DNA of 64,000 bases from Haliotis cracherodii (lineage: Eukaryota): NCBI RefSeq assembly GCF_022045235.1, contig NW_027266341.1, positions 53,940,001 through 54,004,000 of the forward strand, given 5' to 3'. The position numbers were made by a program, and so were the translations under genes. The notes below the pieces were generated by a model. It made no database searches, had not been told where the DNA came from, and saw nothing but the letters and a program-made list of their open reading frames with translations. This document shows positions 1 to 64,000 of this stretch, piece by piece (positions within the stretch are counted from its first letter, which is position 1; each line of letters begins with the position of its first letter).

Positions 1-3000
1 AATGATTATTTTTACTGTTTTTGACTCCTACTGGTCACTTTACACATTTTTATATAAAAGAAACATCGCTTTGTGTTTTCCAATATCAATTAAACGGGAG
101 ACGAACACTGGTCGCGGAAAGGGACATCTACAGACTTTTCATATTGCTTGGATATAGCGCTTGGGTAAATAGTGGTCACTACCTCTACAGCTGTTGAAAT
201 ATAATGATAATTTCTGTTATTTATGACTCCTACTGGTCACACTTCACATTATTATATAAAAGAAACATCCTTATGTGTTTTCCAATATCAATTAAACGGG
301 AGACCAGCATTGGTCGCGGAAAGGGACATCTACAGACTTTTCATATTGCTTGCATATAGCGCGTGGGTAAATAGTGGTCACTACCTCCACAGATGTTGTA
401 ATATATATATTAGTTTTACTATGCATGACCCCTACTGGTCACTCTACACATTATTATATAAAAAACATCCCTTTGCGTTTTCCAATATCAATTAAACGGA
501 AGACGAACACTGGTCGCGGAAAGGGACATCTACAGACTTTTCATATTGCTTGGATATAGCGCGTGGGTAAATAGTGGTCACTACCTCTACAGCTGTTGAA
601 ATATAATGATTATTTTTACTATTTATGACTCCTACTGGTCACACTTCCCATTATCATATCAAAGAAACATCCCTGAGTGTTTTCCAATATCAATTAAACG
701 GGAGACGAGCACTGGTCGCGGAAAGGGACATCTACAGACTTTTCATATTGCTTGGATATAGCGCGTGGGTAAATAGTGGTCACTACCTCCACAGATGTTG
801 TACTATATATATTAGTTTTACTATGCATGACCCCTACTGGTCACTCTACACATTATTATATAAAAAACATCCCTGTGTGTTTTCCAATATCAATTAAACG
901 GGAGACGAACACTGGTCGCGGAAAGGGACATCTACAGACTTTTCATATTGCTTGGATATAGCGCGTGGGTAAATAGTGGTCACTACCTCCACAGCTGTTG
1001 AAATATAATGATTAATTTTACTGTTTATGACTCCTACTGGTCACTTTTCACATTATCATATCAAAGAAACATCCCTGTGTGTTTTCCAATATCAATTAAA
1101 CGGGAGACGAACACTGGTCGCGGAAAGGGACATCTACAGACTATTCATATTGCTTGCATATAGTGCGTGGGTAAATAGTGGTCACTACCTCTACAGCTGT
1201 TGTAATATATTTATCATTTTTACTATGCATGACTCCTACTGGTCAGTATACACATTATCATATCAAAGAAACATCCCTGTGTGTTTTCCAATATCAATTA
1301 AACGGGAGACGAACACTGGTCGCGGAAAGGGACATCTACAGACTTTTCATATTTCTTGGATATAGCGCGTGGGTAAATAGTGGTCACTACCTCTACAGCT
1401 GTTGAAATATAATGATAATTTTTACTATTTATGACTCCTACTGGTCACACTTCCCATTATCATATCAAAGAAACATCCTTATGTGTTTTCCAATATCAAT
1501 TAAACGGGAGACGAGCACTGGTCGCGGAAAGGGACATCTACAGACTTTTCATATTGCTTGGATATAGCGCGTGGGTAAATAGTGGTCACTACCTCCACAG
1601 ATGTTGTAATATATATATTAGTTTTACTATGCATGACCCCTACTGGTCACTCTACACATTATTATATAAAAAACATCCCTGTGTGTTTTCCAATATCAAT
1701 TATATGGGAGACGAACACTGGTCGCGGAAAGGGACATCTACAGACTTTTCATATTGCTTGCATATAGTGCGTGGGTAAATAGTGGTCACTACCTGCACAA
1801 CTGTTGAAATATAATGATTATTTTTACTATGCATGACTCCTACTGGTCAGTATACACATTATCATATCAAAGAAACATACCTGTGTGTTTTCCAATATCA
1901 ATTAAACGGGAGACGAGCACTGGTCGCAGAAAGGGACATCTACAGACTTTTCATATTGCTTGGATATAGCGCGTGGGTAAATAGTGGTCACTACCTCTAC
2001 AGCTGTTGAAATATAATGATAATTTCTACTATTTATGACTCCTACTGGTCACTTTTCACATTATCATATCAAAGAAACATCCCTGTGCGTTTTCCAATAT
2101 CAATTAAACGGGAGACGAACACTGGTCGCGGAAAGGGACATCTACAGACTTTTCATATTGCTTGGATATAGCGCGTGGGTAAATAGTGGTCACTACCTCC
2201 ACAACTGTTGAAATATAATGATTATTTTTACTGTTTTTGACTCCTACTGGTCACTTTACACATTTTTATATAAAAGAAACATCGCTTTGTGTTTTCCAAT
2301 ATCAATTAAACGGGAGACGAACACTGGTCGCGGAAAGGGACATCTACAGACTTTTCATATTGCTTGGATATAGCGCTTGGGTAAATAGTGGTCACTACCT
2401 CTACAGCTGTTGAAATATAATGATAATTTCTGTTATTTATGACTCCTACTGGTCACACTTCACATTATTATATAAAAGAAACATCCTTATGTGTTTTCCA
2501 ATATCAATTAAACGGGAGACCAGCATTGGTCGCGGAAAGGGACATCTACAGACTTTTCATATTGCTTGCATATAGCGCGTGGGTAAATAGTGGTCACTAC
2601 CTCCACAGATGTTGTAATATATATATTAGTTTTACTATGCATGACCCCTACTGGTCACTCTACACATTATTATATAAAAAACATCCCTTTGCGTTTTCCA
2701 ATATCAATTAAACGGAAGACGAACACTGGTCGCGGAAAGGGACATCTACAGACTTTTCATATTGCTTGGATATAGCGCGTGGGTAAATAGTGGTCACTAC
2801 CTCTACAGCTGTTGAAATATAATGATTATTTTTACTATTTATGACTCCTACTGGTCACACTTCCCATTATCATATCAAAGAAACATCCCTGAGTGTTTTC
2901 CAATATCAATTAAACGGGAGACGAGCACTGGTCGCGGAAAGGGACATCTACAGACTTTTCATATTGCTTGGATATAGCGCGTGGGTAAATAGTGGTCACT

Positions 3001-6000
3001 ACCTCCACAGATGTTGTACTATATATATTAGTTTTACTATGCATGACCCCTACTGGTCACTCTACACATTATTATATAAAAAACATCCCTGTGTGTTTTC
3101 CAATATCAATTAAACGGGAGACGAACACTGGTCGCGGAAAGGGACATCTACAGACTTTTCATATTGCTTGGATATAGCGCGTGGGTAAATAGTGGTCACT
3201 ACCTCCACAGCTGTTGAAATATAATGATTAATTTTACTGTTTATGACTCCTACTGGTCACTTTTCACATTATCATATCAAAGAAACATCCCTGTGTGTTT
3301 TCCAATATCAATTAAACGGGAGAAGAACACTGGTCGCGGAAAGGGACATCTACAGACTTTTCATATTGCTTGCATATAGTGCGTGGGTAAATAGTGGTCA
3401 CTACCTCTACAGCTGTTGTAATATATTTATCATTTTTACTATGCATGACTCCTACTGGTCAGTATACACATTATCATATCAAAGAAACATCCCTGTGTGT
3501 TTTCCAATATCAATTAAACGGGAGACGAACACTGGTCGCGGAAAGGGACATCTACAGACTTTTCATATTTCTTGGATATAGCGCGTGGGTAAATAGTGGT
3601 CACTACCTCTACAGCTGTTGAAATATAATGATAATTTTTACTATTTATGACTCCTACTGGTCACACTTCCCATTATCATATCAAAGAAACATCCTTATGT
3701 GTTTTCCAATATCAATTAAACGGGAGACGAGCACTGGTCGCGGAAAGGGACATCTACAGACTTTTCATATTGCTTGGATATAGTGCGTGGGTAAATAGTG
3801 GTCACTACCTCCACAGATGTTGTAATATATATATTAGTTTTACTATGCATGACCCCTACTGGTCACTCTACACATTATTATATAAAAAAACATCCCTGTG
3901 TGTTTTCCAATATCAATTATACGGGAGACGAACACTGGTCGCGGAAAGGGACATCTACAGACTTTTCATATTGCTTGCATATAGTGCGTGGGTAAATAGT
4001 GGTCACTACCTGCACAACTGTTGAAATATAATGATTATTTTTACTATGCATGACTCCTACTGGTCAGTATACACATTATCATATCAAAGAAACATACCTG
4101 TGTGTTTTCCAATATCAATTAAACGGGAGACGAGCACTGGTCGCGGAAAGGGACATCTACAGACTTTTCATATTGCTTGGATATAGCGCGTGGGTAAATA
4201 GTGGTCACTACCTCTACAGCTGTTGAAATATAATGATAATTTCTACTATTTATGACTCCTACTGGTCACTTTTCACATTATCATATCAAAGAAACATCCC
4301 TGTGCGTTTTCCAATATCAATTAAACGGGAGACGAACACTGGTCGCGGAAAGGGACATCTACAGACTTTTCATATTGCTTGGATATAGCGCTTGGGTAAA
4401 TAGTGGTCACTATCTCTACAGCTGTTGAAATATAATGATAATTTCTGTTATTTATGACTCCTACTGGTCACACTTCACATTATTATATAAAAGAAACATC
4501 CTTATGTGTTTTCCAATATCAATTAAACGGGAGACCAGCATTGGTCGCGGAAAGGGACATCTACAGACTTTTCATATTGCTTGCATATAGTGCGTGGGTA
4601 AATAGTGGTCACTACCTCCACAGATGTTGTAATATATATATTAGTTTTACTATGCATGACCCCTACTGGTCACTCTACACATTATTATATAAAAAACATC
4701 CCTTTGCGTTTTCCAATATCAATTAAACGGAAGACGAACACTGGTCGCGGAAAGGGACATCTACAGACTTTTCATATTGCTTGGATATAGCGCGTGGGTA
4801 AATAGTGGTCACTACCTCTACAGCTGTTGAAATATAATGATTATTTTTACTATTTATGACTCCTACTGGTCACACTTCCCATTATCATATCAAAGAAACA
4901 TCCCTGAGTGTTTTCCAATATCAATTAAACGGGAGACGAGCACTGGTCGCGGAAAGGGACATCTACAGACTTTTCATATTGCTTGGATATAGCGCGTGGG
5001 TAAATAGTGGTCACTACCTCCACAGATGTTGTAATATATATATTAATTTTACTATGCATGACCCCTACTGGTCACTCTACACATTATTATATAAAAAACA
5101 TCCCTGTGTGTTTTCCAATATCAATTAAACGGGAGACGAACACTGGTCGCGGAAAGGGACATCTACAGACTTTTCATATTGCTTGGATATAGTGCGTGGG
5201 TAAATAGTGGTCACTACCTCCACAGATGTTGTAATATATATATTAGTTTTACTATGCATGACCCCTACTAGTCACTCTACACATTATTATATAAAAGAAA
5301 CATCCCTGTGTGTTTTCCAATATCAATTAAACGGGAGAAGAACACTGGTCGCGGAAAGGGACATCTACAGACTTTTCATATTGCTTGCATATAGTGCGTG
5401 GGTAAATAGTGGTCACTACCTCTACAGCTGTTGTAATATATTTATCATTTTTACTATGCATGACTCCTACTGGTCAGTATACACATTATCATATCAAAGA
5501 AACATCCCTGTGCGTTTTCCAATATCAATTAAACGGGAGACGAACACTGGTCGCGGAAAGGGACATCTACAGACTTTTCATATTGCTTGGATATAGCGCT
5601 TGGGTAAATAGTGGTCACTATCTCTACAGCTGTTGAAATATAATGATAATTTCTGTTATTTATGATTCCTACTGGTCACACTTCACATTATTATATAAAA
5701 GAAACATCCTTATGTGTTTTCCAATATCAATTAAACGGGAGACCAGCATTGGTCGCGGAAAGGGACATCTACAGACTTTTCATATTGCTTGCATATAGTG
5801 CGTGGGTAAATAGTGGTCACTACCTCCACAGATGTTGTAATATATATATTAGTTTTACTATGCATGACCCCTACTGGTCACTCTACACATTATTATATAA
5901 AAAACATCCCTTTGCGTTTTCCAATATCAATTAAACGGAAGACGAACACTGGTCGCGGAAAGGGACATCTACAGACTTTTCATATTGCTTGGATATAGCG

Positions 6001-7026
6001 CGTGGGTAAATAGTGGTCACTACCTCTACAGCTGTTGAAATATAATGATTATTTTTACTATTTATGACTCCTACTGGTCACACTTCCCATTATCATATCA
6101 AAGAAACATCCCTGAGTGTTTTCCAATATCAATTAAACGGGAGACGAGCACTGGTCGCGGAAAGGGACATCTACAGACTTTTCATATTGCTTGGATATAG
6201 CGCGTGGGTAAATAGTGGTCACTACCTCCACAGATGTTGTAATATATATATTAGTTTTACTATGCATGACCCCTACTGGTCACTCTACACATTATTATAT
6301 AAAAAACATCCCTGTGTGTTTTCCAATATCAATTAAACGGGAGACGAACACTGGTCGCGGAAAGGGACATCTACAGACTTTTCATATTGCTTGGATATAG
6401 TGCGTGGGTAAATAGTGGTCACTACCTCCACAGATGTTGTAATATATATATTAGTTTTACTATGCATGACCCCTACTAGTCACTCTACACATTATTATAT
6501 AAAAGAAACATCCCTGTGTGTTTTCCAATATCAATTAAACGGGAGAAGAACACTGGTCGCGGAAAGGGACATCTACAGACTTTTCATATTGCTTGCATAT
6601 AGTGCGTGGGTAAATAGTGGTCACTACCTCTACAGCTGTTGTAATATATTTATCATTTTTACTATGCATGACTCCTACTGGTCAGTATACACATTATCAT
6701 ATCAAAGAAACATCCCTGTGTGTTTTCCAATATCAATTAAACGGGAGACGAACACTGGTCGCGGAAAGGGACATCTACAGACTTTTCATATTTCTTGGAT
6801 ATAGCGCGTGGGTAAATAGTGGTCACTACCTCTACAGCTGTTGAAATATAATGATAATTTCTACTATTTATGACTCCTACTGGTCAGTATACACATTATC
6901 ATATCAAAGAAACATCCCTATGTGTTTTCCAATATCAATTAAACGGGAGACGAACACTGGTCGCGGAAAGGGACAACTACAGACTTTTCATATTGCTTGG
7001 ATATAGTGCGTGGGTAAATAGTGGTC
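1..7026 (+). repeat. ~202-bp satellite DNA, forward arm (~35 monomers, extends past the window start), with higher-order repeats
   Basis: The monomer ...GACTCCTACTGGTCAC...AAACGGGAGACGAACACTGGTCGCGGAAAGGGACATCTACAGACTTTTCATATTGCTTGGATATAGCGCGTGGGTAAATAGTGGTCACTACC... recurs every 200-203 bp. The same variant monomer recurs at 223, 2439, 4454 and 5662 (spacings 2216, 2015, 1208). Confidence 0.97.
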
Positions 7027-10000
7027 CCGTAGGAGTCATACATAGTAAAAATAATAGATATATTACAACAGCTGTGGAGGTTGTGACCACTATTTACACA
7101 CACGCTATATCCAAGCAATATGAAAAGTCTGTAGTTGTCCCTTTCCGCGACCAGTGTTCGTCTCCCGTTTAATTGATATTGGAAAACACATAGGGATGTT
7201 TCTTTGATATAATAATGTGGAGAGATACCAGTAGGAGTCATAAATGGTAGAAATTATCATTATATTTCAACAGCTGTAGAGGTAGTGACCACTATTTACC
7301 CACGTGCTATATGCAAGTAATATGAAAAGTCTGTAGTTGTCCCTTTCCGCGACCAGTGTTCGTCTCTCATTTGATTGATATTGGAAAACACATAGGGATG
7401 TTTCTTTGATATAATAATGCGAAGAGTGACCAGTAGGAGTCATAAATAGTAGAAAATATCATTATATTTCAACAGCTGTAGAGGTAAGGACCACTATTTA
7501 CCCACGCACTATATGCAAGCAATATGAAAAGTCTGTAGTTGTCCCTTTCCGCGACCAGTGTTCGTCCCTCATTTAATTGATATTGGAAAACACATAGCGA
7601 TGTTTCTTCTATGTAACAATGTGAAGAGTGACCAGTAGGAGTCATACATAGTAAAAATAATCAATATATTTCAACAGTTGTGGAGGTAGTGACCACTATT
7701 TACCCACACGGTATATGCAAGCAATATGAAAAGTCTGTAGATGTCCCTTTCCGCGACCAGTGTTCGTCTCCCATTTAATTGATATTGGAAATCACACAGG
7801 GATGTTTCTTTTATATAATAATGTGTAGATGGTCCAGTAGGAGTCATACATAGTAAAAATAATAAATATATTACAACAGCTGTAGAGGTAGTGACCACTA
7901 TTTACCCACGCGCTAAATCCAAGCAATTTGAAAAGTCTATAGTTGTCCCTTTCCGCGACCAGTGTTCGTCTCCTGTTTAAATTATATTGGAAAACACAAA
8001 GCGATGTTTCTTCTATGTAACAATGTGAAGAGTGACCAGTAGGAGTCATACATAGTAAAAATAATCAATATATTACAAGAGCTGTGGAGGTAGTGACCAC
8101 TATTTACCCACACGCTATATGCAAGCAATATGAAAAGTCTGTAGATGTCCCTTTCCGCGACCAGTGTTCGTCTCTCATTTGATTGATATTGGAAAACACA
8201 TAGGGATGTTTCTTTGATATAATAATGTGAAGAGTGACCAGTAGGAGTCATAAATAGTAGAAAATATCATTATATTTCAACAGCTGTAGAGGTAAGGACC
8301 ACTATTTACCCACGCACTATATGCAAGCAATATGAAAAGTCTGTAGTTGTCCCTTTCCGCGACCAGTGTTCGTCCCCCATTTAATTGATATTGGAAAACA
8401 CATAGGGATGTTTCTTTTATATAATATTGTGTAGACGGTCCAGTAGGAGTCATATATAGTAAAAATAATAGATATATTACGACAGCTGTGGAGGTAATGA
8501 CCACCACTATTTACCCAAATGCTATATCCAAGCAATATGAAAAGTCTGTAGTTGTCCCTTTCCGCGACCAGTGTTCGTCTCCCATTTAATTGATATTGAA
8601 AATGACAACGGTATGTTTCTTTTATATAATAATGTGTAGATGGTCCAGTAGGAGTCATACATAGTAAAAATAATCAATATATTACGACAGCTGTGGAGGT
8701 AGTGACCACTATTTACCCACACGCTATATATGCAAGCAATATGAAAAGTCTGTAGTTGTCCCTTTCCGCGAGAGTGTTTGTCTCCCATTAAATTGATATT
8801 GGAAATCACACAGGGATGTTTCTTTTATATAATAATGTGTAGATGGTCCAGTAGGAGTCATACATAGTAAAAATAATAAATACATTACGACAGCTGTGGA
8901 GGTAATGACCACCACTATTTATCCACACGCTATATATGCAGGCAATATGAAATGTCTGTAGTTGTCCCTTTCCGCGACCAGTGTTCGTCCCCCATTTAAT
9001 TGATATTGGAAATCACACAAGGATGTTTCTTTTATATAATAACGTGTAGATGGTCCAGTAGGAGTCAAACATCGTAAAAATAATCAATATATTTCAATAG
9101 TTGTGGAGGTAGCAACGATTATTTACCTACTTGGTATATGCAAGCAATATGAACAGTCTGTAGATGTCCCTCTCCGCGACCAGTGATCGTCTCCCATTTA
9201 ATTGATATTGGAAAACACACAGGGATGTTTCTTTTATATAATAACGTGTAAATGGTCCAGTAGGAGTCATACATAGTAAAAATAATCAATATATTACGAC
9301 AGCTGTGGAGGTAGTGACCACTATTTACCCACACGCTATATGCAAGCAATATGAAAAGTCTGTAGTTGTCCCTTTCCGCGACCAGTGTTCGTCCCCCATT
9401 TAATTGATATTGGAAAACACACAGGGATGTTTCTTTTATATAATATTGTGTAGACGGTCCAGTAGGAGTCACATATAGTAAAAATAATAGATATATTACG
9501 ACAGCTGTGGAGGTAATGACCACCACTATTTACCCAAACGCTATATCCAAGCAATATGAAAAGTCTGTAGTTGTCCCTTTCCGCGACCAGTGTTCGTCTC
9601 CCATTTAATTGATATTGAAAATGACAACGGTATGTTTCTTTTATATAATAATGTGTAGATGGTCCAGTAGGAGTCATACATAGTAAAAATAATCAATATA
9701 TTACGACAGCTGTGGAGGTAGTGACCACTATTTACCCACACGCTATATATGCAAGCAATATGAAAAGTCTGTAGTTGTCCCTTTCCGCGACAGTGTTTGT
9801 CTCCCATTAAATTGATATTGGAAATCACATAGGGATGTTTCTTTTATATAATAATGTGTAGATGGTCCAGTAGGAGTCATATATAGTAAAAATAATAAAT
9901 ACATTACGACAGCTGTGGAGGTAATGACCACCACTATTTACCCACACGCTATATGCAAGCAATATGAATAGTCTGTAGTTGTCCCTTTCCGCGACCAGTG

Positions 10001-11970
10001 TTCGTCTCTCATTTAATTGATATTGGAAAAAACACAGGGATGTTTCTTTAATATAATGATGTGTAGACGGTCCAGTAGGAGTCATATATAGTAAAATTAA
10101 TAGATATATTACGACAGCTGTGGAGGTAGTGACCACTATTTACCCACACGCTATATCCAAGCAATATGAAAAGTCTGTAGTTGTCCCTTTCCGCGACCAG
10201 TGTTTGTCTCCCGTTTAAATTGTATTGGAAATCACACAAGGATGTTTCTTTTATATAATAATGTATAGATGGTCCAGAAGGAGTCATACATAGTAAAAAT
10301 AATCAATATATTACAACAGCTGTGGGGTTAGGAACGATTATCTACCAACATGCGATATACAAGTAATTTGAAATGTCTGTAGTTGTCCCTTTCCGTGGCC
10401 AGTGTTTGTCCCCCATTTAATTAATATTGAAAATGACACGGGTATGTTTCTTTTATATAATAACGTGTAGATGGTCCAGTAGGAGTCATACATAGTAAAA
10501 ATAATCAATATATTACGACAGCTGTGGAGGTAGTGACCACTATTTACCGACACGCTATGTGCAAGCAATATGAAAAGTCTGTAGTTGTCCCTTTCCGCGA
10601 CCAGTGCTCGTCCCCCATTTAATTGATATTGGAAAACACACAGGGATGTTTCTTTTATATAATATTGTGTAGACGGTCCAGTAGGAGTCATATATAGTAA
10701 AAATAATAGATATATTACGACAGCTGTGGAGGTAATGACCACCACTATTTACCCACACGCTATATCCAAGCAATATGAAAAGTCTGTAGTTGTCCCTTTC
10801 CGCGACCAGTGTTCGTCTCTCATTTAATTGATATTGAAAATGACACGGGTATGTTTCTTTTTTGTAATAATGTGTAGATGGTCCTGTAGGAGTCATACAT
10901 CGTAAAAATAATAAATACATTACGACAGCTGTGGAGGTAGTGACCACTATTTATCCACACGCTATATATGAAAGCAATATGAAAAGTCTGTAGTTGTCCC
11001 TTTCCGCGACCAGTGTTAGTCCCCCATTTAAATGATATTGGAAAACACACAGGGATGTTTCTTTTATATAATAATGTGTAGATGGTCCAGTAGGGATCAT
11101 ACATAGTAAAAATAATCAATATATTTCAACAGTTGTGGAGGTAGTGACCACTATTTACCAACATGCTATATACAAGTAATATGAAAAGTCTGTAGTTGTC
11201 CCTTTCCGCGACCAGTGTTCGTCTCTCATTTAATTGATATTGGAAATCACACAGGGATGTTTCTTTTATATAATAACGTGTAGATGGTCCAGTAGGAGTC
11301 ATACATAGTAAAAATAATCAATATATTACGACAGCTGTGGAGGTAGTGACCACTCTTTACCCACACGCTATATATGCAAGCAATATGAAAAGTCTGTAGT
11401 TGTCCCTTTCCGCGACAGTGTTTGTCTCCCATTAAATTGATATTGGAAATCACACAGGGATGTTTCTTTTATATAATAATGTATAGATGGTCCAGTAGGA
11501 GTCATACATAGTAAAAATAATAGATATATTACGACAGCTGTGGAGGTAGTGACCACTATTTACCCACACGCTATATGCAGGCAATATGAAATGTCTGTAG
11601 TTGTCCCTTTCCGCGACCAGTGTTCGTCTCCCATTTAATTGATATTGGAAAACACATAGGGATGTTTCTTTTATATAATAATGTGTAGATGGTCCAGTAG
11701 GAGTCATACATAGTAAAAATAATAGATATATTACGACAGCTGTGGAGGTAGTGACCACTATTTACTCACACGCTATATCCAAGCAATATGAAATGTCTGT
11801 AGTTGTCCCTTTCCGCGACCAGTGTTCGTCTCCTGGTTATATTATATTGGAAAACACATAGCGATGTTTCTTCTATGTAACAATGTGAAGAGTGACCAGT
11901 AGGAGTCATACATAGTAAAAAAATATATATATTTCAACAGTTGTGGAGGTAGCGATGATTATTTACCTCA
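7027..11970 (-). repeat. Same ~202-bp satellite, inverted arm (~24 monomers, more divergent)
   Basis: Reverse-complement monomer (AGTCTGTAGTTGTCCCTTTCCGCGACCAGTGTTCG) repeats from 7027 until it decays into unique sequence near 11970. Confidence 0.97.
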
Positions 11971-12189
11971 CTAACAGTACAGATAAGAAAATTAATGGCT
12001 TTAAATGTTATAAATTTATGTACATTTATAAAACACGTTACAGTACGAATTGTAAGGCTTAGAGCATACAATACTCTCCTTTAACGTTATTTGTTATGAA
12101 AATTTTGTCCCAGAATACGGCGTTCGCTTTTGAGTAATATTTATTCAGACAAAAATGTATGGAATTGTTATAATTTGACTGGGATTTGT

Positions 12190-12430
12190 CTTTTATTAGC
12201 CGCGCATTTCGTTTTGGCGTGCGGAAGCTTAAATACAGTATAGTTGAACTACACGCGCGTGTACAACAGGCATACCTCTCGATAAAAGTAGCGCTGAGGC
12301 CTGGTCTGGGAAAGGGACGTATACTGACTCGACCAATTTTGGGGAACAGGCGGATGTAAAGCAAACACTTAAGTGTCCTTGTAGCCAGTTTTGTGTCGAC
12401 ACTGTTTATATACAAACACCAAGGTATAGT
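12190..12430 (+). promoter_or_regulatory. Probable TRAPPC2 promoter / non-coding first exon region
   Basis: Local CpG enrichment (GCCGCGC, GCGGAAG, palindrome ACACGCGCGTGT) in AT-rich surroundings. Candidate donor AAG|GTATAG at 12423/12424. The ATG-containing exon is preceded by an acceptor (TTTGTAG ending 13235), which implies an upstream UTR exon. Confidence 0.4.
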
Positions 12431-13253
12431 GCTAGCCTTTTATGCATTGCCGTAAAATTCCAGGCTTGTTTGCATCGCTTATACACGGAGGGATGTGTGG
12501 ATGACACAAATGTGATTCTGTTGCACTGTTGTGAAGCCTAGAAGCTAGATCATAGACACAGCTGAAAACTGAGTTTTGTGAGTGTGATGGGAACTGGACA
12601 TCATAATGTAAAAGTTAGATAAGGTTTATTGGACGTGATAGCATATTAACGAAAATTTATACATGGTTCTCCGATGAATTAATTAATCAATGATCATTTT
12701 GGTCAATAGAGGCAACTAAGTGGATCGGTTGGTCATGCTCTGTGGATGTGATGGTGTGTCAACGTACCCAGATGATGTGGATCGATGTCATTATACATTG
12801 ATTATTTACAAGTCGCCGTCATTTATCTCATTATATCTGAAACATTGCTGATTTTAGTGTTCAAGAATATAGATATTGCCTCGGGGAAAACAATTTGTTG
12901 TTCAAGTTTTCCTCCTTAAGTCATAACAGGAACGCTGGATTTTTGGTTGAATGCCAGATTCGGTCTGAATAGGATCCTTTATTGTCAGCACACCTCTGCT
13001 TGTTGGTTTTACGAAGGTGGTAGAAATCTAAAACCTGCATCAGTTTATGTTTTCCTGTCATTTTAAGCTGACATATCATGATTTGACTGACATATTTTCA
13101 AAGCCACATTCATTCTGATCAGATTTTTACTTGACCTTAATGACCTCCAAATCATGTTAATAATTTGATATATATCAAAAACAATCATCAAGAGAACCAG
13201 GTATAAAATGCATTGTGATATATTTGTGTTTGTAGATAGACAGTGTTTAAAGG

Positions 13254-15576
13254 ATGTCAGGAAACTACTACTTCGTTATAGTAGGACACTATGACAACCC
13301 AATATTTGAGATGGAATTTTGCCCTCCCAATAAGGCAAATGATCCAAAGGTAAGTTGCATTCCCTGATATGGAAGGCATTGTTTATCATGTTTACTGTCA
13401 TGATATGTTTATGACTGTTTTGATTCCATATTAAAGTAGTTTCAATTGTCAAAGCACTATGTTCACTATAAGAAATGGGGGGTTAGAACTATTTATCATG
13501 ATTGAATAAATCATTTACTGGGTAATTTTGTGTTATTAATAATCATAGTTATTATTTACATGTATTGTCATTATAGAATTAATACTTTGAGCATTGTAAT
13601 GTAAAGTTTGAACTGATAAAGGTGATGAAATTTGGTTCATATACAAGCTTCAGCGTCTGTCATGATGTACATACAAGAAAGTAAGAGCCACTCCCTTAGT
13701 GTGTTCTGCATTCCTTGCATCTACCTGGGTGTACAAATGGTTGATTAAAACCTGGAAAAAAACTGATCAATTGATCAAACAATGTAACTTCTAAATTAAT
13801 TTGGAGAAGAATATGGGTGAAAAATCTGTAGGGTACACTACCTGTTCATATGTGTTTACTGGAACCTCCTGTCTGTGAAATGATTATTAGAATGTTAAAC
13901 CAGTTTCTCTGTCCTACAGAGAGATGATCATCGCCACCTAAACCAGTTTATTGCCCATGCGGCTCTTGATCTGGTAGATGAGCAAATGTGGGTCACCAAC
14001 AACATGTATCTCAAGATCGTGGACAAGTTCAACGAGTGGTTTGTCTCAGCATTTGTGACAGCTGGGCGTATCCTTTGCTAATTACTTCAGAGTTCAAGGA
14101 GTGGTCAAGTAATGGCCAACTTGACATGTGCAGCATGAGAGAAATGGTTGATTTAATAGGGTTTTAAGAAGGCTTCATATTGCAAGGGGAATAACTCTTG
14201 ATGGCCTCAATACCTTATGTTTCTGCAAGTTCTTCACAGCGATAGTACTTTTGTGTAGGTCTCTATGACATGCAAACCAAATGATCATTATATTTACAAA
14301 CAAGTGATATGGAAAACTTTTGCCACTCTACACACTTAAAAAAATGATGTGTGAATTTTACTGGTTCTGATTTCCAGACAAAGTATTTGAGTGTTTAATT
14401 CGATAACACCGCATGACACACTTTCAAGGATAATTACAGTCATGACAGTGATTAGTATTTACTCTCTAGTGTAGTTAGATTTTCACATATCAAGAGATTT
14501 TAATCATTTATGAGGCTTGACTAACTTTATGTAGAAAGTACATCACAACCTACTTCTGTGTTTCCTTGACATTGTTTTAGGAATGAGATTGCTGATGCTC
14601 CATGATATTAAGAATGAAGATGGCATAAAAAACTTCTTTACAGAAACATACGACACCTACGTAAAGGTAGGGACAGCTCATGGCTGATTTAGCAATAGCC
14701 AGTATTATTGGTTGCAGGTGTTACAAATTATCAATTATCATTTATCATGTTTATGATCAATGTCTTTTTCTCTCTATAATTTCAAGAAACTGAATGTCAG
14801 TGATCTTGATTTGGAATTTTCTTATTCCATAAACATGATTATTGAAAATGACTGATTTTTTTTAATTTTGATATAAAAAAAATAAAATTATATCATGTAG
14901 CAATTTTTCTTGTGGTTTGTTTAGTCCAGACTCAAGTTTTAATAGGCCGCAGTGACAAAGTTGAAAGATTGCTGAGTGCGGTGCTAAACAGCAAACACTG
15001 CATCGCCACAGTGTAACCATTCGATGGGTTATTAACGTTTCTAAGTGATACAGAGCCTGATATATTTTACATTTTTAATACCGTTATTAAATGCAAAATG
15101 TATAATAATAATGTCATTGTTCACTTGCAACCACAAGTTCAGAGTTTCATATTAGTGTGACCAATATCCTCGGAGAATGACGGGTTTCAAATATAATATA
15201 GCAGTACGAGTATTTGGCCAGTTGTCAAACATTGGTCACCCATTTTCAGGTAGACAGTCATTGACTCTATTTGCTACACTGCTAATTTGAACATGAAGAC
15301 TGAAATATATATTTCCTGTATTTAATCTGTCTCTTCCAACAATAAGCAAGTGAGTAATAAGATTATTATTAAAATGATTTTACATTTCTTTTTTTGTGTG
15401 TTAATTGTGCATACCATGAACTATTGAGGATGATGAAGTTGATTTCCATTTGTCATGTTTGTCTTATTTTGTTCAAGTTGGCCATGAACCCCTTCTATGA
15501 AATCAACACTCCCATCAAGTCATCACCATTTGAGAAGAAGGTCCAGTTCTTTGGCAGGAAGTATCTCACAGGTTGA
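13254..15576 (+). CDS. TRAPPC2: Trafficking protein particle complex subunit 2 (sedlin/Trs20), 142 aa; coding exons 13254-13349, 13920-14067, 14581-14666, 15478-15576
   Basis: Manual splicing gives [142 protein letters not shown]. Sedlin signature motifs are present ([31 protein letters not shown]). All introns are GT-AG with consistent phases. Confidence 0.97.
14068..14580 (+). other. U12-type (minor spliceosome) GT-AG intron in TRAPPC2
   Basis: 5' site GTATCCTTT (U12 consensus RTATCCTTT). Branch site TTTCCTTGAC at 14561-14570, 10 nt before the end of the intron. No extended polypyrimidine tract. Confidence 0.92.
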
Positions 15577-15774
15577 TAAGAAGACGATCACTGTAAACTT
15601 TTTAAAGTGGGAGAGGACCATGTGTTGTGATACAGAGTGGTTGCTGTCAAGCAAAAGGTGTTTGTCTGTTATTTGTTTATTGATTTTATTGTGTAACCAT
15701 TAAGACAAGTGTTCTGTAGCAGATGTGATTGCTACCTGGAGATACACACTATGGTTGTCATTGAACGTTTGTGC

Positions 15775-15780
15775 AATAAA
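15775..15780 (+). promoter_or_regulatory. Candidate TRAPPC2 polyadenylation signal
   Basis: AATAAA ~200 nt after the stop, followed by GT-rich sequence. Confidence 0.5.
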
Positions 15781-15848
15781 GTGCATGTTGACATTGATTT
15801 ATACATGGCTTGTTGTTGAAGAGGATGGACAAGTGATGGTGTGGTACT

Positions 15849-16094
15849 AGGATAGAATAGGTCTTCAGCAACCCATGCTTGCCATAAAAGGCAACTATGC
15901 TTGTCATAAGAGGCGACTAACAGCATTGGGTGGTCAGTCTTGCTGACTAGGTTGATGCATGTCATCATTTCCAATTGTGTGGATCGATGCTCATGATTTC
16001 AATCACTGGATTGTCAGGTTCAGACTCGATTATTTCCAGACTGCTGTCATATAGCTGGAATATTGCTGAGTGCGGTGTTAAAAAACAAACAAAC
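15849..16094 (+). mobile_element. Interspersed SINE-like repeat, family A
   Basis: TAGAATAGGTCTTCAGCAACCCATGCTTG...ATAGCTGGAATATTGCTGAGTGCGG...(AAAC)n tail; about ten related copies in this window. Confidence 0.85.
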
Positions 16095-16907
16095 TAATTG
16101 TATGGTACAGGAGGTTATTTATTAAATACACTTGTGAAGTGTGCTTCATTGGTATTCCAGATCAGAACAGGTCCCCAGTACTTCACACTTATACATGTTG
16201 CAAGAGATCACTAAACTTGGGATGAGCTCTGTGACTTAATTAATTGGTTTTATCTGGTGAACTATTTGATCGTCATTCTAGAAGAAAACATAGAACATTA
16301 TATATAACAACTTCTGAGGGTTTTTTTCATTTATAAATGTTTTCATGTACATTCTTTCCCTGTTATCAAGCTGAAGTAATAACGGTGTGAGAATCAACAT
16401 GGAAACATTGCTAAATGCATTAAACAAGTAGTTGTTATCCACAACCTTGTATGTTTTCATATCTGGTCAAGGCTTGATTTCTCACCATGATACAGCTGAA
16501 ATATTGCAGACTGTCACATTACACATCATTCAATTTGAAGTTCATCTCTCTGTCTCTGTTAGTCCTGCCTCACCCTGGTTATGTTTCTGGGTTTCTCAGC
16601 ACCATACCCGTGCTCGTGGGTTTCACCAAAGCGTTCAACATCTGAGACCTGCACCACTTCGGGCTTTCCTCCCACATTAAGCTGACAGGCTGCGATATAA
16701 CTGGAATACTGTTAAAAGCGGTGTTAAACTAAAGTCACTCACTCTCTCTGTTTTCTTACCACATTAATCAACCTAAAGCTCATTTCACATTCCCTACACC
16801 TTGTACATGAGTTTCTAACTAGATCCCATGATAAAGTACTCTGTAATGTCTGCCCCTGCCCTGATGGTTTCTTCTCAGAAAGTATAAGATATAGTGTCAG
16901 TTTACTC

Positions 16908-17013
16908 TGATTCCAGACATGGGTACAATGTGTGAAGACCATTTCTGGTGTCCCCTGCCGTGATATTGCTGGAATATTGCTGAAAGCGGCGTAAAACCGT
17001 ATCCGCTCACTAC
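16908..17013 (+). mobile_element. 5'-truncated tRNA-derived SINE, family B
   Basis: GATTCCAGACATGGGTACAATGTGTGAAG...GCTGGAATATTGCTGAAAGCGGCGTAAAACC matches the 3' part of 24384-24555. Confidence 0.75.
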
Positions 17014-17310
17014 TCTGAACAAATATAGCTAGTAGTGGGATCTAGAAGTAAACAGACCACACAGGAACTGTTCAGTGTGAAACTACCATGAAATTATGAT
17101 TTTACAAATACATGTAATACAATTCTACATTACAGCATACTGCCAGATTCCACAACTCGTATTTAATATGTACAGAATATCAGTGATGTTACAGTATATT
17201 TACTGTTATGGATGCATGGAATAAAATATTAAACAAAATGGGTATTCCTTTCTTATTTCTTAGGCCCATGGCGGATACCCATTGGAGAAGTAAGATGATA
17301 TAGGTTTGAG

Positions 17311-17720
17311 GTGTGGTGAGGTGAGGTGAGGTGATTTGGGCCTTAACTCCTGTCCAAGATTATTGCACTTATGATCATGCACATGTGTGTGTCTGCTTGT
17401 AATAGTAGGGACTGTTTTCATAATGCTAGCGAACTGAGATACCAGTTTAACATGAATACCCCACTCATAGAGCATACAGACTCCCAAGCTGACCAGTCCT
17501 TGTTTTAGCTCCTTAATGCCGAGCCAGACAGGGCAACAAGTACCATTTTTTACATCTTTTCGTGTGCGGGGGTCGAACCCTGGACCTTCCTCACTATGGG
17601 CAGACACTCTACCACTAGCGATCTTATTGCCAAGATGATCGTAACTCCCATACTTTAGCATAGGCTTACAATTGTCTTAGCGCTAAGATCGCTTTGTGCA
17701 AGTGGGCCATGGAGGTAGTC
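17311..17720 (-). mobile_element. tRNA-derived SINE, family C (Meta-domain-like), with a nested MITE fragment at ~17617-17709
   Basis: Reverse strand has a B-box (GGTTCGACCC), then AAAAATGGTACTTGTTGCCC...GGCATTAAGG and a (CTCAC)n tail. Flanked by the 13-bp direct repeat ATATAGGTTTGAG (17298-17310, 17721-17733). Confidence 0.7.
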
Positions 17721-18192
17721 ATATAGGTTTGAGCTGAGCAGCTGAAACACATTATTTCAAGCATTCTGGGGTGACCGAAAGAATTGTCGTGATGTTTCAC
17801 TGTGCAAAGTTCCTCCTTTGTCCTGACGAAGACTTTCTTCCCACATTAAACTGCAACATCACGGATATAACTGAAATACTGTTCAAAATTGCGTCATGGG
17901 AACCAAAGGTCGTGGGTTCGATCCTGGTCACATTAAGTAACCCTGCCTGGCGCTCCACATTAAGAGCATAAAACAAGTAGAGACTGTATCCAAGTGGGTA
18001 CAGTGTGTCTTAAGTGCAGTATCCGTGTGAAGGTGCGACATGGTATGGCTGTGGGTCAGCACTTTAAAACTGGTATTAGTCCAGACAATTACAAGCAGTC
18101 ACACCCACCCGGATACACACACATCACTTTAAAAGTGCAATAAATCACAAACGTAATGTTAAACGCCATTTCACCCACTCCCCTAGTTTTGC

Positions 18193-18398
18193 TGTTGTTT
18201 TGTTTAACGCAGCACTCGGCAATGTTCAAGCTATAAGACGGGTCTGTAAATAATCCTGTCCGAACTGGACATGAGCATCGATCTATGCAACTGGGATACA
18301 ATGACATGCATCAACCATCATATCTCAAGGTCAGCGAGCTATATCACCCGATCCGTTGGTCGCCTCATAGAGAAGCATGGGAAGACCAATTCTAACCC
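18193..18398 (-). mobile_element. SINE family A, degenerate
   Basis: Reverse complement of the family A consensus. Confidence 0.75.
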
Positions 18399-18936
18399 AT
18401 TGGTTTCTAACCACATATTGGGAATGAGACCACTCTTGAACCTTGTCATTGATGACATAAGAGTAGAATCATGACCAGGAATTTCTGAAGTGGCTGAATA
18501 CACTTTTTCGTATTTCTTTGATTTAATGATGGTGCACGCGAACTTCTCCCTGGGCCAATGGGAAAGTACACCCTTAAATAAAAGAATGGTTTGTAGCCTA
18601 TGTACAGTAATGGCGGCCATTAAAAAAAGACAATAATTGGCTGTGGAGTGTTTTCCTTCGCCATGCCAGAATCTGCTTATCGTGGGGTTTGAATCGCGCT
18701 TTCGAAATTATTAACCCTTTGTTTGATAGGACCATGCTTAAGCTTGTAGAATGGTAAACATCGACGTAAATTGTCCCACATTAAACAGACGATGTGAAAA
18801 TACTTGCACTCACTCACTCACTCACCGTCAAAGAGGTTTCATTTCAGGACTGATACATTTTGGCGACCTCTCTCTGTCGCTGTCATTTCCATTACTCCCA
18901 CCCCATGAATCTCACCGATCCCTTACCAATAATATA

Positions 18937-19180
18937 TGTTTAGTTGTTGTTTAACGCCGCACTCAGCAATAGTCCAGCTATATGACACGGCTGTCTGTAA
19001 ATAATCGCGTCTGGACCAGGCAATCCAGTGATTGACATCATGAGCATCGATTCTCGCTATTGGGATACAATGACATGCATCAACCAAGTCCGTGAGTCTG
19101 ACCACCCGATCCCGTTAGTCGCCTGTTACAGCAAGCGTAGGTTGCTGAAGACCTGTTCTCTACCTGGATCTTCACGGGTC
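18937..19180 (-). mobile_element. SINE family A, near full length
   Basis: TTGTTTAACGCCGCACTCAGCAATA...GATCTTCACGGGTC. Confidence 0.85.
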
Positions 19181-20180
19181 CTATAATAAATGGCCCAGTC
19201 CCTATTTCATCATTTTAGGTCACCGACTTGCTCGTTGATAGATTTTCTCTTTAAGTTAGACAAAGGAATAATTGCTGAATCCTACTTTCATTATCAGTGA
19301 TATGACCGCTATCCCCGTTTTACTTTGTCGAATGAAACAATTTAGGTACTCTGAAGGCCAGTAGAATTTAAGATTTTAGGGGGTTCTTATATAGATTCCA
19401 TACGGTATCGATATTCGGGGTAGCAAATATGTGAGGTTAACGTTTACCATTGATGATCCGTATCAAAGTGAATGCAATTCACGTGCACCATGTTCCGAGT
19501 TATAGCGAACGAAAAACACCAAAACAATTTTTTTCAAACTCCAAACTGATGTTTTGGCCTACCTTGTTTCTTTTTGTGTTGTTATTTTTTTCTGTTGAAT
19601 TTTCAACTCATATCTTCGAAGTTGATAAAGTTAAGATTTTAACTTGAAATTTCAACGTATTCTCGTGTCATGGAAGTTCGATCACTTCCGAAAAGTCGCT
19701 GAATATTCTTAGTGATATTCATATAATCTATTTTTCAAATAGCTTACCTCTAAACTTGTTTATTTATGTCAAACATTTCCGAAATCCAGGTATTTCCACT
19801 GAAATTGACATATTGGCGGCATGGCCGCCCTCTCACTGTCAACAGAAGTGACCAAGAAAAGTATGTATCTTGAAATGTCAACTTAACATTTTGAAATTTC
19901 AGCTTCGTGTTTTGAAATTTCAAGAAAAAACAAGAAGACAAAACAAATGACTCTTAAAGGCGTCCATACGTTTAGCCTGGGGGTTGTGTTCGACCATAAT
20001 AAACCACACGCCGGAAGCTGGCGATGACGCCTCGTTCTGAATCCTCGAACTCCGTAACGTAGTTACCGTTGCCGGTACCGACGTCCCCTTCTGTTTCCAA
20101 CAGAAAAACGATCGCTTTTGCTCCGCTAATACCCACGTTTCGCTCACTGCTGTATCTTTCCAAGTGTGTCTTCTTCCAAG

Positions 20181-21165
20181 ATGAATACAAGGCTTCACAT
20201 TCAAGGTATTTGAGATCACAATTATTCCCATTAACAATATCAAGACGTTAAATTAGACCTGTAATTAGACGTTGTTAGGCAGCAGTATCGGGACTGAAGA
20301 TGGCGGCCGCCATTTGCAATATTGTCTAACTGAACATTTTAGCTTGTAAACTTGACATGGGGTGCTTAGATGAAACCTGTTCGTGCATTATAGTGTCAGA
20401 CGATGTAGTACAGATGTAAGACAACATGTATTACGTGAAAAGCAGCTGTTTGGCCCATGTTATTGGTTAAATTTCGTCTCGCAGCACAGCCTGTATCCCT
20501 ACATACACTTGAACTTCGAGGTGTCAAAGGGCCGAGGTCGAGTGACATATTGTAGCTGTCAGAGCTCGAAACTTGTGACATTTTAAACGTAGTCGTTGCC
20601 GTACATTTAACCTAGCCTATCTTTTGTTTTCTTTTTCAGCTCGGGAGGACATAATTCGCTATTATGGCACTCCTGCGGCTGTGAGTTTGTGGCCGTCTCA
20701 GGATAAGGAGTCCGACTGTGTATGTAGTTTTACATGCCCATCCTATAAATTCTTCCGTCTAGTATAGCTGATTTGTTGCACATTAAGTCTGCCCAGTCCC
20801 TATAATAAAGTGTGATTCGTTTTCTTTGCAAAATTATCCCGTATTTCTGTCTGACTTGACTTCCTTTGTCCCTCCCTCCACCCCTCGATGTGTAGCGTTC
20901 CCTGGCTGTGTCCCCTTCCCGTTGTCCCGACCCCCTGAGCGTCTTCACTCCGTTCTGGGCCCGCCCTGTCTACGGTGAGACGCTCCCCGCCCCCGTCACC
21001 ATCAACCACGCCGCTTACTATCCTGCCCCAAGTGACGACGATGACAGTGACTACTGGGTGTACGAGGACGACGACGACCACAGCTTTGTGGATGACAGAG
21101 AGATTCATCCCCTTAGAAAGGCGCTGACGAGAGCGGCTGCCTTCTTTAGGAAGATCTTCTCTTAG
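20181..21165 (+). CDS. Unrecognised 3-exon gene, copy 1 (111 aa); exons 20181-20205, 20640-20680, 20896-21165
   Basis: CAAG-ATG start; AAG|GTATTT...TTTTCTTTTTCAG; GCT|GTGAGT...pyrimidine tract-TGTAG. Phases 1 and 0 join into one ORF: MNTRLHIQAREDIIRYYGTPAARSLAVSPSRCPDPLSVFTPFWARPVYGETLPAPVTINHAAYYPAPSDDDDSDYWVYEDDDDHSFVDDREIHPLRKALTRAAAFFRKIFS*. Exons are nearly invariant between copies while intron 1 is diverged. Confidence 0.72.
20297..20315. promoter_or_regulatory. Palindromic double YY1-like site in intron 1 (repeated in copies 3-9)
   Basis: AAGATGGCGGCCGCCATTT is two back-to-back YY1 consensus sites. An ETS-like CCGGAAG lies upstream at 20011-20017. Confidence 0.55.
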
Positions 21166-21219
21166 ACTCCTTATCCTTTTAATGTCTGAATGTTTGCAAG
21201 TGGGTGAATGAATGAGCAG

Positions 21220-21536
21220 GTGTATGTATGTATGTATGTGTGCGTTTGTGTGAGAGTAAACATAAGATTGGATGAACATGCATGTGTGTGTATGTATGTG
21301 TGTGTGTGAGAGAGACTGAATGAATATGTATGTTTGTGTGAGAGTAAATGAAAGATTGAATTGGCATGTCTGTCTGTCTGTTTGCATGTATGTGTGTGTG
21401 TTTGTGTTTGAGTGTGAGAGAGTGAATGGGCATGTGTGTATAATGTGTGTATGTATGTTTGTATGTGTGAGAGGGAGAGTGTATGTATGTTAGAGATGAG
21501 AGTTAGAGTGAATGAACGAGCATACATGTATGTGTG

Positions 21537-21577
<41 letters not shown>
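21220..21577. repeat. Compound microsatellite (TATG)n/(TG)n/(TCTG)n/(GA)n, present 3' of every gene copy
   Basis: Seen directly. Equivalent blocks at ~26699-27219, 30251-30829, 33866-34416, 37450-37985, 41140-41630, 44790-45254, 48273-48842 and 51863-52465. Confidence 0.95.
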
Positions 21578-21579
<2 letters not shown>

Positions 21580-22754
21580 ACCATTCCATATACCCGCTCT
21601 TAGTGTATTTTTGGCGTATTTTTAGGCTCACAGTTTTGGCCCAACCTTCAGTTTCCTTTCGGCAAACCTATTGGCTTATTATCATGGCACAAGACCATAT
21701 TTTCTATACAATTTTGGCCCGGTTTTTTTTATCTCCCTTGAGGCATATTACTTTCGACTTTCGGTCATCTTAATAAATGTTTCTGTAATGTATACACAAG
21801 TTGTTTGTTTTCTCTACAGTGTTTCTTCCTTACAGCTTATAATATGTGGGCGACAGCGGCATGGCAATTTAGGCATCTGGCCAAATCCGAAGGCTTCTGA
21901 ACATGAGACATAAATTCATATTGATATTGTTAAAACGCAAAATTTGTCCATATATGGCTTTGCAGCTGTGTCCTTATTTTATGATCTGCACTTCACAGAA
22001 GATTTCTGAATAGGTGTTGTTACGTTAAGATTAGACACTTCTAAATCTTTATGTGGCGGCAGTTGTGACACAGAGGACACCTCACTTGGACACGTTGTTG
22101 TCTGGGGATATTTTATATTTCAATATAATAGCTAATCGGTTCTAATGTAACAATAATTTGGGCTTCCTTTAAAAGGAGTGCGAATCGAGAATTGCCCTCC
22201 TTCTCTAAAACACAAGTGTTGCCACATGGGATATATTACGAGCACTTCACCCAACTAATAGCAATAGTCGGATAAGGGATTGAGAGTGATCTCCCTTCAC
22301 TCTCCTCAGTCTTGGATTTCACCCGTCTTGAGCAACATTATGAACACACAGAAAAGCTGCTTCCAGGGGTCGACTTCAGTGGTTATATTGTACACCAGCT
22401 GATCATACTGGTCCTGGCCAGTACATAAATAATACCTTTTGCACTCATTTTAGCCATTGGTGTGAACATGTCTGTAGTCAACAACTTTAAGTGTAAGGAG
22501 GAAAAAACGCAAGCAACCTGTTATCGCCGAGGACCAATGATTGCCAACTCCCCGTTATGATGCGCACGTGATCGCATCTCGTTTAACTATTGCTCGGTTT
22601 CATTGGAAGAAAGAAATATTTATCCAAAAATGATGAACAAAACTTACTCCTGTGAAGAAATATTAAAAAACAACAACCATATAATCACCTTGCTCAAATA
22701 CAACTTAAGAAGAGACACTCACTCACAACACGATGATGCACATTCAGTTCTGTC

Positions 22755-22932
22755 ATAGCTTACTATCTGTCTGTCAAAATTCCCAAATTACAATTCTAAA
22801 ACCTATTTGAGCTATTTTCCCCCAAAATGCATTACTCTGAAAATATCGTGAAATTCATAGCTTAATTACTATCCGTCTGTCAAATTTCCCAAATTACGAT
22901 TCTAAAACCTATTGGAGCTATTTTTCCAAAAA
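22755..22932 (+). repeat. Local tandem duplication, ~100-bp period, 2 copies
   Basis: CATAGCTTA...CTGTCAAA(A/T)TTCCCAAATTAC(A/G)ATTCTAAAACCTATT(T/G)GAGCTATTTT occurs twice. Confidence 0.8.
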
Positions 22933-23975
22933 CGCTTAACCCTTTATATGTCCCGAAATTCAGAGTACATAGTGTTGAGGATAAACACAAGTAAATCGAA
23001 TTTTCGGAATATTGGTGGACGTCAGTTTGCAGACGACAAATTGATAAAAGCATTTTTCTTATTAACTGTAATGAATATAAACAATGAGTGCGATACCAGA
23101 GAAAATAGATTACGTAATTTGTGTAACTGAAGCAGTGTGTCTGATCACATTCTGTTTTTTTTATGATGGCGATAACTAGTTTATTTGGTCGACGGAAATA
23201 TCTTTTCCCACTGTTTTGATTCCCTGTTGTCGCGTTATAACAGAAATCTACTGATTTTTTTTCCACAGAAAGAAATACGCACATTTGCTCATAGTTTCCC
23301 ACAAGTTAAAATTATTGGCACAGATAACTTTGTACATAAAATATTTCAAAAATAACATGCCGAGGACAAGGGTAACATCAAGTACCATCTTTCAACGTCA
23401 TATGGTATGACGCGGCCCGGGATCGAACCACCGACCGCCAGCTCTCGCGGCAGACGCTCTGTCAACTAGACCATGGAAGCCATAGAGCTTTCGAAGATAT
23501 AAAATTGTTGTATATTTTTTAAAAAGTGGGCGCGCGAGTTCATACTCCACCTGTCTTCAAACTTATGTTTATTCAATGACATCTTTCAACATGTGTGTTA
23601 TCATTGCATGTAAATCAATCTTATGCTTAAATGAGCCGTCACAATGTAAATTGTGAATGACAGTTTGTTGGTTGACATTTGAAATTTTCAGAAATTGAAT
23701 TTGACCTAAACCCATTGATGCTGAGTGAGTGGCCCTTGATTATTTTGAATTTAACATTTCTGTTGGTTATGTCCAACATTACACATGCCGTCTCTGTTCA
23801 TTGTATTTGATTAATATGGGTCAACTTGACATGTCTTTCGTGAAAGTATTTGAGTTGTCGGGAACAAAACACGGACGAACAGTTTGAATATCTTAGAAAT
23901 GGCAGTGGAATAGTCCAAGATATCACATTGCCTTCTTTTACAGACCGAGGTAAAGGTGGCTCAATGGCCTGAGGC

Positions 23976-24110
23976 AAGTTCGGATCCAACTTTTTTTTAT
24001 AATGGAGGGGTCCAATAACAAAATCCTGTCTCAGAGAGGGGTGTGGTTGGTTTGTTTTTTGTTGTCAAAGCAGGAGGGGAGATCTGGATCTCGCACCTTG
24101 ATCCGCCAAT
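23976..24110. mobile_element. Short MITE-like insertion with CGGATCC...GATCCGCC ends
   Basis: Absent from the paralogous site at ~54570; ends form a degenerate inverted repeat. Confidence 0.55.
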
Positions 24111-24383
24111 GGAAGGCGCCGCGATTCGCTGTGCATGCAAAGTTGCGTCCCTTTGACGTGCCAGAAACCAATGATTGTGTGTTCGAATCTCCAATTTACC
24201 CTGGTTGTGTTTCTAGGTTGTCAGCTCCATCTACATCACTTAAGACTTTTCTCTCTTAATAATTAAGCTGACACACTGTGTGATATAACAGAAATAATGT
24301 TCAAAGCGGCGTTGAACCCAGCTCACTCACTCACTAGCTCACAGACTGAGAATGGGGTTGTTCCTGTGTTTCATATGATTGAC

Positions 24384-24555
24384 GGGGCGGTCGGGTAGCC
24401 TAGTGGTTGAAGCGTTCACTCGTCAGGCGTACGCCGAATAATCAGGTTCGATTCCCGACATGGGTACAATGCGTGAAGCCCATTTCTGGTGTCCCCCGCC
24501 GGTATATTGCTGGAATATTGCTAAAAGCGGTGTAAAACCATACTCACTCACTCAC
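24384..24555 (+). mobile_element. Full-length tRNA-derived SINE, family B
   Basis: A-box TAGCCTAGTGG, B-box GGTTCGATTCC, (CTCA)n tail, target-site duplication TCATATGATTGAC / TCATATGGTTGAC. Confidence 0.88.
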
Positions 24556-24660
24556 TCATATGGTTGACTGTGTTTCGTCATACCCCGACGGTGTAGATCG
24601 GTGCTCATGTCACTGGTGTGTCTGGACCAGACTTGATTATTTACAGGTCCACGTGATATA

Positions 24661-37986: not shown

Positions 37987-39976
37987 ACCATTCCATATAC
38001 CCGCTCTTAGCGTATTTTTGGCGTATTTTTAGGCTCACTGTTTTGGCCCGACCTTCAGTTTCCTTTCGGCAAACCTCTTGGTTTATTAGCATGGCACAAG
38101 ACCATACTTTCTATACAATTTTGGCCCGTTTTTGGATCTCCCTTGAGGCATATTACTTTCGACTTTCGGTCATCTGAATAAATGTTTCTGTAATGTATAC
38201 ACAAGTCGTCTGTTTTCTCTACAGTGTTTCTTCCTTACAGCTAATAATATATGGGCGACAGCAGCATCGCAATATTGGCCAAATCCTCAAGATTTCCGAA
38301 CATGTGACATAAATTCATATGGATATTGTTAAAAAGTGAATGCTGCCTCTATATTGCTGTGCTGCTGTGTCCCAATTTCATGATCTGCACTTAGCAGAAG
38401 ATTTCTAAATAGGTGGGGTTACCTTAAGATCAGACACTTCTAAATGTTTATGTGGCGACAATTGTGACACGGGATATTCTCTGAGGACAGCTCTCTGATA
38501 CTTTGTTATCTGGAATAAATTTTATATTCCAATATAATAGCTAATCGTTTCTAATGTAACAATAATCGTGGCTTCCTTTTAAAGGAGTGCGAATCGAGAA
38601 TTGCCTTTCTTCTCTAAAACACAAGTGTCGCCACATGGGATATATTACGAGCACTTCACCCAACTAATAGCAGTAGTCGGACAAGGGGTTGAGAGTGATC
38701 TCCCTTCGCCTCAGTCAATATTGGATTCCACTCGTCTCATCACCTCACTGCTTGTCTTTTGGCCCGTGGTCTTCAGAAATTGCAGAGGGCATGCTTTTAT
38801 ACATAGGCCGAGGCCAGGCGCAAGTAGAAAGCCTATATTGATACCTACTCGTATGCAAGAGTAGATTAATATATATATATGACGTAATATTCGTATCTGG
38901 CATTCTACAAAAATACCTAAATGATACAAGGGGTCTGAATTCTACCCCTGTACGTCCACATCAAGGTTTCCAAAATGGGACGGTCAATAGGATTTCTCTG
39001 ACTGTGATTGTGTGGGTGGCTAGGATTTTTTCAGAAAAAAAATATATTGTCTCCAAAGTTGATTGAAAACTAATTAGGCTTCCATATGTTGGACAAAAAG
39101 AACATGTCGGCCACCAAAAATACGTTGTTGCAAGGTGGGTTTTTGAAAAATGTTTTATTTAGGCTCATTGTTTATAACTGATTTTGCATTTGCAGCTGAA
39201 AAATATCTAGTCTCCATACAAAATCCAACGTCGCCCACTCCCCCTTCCAAAGGAACATGAAATGGTCGGCCCCTCAGGCCTAGTGTAGTAAAAACCAATA
39301 TGCTTGTCATTTATCTTTCTCTCCTATTAGCTATTTTCTGTGGTCATCGTGTTTCCAGATTAGAAATCAAACCAAATAAGAACTGTCGCTGCACACGTTG
39401 GAAAATACCAGTACCATTTAACTTTTATTTTATCCCTGTAGGATAGGGAATAATTCCCAAATCCCACATGGATTATCAGAGATGTGCATTCTTACTAGCC
39501 TGCTAGCCCGTGTCAGTTAGTCGAATGTAAAAGGTATTGTGAAGGTTAGTATAATAGAGGGTCGTTATATGGTATCGCTATTCGGCCTAGCAAACGTTTA
39601 AGGTTAATGTCCATATCAAAGTGAACAAAATTCACCCTGTTTCGAGTAATGGAGGCACGAAAAACACCTAGTTTCACCTGCACATTTTTTTCAAACTCTG
39701 AACTGATGTAGGCAACGTTTCAGTTGTAAGATACAACTTAATCCCGGTGTTCAGACGAAATAAACCCGGCAGTTTTCACCCTTGGCAATGCCATTAGGCT
39801 TTACCACGCCGGAAGCTGGCGATGAGCCTCGTTCTGACTCCTCGAACTCCGTAACGTAGTTACCGTTGCCGTTATCGACGTCCCTTCTGTTTTCAACAGA
39901 AAAACGATCGCTTTTGCTCCGCTGACCTCTACGTTTCGCTCACTGCTGTATCATTCCAAGTGTGTCTTCTTCCAAG

Positions 39977-40961
39977 ATGAATACAAGGCTTCACATTCAA
40001 GGTATTTAAGATCACAATTATTCCCCTTAACAGTATTAACATGCTAAATTAGACGTGAAATTGGTCGTTGTTAGGCAGCAGTATCGGGACTGAAGATGGC
40101 GGCCGCCATTTGCAATTGTCATAACTGAAAATGTTAGATTGTAAACTTGACATGTGGTTCTCAGATGAAACCTGTTCGTACATTATAGCGTCGGGCGATG
40201 TTGTACAGATGTAAGATAACCCGTTTTCCGTGAAAGGGAGCTGTTTGGCCCATTTTATTGGTTAAATGTCGTCTTGCAGCACAGCCTGTAACCCTACATA
40301 CACTTGGACTTCGAGGTGTCAAAGGGCCGAGGTCGAGTGTCATACTGTAGCTGTCAGAAGTCATGAATTGTGATTTTTTGAACGTAGCCGTCGGCGTACA
40401 TTTAACTGAGGCTAGCTTTCGTTTTTCTTTTTCAGCTCGGGAGGACATAATTCGCTATTATGGCACTCCTGCGGCTGTGAGTTTGTGGCCGTCTCAGGAT
40501 GAGGAGTCCGACTGTGTATGTAGTTTTACTTGCCCACCCTATAAGTTCTTCCGTCTAGTATAGCTGATTTGTTGCACATTAAGTCTGCCCAGTCCCTATA
40601 ATAAAGTGTGATTCGTTTTCTATGCAAAAGTATCCCGTATTTCTGTCTGACTTGACTTCCTTTGTCCCTCCCTCCACCCCTCGATGTGTAGCGTTCCCTG
40701 GCTGTGTCCCCTTCCCGTTGTCCCGACCCCCTGAGCGTCTTCACTCCGTTCTGGGCCCGCCCTGTCTACGGTGAGACGCTCCCCGCCCCTGTCACCATCA
40801 ACCACGCCGCTTACTATCCTGCCCCAAGTGACGACGATGACAGTGACTACTGGGTGTACGAGGACGACGACGACCACAGCTTTGTGGATGACAGAGAGAT
40901 TCATCCCCTTAGAAAGGCGCTGACGAGAGCGGCTGCCTTCTTTAGGAAGATCTTCTCTTAG
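39977..40961 (+). CDS. Unrecognised 3-exon gene, copy 6; exons 39977-40001, 40436-40476, 40692-40961
   Basis: Same structure; splice sites intact. Confidence 0.72.
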
Positions 40962-40999
40962 ACTCCTTATCCTTTTAATGTCTGAATGTGTGCAAGTGA

Positions 41000-41136
41000 N
41001 NNNNNNNNNNNNNNNNNNNNNNNNNNNNNNNNNNNNNNNNNNNNNNNNNNNNNNNNNNNNNNNNNNNNNNNNNNNNNNNNNNNNNNNNNNNNNNNNNNNN
41101 NNNNNNNNNNNNNNNNNNNNNNNNNNNNNNNNNNNN
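41000..41136. other. Assembly gap (N run) replacing the (TATG)n tract of copy 6
   Basis: 137 N between GCAAGTGA and AATATAAG. Confidence 0.99.
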
Positions 41137-41547
41137 AATATAAGTTTGAATGAACATGCATGTGTGTGTATGTATATGTGTGTGAGAAAGAGAGACTGAA
41201 TGAATATGTATGTTTGTGTGTGTGTGTAATGTGTGCGTGTGTGTGAGAGTAAATGAAAGATTGAATTGGCATGTCTGTCTGTTTCTGTCTGTATGCATGT
41301 ATGTGTGTGTATTTGTGTGTGAGTGTGTGTGTGTATTGTGTGAGTGTGTGTGAGAGTAAATGAAAGATTGAATTGGCATGTCTGTCTGTCTGTCTGTATG
41401 CATGTATGTGTGTGTATTTGCGTGTGAGTGTGAGAGAGTGAATGAGCATGTATGCATAATAATGTGTGTATGTATGTTTGTATGTATGAGAGGGAGAGTG
41501 TATGTATGTTAGAGGTGAGAGTTAGAGTAAATGAACGAGCATACATG

Positions 41548-41630
<83 letters not shown>

Positions 41631-43622
41631 CTACCATTCCATATACCCGCTCTTAGCGTATTTTTGGCGTATTTTTAGGCTCACTGTTTTGGCCCGACCT
41701 TCAGTTTCCTTTCGGCAAACCTCTTGGTTTATTAGCATGGCACAAGACCATACTTTCTATACAATTTTGGCCCGTTTTTGGATCTCCCTTGAGGCATATT
41801 ACTTTCGACTTTCGGTCATCTGAATAAATGTTTCTGTAATGTATACACAAGTCGTCTGTTTTCTCTACAGTGTTTCTTCCTTACAGCTAATAATATATGG
41901 GCGACAGCAGCATCGCAATATTGGCCAAATCCTCAAGATTTCCGAACATGTGACATAAATTCATATGGATATTGTTAAAAAGTGAATGCTGCCTCTATAT
42001 TGCTGTGCTGCTGTGTCCCAGTTTCATGATCTGCACTTAGCAGAAGATTTCTAAATAGGTGGGGTTACCTTAAGATCAGACACTTCTAAATGTTTATGTG
42101 GCGACAATTGTGACACGGGATATTCTCTGAGGACAGCTCTCTGATACTTTGTTATCTGGAATAAATTTTATATTCCAATATAATAGCTAATCGTTTCTAA
42201 TGTAACAATAATCGTGGCTTCCTTTTAAAGGAGTGCGAATCGAGAATTGCCTTTCTTCTCTAAAACACAAGTGTCGCCACATGGGATATATTACGAGCAC
42301 TTCACCCAACTAATAGCAGTAGTCGGACAAGGGGTTGAGAGTGATCTCCCTTCGCCTCAGTCAATATTGGATTCCACTCGTCTCATCACCTCACTGCTTG
42401 TCTTTTGGCCCGTGGTCTTCAGAAATTGCAGAGGGCATGCTTTTATACATAGGCCGAGGCCAGGCGCAAGTAGAAAGCCTATATTGATACCTACTCGAAT
42501 GCAAGAGTAGATTAATATATATATATGACGTAATATTCGTATCTGGCATTCTACAAAAATACCTAAATGATACAAGGGGTCTGAATTCTACCCCTGTACG
42601 TCCACATCAAGGTTTCCAAAATGGGACGGTCAATAGGATTTCTGTGACTGTGAGTGTGTGGGTGGCTAGGATTTTTTCAGAAAAAAAATATATTGTCTCC
42701 AAAGTTGATTGAAAACTAATTAGGCTTCCATATGTTGGACAAAAAGAACATGTCGGCCACCAAAAATACGTTGTTGCAAGGTGGGTTTTTGAAAAATGTT
42801 TTATTTAGGCTCATTGTTTATAACTGATTTTGCATTTGCAGCTGAAAAATATCTAGTCTCCATACAAAATCCAACGTCGCCCACTCCCCCTTCCAAAGGA
42901 ACATGAAATGGTCGGCCCCTCAGGCCTAGTGTAGTAAAAACCAATATGCTTGTCATTTATCTTTCTCTCCTATTAGCTATTTTCTGTGGTCATCGTGTTT
43001 CCAGATTAGAAATCAAACCAAATAAGAACTGTCGCTGCACACGTTGGAAAATACCAGTACCATTTAACTTTTATTTTATCCCTGTAGGATAGGGACTAAT
43101 TCCCAAATCCCACATGGATTATCAGAGATGTGCATTCTTACTAGCCTGCTAGCCCGTGTCAGTTTGTCGAATGTAAAAGGTATTGTGAAGGTTAGTATAA
43201 TAGAGGGTCGTTATATGGTATCGCTATTCTGCCTAGCAAACGTTTAAGGTTAATGTCCATATCAAAGTGAACAAAATTCACCCTGTTTCGAGTAATGGAG
43301 GCACGAAAAACACCTAGTTTCACCTGCACATTTTTTTCAAACTCTGAACTGATGTAGGCAACGTTTCAGTTGTAAGATACAACTTAATCCCGGTGTTCAG
43401 ACGAAATAAACCCGGCAGTTTTCACCCTTGGCAATGCCATTAGGCTTTACCACGCCGGAAGCTGGCGATGAGCCTCGTTCTGACTCCTCGAACTCCGTAA
43501 CGTAGTTACCGTTGCCGTTATCGACGTCCCTTCTGTTTTCAACAGAAAAACGATCGCTTTTGCTCCGCTGACCTCTACGTTTCGCTCACTGCTGTATCAT
43601 TCCAAGTGTGTCTTCTTCCAAG

Positions 43623-44607
43623 ATGAATACAAGGCTTCACATTCAAGGTATTTAAGATCACAATTATTCCACTTAACAGTATTAACATGCTAAATTAGAC
43701 GTGAAACTGGTCGTTGTTAGGCAGCAGTATCGGGACTGAAGATGGCGGCCGCCATTTGCAATTGTCATAACTGAAAATGTTAGATTGTAAACTTGACATG
43801 TGGTTCTCAGATGAAACCTGTTCGTACATTATAGTGTCGGGCGATGTTGTACAGATGTAAGATAACCCGTTTTCCGTGAAAGGGAGCTGTTTGGCCCATT
43901 TTATTGGTTAAATGTCGTCTTGCAGCACAGCCTGTAACCCTACATACACTTGGACTTCGAGGTGTCAAAGGGCCGAGGTCGAGTGTCATACTGTAGCTGT
44001 CAGAAGTCATGAATTGTGATTTTTTGAACGTAGCCGTCGGCGTACATTTAACTGAGGCTAGCTTTCGTTTTTCTTTTTCAGCTCGGGAGGACATAATTCG
44101 CTATTATGGCACTCCTGCGGCTGTGAGTTTGTGGCCGTCTCAGGATGAGGAGTCCGACTGTGTATGTAGTTTTACATGCCCACCCTATAAGTTCTTCCGT
44201 CTAGTATAGCTGATTTGTTGCACATTAAGTCTGCCCAGTCCCTATAACAAAGTGTGATTCGTTTTCTATGCAAAAGTATCCCGTATTTCTGTCTGACTTG
44301 ACTTCCTTTGTCCCTCCCTCCACCCCTCGATGTGTAGCGTTCCCTGGCTGTGTCCCCTTCCCGTTGTCCCGACCCCCTGAGCGTCTTCGCTCCGTTCTGG
44401 GCCCGCCCTGTCTACGGTGAGACGCTCCCCGCCCCTGTCACCATCAACCACGCCGCTTACTATCCTGCCCCAAGTGACGACGATGACAGTGACTACTGGG
44501 TGTACGAGGACGACGACGACCACAGCTTTGTGGATGACAGAGAGATTCATCCCCTTAGAAAGGCGCTGACGAGAGCGGCTGCCTTCTTTAGGAAGATCTT
44601 CTCTTAG
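43623..44607 (+). CDS. Unrecognised 3-exon gene, copy 7 (T->A variant); exons 43623-43647, 44082-44122, 44338-44607
   Basis: Same structure; VFTP->VFAP. Confidence 0.72.
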
Positions 44608-44645
44608 ACTCCTTATCCTTTTAATGTCTGAATGTGTGCAAGTGA

Positions 44646-44786
44646 NNNNNNNNNNNNNNNNNNNNNNNNNNNNNNNNNNNNNNNNNNNNNNNNNNNNNNN
44701 NNNNNNNNNNNNNNNNNNNNNNNNNNNNNNNNNNNNNNNNNNNNNNNNNNNNNNNNNNNNNNNNNNNNNNNNNNNNNNNNNNNNNN
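44646..44786. other. Assembly gap (N run) replacing the (TATG)n tract of copy 7
   Basis: 141 N at the same unit position as the first gap. Confidence 0.99.
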
Positions 44787-45187
44787 AATATAAGTTTGAA
44801 TGAACATGCATGTGTGTGTATGTATATGTGTGTGAGAAAGAGAGACTGAATGAATATGTATGTTTGTGTGTGTGTGTAATGTGTGCGTGTGTGTGAGAGT
44901 AAATGAAAGATTGAATTGGCATGTTTGTCTGTTTCTGTCTGTATGCATGTATGTGTGTGTATTTGTGTGAGTGTGTGTGTGTGTATTGTGTGAGTGTGTG
45001 TGAGAGTAAATGAAAGATTGAATTGGCATGTCTGTCTGTCTGTCTGTATGCATGTATGTGTGTGTATTTGCGTGTGAGTGTGAGAGAGTGAATGAGCATG
45101 TATGCATAATAATGTGTGTATGTATGTTTGTATGTGTGAGAGGGAGAGTGTATGTATGTTAGAGGTGAGAGTTAGAGTAAATACATG

Positions 45188-45256
<69 letters not shown>

Positions 45257-47234
45257 ACCATTCCATATACCCGCTCTTAGCGTATTTTTGGCGTATTTTT
45301 AGGCTCACTGTTTTGGCCCGACCTTCAGTTTCCTTTCGGCAAACCTCTTGGTTTATTAGCATGGCACAAGACCATACTTTCTATACAATTTTGGCCCGTT
45401 TTTGGATCTCCCTTGAGGCATATTACTTTCGACTTTCGGTCATCTGAATAAATGTTTCTGTAATGTATACACAAGTCGTCTGTTTTCTCTACAGTGTTTC
45501 TTCCTTACAGCTAATAATATATGGGCGACAGCAGCATCGCAATATTGGCCAAATCCTCAAGATTTCCGAACATGTGACATAAATTCATATGGATATTGTT
45601 AAAAAGTGAATGCTGCCTCTATATTGCTGCGCTGCTGTGTCCCAATTTCATGATCTGCACTTAGCAGAAGATTTCTAAATAGGTGGGGTTACCTTAAGAT
45701 CCGACACTTCTAAATGTTTATGTGGCGACAATTGTGACACGGGATATTCTCTGAGGACAGCTCTCTGATACTTTGTTATCTGGAATAAATTTTATATTCC
45801 AATATAATAGCTAATCGTTTCTAATGTAACAATAATTGTGGCTTCCTTTTAAAGGAGTGCGAATCGAGAATTGCATTTCTTCTCTAAAACACAAGTGTCG
45901 CCGCATGGGATATATTACGAGCACTTCACCCAACTAATAGCAGTAGTCGGACAAGGGGTTGAGAGTGATCTCCCTTCGCCTCAGTCAATATTGGATTCCA
46001 CTCGTCTCATCACCTCACTGCTGGTCTTTTGGCCCGTGGTCTTCAGAAATTGCAGAGGGCATGCTTTTATACATAGGCCGAGGCCAGGCGCAAGTAGAAA
46101 GCCTATATTGACACCTACTCGTATGCAAGAGTAGATTAATATATATATATGACGTAATATTCGTATCTGGCATTCTACAAAAATACCTAAATGATACAAG
46201 GGGTCTGAATTCTACCCCTGTACGTCCACATCAAGGTTTCCAAAATGGGACGGTCAATAGGATTTCTCTGACTGTGAGTGTGTGGGTGGCTAGGATTTTT
46301 TCAGAAAAAAAATATATTGTCTCCAAAGTTGATTGAAAACTAATTAGGCTTCCATCTGTTGGACAAAAAGAACATGTCGGCCACCAAAAATACGTTGTTG
46401 CAAGGTGGGTTTTTGAAAAATGTTTTATTTAGGCTCATTGTTTATAACTGATTTTGCATTTGTAGCTGAAAAATATCTAGTCTCCATACAAAATCCAACG
46501 TCGCCCACTCCCCCTTCCAAAGGAACATGAAATGGTCGGCCCCTCAGGCCTAGTGTAGTAAAAGCCAATATGCTTGTCATTTATCTTGATTTCCTATTAG
46601 CTAATTTCTGTGGTCATCGTGTTTCCAGATTTGAAATCAAACCAAATAAGAACTGTGGAAAATACCAGTACCATTTAACTTTTATTTTATCCCTGTAGGC
46701 TAGGGAATAATTCCCAAATCCCACATGGATTATCAGAGATGTGCATTCTTACTAGCCTGCTAGCCCATGTCAGTTTGTCGAATGTAAAAGGTATTGTGAA
46801 GGTTAGTATAATAGAGGGTCGTTATATGGTATCGCTATTCGGCCTAGCAAACGTTTAAGGTTAATGTCCATATCAAAGTGAACAAAATTCACCCTGTTTC
46901 GAGTAATGGAGGCACGAAAAACACCTAGTTTCACCTGCACATTTTTTTCAAACTCTGAACTGATGTAGGCAACGTTTCAGTTGTAAGATACAACTTAATC
47001 CCGGTGTTCAGACGAAATAAACCCGGCAGTTTTCACCCTTGGCAATGCCATTAGGCTTTACCACGCCGGAAGCTGGCGATGAGCCTCGTTCTGACTCCTC
47101 GAACTCCGTAACGTAGTTACCGTTGCCGTTATCGACGTCCCTTCTGTTTTCAACAGAAAAAACGATCGCTTTTGCTCCGCTGACCTCTACGTTTCGCTCA
47201 CTGCTGTATCATTCCAAGTGTGTCTTCTTCCAAG

Positions 47235-48219
47235 ATGAATACAAGGCTTCACATTCAAGGTATTTAAGATCACAATTATTCCACTTAACAGTATTAACAT
47301 GCTAAATTAGACGTGAAATTGGTCGTTGTTAGGCAGCAGTATCGGGACTGAAGATGACGGCCGCCATTTGCAATTGTCATAACTGAAAATGTTAGATTGT
47401 AAACTTGACATGTGGTTCTCAGATGAAACCTGTTCGTACATTATAGTGTCGGGCGATGTTGTACAGATGTAAGATAACCCGTTTTCCGTGAAAGGGAGCT
47501 GTTTGGCCCATTTTATTGGTTAAATGTCGTCTTGCAGCACAGCCTGTAACCCTACATACACTTGGACTTCGAGGTGTCAAAGGGCCGAGGTCGAGTGGCA
47601 TACTGTAGCTGTCAGAAGTCATGAATTGTGATTTTTTGAACGTAGCCGTCGGCGTACATTTAACTGAGGCTAGCTTTCGTTTTTCTTTTTCAGCTCGGGA
47701 GGACATAATTCGCTATTATGGCACTCCTGCGGCTGTGAGTTTGTGGCCGTCTCAGGATGAGGAGTCCGACTGTGTATGTAGTTTTACATGCCCACCCTAT
47801 AAGTTCTTCCGTCTAGTATAGCTGATTTGTTGGACATTAAGTCTGCCCAGTCCCTATAATAAAGTGTGATTCGTTTTCTATGCAAAAGTATCCCGTATTT
47901 TTGTCTGACTTGACTTCCTTTGTCCCTCCCTCCACCCCTCGATGTGTAGCGTTCCCTGGCTGTGTCCCCTTCCCGTTGTCCCGACCCCCTGAGCGTCTTC
48001 ACTCCGTTCTGGGCCCGCCCTGTCTACGGTGAGACGCTCCCCGCCCCTGTCACCATCAACCACGCCGCTTACTATCCTGCCCCAAGTGACGACGATGACA
48101 GTGACTACTGGGTGTACGAGGACGACGACGACCACAGCTTTGTGGATGACAGAGAGATTCATCCCCTTAGAAAGGCGCTGACGAGAGCGGCTGCCTTCTT
48201 TAGGAAGATCTTCTCTTAG
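47235..48219 (+). CDS. Unrecognised 3-exon gene, copy 8; exons 47235-47259, 47694-47734, 47950-48219
   Basis: Same structure; splice sites intact; one half of the YY1-like palindrome is mutated (GATGACGG). Confidence 0.7.
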
Positions 48220-48278
48220 ACTCCTTATCCTTTTAATGTCTGAATGTGTGCAAGTGAGTGAATGAATGAGCATGTATG

Positions 48279-48309
<31 letters not shown>

Positions 48310-48753
48310 GTATGTGTGCGTTTGTGTGAGTGTAAATATAAGTTTGAATGAACATGCATGTGTGTGTATGTATATGTGTGTGAGAAAGAGAGACTGAATG
48401 AATATGTATGTTTGTGTGTGTGTGTAATGTGTGAGTGTGTGTGAGAGTAAATGAAAGATTGAATTGGCATGTCTGTCTGTTTCTGTCTGCATGCATGTAT
48501 GTGTGTGTATTTGTGTGTGAGTGAGTGTGTGTGTGTATTGTGTGAGTGTGTGTGAGAGTAAATGAAAGATTGAATTGGCATGTCTGTCTGTCTGTCTGTC
48601 TGTATGCATGTATGTGTGTGTATTTGCGTGTGAGTGTGAGAGAGTGAATGAGCATGTATGCATAATAATGTGTGTATGTATGTTTGTATGTGTGAGAGGG
48701 AGAGTGTATGTATGTTAGAGGTGAGAGTTAGAGTAAATGAACGAGCATACATG

Positions 48754-48845
<92 letters not shown>

Positions 48846-50823
48846 TACCATTCCATATACCCGCTCTTAGCGTATTTTGGCGTATTTTTAGGCTCACTGT
48901 TTTGGCCCGACCTTCAGTTTCCTTTCGGCAAACCTCTTGGTTTATTAGCATGGCACAAGACCATACTTTCTATACAATTTTGGCCCGTTTTTGGATCTCC
49001 CTTGAGGCATATTACTTTCGACTTTCGGTCATCTGAATAAATGTTTCTGTAATGTATACACAAGTCGTCTGTTTTCTCTACAGTGTTTCTTCCTTACAGC
49101 TAATAATATATGGGCGACAGCAGCATCGCAATATTGGCCAAATCCTCAAGATTTCCGAACATGTGACATAAATTCATATGGATATTGTTAAAAAGTGAAT
49201 GCTGCCTCTATATTGCTGCGCTGCTGTGTCCCAATTTCATGATCTGCACTTAGCAGAAGATTTCTAAATAGGTGGGGTTACCTTAAGATCCGACACTTCT
49301 AAATGTTTATGTGGCGACAATTGTGACACGGGATATTCTCTGAGGACAGCTCTCTGATACTTTGTTATCTGGAATAAATTTTATATTCCAATATAATAGC
49401 TAATCGTTTCTAATGTAACAATAATTGTGGCTTCCTTTTAAAGGAGTGCGAATCGAGAATTGCATTTCTTCTCTAAAACACAAGTGTCGCCGCATGGGAT
49501 ATATTACGAGCACTTCACCCAACTAATAGCAGTAGTCGGACAAGGGGTTGAGAGTGATCTCCCTTCGCCTCAGTCAATATTGGATTCCACTCGTCTCATC
49601 ACCTCACTGCTGGTCTTTTGGCCCGTGGTCTTCAGAAATTGCAGAGGGCATGCTTTTATACATAGGCCGAGGCCAGGCGCAAGTAGAAAGCCTATATTGA
49701 CACCTACTCGTATGCAAGAGTAGATTAATATATATATATGACGTAATATTCGTATCTGGCATTCTACAAAAATACCTAAATGATACAAGGGGTCTGAATT
49801 CTACCCCTGTACGTCCACATCAAGGTTTCCAAAATGGGACGGTCAATAGGATTTCTCTGACTGTGAGTGTGTGGGTGGCTAGGATTTTTTCAGAAAAAAA
49901 ATATATTGTCTCCAAAGTTGATTGAAAACTAATTAGGCTTCCATCTGTTGGACAAAAAGAACATGTCGGCCACCAAAAATACGTTGTTGCAAGGTGGGTT
50001 TTTGAAAAATGTTTTATTTAGGCTCATTGTTTATAACTGATTTTGCATTTGTAGCTGAAAAATATCTAGTCTCCATACAAAATCCAACGTCGCCCACTCC
50101 CCCTTCCAAAGGAACATGAAATGGTCGGCCCCTCAGGCCTAGTGTAGTAAAAGCCAATATGCTTGTCATTTATCTTGATTTCCTATTAGCTAATTTCTGT
50201 GGTCATCGTGTTTCCAGATTTGAAATCAAACCAAATAAGAACTGTGGAAAATACCAGTACCATTTAACTTTTATTTTATCCCTGTAGGCTAGGGAATAAT
50301 TCCCAAATCCCACATGGATTATCAGAGATGTGCATTCTTACTAGCCTGCTAGCCCATGTCAGTTTGTCGAATGTAAAAGGTATTGTGAAGGTTAGTATAA
50401 TAGAGGGTCGTTATATGGTATCGCTATTCGGCCTAGCAAACGTTTAAGGTTAATGTCCATATCAAAGTGAACAAAATTCACCCTGTTTCGAGTAATGGAG
50501 GCACGAAAAACACCTAGTTTCACCTGCACATTTTTTTCAAACTCTGAACTGATGTAGGCAACGTTTCAGTTGTAAGATACAACTTAATCCCGGTGTTCAG
50601 ACGAAATAAACCCGGCAGTTTTCACCCTTGGCAATGCCATTAGGCTTTACCAAGCCGGAAGCTGGCGATGAGCCTCGTTCTGACTCCTCGAACTCCGTAA
50701 CGTAGTTACCGTTGCCGTTATCGACGTCCCTTCTGTTTTCAACAGAAAAAACGATCGCTTTTGCTCCGCTGACCTCTACGTTTCGCTCACTGCTGTATCA
50801 TTCCAAGTGTGTCTTCTTCCAAG

Positions 50824-51808
50824 ATGAATACAAGGCTTCACATTCAAGGTATTTAAGATCACAATTATTCCACTTAACAGTATTAACATGCTAAATTAGA
50901 CGTGAAATTGGTCGTTGTTAGGCAGCAGTATCGGGACTGAAGATGGCGGCCGCCATTTGCAATTGTCATAACTGAAAATGTTAGATTGTAAACTTGACAT
51001 GTGGTTCTCAGATGAAACCTGTTCGTACATTATAGTGTCGGGCGATGTTGTACAGATGTAAGATAACCCGTTTTCCGTGAAAGGGAGCTGTTTGGCCCAT
51101 TTTATTGGTTAAATGTCGTCTTGCAGCACAGCCTGTAACCCTACATACACTTGGACTTCGAGGTGTCAAAGGGCCGAGGTCGAGTGGCATACTGTAGCTG
51201 TCAGAAGTCATGAATTGTGATTTTTTGAACGTAGCCGTCGGCGTACATTTAACTGAGGCTAGCTTTCGTTTTTCTTTTTCCGCTCGGGAGGACATAATTC
51301 GCTATTATGGCACTCCTGCGGCTGTGAGTTTGTGGCCGTCTCAGGATGAGGAGTCCGACTGTGTATGTAGTTTTACATGCCCACCCTATAAGTTCTTCCG
51401 TCTAGTATAGCTGATTTGTTGGACATTAAGTCTGCCCAGTCCCTATAATAAAGTGTGATTCGTTTTCTATGCAAAAGTATCCCGTATTTTTGTCTGACTT
51501 GACTTCCTTTGTCCCTCCCTCCACCCCTCGATGTGTAGCGTTCCCTGGCTGTGTCCCCTTCCCGTTGTCCCGACCCCCTGAGCGTCTTCACTCCGTTCTG
51601 GGCCCGCCCTGTCTACGGTGAGACGCTCCCCGCCCCTGTCACCATCAACCACGCCGCTTACTATCCTGCCCCAAGTGACGACGATGACAGTGACTACTGG
51701 GTGTACGAGGACGACGACGACCACAGCTTTGTGGATGACAGAGAGATTCATCCCCTTAGAAAGGCGCTGACGAGAGCGGCTGCCTTCTTTAGGAAGATCT
51801 TCTCTTAG
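50824..51808 (+). pseudogene. Gene copy 9: exon-2 acceptor mutated (CAG->CCG)
   Basis: TTTCTTTTTCCG|CTCGGG at 51271-51288 versus TTTTTCAG|CTCGGG in the other copies. Skipping the 41-nt exon would frameshift. A ~200-bp deletion follows the (GA)n tract. Confidence 0.6.
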
Positions 51809-52033
51809 ACTCCTTATCCTTTTAATGTCTGAATGTGTGCAAGTGAGTGAATGAATGAGCAGGTATGTATGTATGTATGTATGTATGTATGTATGTATGT
51901 ATGTATGTATGTATGTATGTATGTATGTATGTATGTATGTGTGCGTTTGTGTGAGAGTAAATATAAGTTTGAATGAACATGCATGTGTGTGTATGTATAT
52001 GTGTGTGAGAAAGAGAGACTGAATGAATATGTA

Positions 52034-52069
<36 letters not shown>

Positions 52070-52384
52070 GTGTGTGTGTGTGTGAGAGTAAATGAACGAT
52101 TAAATTGGCATGTCTGTCTGTCTGTCTGTATGCATGTATGTGTGTGTATTTGTGTGTGTGTGTGTGTATTGTGTGAGTGTGTGTGAGAGTAAATGAAAGA
52201 TTGAATTGGCATGTATGTCTGTCTGTCTGTCTGTATGCATGTATGTGTGTGTATTTGTGTGTGAGTGTGAGAGAGTGAATGAGCATGTATGTATATTAAT
52301 GTGTGTATGTATGTTTGTATGTGTGAGAGGGAGAGTGTATGTATGTTAGAGATGAGAGTTAGAGTGAATGAACGAGCATACATG

Positions 52385-52467
<83 letters not shown>

Positions 52468-53241
52468 ACCATACACAAGTCGTCTGTTTTCTCTACAGTG
52501 TTTCTTCCTTACAGCTAATAATAATTGGGCGACAGCAGCATCGCAATATTGGCCAAATCCTCAAGATTTCCGAACATGTGACATAAATTCATATGGATAT
52601 TGTTAAAAGTGAATGCTGCCTCTATATTGCTGTGCTGCTGTGTCCCAATTTCATGATCTGCACTTAGCAGAAGATTTCTAAATAGGTGGGGTTACCTTAA
52701 GATCCGACACTTCTAAATGTTTATGTGGCGACAATTGTGACACGGGATATTCTCTGAGGACAGCTCTCTGATACTTTGTTATCTGGAATAAATTTTATAT
52801 TCCAATATAATAGCTAATCGTTTCTAATGTAACAATAATTGTGGCTTCCTTTTAAAGGAGTGCGAATCGAGAATTGCCTTTCTTCTCTAAAACAGAAGTG
52901 TCGCCAAATGGGACCAGTAGTTTAGAAAATTGGAGTGGGCCAAAAATGGCCTTGATGGTTCCTTGCCCTTTTCTGAAAAAGTCCCAGCCTCGCACAACCG
53001 ATTTAATATGTAACCGATTTGTGTCTGAGATACTATCCGCAACGTTATTTTGAGCTCACTCACTCACCCACCTTGGCGTGCAGTTATTCATAACACAACT
53101 AATTTATTCATAAAAGATGTGACTTCTCAATTTTGGTGTAGTCATGTTGTTTAGATATACTGAACTGTTCAGTATAATTATGTCACCAAACGAGTTATTA
53201 GTTGTTCTGTTGTGATAGGTTTCCTTTTGTTATCCCCCATG

Positions 53242-53748
53242 CAGAGCTCCAGATAAGCTGCGTATCTGCGTAAAATACGCATCAGACATGCAGAAATACG
53301 CAGTAAAATAAAATCCAAGCGTATCAAATACGCAACGAACATTTACAGATACGCTACAAAAATAAAATTTGTGCGTATCATCAAAATATTGTGAAGTAAC
53401 CCTGCGTATTCGATTAGCAAATCAGCAACTTATTTTGAAATTATAAACGGGCATTCCGTCAACCTTGCCAAACTCCACAATGACAGTTACATCATGATCA
53501 TTTGCCATCACACTTTCTTGTGGAAGTATCGTGGTAGTTTTGAGTCCTATAAAGCTCTCAAAACCACACGACACCAGTTTGCAGGGACTTGATGAATAGT
53601 GTTTTTAAATATTTAACTTAAATACGAACATGTGTAAAAACTAGTGAGTAACAGAAATTTGAATACCCAGATAGAATTACTGATACCCAATGATTTTAAA
53701 ATGCATGGGTAAAATACCCACAACACCAAGAGCTTATCTGGAGCTCTG
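53242..53748. mobile_element. Non-autonomous DNA transposon with 18-bp perfect TIRs (P- or hAT-like CAGAG terminus)
   Basis: CAGAGCTCCAGATAAGCT ... AGCTTATCTGGAGCTCTG. Subterminal ATACGC/GCGTAT repeats on the left and ATACCC repeats on the right. No clear TSD. Confidence 0.85.
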
Positions 53749-53835
53749 GCCTTTAGAGCTTTCGAGGTGGTGAGGTGACGCAGTTTAACATGGACACCCC
53801 ACTCAAACACGATGTAATGACTCCGAGCCGACCAG

Positions 53836-53942
53836 GGCCCCGTTCCACATAGCAATCTTAGCGCTACGATTGTCGTAAGTCAATGTTAAAGTATGGAAGT
53901 TATGATCCCCTTAGCGCTACGATCACTTTGTGGAACGGGGTC
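53836..53942. mobile_element. Short palindromic MITE nested in a family C SINE
   Basis: GGCCCCGTTCCACA...TGTGGAACGGGGTC with internal CTTAGCGCTA repeats; related to 60243-60349. Confidence 0.75.
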
Positions 53943-53964
53943 GAGTACTTGTTTTATCGACCCC

Positions 53965-55232
53965 CTTTATGCCAAGAACAAGGGTAACAGCAGGTACCAT
54001 CTTTCAACGTCATATGGTATGCCTGGGATCGAACCACCGACCGCCAGCTCTCGGGGCAGTCGCTCTATCAACTAGACCATGGAAGCCATAGAGCTTTCGA
54101 AGGTACAAAATTGTGGTATATTTTTTAAAAGTGGGCGCGCGAGTTCATACTCCACCTGTCTTCAAACTTATGTTTATTCAATGACATCTTTCAACATCTG
54201 TGTTATCATTGTATGGAAATCAATCTCATGCTAAAATGAGCCGTCACCATGTAAATTGTGAATGACAGTTTCTTGGTTGACATTTGAAAATTTCAGAAAT
54301 TGAATTTGACCTAAAGCCATTGATACTGAGTGAGTGGCCCTTGATTATTTTAAAATTTAACATTTCTGTTGGTTATGTCCAAGATTACAAATGCCGTCTC
54401 TGTTCATTGTGTTTGATTCATATGGGTCAACTTGACCTGTCTTTCGTGAAAGTATTTGAGTTGTCGGAAAAAAACACGGACGAATAGTTTGAATATCTAA
54501 GAAATGACAGTGGAATAGTCCTAGACATCACATTGCCTTCTTTTACAGACCGAGGGAAAGGTGTCTCAATCGCCTAAGACGCCGCGAATCGCCGTGCATG
54601 CAAAAGTTGCGTCCCTTCGACATGTCAGAAACCTATGTGTGTTCGAATCTCCGATAAACCCTGACTGTGTTTCTAGGTTTGTCAGCTCCATGGCTCCATG
54701 GTCAACATCTACATCACTTCAGACTTGCCTCCCTTACCAATTTAGCTGACACGCTGTGTTCAAAGCGAGTCAAACCCAGCTCACTCACTCACTATTCACA
54801 GTCTATTGTTTCATTATTTAATAGCAATTCGAAATAATATTATTTTACCCTTTTCAAGTTTGCTAGGACTGAGTCTATAGTAATCCGACCAGTGTATATA
54901 TACGATCAAATACAATTGTTCCTTATTCTGAATGTAGGAAATATGTTCGTGGTTGTTTGGAGCCGGAGGTCTGGTTATATGGTTATCTCCCTTTGACCAC
55001 TTCCACATCGCTTGAAGCGCCGCCACAACAAGCGAGCTTGGACAAACGTGTTTTGGTATATGACTCTTTAAACGTCTTTCGACAATTTGATATCATAAAC
55101 AGAAACGGCGCAGATCTATTTTCTCAGTTAAGTTCTGTATGTTTCAGAAATAAAAAGTGAATATTGTTGTAACTGCCTGGTTTAAACACTGTTTTATTTC
55201 ATTTCACAATTGAGAATTATTGATTGGGCAAT
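53965..55232 (+). repeat. Segmental block B', paralogous to 23355-25808
   Basis: Collinear with block B but lacking its ~140-bp and ~1-kb extra segments. Confidence 0.9.
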
Positions 55233-55272
55233 AGCCGATTTGTCTGTATGAAGCCCGTTACAAAACTACAAA

Positions 55273-55517
55273 TGTTTGTTTGTTTGTTTTTAAACGACGC
55301 ACTCAGCAATATTCCAGCTATATGACGGTGGTCTGTTAATCATCGAGCCCGGACCAGACAATCCAGTGATTGACATCATGATCATCGATCCACGCAATTG
55401 GGATACGATGACATGCATCAAATCAAGTCAGCGAGCCTGACCACCCGATCCCGTTAGTCGCCTCTTACGACAAGCATGTGTTGCTTAGACCTATTCTATC
55501 CCTGATCTCCAATGGTC
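55273..55517 (-). mobile_element. SINE family A
   Basis: (GTTT)n tail and family A body in reverse. Confidence 0.82.
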
Positions 55518-55727
55518 TACGAATAATGTGTGTTAGGCCACCAGAAGTTCAAAGCGCGATTGATAGTATTGGCGTTACAACAACTGCTAAGTGTATGCTT
55601 AGTAAGAAAATAAGTTTACAATTTAATTATTTTAGATATTCAAAACCAAAAAGTATGGAAACGTCAGTCAGTTACGTGTGTAATACATTTGCAAATCCAG
55701 AATTACATCCCTTAACATAGAAACAAT

Positions 55728-55795
55728 AGTTTGTTTATGCCTATAAATAGAACACCGAAACAGTTTGTTTATGCCTATAAATAGAACACCGAAAC
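55728..55795 (+). repeat. 34-bp perfect tandem duplication
   Basis: AGTTTGTTTATGCCTATAAATAGAACACCGAAAC x2. Confidence 0.9.
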
Positions 55796-55842
55796 AACGC
55801 ATGGAAACTACCTTCGAAGAAGTACCACAATTACAGGTCTAA

Positions 55843-56112
55843 GACCCGTGAAGATCAGAGGTAGAATAGGTCTTCAGCAACCCATGCTTGCCATAAGAGG
55901 CGACTATGCTTTTCGTAAGAGGCGACTAATGGGATCGGGTGGTCAGGTTCGCTGGCTTTGTTGATGCATGTCATCGATCCCAATTGCGTGGATCGATGCT
56001 CATGATATCAATCACTTGATTGTCTGGTCCAGACTCGATTTTTTACAGACAGCCGTCATATAGCTGGAATATTGCTGACTGCGGCGTCAAACGAATAATC
56101 AAACAAACAAAC
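55843..56112 (+). mobile_element. SINE family A, full length
   Basis: GACCCGTGAAGATC...(AAAC)n, flanked by TTACAGGT(C)TAA direct repeats. Confidence 0.88.
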
Positions 56113-56906
56113 GTTACAGGTTAAACATTATGGACGAAGGGATTACATTCCCGAATCCCGGTCTAAACTTCATGATGATTTAATATGTTGTACCCCTTCC
56201 TGCCATACAGCGATTACATAAATGGTACATCAAATGTCTAATGCAAAATTAGTGGGACACCCAAGTAGATATCAATAAATAATTTATCTAAATGAATATC
56301 GGTTACATGGGTTGTCAGTCCAGATTTGAAGAGGTCATTCTACGACATTTACATGTATCAAGACACTGACATTCTGTTGGCTAATTTTAACTGGGGCATT
56401 TATCTGTTCAGCAGAGGTCTCGTACGTCCCCATGGGGATCGACCTTTTCTTGCTGGCGAAAGTAGCCTGTTTTCCTTATACTGTACTGTCAAATAATAGT
56501 CATTGTGACCATATTAACTTTTTAATGTCCTAATACTAGATTTAAATATAGTGATATCTGTGATAATCAAATTGTCGATCGTCGACAGAATAGTTAGATA
56601 TTATTAATGTATAACTTGTGCTAGTCACGATATGGCAGCAATATTGCCGGTGTGACCTCACTCACCCAACCACTCTCACTCACTCACCCACTCATTTACT
56701 CACTCACTCATGATGATTAATGATGGTACGTGGACTACGACAGTAAAAATAGCTTCCGTTGCTATGACAGTACAACAAACACAACACTACCGTAAATAAT
56801 GAAATTAATGTTTACAATATTCATGTGAGCACGACCCTAACCTAAAATGCGCCAATAAATTAATTCGAGAAGTCCACAACCTTCTCATGCAATCGACAAC
56901 ATTAAG

Positions 56907-57068
56907 TTAGTGAGTATGGTTTTACGCCGCTTTTAGCAATATTCCAGCAATATCACGGCGGGGGACACCAGAAATGGGATTCACACATTGTACCCATGTT
57001 GGGAATGGAACCCGGGTCTTCGGCGTGACGAGCGAACGCTTTAACCAGTAGGCTACCCGACCGCCCCT
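56907..57068 (-). mobile_element. tRNA-derived SINE family B
   Basis: Reverse complement of 24384-24555; TSD GACAACATTAAG / GACAATATTAAG. Confidence 0.88.
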
Positions 57069-57509
57069 GACAATATTAAGACTTTAGACTTACAGTATAC
57101 TGTATTAACAATTTCATTAAATAATAGCGTTTACTTTTCTCACACAGACATGCGATCTCGCATGCTAGGGAAGAGCGAGGCGTACTGGTAGTGTATAGTG
57201 AAATGTTCTTAAATCGTTACTTTTGGGAGACAAGAGTTGTTTCCCTTCGACAGCAGAGTCGCCGAGTGACATAGGTCACCATTAAGAACATGCGTTTCAA
57301 CTTCAAAATAGTTCCTTTTACAAAAGTCTGTATCGACCACGAATAGAAATTCGACGTACTTAGCTAAAAAACAACGCTATTTATTTAAATCAGTTTAGAC
57401 ACGATATAATTACATTTTACCAAAGACTGTTCAATCGCGAGCCTGCTTTAGCAGTTCAGAATATATAAAAAAAATACACAATATAGTATATCTGCAAAGT
57501 GCAGAAGTA

Positions 57510-58191
57510 TGGAAGCCCTCTCTGCCAGGGTAAAATATATAAATAGTATTAATAGTGTCTTCTCACAATAATATATCATGGTATATGAGTCATTTTCAAA
57601 AGATATTATTATTTTTTTTATTATATATTATATCACTATATTTGTCAAAACCCATTACAAAATTAAAAATATATATATATTCACTGCAATTTTTACCTGC
57701 AAAGTAATGCATGTAACAAAAACGGTTATTTTCAATTATTGTGCTTTTGATGCATTTTAAATGGGTAGAAAATGCATTTTTTGGCTGTCCCAGTGCATTC
57801 AGCTTCAAATTTCAGAAACTGTCATTTTTTAATATTGGCATATATTTAATTTTACTGTGGTTATCTCATAAAAACTAGTGTTATTTAGGAATTTCAGTGT
57901 GTAATTTCAATCTAAAGGATATAATTCCTGAATAATAATTATATATAACAACGTCCTTATATTTTGTGTCTTTCCTGTAACATTTAATAAAACTTTGGAA
58001 TAATCAATGATCTCCAATGCAAGGATATCAGTACTTTCTGTCATGCCTAGTACAATTTCCTACACAATAGGAGTGTCATGTGCCAGGTGCTCCAGAGGAC
58101 AAATTAGCACCAAAATTTAACCAAAAAGGAGCGCTTTCGTACAACCAGGGAACTTAAAACATATTTTTTACCATGGCAGGTAGACGCTTCC
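57510..58191. mobile_element. Possible old AT-rich non-autonomous DNA element
   Basis: Imperfect TIR: GGAAGCCCTCTCTGCCAGGGTAAAA ... TTTTACCATGGCAGGTAGACGCTTCC. Confidence 0.45.
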
Positions 58192-58775
58192 GTTCGGACG
58201 AGATCCCACCAAAGAAGTATATGCGTTGGAGATATTTTCAAACTAATAAGCTGCAAAAAGTTTCAGCTTATTTGAGTCAATTTGGGACCATCTCTATTCC
58301 CTTAATGGATAGAATTTTACAAATTGAATGAATGTTTTGACCATTTATTTGACAGGTTGGCTGAAAGGAGTCCCATTGATCAGATTCACGGATATGAAGA
58401 TCCAAGCAATGTTAACCACCATAACAAATAAACAACAATAAAAACTAATTAATTATATTTTTGATGCGATTAGAAGCCGGAGAAGAAATTAACTTGGATT
58501 CATTCTTTTGGGAGAATGTTTACAGCTGACTGAAAGACGATTGCTTATTGTCACCATGGGAACGCCACTGTGTCAGTGAAATGTCTTCAAGGGAATATTG
58601 GATAATATTGCAAAATTCCTTATTTGAAGTTTACTTAAGGAATCTGTGAAAAAGATGATTAGCGCCATCTTCGGCATGCATGGAGCTGTTGAGAAGTACC
58701 CCGTTGGGAGTCTGGTTTAGACTTCATCCCAGCATCTTACCTAAGAGGTAATTTGATTGTAGGGTTGGTCGGTTG

Positions 58776-59025
58776 GTAGGTTTGTTTGTTGTTTAACGCC
58801 GCACTCATATATAATCCAGCTACATGACGTCGGTCTGTAAATAATCGAGTCAGGGCCAGATTATCAAGCGATTAATATCATGTGCATCGATCAACACAAT
58901 TGGGATCGATGACATGCATCAACCAAGTCCGCGAGCCTGACCACCCGATCCCTTTTACGACAAGCATAGTCACCTGGTAAGCATGGATTGCTGAAGATCT
59001 ATTCTACCCCGGATCTTCACGGGTC
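58776..59025 (-). mobile_element. SINE family A
   Basis: Reverse complement of the consensus, ending GATCTTCACGGGTC. Confidence 0.85.
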
Positions 59026-59033
59026 CTTGACAG

Positions 59034-59400
59034 TAGGGATGGGTATTTGAGGTTTAAAGTGTATATTTCACAATATTTTGCGATGCACAAGGCCGTATAG
59101 CGGTATCACGATATATTGTATAATTCTAAATTTTGAATTCAGAAGCAATCTGATACATTAAGGTATGAACTGAAGTTCATAAATGGAACAAAACCAGATT
59201 CTGCCAAAACATGCTGTTTGTTCAGTCAATAAATATGCTCCGGGTGCATGCTACGGGGTAGCGAAGGCATTCGTGGCAAATATATAACATTAAACACATC
59301 ATAAAAATCGCTGAAATCATGGAGAAATGATATTGTGATACGTATCGTGGAAAAAATAAACCTCAATTTATCGATATACAGATAATACCGCGCACCCTTA
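59034..59400. mobile_element. hAT-type MITE
   Basis: Termini TAGGGATG...CACCCTTA; 8-bp TSD CTTGACAG / CTTGATAG; internal CGATAT repeats. Confidence 0.7.
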
Positions 59401-59740
59401 CTTGATAGATCTGGTGGCCAGGCTCGGTGGCTTGGTTTTGTTGAATTCGTCATCGGATCCCGACATGGGTCGCTGAATTGCATATTCGATTATTTACAGG
59501 CCGGCGTTGTTGAGTGCAGCGTTGAACAATAAATAAACAAACTGGTGAGAAGTGGATTCGAAATATATGCATATGTTCAGGACAACGTCTGCTCAAAAGT
59601 TTAGATTGCCTTACGGAAAAATACTACGCAGGGCAAATTCACACTTCGATCGACACAACACGCATGTAACATTTTCTCTACAACCAAACACGACTATATT
59701 TTAGGCGATCTGATGAAAAAATGAGACGCAGCTGTGTTTC

Positions 59741-59830
59741 TTGCGCATGGCACAAGCCCGCCTTGTGAATTCCGCTCCTGACGTCACTTTTTGCACGTGA
59801 TATACGTTTTTTTCCGGGGGATCACGTGCA
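59741..59830. promoter_or_regulatory. Cluster of NRF1-like, CRE and two E-box motifs
   Basis: TGCGCATGG, TGACGTCA (59779-59786), GCACGTGA and TCACGTGC within 90 bp; CpG-rich. Confidence 0.4.
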
Positions 59831-60021
59831 TATAACAATGACGACAGGTGTGTCTGTTCGTATGTCACTGTTACATGTACTGACATGATACTAAGGTGTA
59901 ACGGTGTGCCAACATCGAGGGTCCTGTATTGATACCTCGGTGGCTCAGTTAACTCTATCCATGGGGAGTCCTTGTTAGAATTGGTATCCAGAGACCTATG
60001 TTTGTCGTTAGAGGCAACCAA

Positions 60022-60373
60022 GTGTTTGTTTGTTTGTTGTTTAACGGCGCACTCAGGAATATTCCAGGTATATAACGGCGGTCTGTAAATAATCAATCTG
60101 GACCAGACAATCCAATGATTGATGTCAGGAGCATCGACCCACGCATTTGGGATACGATGACATGCATCAACCACGTCAGCGAGCCTGACCATCCAGTTCT
60201 GTTAGTCGCCTCTTACGGCAAATATGGGTTGCTGAAGACCAGGGCCCACTTGCACAAAGCGATCTTAGCGCTAAGATGACCGTAACTCCCATACTTTAAC
60301 ATAGGCTTACAATAGTCGTAGCGCTAAGATCGCTTTGTGCAAGTGGGCCCTGTTCTAACCCGGATCTTCACGG
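60022..60373 (-). mobile_element. SINE family A interrupted by a MITE
   Basis: Consensus GCTGAAGACC|TTCTAACCCGGATCTTCACGG is split by the insertion. Confidence 0.85.
60243..60349. mobile_element. 107-bp MITE with 31-bp perfect TIRs (PIF/Harbinger-like, CWG target)
   Basis: GGCCCACTTGCACAAAGCGATCTTAGCGCTA ... TAGCGCTAAGATCGCTTTGTGCAAGTGGGCC, flanked by CAG and CTG. Confidence 0.88.
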
Positions 60374-60428
60374 AGCCGGTGACTTTGTAGATAGTTTCAT
60401 CGGAGCTGATCGTTTGCATACGATACTA

Positions 60429-60785
60429 TACGAGGGGTTATCGATATGTTCTGAACCTCAAATAGAAAGACGTAAAGACTCTAAACACATGATTCGACAT
60501 TGATACACGTTTGCCAACGATGTTGGAGGGATGGTTTTCTCAGTTTCCGAGAAGTCCTTCTCTTGGCTGTCCAAAATGTTACTCATAGCTGCTCTTAGTC
60601 TTAGTTTTATCCAGTAATTTCCTCAAAAGAGTAGCATAATATGCTCCGTTTATGGCTTGACTTTTTGGAAGATAGTTCACCATGAAGACACCCTCGGCAT
60701 CCCGAAACAAGACGGCCACAATCAGACGATGGGGCAATCTTTGCCTTCTTTGTTGGAGGTGATGTCAAATTCTTCCATGTTTTGA
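60429..60785 (-). mobile_element. Decayed mariner transposase remnant with 3' TIR
   Basis: Minus-strand translation WKNLTSPPTKKAKIAPS/IVAVLFRDAEGVFMVNYLPKSQAINGAYYATLLRKL...LQHRWQTCI resembles the mariner catalytic domain. TACGAGGG terminus at 60429. Frameshifted and internally deleted. Confidence 0.82.
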
Positions 60786-61110
60786 TAATTATTTGCTGGA
60801 AGTTGGCATATAGTTATGTCAAAAAGTGTGAGTCCGATGAGTTCCTAGAATGCTAGCGGATGAAATGATTGATTGTTGTTTAACGCCGGACTCAGCAATA
60901 TTCCAGCTATATGACGGCAGTTGGGATGAAATGAAGGCTATGTGGGTCACCACCTGTAATACCCTGTTCACAAGACAAATGCCACCCCGAAGTTTCTGTT
61001 TAGTCTGGTGACCTGTGATCATGAGAGCAGGGTCCATCACTATGATCCTGAGAACAGACCAGAATCCATGGACTGGAAACACGTCGAGTCTCCCTAATCA
61101 ACCATATCCA

Positions 61111-61214
61111 CATCTTCCCGAGGCAAGATCGTCCACTCGCCTTTTTATCGAAGTCTTATTTCCACACAAAACTTTGATATAAAGTCTAGTGGACACGTTT
61201 GCCTCGGGAAGATG
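61111..61214. mobile_element. ~104-bp MITE
   Basis: TIR CATCTTCCCGAGGCAA...TTGCCTCGGGAAGATG; flanks ACCATATCCA / ACCTATCCA resemble a 9-10-bp TSD. Confidence 0.75.
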
Positions 61215-61259
61215 ACCTATCCATTGAGAAAGCTGTGTCCATCTTCTTTTGAGACACCA

Positions 61260-61422
61260 GTGAGTGAGTATGGTTTTACGCCGCTTTTACCAATATTCCA
61301 GCAATATCACGGCGGGGGGACACCAGAAATGGGCTTCTCACATTGTACCCATGTCGGGAATCGAACCCGGGTCTTCGGCGTGACGAGCGAACGCTTTAAC
61401 CAGTAGGCTACCCGACCGGCCC
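61260..61422 (-). mobile_element. tRNA-derived SINE family B
   Basis: Full length; perfect 11-bp TSD TTGAGACACCA. Confidence 0.9.
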
Positions 61423-61439
61423 TTGAGACACCAATAATA

Positions 61440-61802
61440 TACGTCGATTATTTATCACGGAGAACAACTATGGATGGCTAACTAGTATGCTAACTTATTG
61501 AAAAGACTGCGAGTGTATCAAATGGAATCGTAGTGGCAAACTTGGTGTTGCCCATCATGACAATGCTCCAGTTCACATGAGTCATGGTGTTAATGGCTGC
61601 TGAAAGGAATGTGGATCCGACTTTCTACGCCATCCACTTTCTTGACCAGATCTGGCCCCTAGTGACTACCGTCTGAATAACTGACCAGGAGAAGAGAAGG
61701 AACGTTTATTAATCTGCAAGGTGGCACTGTTGAAAAAAATAATAAAAGCTCAGTTTCACAGTTCTGTGTATGCTCAAAACCTGTTGATGCACCCCGAAAG
61801 TA
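61440..61802 (+). mobile_element. Second decayed mariner transposase remnant
   Basis: Fragments VDYL...YANLLKRL, HHDNAPVH (61552-61577) and HPLS*PDLAPSDY match the mariner motifs HDNAxPH and YSPDLAPSD; stops and frameshifts present. Confidence 0.85.
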
Positions 61803-62694
61803 ATTCGTGCAGGGATGTGGTGTGAAGTATTTGAGACACGTGAAATTAATACCATGTGGCATATTTCGAACAAAGTCACTTTCTTAAGGAGACGTCACAT
61901 GTGTTTCAGTTTTGGACAGGACCGAAGCCCAGGAAACTCTCAGGAATCAAGCTGTCGAATACGACCACCCATCCAACTACTCTCCACAACAACTTGATAC
62001 CTTGATCCATGGACATTGGTCACTAAACGTAGTGATACAGTAACATCTCTGTCGTTAAAGGGGGCAAGGGTAGCCCAGCCTTCCGGAGCAGAACGGAAAA
62101 AACATGAGAGATAGTCTAACCAAACTTGGCACATAGATAGGTCTAATTGTGAACTGGTGCCTTTTGATAGTTTGGGATTTTTGAAAACAATATTTTTCAA
62201 GTTTCCCAAGCTAAGACTTTGTCTCAGACTGAAAATGGCAGTAGTGCCCCTTTCCGGAGCATATCTTGAAAACCGTACAATATGTTTTGCCTTGCACACA
62301 ACCGGACATGTCATATTGACGGGGGATATGAGTATTTCATGCTTGTTGAACTCTTGGATCCTCATCTGGCCCTGTTCTCTGATGGCGCATAGTAGTCCTT
62401 GGCATCAACAAAGCTGAAAATGGGAATGCACGCCGCACTCAATTGTATAGTGCAATAGATGGCTTGTTGAGGCCATGACCCGATCCCGATGATCACTGCC
62501 CCTCTCTCACACGTGACTAAGGCATCGTCCCGACTGACCCCCATAACAGAGCCACCGTCACGACCCACCTAGATGATTCAACTCCATCCTCCATCAATAA
62601 TGTGACAAACACTGTCCCGACTCACAAGGTCTTCGATAATCCGACCATCGTCTTGGCCCACCCAGGTAATCTAGCGAACGTTCCGACCACCAAG

Positions 62695-62950
62695 GACCTG
62701 TGAAGATCCAGGGTAGAATAGGTCTTCAGCAACCCATGCTTGCTGTAACAGGCGACTATGCTTGTCGTAAGAGGTGACTAACGGGATCGGGTGGTCAGGC
62801 TCACTGACTTGGTTGATGCATGTCATCGATCCCATTTACGTTGATCGATCCTCATATTAATCACTGGATTATCTGGTCCAGACTCGATTATTTACAGACC
62901 GCCGTCATATAGCTGGAATATTGCTGAGTGTTGAGTAAAACAACAAACCA
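62695..62950 (+). mobile_element. SINE family A, full length
   Basis: GACCTGTGAAGATCCAGGGTAGAATAGG...AAAACAACAAAC. Confidence 0.88.
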
Positions 62951-63561
62951 CCCAATCCGAACACCAAAACGTTACCATTGCCCCAACCCAACGAGACACA
63001 CAGAAGTAGCACTTCTTCATGCGGCACGAGACGAATGTAGACAAAATAAATTGGGTTTCGTCATACGGTACCAGACACATGTGGATATGGCGGTCAGAGC
63101 AAACTGTACAATCAGCTATAAATGAGTGAGTGAGCGTATTAATGTTGTATAACGCTACAGTCAGCATTATTCAATATCGATTTACAACAGCCAATAACAG
63201 ATCGAGTCTGAGCCAGGCAAACCAGTGACTGACCGCATGGACACCGATTCAGGCAAGCAGCGCATGACCATACACCCGACTGAATGCACACCGCACTCAG
63301 CGATATTCTAGCACAAGCCCGACGGCCCTTGAAAAGGTGAGGTGACATGATCGTGTCGCTGTATGGCAGCCTGTACTAGTCCGGTCTAATGCCGGTTTTT
63401 AGTGCTGGTCCAGTGAGATACCATGCCGCAGTATCAAACTGCTGCTCGTCATATACAGTTTAAGCGACGATCCTCGTCAACGTTGTACCAGGAAACACAA
63501 TCAGATAGTTAACACACTGTAACCTAATCGATCTTCTTTAGTCGACTCTTACGACAAAATA

Positions 63562-63767
63562 TGTTTTGTTTGTTTGTTGTTTAACGCCGCATTCAGCAAT
63601 ATGAAAGCTATAAGACGGCGGTCTGTAAATAATCAAGTCTTGACCAGACAATCCAGTAGTTGACATCATGAGCATGGATCTACGCAACTGGGATTGACAT
63701 GCATCAACGCGTTGGTCGCCTCTTCCACAGGTTGCTGAAGACCAGTTCTAACCCGGATGTTCACGGA
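63562..63767 (-). mobile_element. SINE family A, internally deleted
   Basis: Reverse complement of the consensus. Confidence 0.8.
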
Positions 63768-63809
63768 TCCCCAAGATACGCCCCGTCCCATTAGCCTAAC
63801 CATGTCAAC

Positions 63810-63955
63810 TGATGGTCAGGCTCGTATAGCAACTGCTAGTAGATCGTGATGCTCATGTTGGCAATCACTGGATTGCCTTGTCAAGATTCGTGTATATACA
63901 GACCGTCATTTAGCTGAATTATTGCTGCGTTCGACGTTAAACAACAACCAAACAA
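63810..63955 (+). mobile_element. SINE family A, degenerate 3' part
   Basis: GGTCAGGCTCG...CACTGGATTG...GTTAAACAACAACC. Confidence 0.7.
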
Positions 63956-64000
63956 AGAAAAATGGCTACCCGCCCTCCCGGGCGAGATCTATCTCAAGTC

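Follow-up and report, generated by a model that had tools for sequence, protein, structure and literature searches.

Coding macrosatellites and ampliconic arrays, such as those of the D4Z4/DUX4 and RS447/USP17 type, are built from head-to-tail gene units of 3-5 kb, which are homogenised within arrays. Membrane-targeting sequences (MTS) of the MinD type are short, cationic, two-faced helices at the extreme C-terminus, without a transmembrane segment. In abalone, the small, acidic and disordered protein FITZAP/sp6 is described, in the available passages of the source, as a fast-evolving product of about 6 kDa with a signal peptide, an N-terminal poly-Asp stretch and two exons; its acidic tract and hydrophobic patch neutralise a cationic amphipathic partner, which sets a precedent for masking (PMC6952181). 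Finally, weak introns that stay in the transcript set the timing of protein production during mouse meiosis (PMC5392497), and C-rich tracts mark a class of regulated, alphaCP-dependent acceptors in mammals (PMC4797308; both sources in excerpt).

The window analysed here, a stretch of 64,000 nucleotides from Haliotis cracherodii, harbours from position 20007 to about 52900 nine units of ~3.6 kb that follow one another head-to-tail (Table 1). As in the coding macrosatellites, gene units of 3-5 kb are arranged head-to-tail and homogenised within arrays, and some arrays of the family form inverted pairs here, too. Unlike these systems, the abalone family comprises ~190 copies on at least eight contigs, falls into two old clades and encodes an orphan protein conserved in the genus. 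The protein is a small, acidic and disordered abalone protein like FITZAP/sp6, yet, in contrast to FITZAP as portrayed in the available passages, it carries its own cationic helix; an identity with FITZAP/sp6 was rejected, since the signal peptide, the N-terminal poly-Asp, the two-exon structure, the size of ~6 kDa and the rapid evolution are all missing. The helix resembles the MinD MTS type by pattern only: the abalone protein has no folded domain, a tract of net charge -12 precedes the helix, and there is no sequence relation. A weak-looking last intron with a C-rich tract, which is kept in contigs presumed to be RNA, may be compared with regulated intron retention (PMC5392497, PMC4797308), both precedents of which are mammalian.

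Table 1. Features of the first gene copy and of the further copies in the array; positions refer to the window.
Feature	Position	Strand	Support or scope
TATA-less conserved proximal promoter block	20011..20103	+	copies with full upstream stretch, n=63
Exon 1, coding part (ATG, 25 nt)	20181..20205	+	joint to exon 2 in 4/4 runs
Intron 1 (GT..AG, 434 nt), T-rich acceptor tract	20206..20639	+	joint spliced in runs X1-X4
Exon 2 (80 nt), residues 9-35	20640..20719	+	RefSeq model identical
Intron 2 (176 nt, phase 0), donor GTATGT, C-rich pyrimidine tract, TAG acceptor	20720..20895	+	
Exon 3, coding part, residues 36-124 and stop	20896..21165	+	dN/dS 0.21
Acidic/aromatic tract, residues 81-104 (S81-E104), net -12, 4 aromatic residues	21031..21102	+	dN/dS 0.05
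Cationic amphipathic C-terminal helix, residues 108-124 (L108-S124), net +5	21112..21162	+	
Likely 3' untranslated region, GT/GTAT/GA microsatellites, one AATAAA at 21772	21166..22328	+	
Copy 2: promoter remnant running into the middle of intron 1; exon 1 lost by deletion, exons 2 and 3 undamaged	25832..26644	+	
Copies 3-9: head-to-tail array, unit length 3.55-3.65 kb, similarity between units about 96-99%	29040..52913	+	

The initial annotation described the end of a predicted protein, where an acidic/aromatic tract is followed by a cationic amphipathic helix. Tract, helix, frame and stop are as claimed, apart from the isoleucine dropped from the I-H-P that sits between tract and helix; the stop codon TAG lies at 21163-21165. 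The segment 21031-21165 forms the end of exon 3 in a three-exon gene for 124 amino acids, the spliced product of which is letter-for-letter RefSeq XP_071087489.1 (“uncharacterized”, H. cracherodii). Family relatives in RefSeq amount to 26 and 13 near-identical sequences in three Haliotis species and include LOC125376035/LOC125372355 of H. rufescens and XP_067685017.1 of H. asinina; these “uncharacterized protein” entries are automatic models without an assigned function. RefSeq shows multiple copies in three species, so this assembly alone cannot have created the multi-copy state, although it may have distorted the exact copy number of ~190. The isoforms X1 of three members are modelled in RefSeq with 140-145 amino acids; they start within intron 1, and a more hydrophobic leader of 24-29 residues replaces residues 1-8. 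Another RefSeq model, XP_071118469.1 (655 amino acids), contains nine exon-3 repeats with most helices absent; here, automatic modelling has probably joined neighbouring array copies into one protein.

The splice sites are highly conserved. Intron 1 starts with GTATTT in 64/64 copies and ends with AG in 69 of 70 (replaced by CG in copy 9), and in runs X2 and X7 loose exon-1 letters precede exon 2. The donor GTATGT and the acceptor TAG|C of intron 2 are found in 70/70 copies, the length ranges from 166 to 340 nt, and the middle of the intron, together with the read-through peptide, varies freely. The donor GTGAGT at 20681, which underlies the obvious 111-residue model, was rejected, as it is present in 33 of 70 copies compared with all 70 for GTATGT at 20720. 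Since the exon-3 frame from 20896 lacks a methionine, it is translated only after splicing, i.e., as the last exon; the stop at 20893-20895 is the TAG of the splice acceptor. Exon 3 comprises a variable linker (residues 36-47), a conserved Pro/aromatic segment (48-80), the acidic tract and the helix, and contigs of runs X2, X6 and X12 cover 21586-22298 further downstream.

Three elements characterise the 63 promoters. The motif CCGGAAR (20011-20017) occurs in 60 copies (shuffled controls 0.04), a GTAAC-N3-GTTAC palindrome with an adjoining CCGTTG (20054-20071) in 59 copies and a CTGTTT-N2/3-AACAG palindrome (20091-20103) in 61 copies (shuffled controls 0 for both). By consensus, the first element would be ETS-like and the second would represent RFX/Myb-like half sites. 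A TATA box was found in one of the 63 promoters, and the heat-shock (HSE), ISRE and kB consensus in none.

The initial annotation missed the genomic context, i.e., the nine tandem copies in the window and the ~190 family copies. The ATG codons of copies 3-9 are located at 29212, 32827, 36411, 39977, 43623, 47235 and 50824, and acidic tract and helix are identical across all nine window copies. A 16-mer present in 66/70 copies has 190 exact matches in the genome (control 0), and the family members reside mostly in arrays of 3-5.3-kb units. The 70-copy sample, which is not the whole family, consists of the nine window copies and 61 copies from 28 loci chosen to span the genome matches. A search of the own genome with the protein produced 237 candidates, and the 150 that were scored all have a stop-free frame of 88-89 residues; both solitary copies examined (L029, L030) are broken. 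Protein identity between the two clades is 77%, and the window copies belong to clade A; for 13 H. asinina proteins, the identity is higher with clade B (88%) than with clade A (79%). No intron-2-less retrocopy was detected among 150 scored of 470 candidates. Transport by a mobile element was discarded, as the flanks of 40 loci share no long stretch beyond the unit and dispersed short repeats; moreover, no long coding frame was recognised beside the array upon inspection.

Inverted array pairs were observed on contigs C1 (34.88-34.90 Mb, +, and 35.28-35.31 Mb, -), C56 (32.67-32.69, -, and 32.73-32.75, +) and C78 (53.32-53.37, -, and 53.96-53.99, +), and recall ampliconic palindromes. The window itself begins with a satellite (1-11967) of 202-base units that are 88-91% alike, of which ~35 point one way and 24 the opposite way; the orientation flips at about 7022-7026. 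A SINE-looking repeat of ~250 bases with an A-rich end, 78-88% alike, occurs in both orientations at 15849-16098, 18931-19183, 55271-55517, 55837-56112, 58772-59031, 60019-60240 and 62691-62956, and also in L030.

Between the clades, dN/dS (Nei-Gojobori, 23 x 25 unique CDS, 48 in all, the pairs of which share history, such that averages are not independent counts) is 0.16 overall, and it is 0.14 within clades. Along the protein, residues 1-35 have a between-clade value of 0.08, the linker 36-47 reaches 0.92, and residues 48-80 come to 0.14. The acidic tract has 0.05 and residues 105-124 have 0.33; within the tail, the helix taken alone is conserved less well. The three groups have in common 29/35 of residues 1-35 and 13/20 positions of residues 105-124. 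Single-pair Fisher tests yielded p values of 1.4e-5, 2.2e-5 and 1.6e-7 for exon 3, and of 0.15, 0.09 and 0.035 for the helix alone; residues 23-35 are under purifying selection as well (Fisher p 0.024). For residues 48-124 the other frames give dN/dS of about 1.5-1.75; one antisense frame reaches 0.22 but has stops in 48/48 CDS. On this sequence evidence, exon 3 encodes a real protein under purifying selection in the spliced frame. Another antisense frame over exon 3 (20800-21489, - strand) recurs at the same place in each copy; it is stop-free in 48/48 CDS, but with a dN/dS of 1.46 it probably just mirrors the sense frame.

Relatives outside Haliotis were found in none of the cluster, profile, Pfam or short-protein searches. 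The search for distant homologues retrieved two clusters, both from Haliotis, and a profile run against 1.84 billion representatives yielded five matches, two of which belong to the abalone family (one being XP_071118469.1); the other three are repetitive proteins matched over short stretches. No shorter homologous protein was identified among 1146 candidates. Exon 3 matched no Pfam family at E<=10, and 21 family members produced only two single matches (E 0.14 and 0.24). The best match in the ESM Atlas (0.76) is unnamed, and a later search provided no usable match. A decayed SH3 domain, suggested by a spectrin SH3 match (E 0.27), was rejected: among 25 abalone SH3 domains (from 30 loci, 27 of them long enough, with two wrong-strand extractions dropped) the best score was 0.2 bits, 42-232 of 1000 shuffles were equally good, and hhalign assigned a probability of 1% and a score of 13.0, which 6/100 shuffles exceeded. 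Rfam matched positions 19000-33000 only twice, both times mir-297 far below the gathering score and on GTAT/TG repeats. No published description of the family was found in the open literature covered.

The claimed pattern of a clean two-faced helix with net charge +5 at the C-terminus was confirmed. With L108 as position 1, the hydrophobic positions are 1, 4, 5, 8, 11, 12, 15 and 16 (Ala also at 9 and 10), and R/K occupy 2, 3, 7, 13 and 14. The calculated hydrophobic moment of 0.599 (Fauchere-Pliska; rounded, 0.60) peaks at exactly 100 degrees and is matched by 0.5% of 20,000 shuffles; from six-frame translations outside the array, 1/810 null C-terminal 17-mers reaches this moment with a charge of at least +4. 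Moments of 0.575-0.75 and charges of +4 to +6 were found for 69/70 copies, one copy stopping at residue 118, and the H. asinina variants have moments of 0.62-0.68. Neither Pro nor Asp or Glu enters the helix in the copies compared, the changes are like for like on either face (L/V/F108, A/V115, F/W119 and I/V122; T/R/K113 and K/R121), and random changes of 4-6 residues preserve moment and charge in 2.6-8.6% of trials. By itself, the helix is an ordinary motif, and amphipathic helices of such type also bind proteins or nucleic acid.

The mostly disordered character proposed for the protein is supported by AlphaFold2 (21 sequences), which predicts coil except for a sole helix at residues 107-123; its confidence is low, with a mean pLDDT of 56 (about 70 in the helix) and a pTM of 0.17. 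A homodimer prediction scored 0.00, a value that carries no weight for or against a dimer. The N-terminus does not resemble a signal peptide by hydropathy (best Kyte-Doolittle 9-mer in residues 1-35, 0.8), in agreement with the initial annotation, and there is no transmembrane stretch (best Kyte-Doolittle 19-mer, 0.4). A large hydrophobic moment suits membrane binding according to the passages available from PMC6914677; the HeliQuest discrimination value of 2.2 comes from a formula absent from these passages and is given no weight here. In runs X1 and X2, contigs of a relative keep to the acidic tract and diverge at 21102, with an early stop about nine codons on; this relative is possibly a helix-less paralogue in other species.

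A loose resemblance to an FFAT motif, also noted at the outset, did not hold. In the best register, S-F-V-D/E-D-R-E after the acidic run, the upstream acidic tract, an aromatic residue at position 2 and an acid at position 4 are present (consensus as given in the available part of PMC8306308). However, position 5 must be small (Ala) for VAP to bind, since this residue is seated in a hydrophobic pocket, and a phosphomimetic there blocks binding, as stated in the excerpted text of PMC7705450; the majority residue of all three groups at this position is Asp, and the Glu at position 7 is deleted in 12/13 H. asinina proteins. The acidic tract contains no [WFY]-x-x-[LIV] core of an LIR/AIM (Atg8-binding) motif, and the W-P-S-L of clade B reads W-P-S-Q in the window clade.

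Transcript evidence was drawn from contigs of seven runs, labelled as seven organisms and seven studies; the contigs are presumed to be RNA, although none is recorded as such. The exon 2-exon 3 joint appears in 0/7 runs among the contig matches listed, with contigs in general dropping rare forms, giving no splicing ratios and being unable to show absence, and with DNA admixture being possible. One contig crosses the whole intron 2 in 5/7 runs (X1, X2, X6, X7 and X12); per tally, the donor is bridged unspliced in six runs (X3 and X4 included) and the acceptor in five. Paralogue contigs with other intron lengths likewise connect exons 2 and 3 through intervening letters (X4, X7, X12). The depth of intron-2 contigs resembles that of the spliced intron-1 joint (37.7/51.6, 54.3/50.9, 178/165 and 454/760), a weak hint, as contig depth cannot rank gene parts; intron 1 itself, with depths of 8, 6, 25 and about 61, stays well below the intron-2 contigs. 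The acceptor tract contains 60% C in intron 2 versus 16% in intron 1. If intron 2 is kept, translation of this copy would meet a stop at codon 51 and the product would have 50 residues; in other copies the product ends between residues 43 and 75 without a conserved end. Removal of intron 2 is suggested by conservation and by the RefSeq models, which splice it. The initial annotation had named a real transcript with another frame or last exon as an outcome that would refute it; this is partly borne out, as the contigs examined keep intron 2. A downstream alternative last exon was rejected, since no joint leads from exon 2 into 21166-23400 in four runs. One contig of run X2 (60 nt) with a depth of 72.7 branches off at the intron-2 donor and continues with letters absent from 19900-23400. 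The stretch 23326-23400, at the edge of the region compared and inside a segment repeated at 53969-54578, shows a very high contig depth in 4/4 runs and is probably a common transcribed repeat.

We tentatively favour the reading that this abalone-restricted family of ~190 copies encodes a disordered 124-residue protein, which may bind anionic membranes inside the cell through its helix, the tail being gated by the weak last intron. Many loci with one common TATA-less promoter would supply the transcripts, most of which would wait with intron 2 and yield a stub of 43-75 amino acids. In a particular tissue, at a particular stage or under stress, splicing at the C-rich acceptor would then let many loci make the complete protein simultaneously. 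The helix would fold on an anionic, cytosol-facing membrane, with the Leu/Ala/Phe/Trp face in the lipid and Arg/Lys on the head groups, and the -12 tract could fold back onto the +5 helix, thereby damping membrane binding. Together with the better-conserved aromatic motifs (residues 48-58 and 86-91), the tract may also recruit a partner, which would make the protein a tether or adaptor; the membrane-tethered adaptor suggested in the initial annotation is thereby still the best guess.

The strongest constraint lies on the acidic tract, and this would also fit a nuclear or chromatin factor, in which the acidic/aromatic tract acts in the manner of an activation domain or binds histones, while the basic helix contacts DNA, RNA or an acidic patch on a protein. 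An acid-plus-aromatic make-up is typical of activation domains, and the tract has it; furthermore, the protein is small, disordered and signal-less, and its macrosatellite-like units of 3-5 kb liken the family to other tandemly amplified, briefly expressed orphan genes. We nevertheless consider such a factor unlikely, given that the protein has neither a DNA-binding domain nor a Pfam family and that a hydrophobic face this clean, with Phe/Trp at the very C-terminus, exceeds the needs of nucleic-acid binding.

No less unlikely is a helix that docks onto a protein (as a calmodulin-type basic amphiphilic or a groove-binding element) and binds no lipid, which would render the protein a multivalent inhibitor or scaffold at high dose. 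Basic amphiphilic helices of disordered proteins often bind calmodulin, and the helix is of this kind; its Ala-rich core (A115-A117) and the H106-P107 cap are near-invariant. Yet, no IQ consensus is apparent by inspection, and 7/20 positions differ between the groups, mostly like for like per face, for which a physical property fits better than a fixed interface.

The notion of a self-neutralised lytic or antimicrobial peptide, put forward in the initial annotation, fared worse and is quite improbable. Here, proteolysis or cell rupture would free the peptide from the acidic segment, and the retained intron would act as a safety catch. With a charge of +5/+6 and a moment of 0.6-0.75, the cationic amphipathic helix is within the usual range of helical antimicrobial peptides, and the adjoining -12 tract, the very high copy number and the tail withheld in the contigs examined would suit such a role. 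In secreted antimicrobial precursors a dibasic processing site is expected between the acidic piece and the mature peptide; however, the junction D-R-E-I/V-H-P has none (R-E being absent in H. asinina), there is no signal peptide, and selection is purifying rather than diversifying, with near-identical copies. Moreover, 80 conserved upstream residues are unaccounted for, and the heat-shock, ISRE and kB consensus is absent from the 63 promoters. It is very unlikely that the function resides in the RNA with intron 2 retained or in the stub of ~50 residues, in which case exon 3 would be a remnant or seldom translated and its helix incidental: the exon 2-exon 3 joint missing from the contig matches listed in the seven runs and the best-conserved block at residues 1-35 speak for it, and exon 3 being under purifying selection in exactly the spliced frame (p 1e-5 to 2e-7) and stop-free in 150/150 matches, the stub ending variably without conservation and a short homologue being found in 0/1146 candidates speak against it.

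The favoured reading of a membrane-binding, splice-gated protein may be extended to an ampliconic, genus-wide effector specific for the germline or a stage, a version that we regard as unlikely. The ~190 loci, some of them in inverted array pairs, with their common Myb/RFX/ETS-type promoter would stockpile transcripts behind the C-rich intron, and a single splicing signal would release a burst of membrane-active helix, held in check by the acidic tract. If true, such an effector could serve in sperm or larval membrane remodelling or represent a selfish poison, and would have been kept intact in hundreds of copies through the entire history of Haliotis. New are the scale of the family and an intron that seemingly withholds the tail. 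The ~190 constrained copies and the identity of 79-88% between distant Haliotis species, along with the absence elsewhere, imply that the protein is likely needed at high dose, and the scale of the family and its possible splice gate bear on farmed as well as endangered abalone species.

What the first reader, a model, noticed from the sequence alone, without database searches (positions are those of the whole stretch)
20181..51808. Hidden three-exon orphan gene amplified to nine tandem copies
Seen: the repeated unit is more than a macrosatellite. It has an ATG in CAAG-ATG context, a 25-nt coding exon, a 41-nt exon and a 270-nt exon, joined by GT-AG introns with pyrimidine tracts. The phases (1, 0) fit exactly and give a 111-aa ORF. 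The ORF track shows only the last exon (as a GTG-started 85-aa ORF) and exon 2 buried in a spurious ORF. Seven of nine copies are intact, and six of those seven encode the identical protein. I recognise no family for it. Inference: a lineage-specific gene under recent dosage amplification. Young orphan-gene arrays in animals are often germline-, immunity- or conflict-related, but the sequence does not say which applies here.
Basis: partly seen in the sequence, partly recalled or inferred. Interest (0 to 1): 0.9.

Follow-up and report, generated by a model that had tools for sequence, protein, structure and literature searches.

The report
Abalone-only small gene in tandem arrays

Summary
There are nine units (array 20007-52913). 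Copy 2 lacks exon 1. Copy 9 has CG instead of AG before exon 2. Both N gaps start 38 nt after the stop codons of copies 6 and 7 and do not touch coding sequence.

The intron 2 donor is misplaced. A distal GTATGT, 39 nt downstream, is invariant, and those 39 nt evolve as coding sequence (pN/pS 0.08). This gives 124 aa, which matches RefSeq models exon by exon. No read joint confirmed intron 2 splicing; contigs retain it.

The gene is not hidden. RefSeq lists it as "uncharacterized protein" in Haliotis cracherodii, H. rufescens and H. asinina. It is not limited to nine copies: 208 exon 2 motif hits and at least 150 stop-free exon 3 copies lie in arrays on seven contigs. It is not young: dS is 0.62 between subfamilies and dN/dS is 0.13-0.20.

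The protein is acidic, mostly disordered, has no signal peptide and matches no known family.

This scan already reached the same conclusion for this family on other DNA (s1-841666, s1-829593).

The parts
20007..52913 (+). Whole array. It has a diverged edge copy 1 (20007-22328, 82-89% to the unit), an unrelated 3.6-kb stretch (22329-25926), then copies 2-9 (25927-52913), which are 97-100% alike.
   Evidence: blastn of unit 29671-33285 against the window
20181..21165 (+). Copy 1 gene. Exons are 20181-20205, 20640-20719 and 20896-21165. It is intact, has an E-to-K change in exon 2, and matches RefSeq protein P0010 exon by exon.
26119..26644 (+). Copy 2. It is truncated at the 5' end at 25927, so exon 1 is missing. 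Exons present are 26119-26198 and 26375-26644. Exon 3 has a G-to-S change. RefSeq models it from an ATG inside the intron (P0011, 140 aa).
29043..29135 (+). Conserved promoter-proximal block of copy 3, at -169 to -76 from the ATG. It repeats in every full unit.
   Evidence: The two subfamilies are 74-76% identical here, against about 21% further upstream.
29212..30196 (+). Copy 3 gene (reference copy). Exon 1 is 29212-29236, intron 1 is 29237-29670, exon 2 is 29671-29750 (80 nt), intron 2 is 29751-29926, and exon 3 is 29927-30196 including the stop.
   Evidence: intron 1 joint in reads
32827..33811 (+). Copy 4 gene. Exons are 32827-32851, 33286-33365 and 33542-33811. It is intact and identical to copy 3.
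36411..37395 (+). Copy 5 gene. Exons are 36411-36435, 36870-36949 and 37126-37395. It is intact and identical to copy 3.
39977..40961 (+). Copy 6 gene. Exons are 39977-40001, 40436-40515 and 40692-40961. It is intact and identical to copy 3. The N gap 41000-41136 begins 38 nt after its stop.
43623..44607 (+). Copy 7 gene. Exons are 43623-43647, 44082-44161 and 44338-44607. It is intact with a T-to-A change in exon 3. The N gap 44646-44786 begins 38 nt after its stop.
47235..48219 (+). Copy 8 gene. Exons are 47235-47259, 47694-47773 and 47950-48219. It is intact and identical to copy 3.
50824..51808 (+). Copy 9 gene. Exons are 50824-50848, 51283-51362 and 51539-51808. The coding sequence is identical to copy 3, but the acceptor before exon 2 is CG, not AG. 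The unit ends at 52913 (unit position 1815).

Best explanation
What it is. The 3.6-kb repeat is a tandem array of complete transcription units of a gene family restricted to abalones (Haliotis). Each unit has a conserved promoter block and three coding exons of 25, 80 and 270 nt. These encode a 124-aa protein of 14 kDa and pI 4.9.

The protein. It has no signal peptide or hydrophobic segment. It is mostly disordered, with three invariant Trp/aromatic-acidic motifs, a 24-residue acidic tract (net charge -12), and a C-terminal basic amphipathic helix.

How it is maintained. The window holds one of at least 15 such arrays (about 200 gene copies in all). Within an array, and between this array and an inverted twin about 600 kb away, copies differ by about 1% in non-coding DNA. 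I infer that unequal crossing-over and gene conversion cause this. Purifying selection keeps the protein.

Inferred function (low confidence). Many copies supply a high dose of an abundant intracellular protein. It would act through its short linear motifs and charge-segregated tail, as a binding or charge-buffering partner of basic proteins or membranes.

Shown versus inferred. Shown: gene structure, intron 1 splicing, constraint, copy number, taxonomic range. Inferred: homogenisation mechanism, dosage rationale, molecular role.
For: Transcription and splicing:
- A GT..AG joint skipping exactly the 434-nt intron 1 appears in contigs of 4 of 4 runs, under four coded organism and study labels.

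Gene structure:
- The distal donor GTATGT and a YAG acceptor are present in 23 of 23 paralogues.
- Intron 2 length varies from 166 to 340 nt.
- Retaining intron 2 gives a stop within 8-41 codons in every paralogue.
- The 39-nt exon 2 extension has pN/pS 0.08, and a 3-nt in-frame indel separates the subfamilies.

Constraint:
- Exon 3 dN/dS is 0.13-0.20 at dS up to 0.62.
- All 150 scored exon 3 copies, at 73-100% identity, are free of stops.
- Against a C12 array, exon 2 differs at 0 of 80 positions, exon 3 by 4% and the introns by about 10%.

Promoter:
- The block at -169 to -76 is 74-76% conserved between subfamilies whose upstream DNA is otherwise unalignable.

Copy number and range:
- The exon 2 motif has 208 hits against 0 for the control pattern.
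- RefSeq models of 124 aa exist in three Haliotis species.
- An HMM search of 1.84 billion cluster representatives found only Haliotis proteins as credible hits.

Protein features:
- AlphaFold2 gives mean pLDDT 52.8, and the only helix of 4 or more residues is at 107-123.
- There is no Pfam or PDB match.
Against: - No read joint for intron 2 was found at either donor. Contigs run through intron 2 unbroken (X1 29669-30249, X2 29721-30250). Splicing of intron 2 therefore rests on conservation and on RefSeq models, not on reads I saw.
- All four runs also cover the spacer at low depth, so unspliced or read-through RNA, or some DNA, is present.
- The runs are labelled 'RNA?' only by a guess.
- There is no peptide evidence.
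- Tissue, stage and function are unknown.
- The functional sentence is inference from composition alone.
Confidence: 0.85

Rival explanations
1. Exon 2 would be 41 nt, and the GTGAGT at 29712 would be the donor used.
For: The GT at 29712 sits in a good consensus (GTGAGT) in all nine window copies. Using it keeps the reading frame. It could be a minor alternative 5' splice site in this subfamily.
Against: The GT is missing in 17 of 17 subfamily-B paralogues, where the codon GTG is deleted, and it reads CTGAGT in one C1 array. The 39 nt it would remove have pN/pS 0.08. H. asinina proteins keep this segment. All RefSeq models use the distal donor. No joint 29711>29927 was seen.
Confidence: 0.05
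2. The functional output is mainly an RNA that retains intron 2. This would be a long non-coding RNA or a roughly 50-aa peptide ending inside intron 2, and exon 3 would no longer be translated.
For: Contigs in X1 and X2 run from exon 2 through intron 2 into exon 3 with no break, and no intron 2 joint was listed.
Against: Exon 3 has dN/dS 0.13-0.20 and no stop in 150 copies. Donor and acceptor are invariant in 23 of 23 paralogues. Contigs drop rarer paths and show presence, not absence (tool note). X4 and X6 show a dip in summed contig depth over intron 2 relative to both exons.
Confidence: 0.07
3. It is a non-functional macrosatellite. The ORF would be a recent relic carried along by array homogenisation, and transcription would be noise.
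For: Within-array identity is so high (about 99%) that intact ORFs inside one array prove little. Two of nine copies are defective.
Against: Constraint is seen between arrays and subfamilies that are 20-60% diverged at synonymous sites. The promoter block is conserved. The family is shared with H. asinina.
Confidence: 0.03

Closest known systems
RefSeq 'uncharacterized protein' models of Haliotis cracherodii, H. rufescens and H. asinina (for example XP_071087489.1, XP_071087611.1, XP_048243251.1, XP_067685017.1)
   Same: It is the same gene family. P0010 equals copy 1 exon by exon. P0006 and P0011 equal other window copies from exon 2 onward. The 124-aa isoform uses exon 1, the 80-nt exon 2 and exon 3.
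   Different: These are automatic predictions with no name, paper or function. The 140-aa isoform starts at an ATG inside intron 1 that occurs only in the window-type array among the 23 paralogues sampled. It is probably an artefact of unspliced RNA or of copies that lack exon 1.
Gene-bearing macrosatellites and ampliconic gene arrays in vertebrates, such as D4Z4/DUX4, TSPY, CT47 and RS447/USP17 (recalled from general knowledge, not tested here)
   Same: Both have kilobase-scale head-to-tail units that each hold a complete ORF. Both show high within-array identity and occur at several loci, some in inverted orientation.
   Different: The protein is unrelated. This family is spread over seven contigs with about 200 copies. 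Each unit contains spliced introns. No link to germline expression is shown.
FITZAP (sp6), the abalone acrosomal disordered acidic protein (PMC6952181)
   Same: Both are abalone-restricted, small, acidic and intrinsically disordered, with a poly-Asp tract.
   Different: FITZAP has two exons, a signal peptide and an N-terminal poly-Asp. This protein has three exons, no signal peptide or hydrophobic stretch and an internal acidic tract. No direct sequence comparison with FITZAP was made, so it is not filed as a member.

Membership tests
Haliotis 124-aa 'uncharacterized protein' family (RefSeq) | Protein identity over all three exons | tested here: met
   Exon 3 is 99-100% identical to cluster members. 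The exon 2 and exon 1 translations equal P0010.
Haliotis 124-aa 'uncharacterized protein' family (RefSeq) | Exon structure of 25 + 80 (or 77) + 270 (or 267) nt, with GT-AG introns of phases 1 and 0 | tested here: met
   Exon 2, exon 3 and the intron 2 splice sites were found in 23 of 23 paralogues, and exon 1 in 21 of them.
Gene-bearing macrosatellite / tandem gene array | Head-to-tail kilobase units, each with a complete transcription unit | tested here: met
   Nine units, of which seven have all exons and splice sites. The promoter block repeats in each full unit.
Gene-bearing macrosatellite / tandem gene array | Units are transcribed and spliced | tested here: inconclusive
   The intron 1 joint was seen in 4 of 4 runs. 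The intron 2 joint was not seen. The runs are contigs whose RNA status is a guess.
FITZAP (sp6) | Signal peptide, two exons, N-terminal poly-Asp | tested here: not met
   The highest 12-residue Kyte-Doolittle hydropathy is 0.79, the gene has three exons, and the acidic tract lies at residues 81-104 (PMC6952181 through).
Transposable-element gene | A transposase, reverse transcriptase, integrase or other TE domain | tested here: not met
   There are no Pfam hits even at E-value thresholds of 1 to 10. Copies lie in ordered tandem arrays, not dispersed.

The most novel reading that the evidence does not exclude
The family is an abalone-specific ampliconic gene whose arrays sit in inverted pairs (C78 53.32-53.37 Mb on the minus strand against this window on the plus strand, and a plus/minus pair on C1). 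The arrays of the C78 pair exchange sequence with each other, as in the palindromes that hold germline or conflict genes in other animals. The zwitterionic disordered protein would be made in very large amounts in gametes or early embryos. It would pack or neutralise basic partners, as an intracellular counterpart of the FITZAP principle.
Probability: 0.12. Interest if true: 0.7.

Novelty: new member of a known kind. Interest (0 to 1): 0.33.

Why it matters
The finding shows that a sizeable part of the abalone 'macrosatellite' DNA is really a constrained, lineage-restricted gene family of about 200 copies, with its own conserved promoter. That is useful for annotation: the 124-aa model should be used, the 140-aa and chained nine-repeat models are suspect, and the 111-aa model is wrong. 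It is also a tractable case for studying how tandem gene arrays are kept uniform while the protein stays under selection. The function is unknown. The value is limited because the gene is already in RefSeq and the same family was already worked out twice in this scan.

Tried and rejected
Searches that found nothing useful:
- Pfam on exon 3 and on the full RefSeq proteins gave no hits.
- A PDB profile search gave only a chance hit at E 0.85.
- The ESM Atlas gave scores of 0.76 or less to viral hypothetical proteins, which is not meaningful.
- The HMM search of 1.84 billion representatives gave, besides Haliotis, a soil-metagenome repeat protein (P0030, E 9e-9 summed over 9 repeats sharing one short motif) and two weaker hits. 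I treat these as chance.
- AlphaFold2 on a 12-sequence alignment gave pLDDT 52.8, too low for a fold search, so none was run.
- Rfam found no family in the window.
- Paper searches for LOC identifiers and for peptide strings found nothing relevant.

Ideas rejected:
- FITZAP identity, on gene structure and the lack of a signal peptide.
- The 140-aa isoform start, because it is not conserved.

Tools and limits:
- Only the one read-laying run returned contigs, not raw reads, so intron 2 usage and tissue could not be settled.

Joined sequences:
- I did not build or search the spliced product from the window. Exons were searched by reference, and RefSeq proteins returned by the tools stood in for the whole protein.
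- There was one exception. I sent a 30-nt pattern spanning a joint observed in the reads (29761>29912) to the window's own genome, to ask whether that form exists as DNA. It does not.
- I did not search the exon 1-exon 2 junction as DNA.
Full report
**Observation**

The window is G000:C78:53940001-54004000 of a 1.18-Gb, 80-contig assembly. Protein matches point to black abalone, Haliotis cracherodii.

Per copy:
- The ATG sits in a CAAG-ATG context, and a 25-nt coding exon is followed by GTATTT.
- Intron 1 is 434 nt and ends in a pyrimidine tract plus AG.
- Exon 3 is 270 nt and follows a TAG acceptor.
- Copy 2 has no exon 1.
- Copy 9 has CG for AG before exon 2.

blastn of one unit against the window shows the array's layout:
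- The array runs from 20007 to 52913.
- Copy 1 is a diverged edge copy (82-89% to the unit).
- 22329-25926 is unrelated DNA.
- Copy 2 begins at 25927, inside intron 1.
- Copies 2-9 are 97-100% alike, differing mostly in microsatellite length.

**Assembly gaps**

Both N runs (41000-41136 and 44646-44786) start 38 nt after the stop codons of copies 6 and 7. They replace unit positions 565-669, the (GTAT)n tract, and the flanks are in register with the unit. No coding or splice claim touches them, and I did not fill them.

**Gene model**

I fetched 22 paralogous loci from other arrays. The results were as follows.
- In all 17 copies of the diverged subfamily B the codon GTG is deleted in frame, so no GT exists at that position. 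In one C1 array the site reads CTGAGT.
- GTATGT, 39 nt downstream (29751 in copy 3), is present in 23 of 23 sequences. So is a YAG acceptor in front of exon 3.
- Intron 2 varies from 166 to 340 nt.
- Reading through intron 2 meets a stop within 8-41 codons in every copy.
- Between subfamilies, the 39-nt segment has pN/pS 0.08 and the first 13 in-frame codons of exon 2 have 0.21. The segment therefore evolves as coding sequence, not as intron.

The exons are thus 25 + 80 + 270 nt, giving 124 aa. That is exactly the RefSeq 124-aa isoform. P0010 (XP_071087489.1) equals copy 1 exon by exon, including its E-to-K change.

The 140-aa RefSeq isoform (P0006; P0011 for copy 2) starts at an ATG inside intron 1. 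Among the sampled paralogues, only the window-type array has that ATG. I regard it as an annotation artefact.

Under the 124-aa model the copies sort as follows:
- Copies 3, 4, 5, 6 and 8 are identical.
- Copy 1 has E to K.
- Copy 7 has T to A.
- Copy 2 has G to S and lacks exon 1.
- Copy 9 has the broken acceptor.

**RNA evidence**

The look-up of sequencing runs listed 20 holders from 10 studies and seven coded organisms. None is on record as RNA. The small contig sets (59-143 million letters) are guessed to be RNA.

Laying four of them on 27250-30250 gave these results:
- A joint skipping exactly 434 nt with GT..AG ends (29236|29671) appears in all four runs.
- No joint was listed for intron 2 at either donor.
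- Contigs run unbroken through intron 2 (X1 29669-30249, X2 29721-30250).
- In X4 and X6 the summed contig depth dips over intron 2 relative to both exons. The tool warns that such depth cannot rank parts of a gene.
- The X2 contig ends at 29721, 30 nt before the distal donor. A k=31 assembly-graph branch at 29750|29751 would produce this, but that is indirect.
- Two odd joints were listed: 29761>29912 (TA..CA, in X4 and X6) and 29757>29956. The first does not exist as DNA in this genome. Both are unexplained.
- The whole spacer has low coverage, so unspliced or read-through RNA, or some DNA, is present.

Intron 1 splicing is shown. Intron 2 splicing is inferred from conservation and from RefSeq models.

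**Constraint and family size**

- Exon 3 as a protein query found at least 150 scored matches (237 candidates) in the window's own genome. Identity is 73-100%, every match has an open 88-89-aa frame, and none has a stop. They lie in arrays on C78, C12, C1, C56, C34, C45 and C2.
- A 31-nt exon 2 motif has 208 hits, against 0 for the reversed control.
- Sixty-six copies belong to the window's subfamily A, in seven arrays on C78, C12 and C1. The rest belong to subfamily B.
- Exon 3 dN/dS is 0.20 between subfamilies (dS 0.62), 0.135 within B and 0.126 within A.
- Against a C12 array, introns differ by about 10%, exon 3 by 4% and exon 2 by 0 of 80 positions.
- Among near-identical copies, non-coding DNA differs by about 1%. 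Exon differences are rare: 0 or 1 per 375 nt in most copies.
- A block at -169 to -76 from the ATG (29043-29135 in copy 3) is 74-76% identical between the subfamilies. DNA further upstream is at chance level, about 21%.
- From general knowledge, this block contains a CCGGAA core (ETS-like), a TGACG half-site (CRE-like), two CCGTT cores (MYB-like) and a short palindrome. These are resemblances only.

**Age and range**

- H. asinina proteins (120-122 aa) are of the subfamily-B type.
- H. rufescens proteins each pair best with one particular H. cracherodii array type: window type, C1 type, or C12/C78-55.6 type. The array types therefore predate that species split.
- The profile search of 1.84 billion cluster representatives found only Haliotis proteins as credible hits.
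- The family is taxonomically restricted but not young, and the nine copies here are not a private recent burst.

**Array dynamics**

- A second array of 14 copies lies about 600 kb away on the opposite strand (C78:53.32-53.37 Mb). It differs from the window copies by about 1% in non-coding DNA, no more than window copies differ from each other.
- C1 also has a plus/minus pair of arrays.
- Copy 1 plus its right flank is collinear with copy 9 plus the array's right flank, at 73-94% identity. An older duplication of 'gene plus flank' therefore preceded the growth of the 3.6-kb-unit array.
- In copy 1, intron 1 is 13.6% diverged, but exon 2, intron 2 and exon 3 together differ by only 7 of 526 positions. 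This suggests a conversion tract in addition to selection.

**Protein**

- It is 14.2 kDa with pI 4.9, and the highest 12-residue hydropathy is 0.79, so there is no signal peptide or membrane span.
- Residues 81-104 have net charge -12.
- Residues 105-124 have net charge +5, with hydrophobic moment 0.61.
- AlphaFold2 gives mean pLDDT 52.8, and the only helix of 4 or more residues is at 107-123.
- Pfam, the PDB profile search and the Atlas gave no informative match.
- It is not FITZAP, which has two exons, a signal peptide and an N-terminal poly-Asp (PMC6952181).

**Verdict**

The repeat is a real, constrained, spliced, abalone-restricted gene family kept in tandem arrays. One splice site, the claim that the gene is hidden, the copy count and the claim that it is young are wrong.

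My functional statement is inference from composition: a high dose of a disordered, intracellular, charge-segregated binding protein.

Earlier follow-ups in this scan (s1-841666 and s1-829593) reached the same family-level conclusion on other arrays. What I add:
- the paralogue evidence against the 111-aa donor;
- the conserved promoter block;
- the inverted twin array;
- the retained-intron caveat.

Noticed in passing
window 1-11967: A 202-bp satellite fills the left end of the window. Its orientation flips at about 7022: the consensus for 7022-11967 is the reverse complement of that for 1-7026. These are two inverted satellite blocks lying about 8 kb left of the gene array.
   Followed up: no
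window 24659-25175: A roughly 515-bp interspersed element, with terminal inverted repeats of about 38 nt, sits in the stretch between copies 1 and 2. The first look gave 14186 candidates genome-wide, and the scored copies are 95-98% identical. It looks like a recently active MITE.
   Followed up: partly
window 21792-25805 versus 52471-55230: Copy 1 plus its right flank is collinear with copy 9 plus the array's right flank, at 73-94% identity. An older duplication of 'gene plus flank' therefore preceded the expansion of the 3.6-kb unit.
   Followed up: partly
G000:C78:53321070-53366640 (minus strand); also C1:34.88 Mb (plus) and C1:35.29-35.31 Mb (minus): Arrays come in inverted pairs. The C78 twin, with 14 copies about 600 kb away, differs from the window array by only about 1% in non-coding DNA, the same as within the array.
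   Followed up: partly
P0029 = XP_071118469.1, on the 73.4-Mb contig (C34): This RefSeq model chains nine exon 3 repeats into a 655-aa protein. It uses a GAG|GTT site inside exon 3 of subfamily B. It reflects either read-through splicing between units or an annotation artefact. The window's subfamily has GAG ATT at that position, so there is no GT.
   Followed up: no
window 29761>29912 and 29757>29956: Contigs of runs X4 and X6 skip 150 nt (ends TA..CA), and one X6 contig skips 198 nt, inside intron 2. The 150-nt form is not present as DNA in this genome. The cause is unknown.
   Followed up: partly
window 30251-30830 and the same place in each unit: Every unit carries (GTAT)n, (TG)n, a 107-nt duplicated block and (GA)n right after the stop codon. 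The length differences between units, and both assembly gaps, lie here. The first AATAAA is about 826 nt after the stop, so the 3' UTR probably runs through these microsatellites.
   Followed up: no
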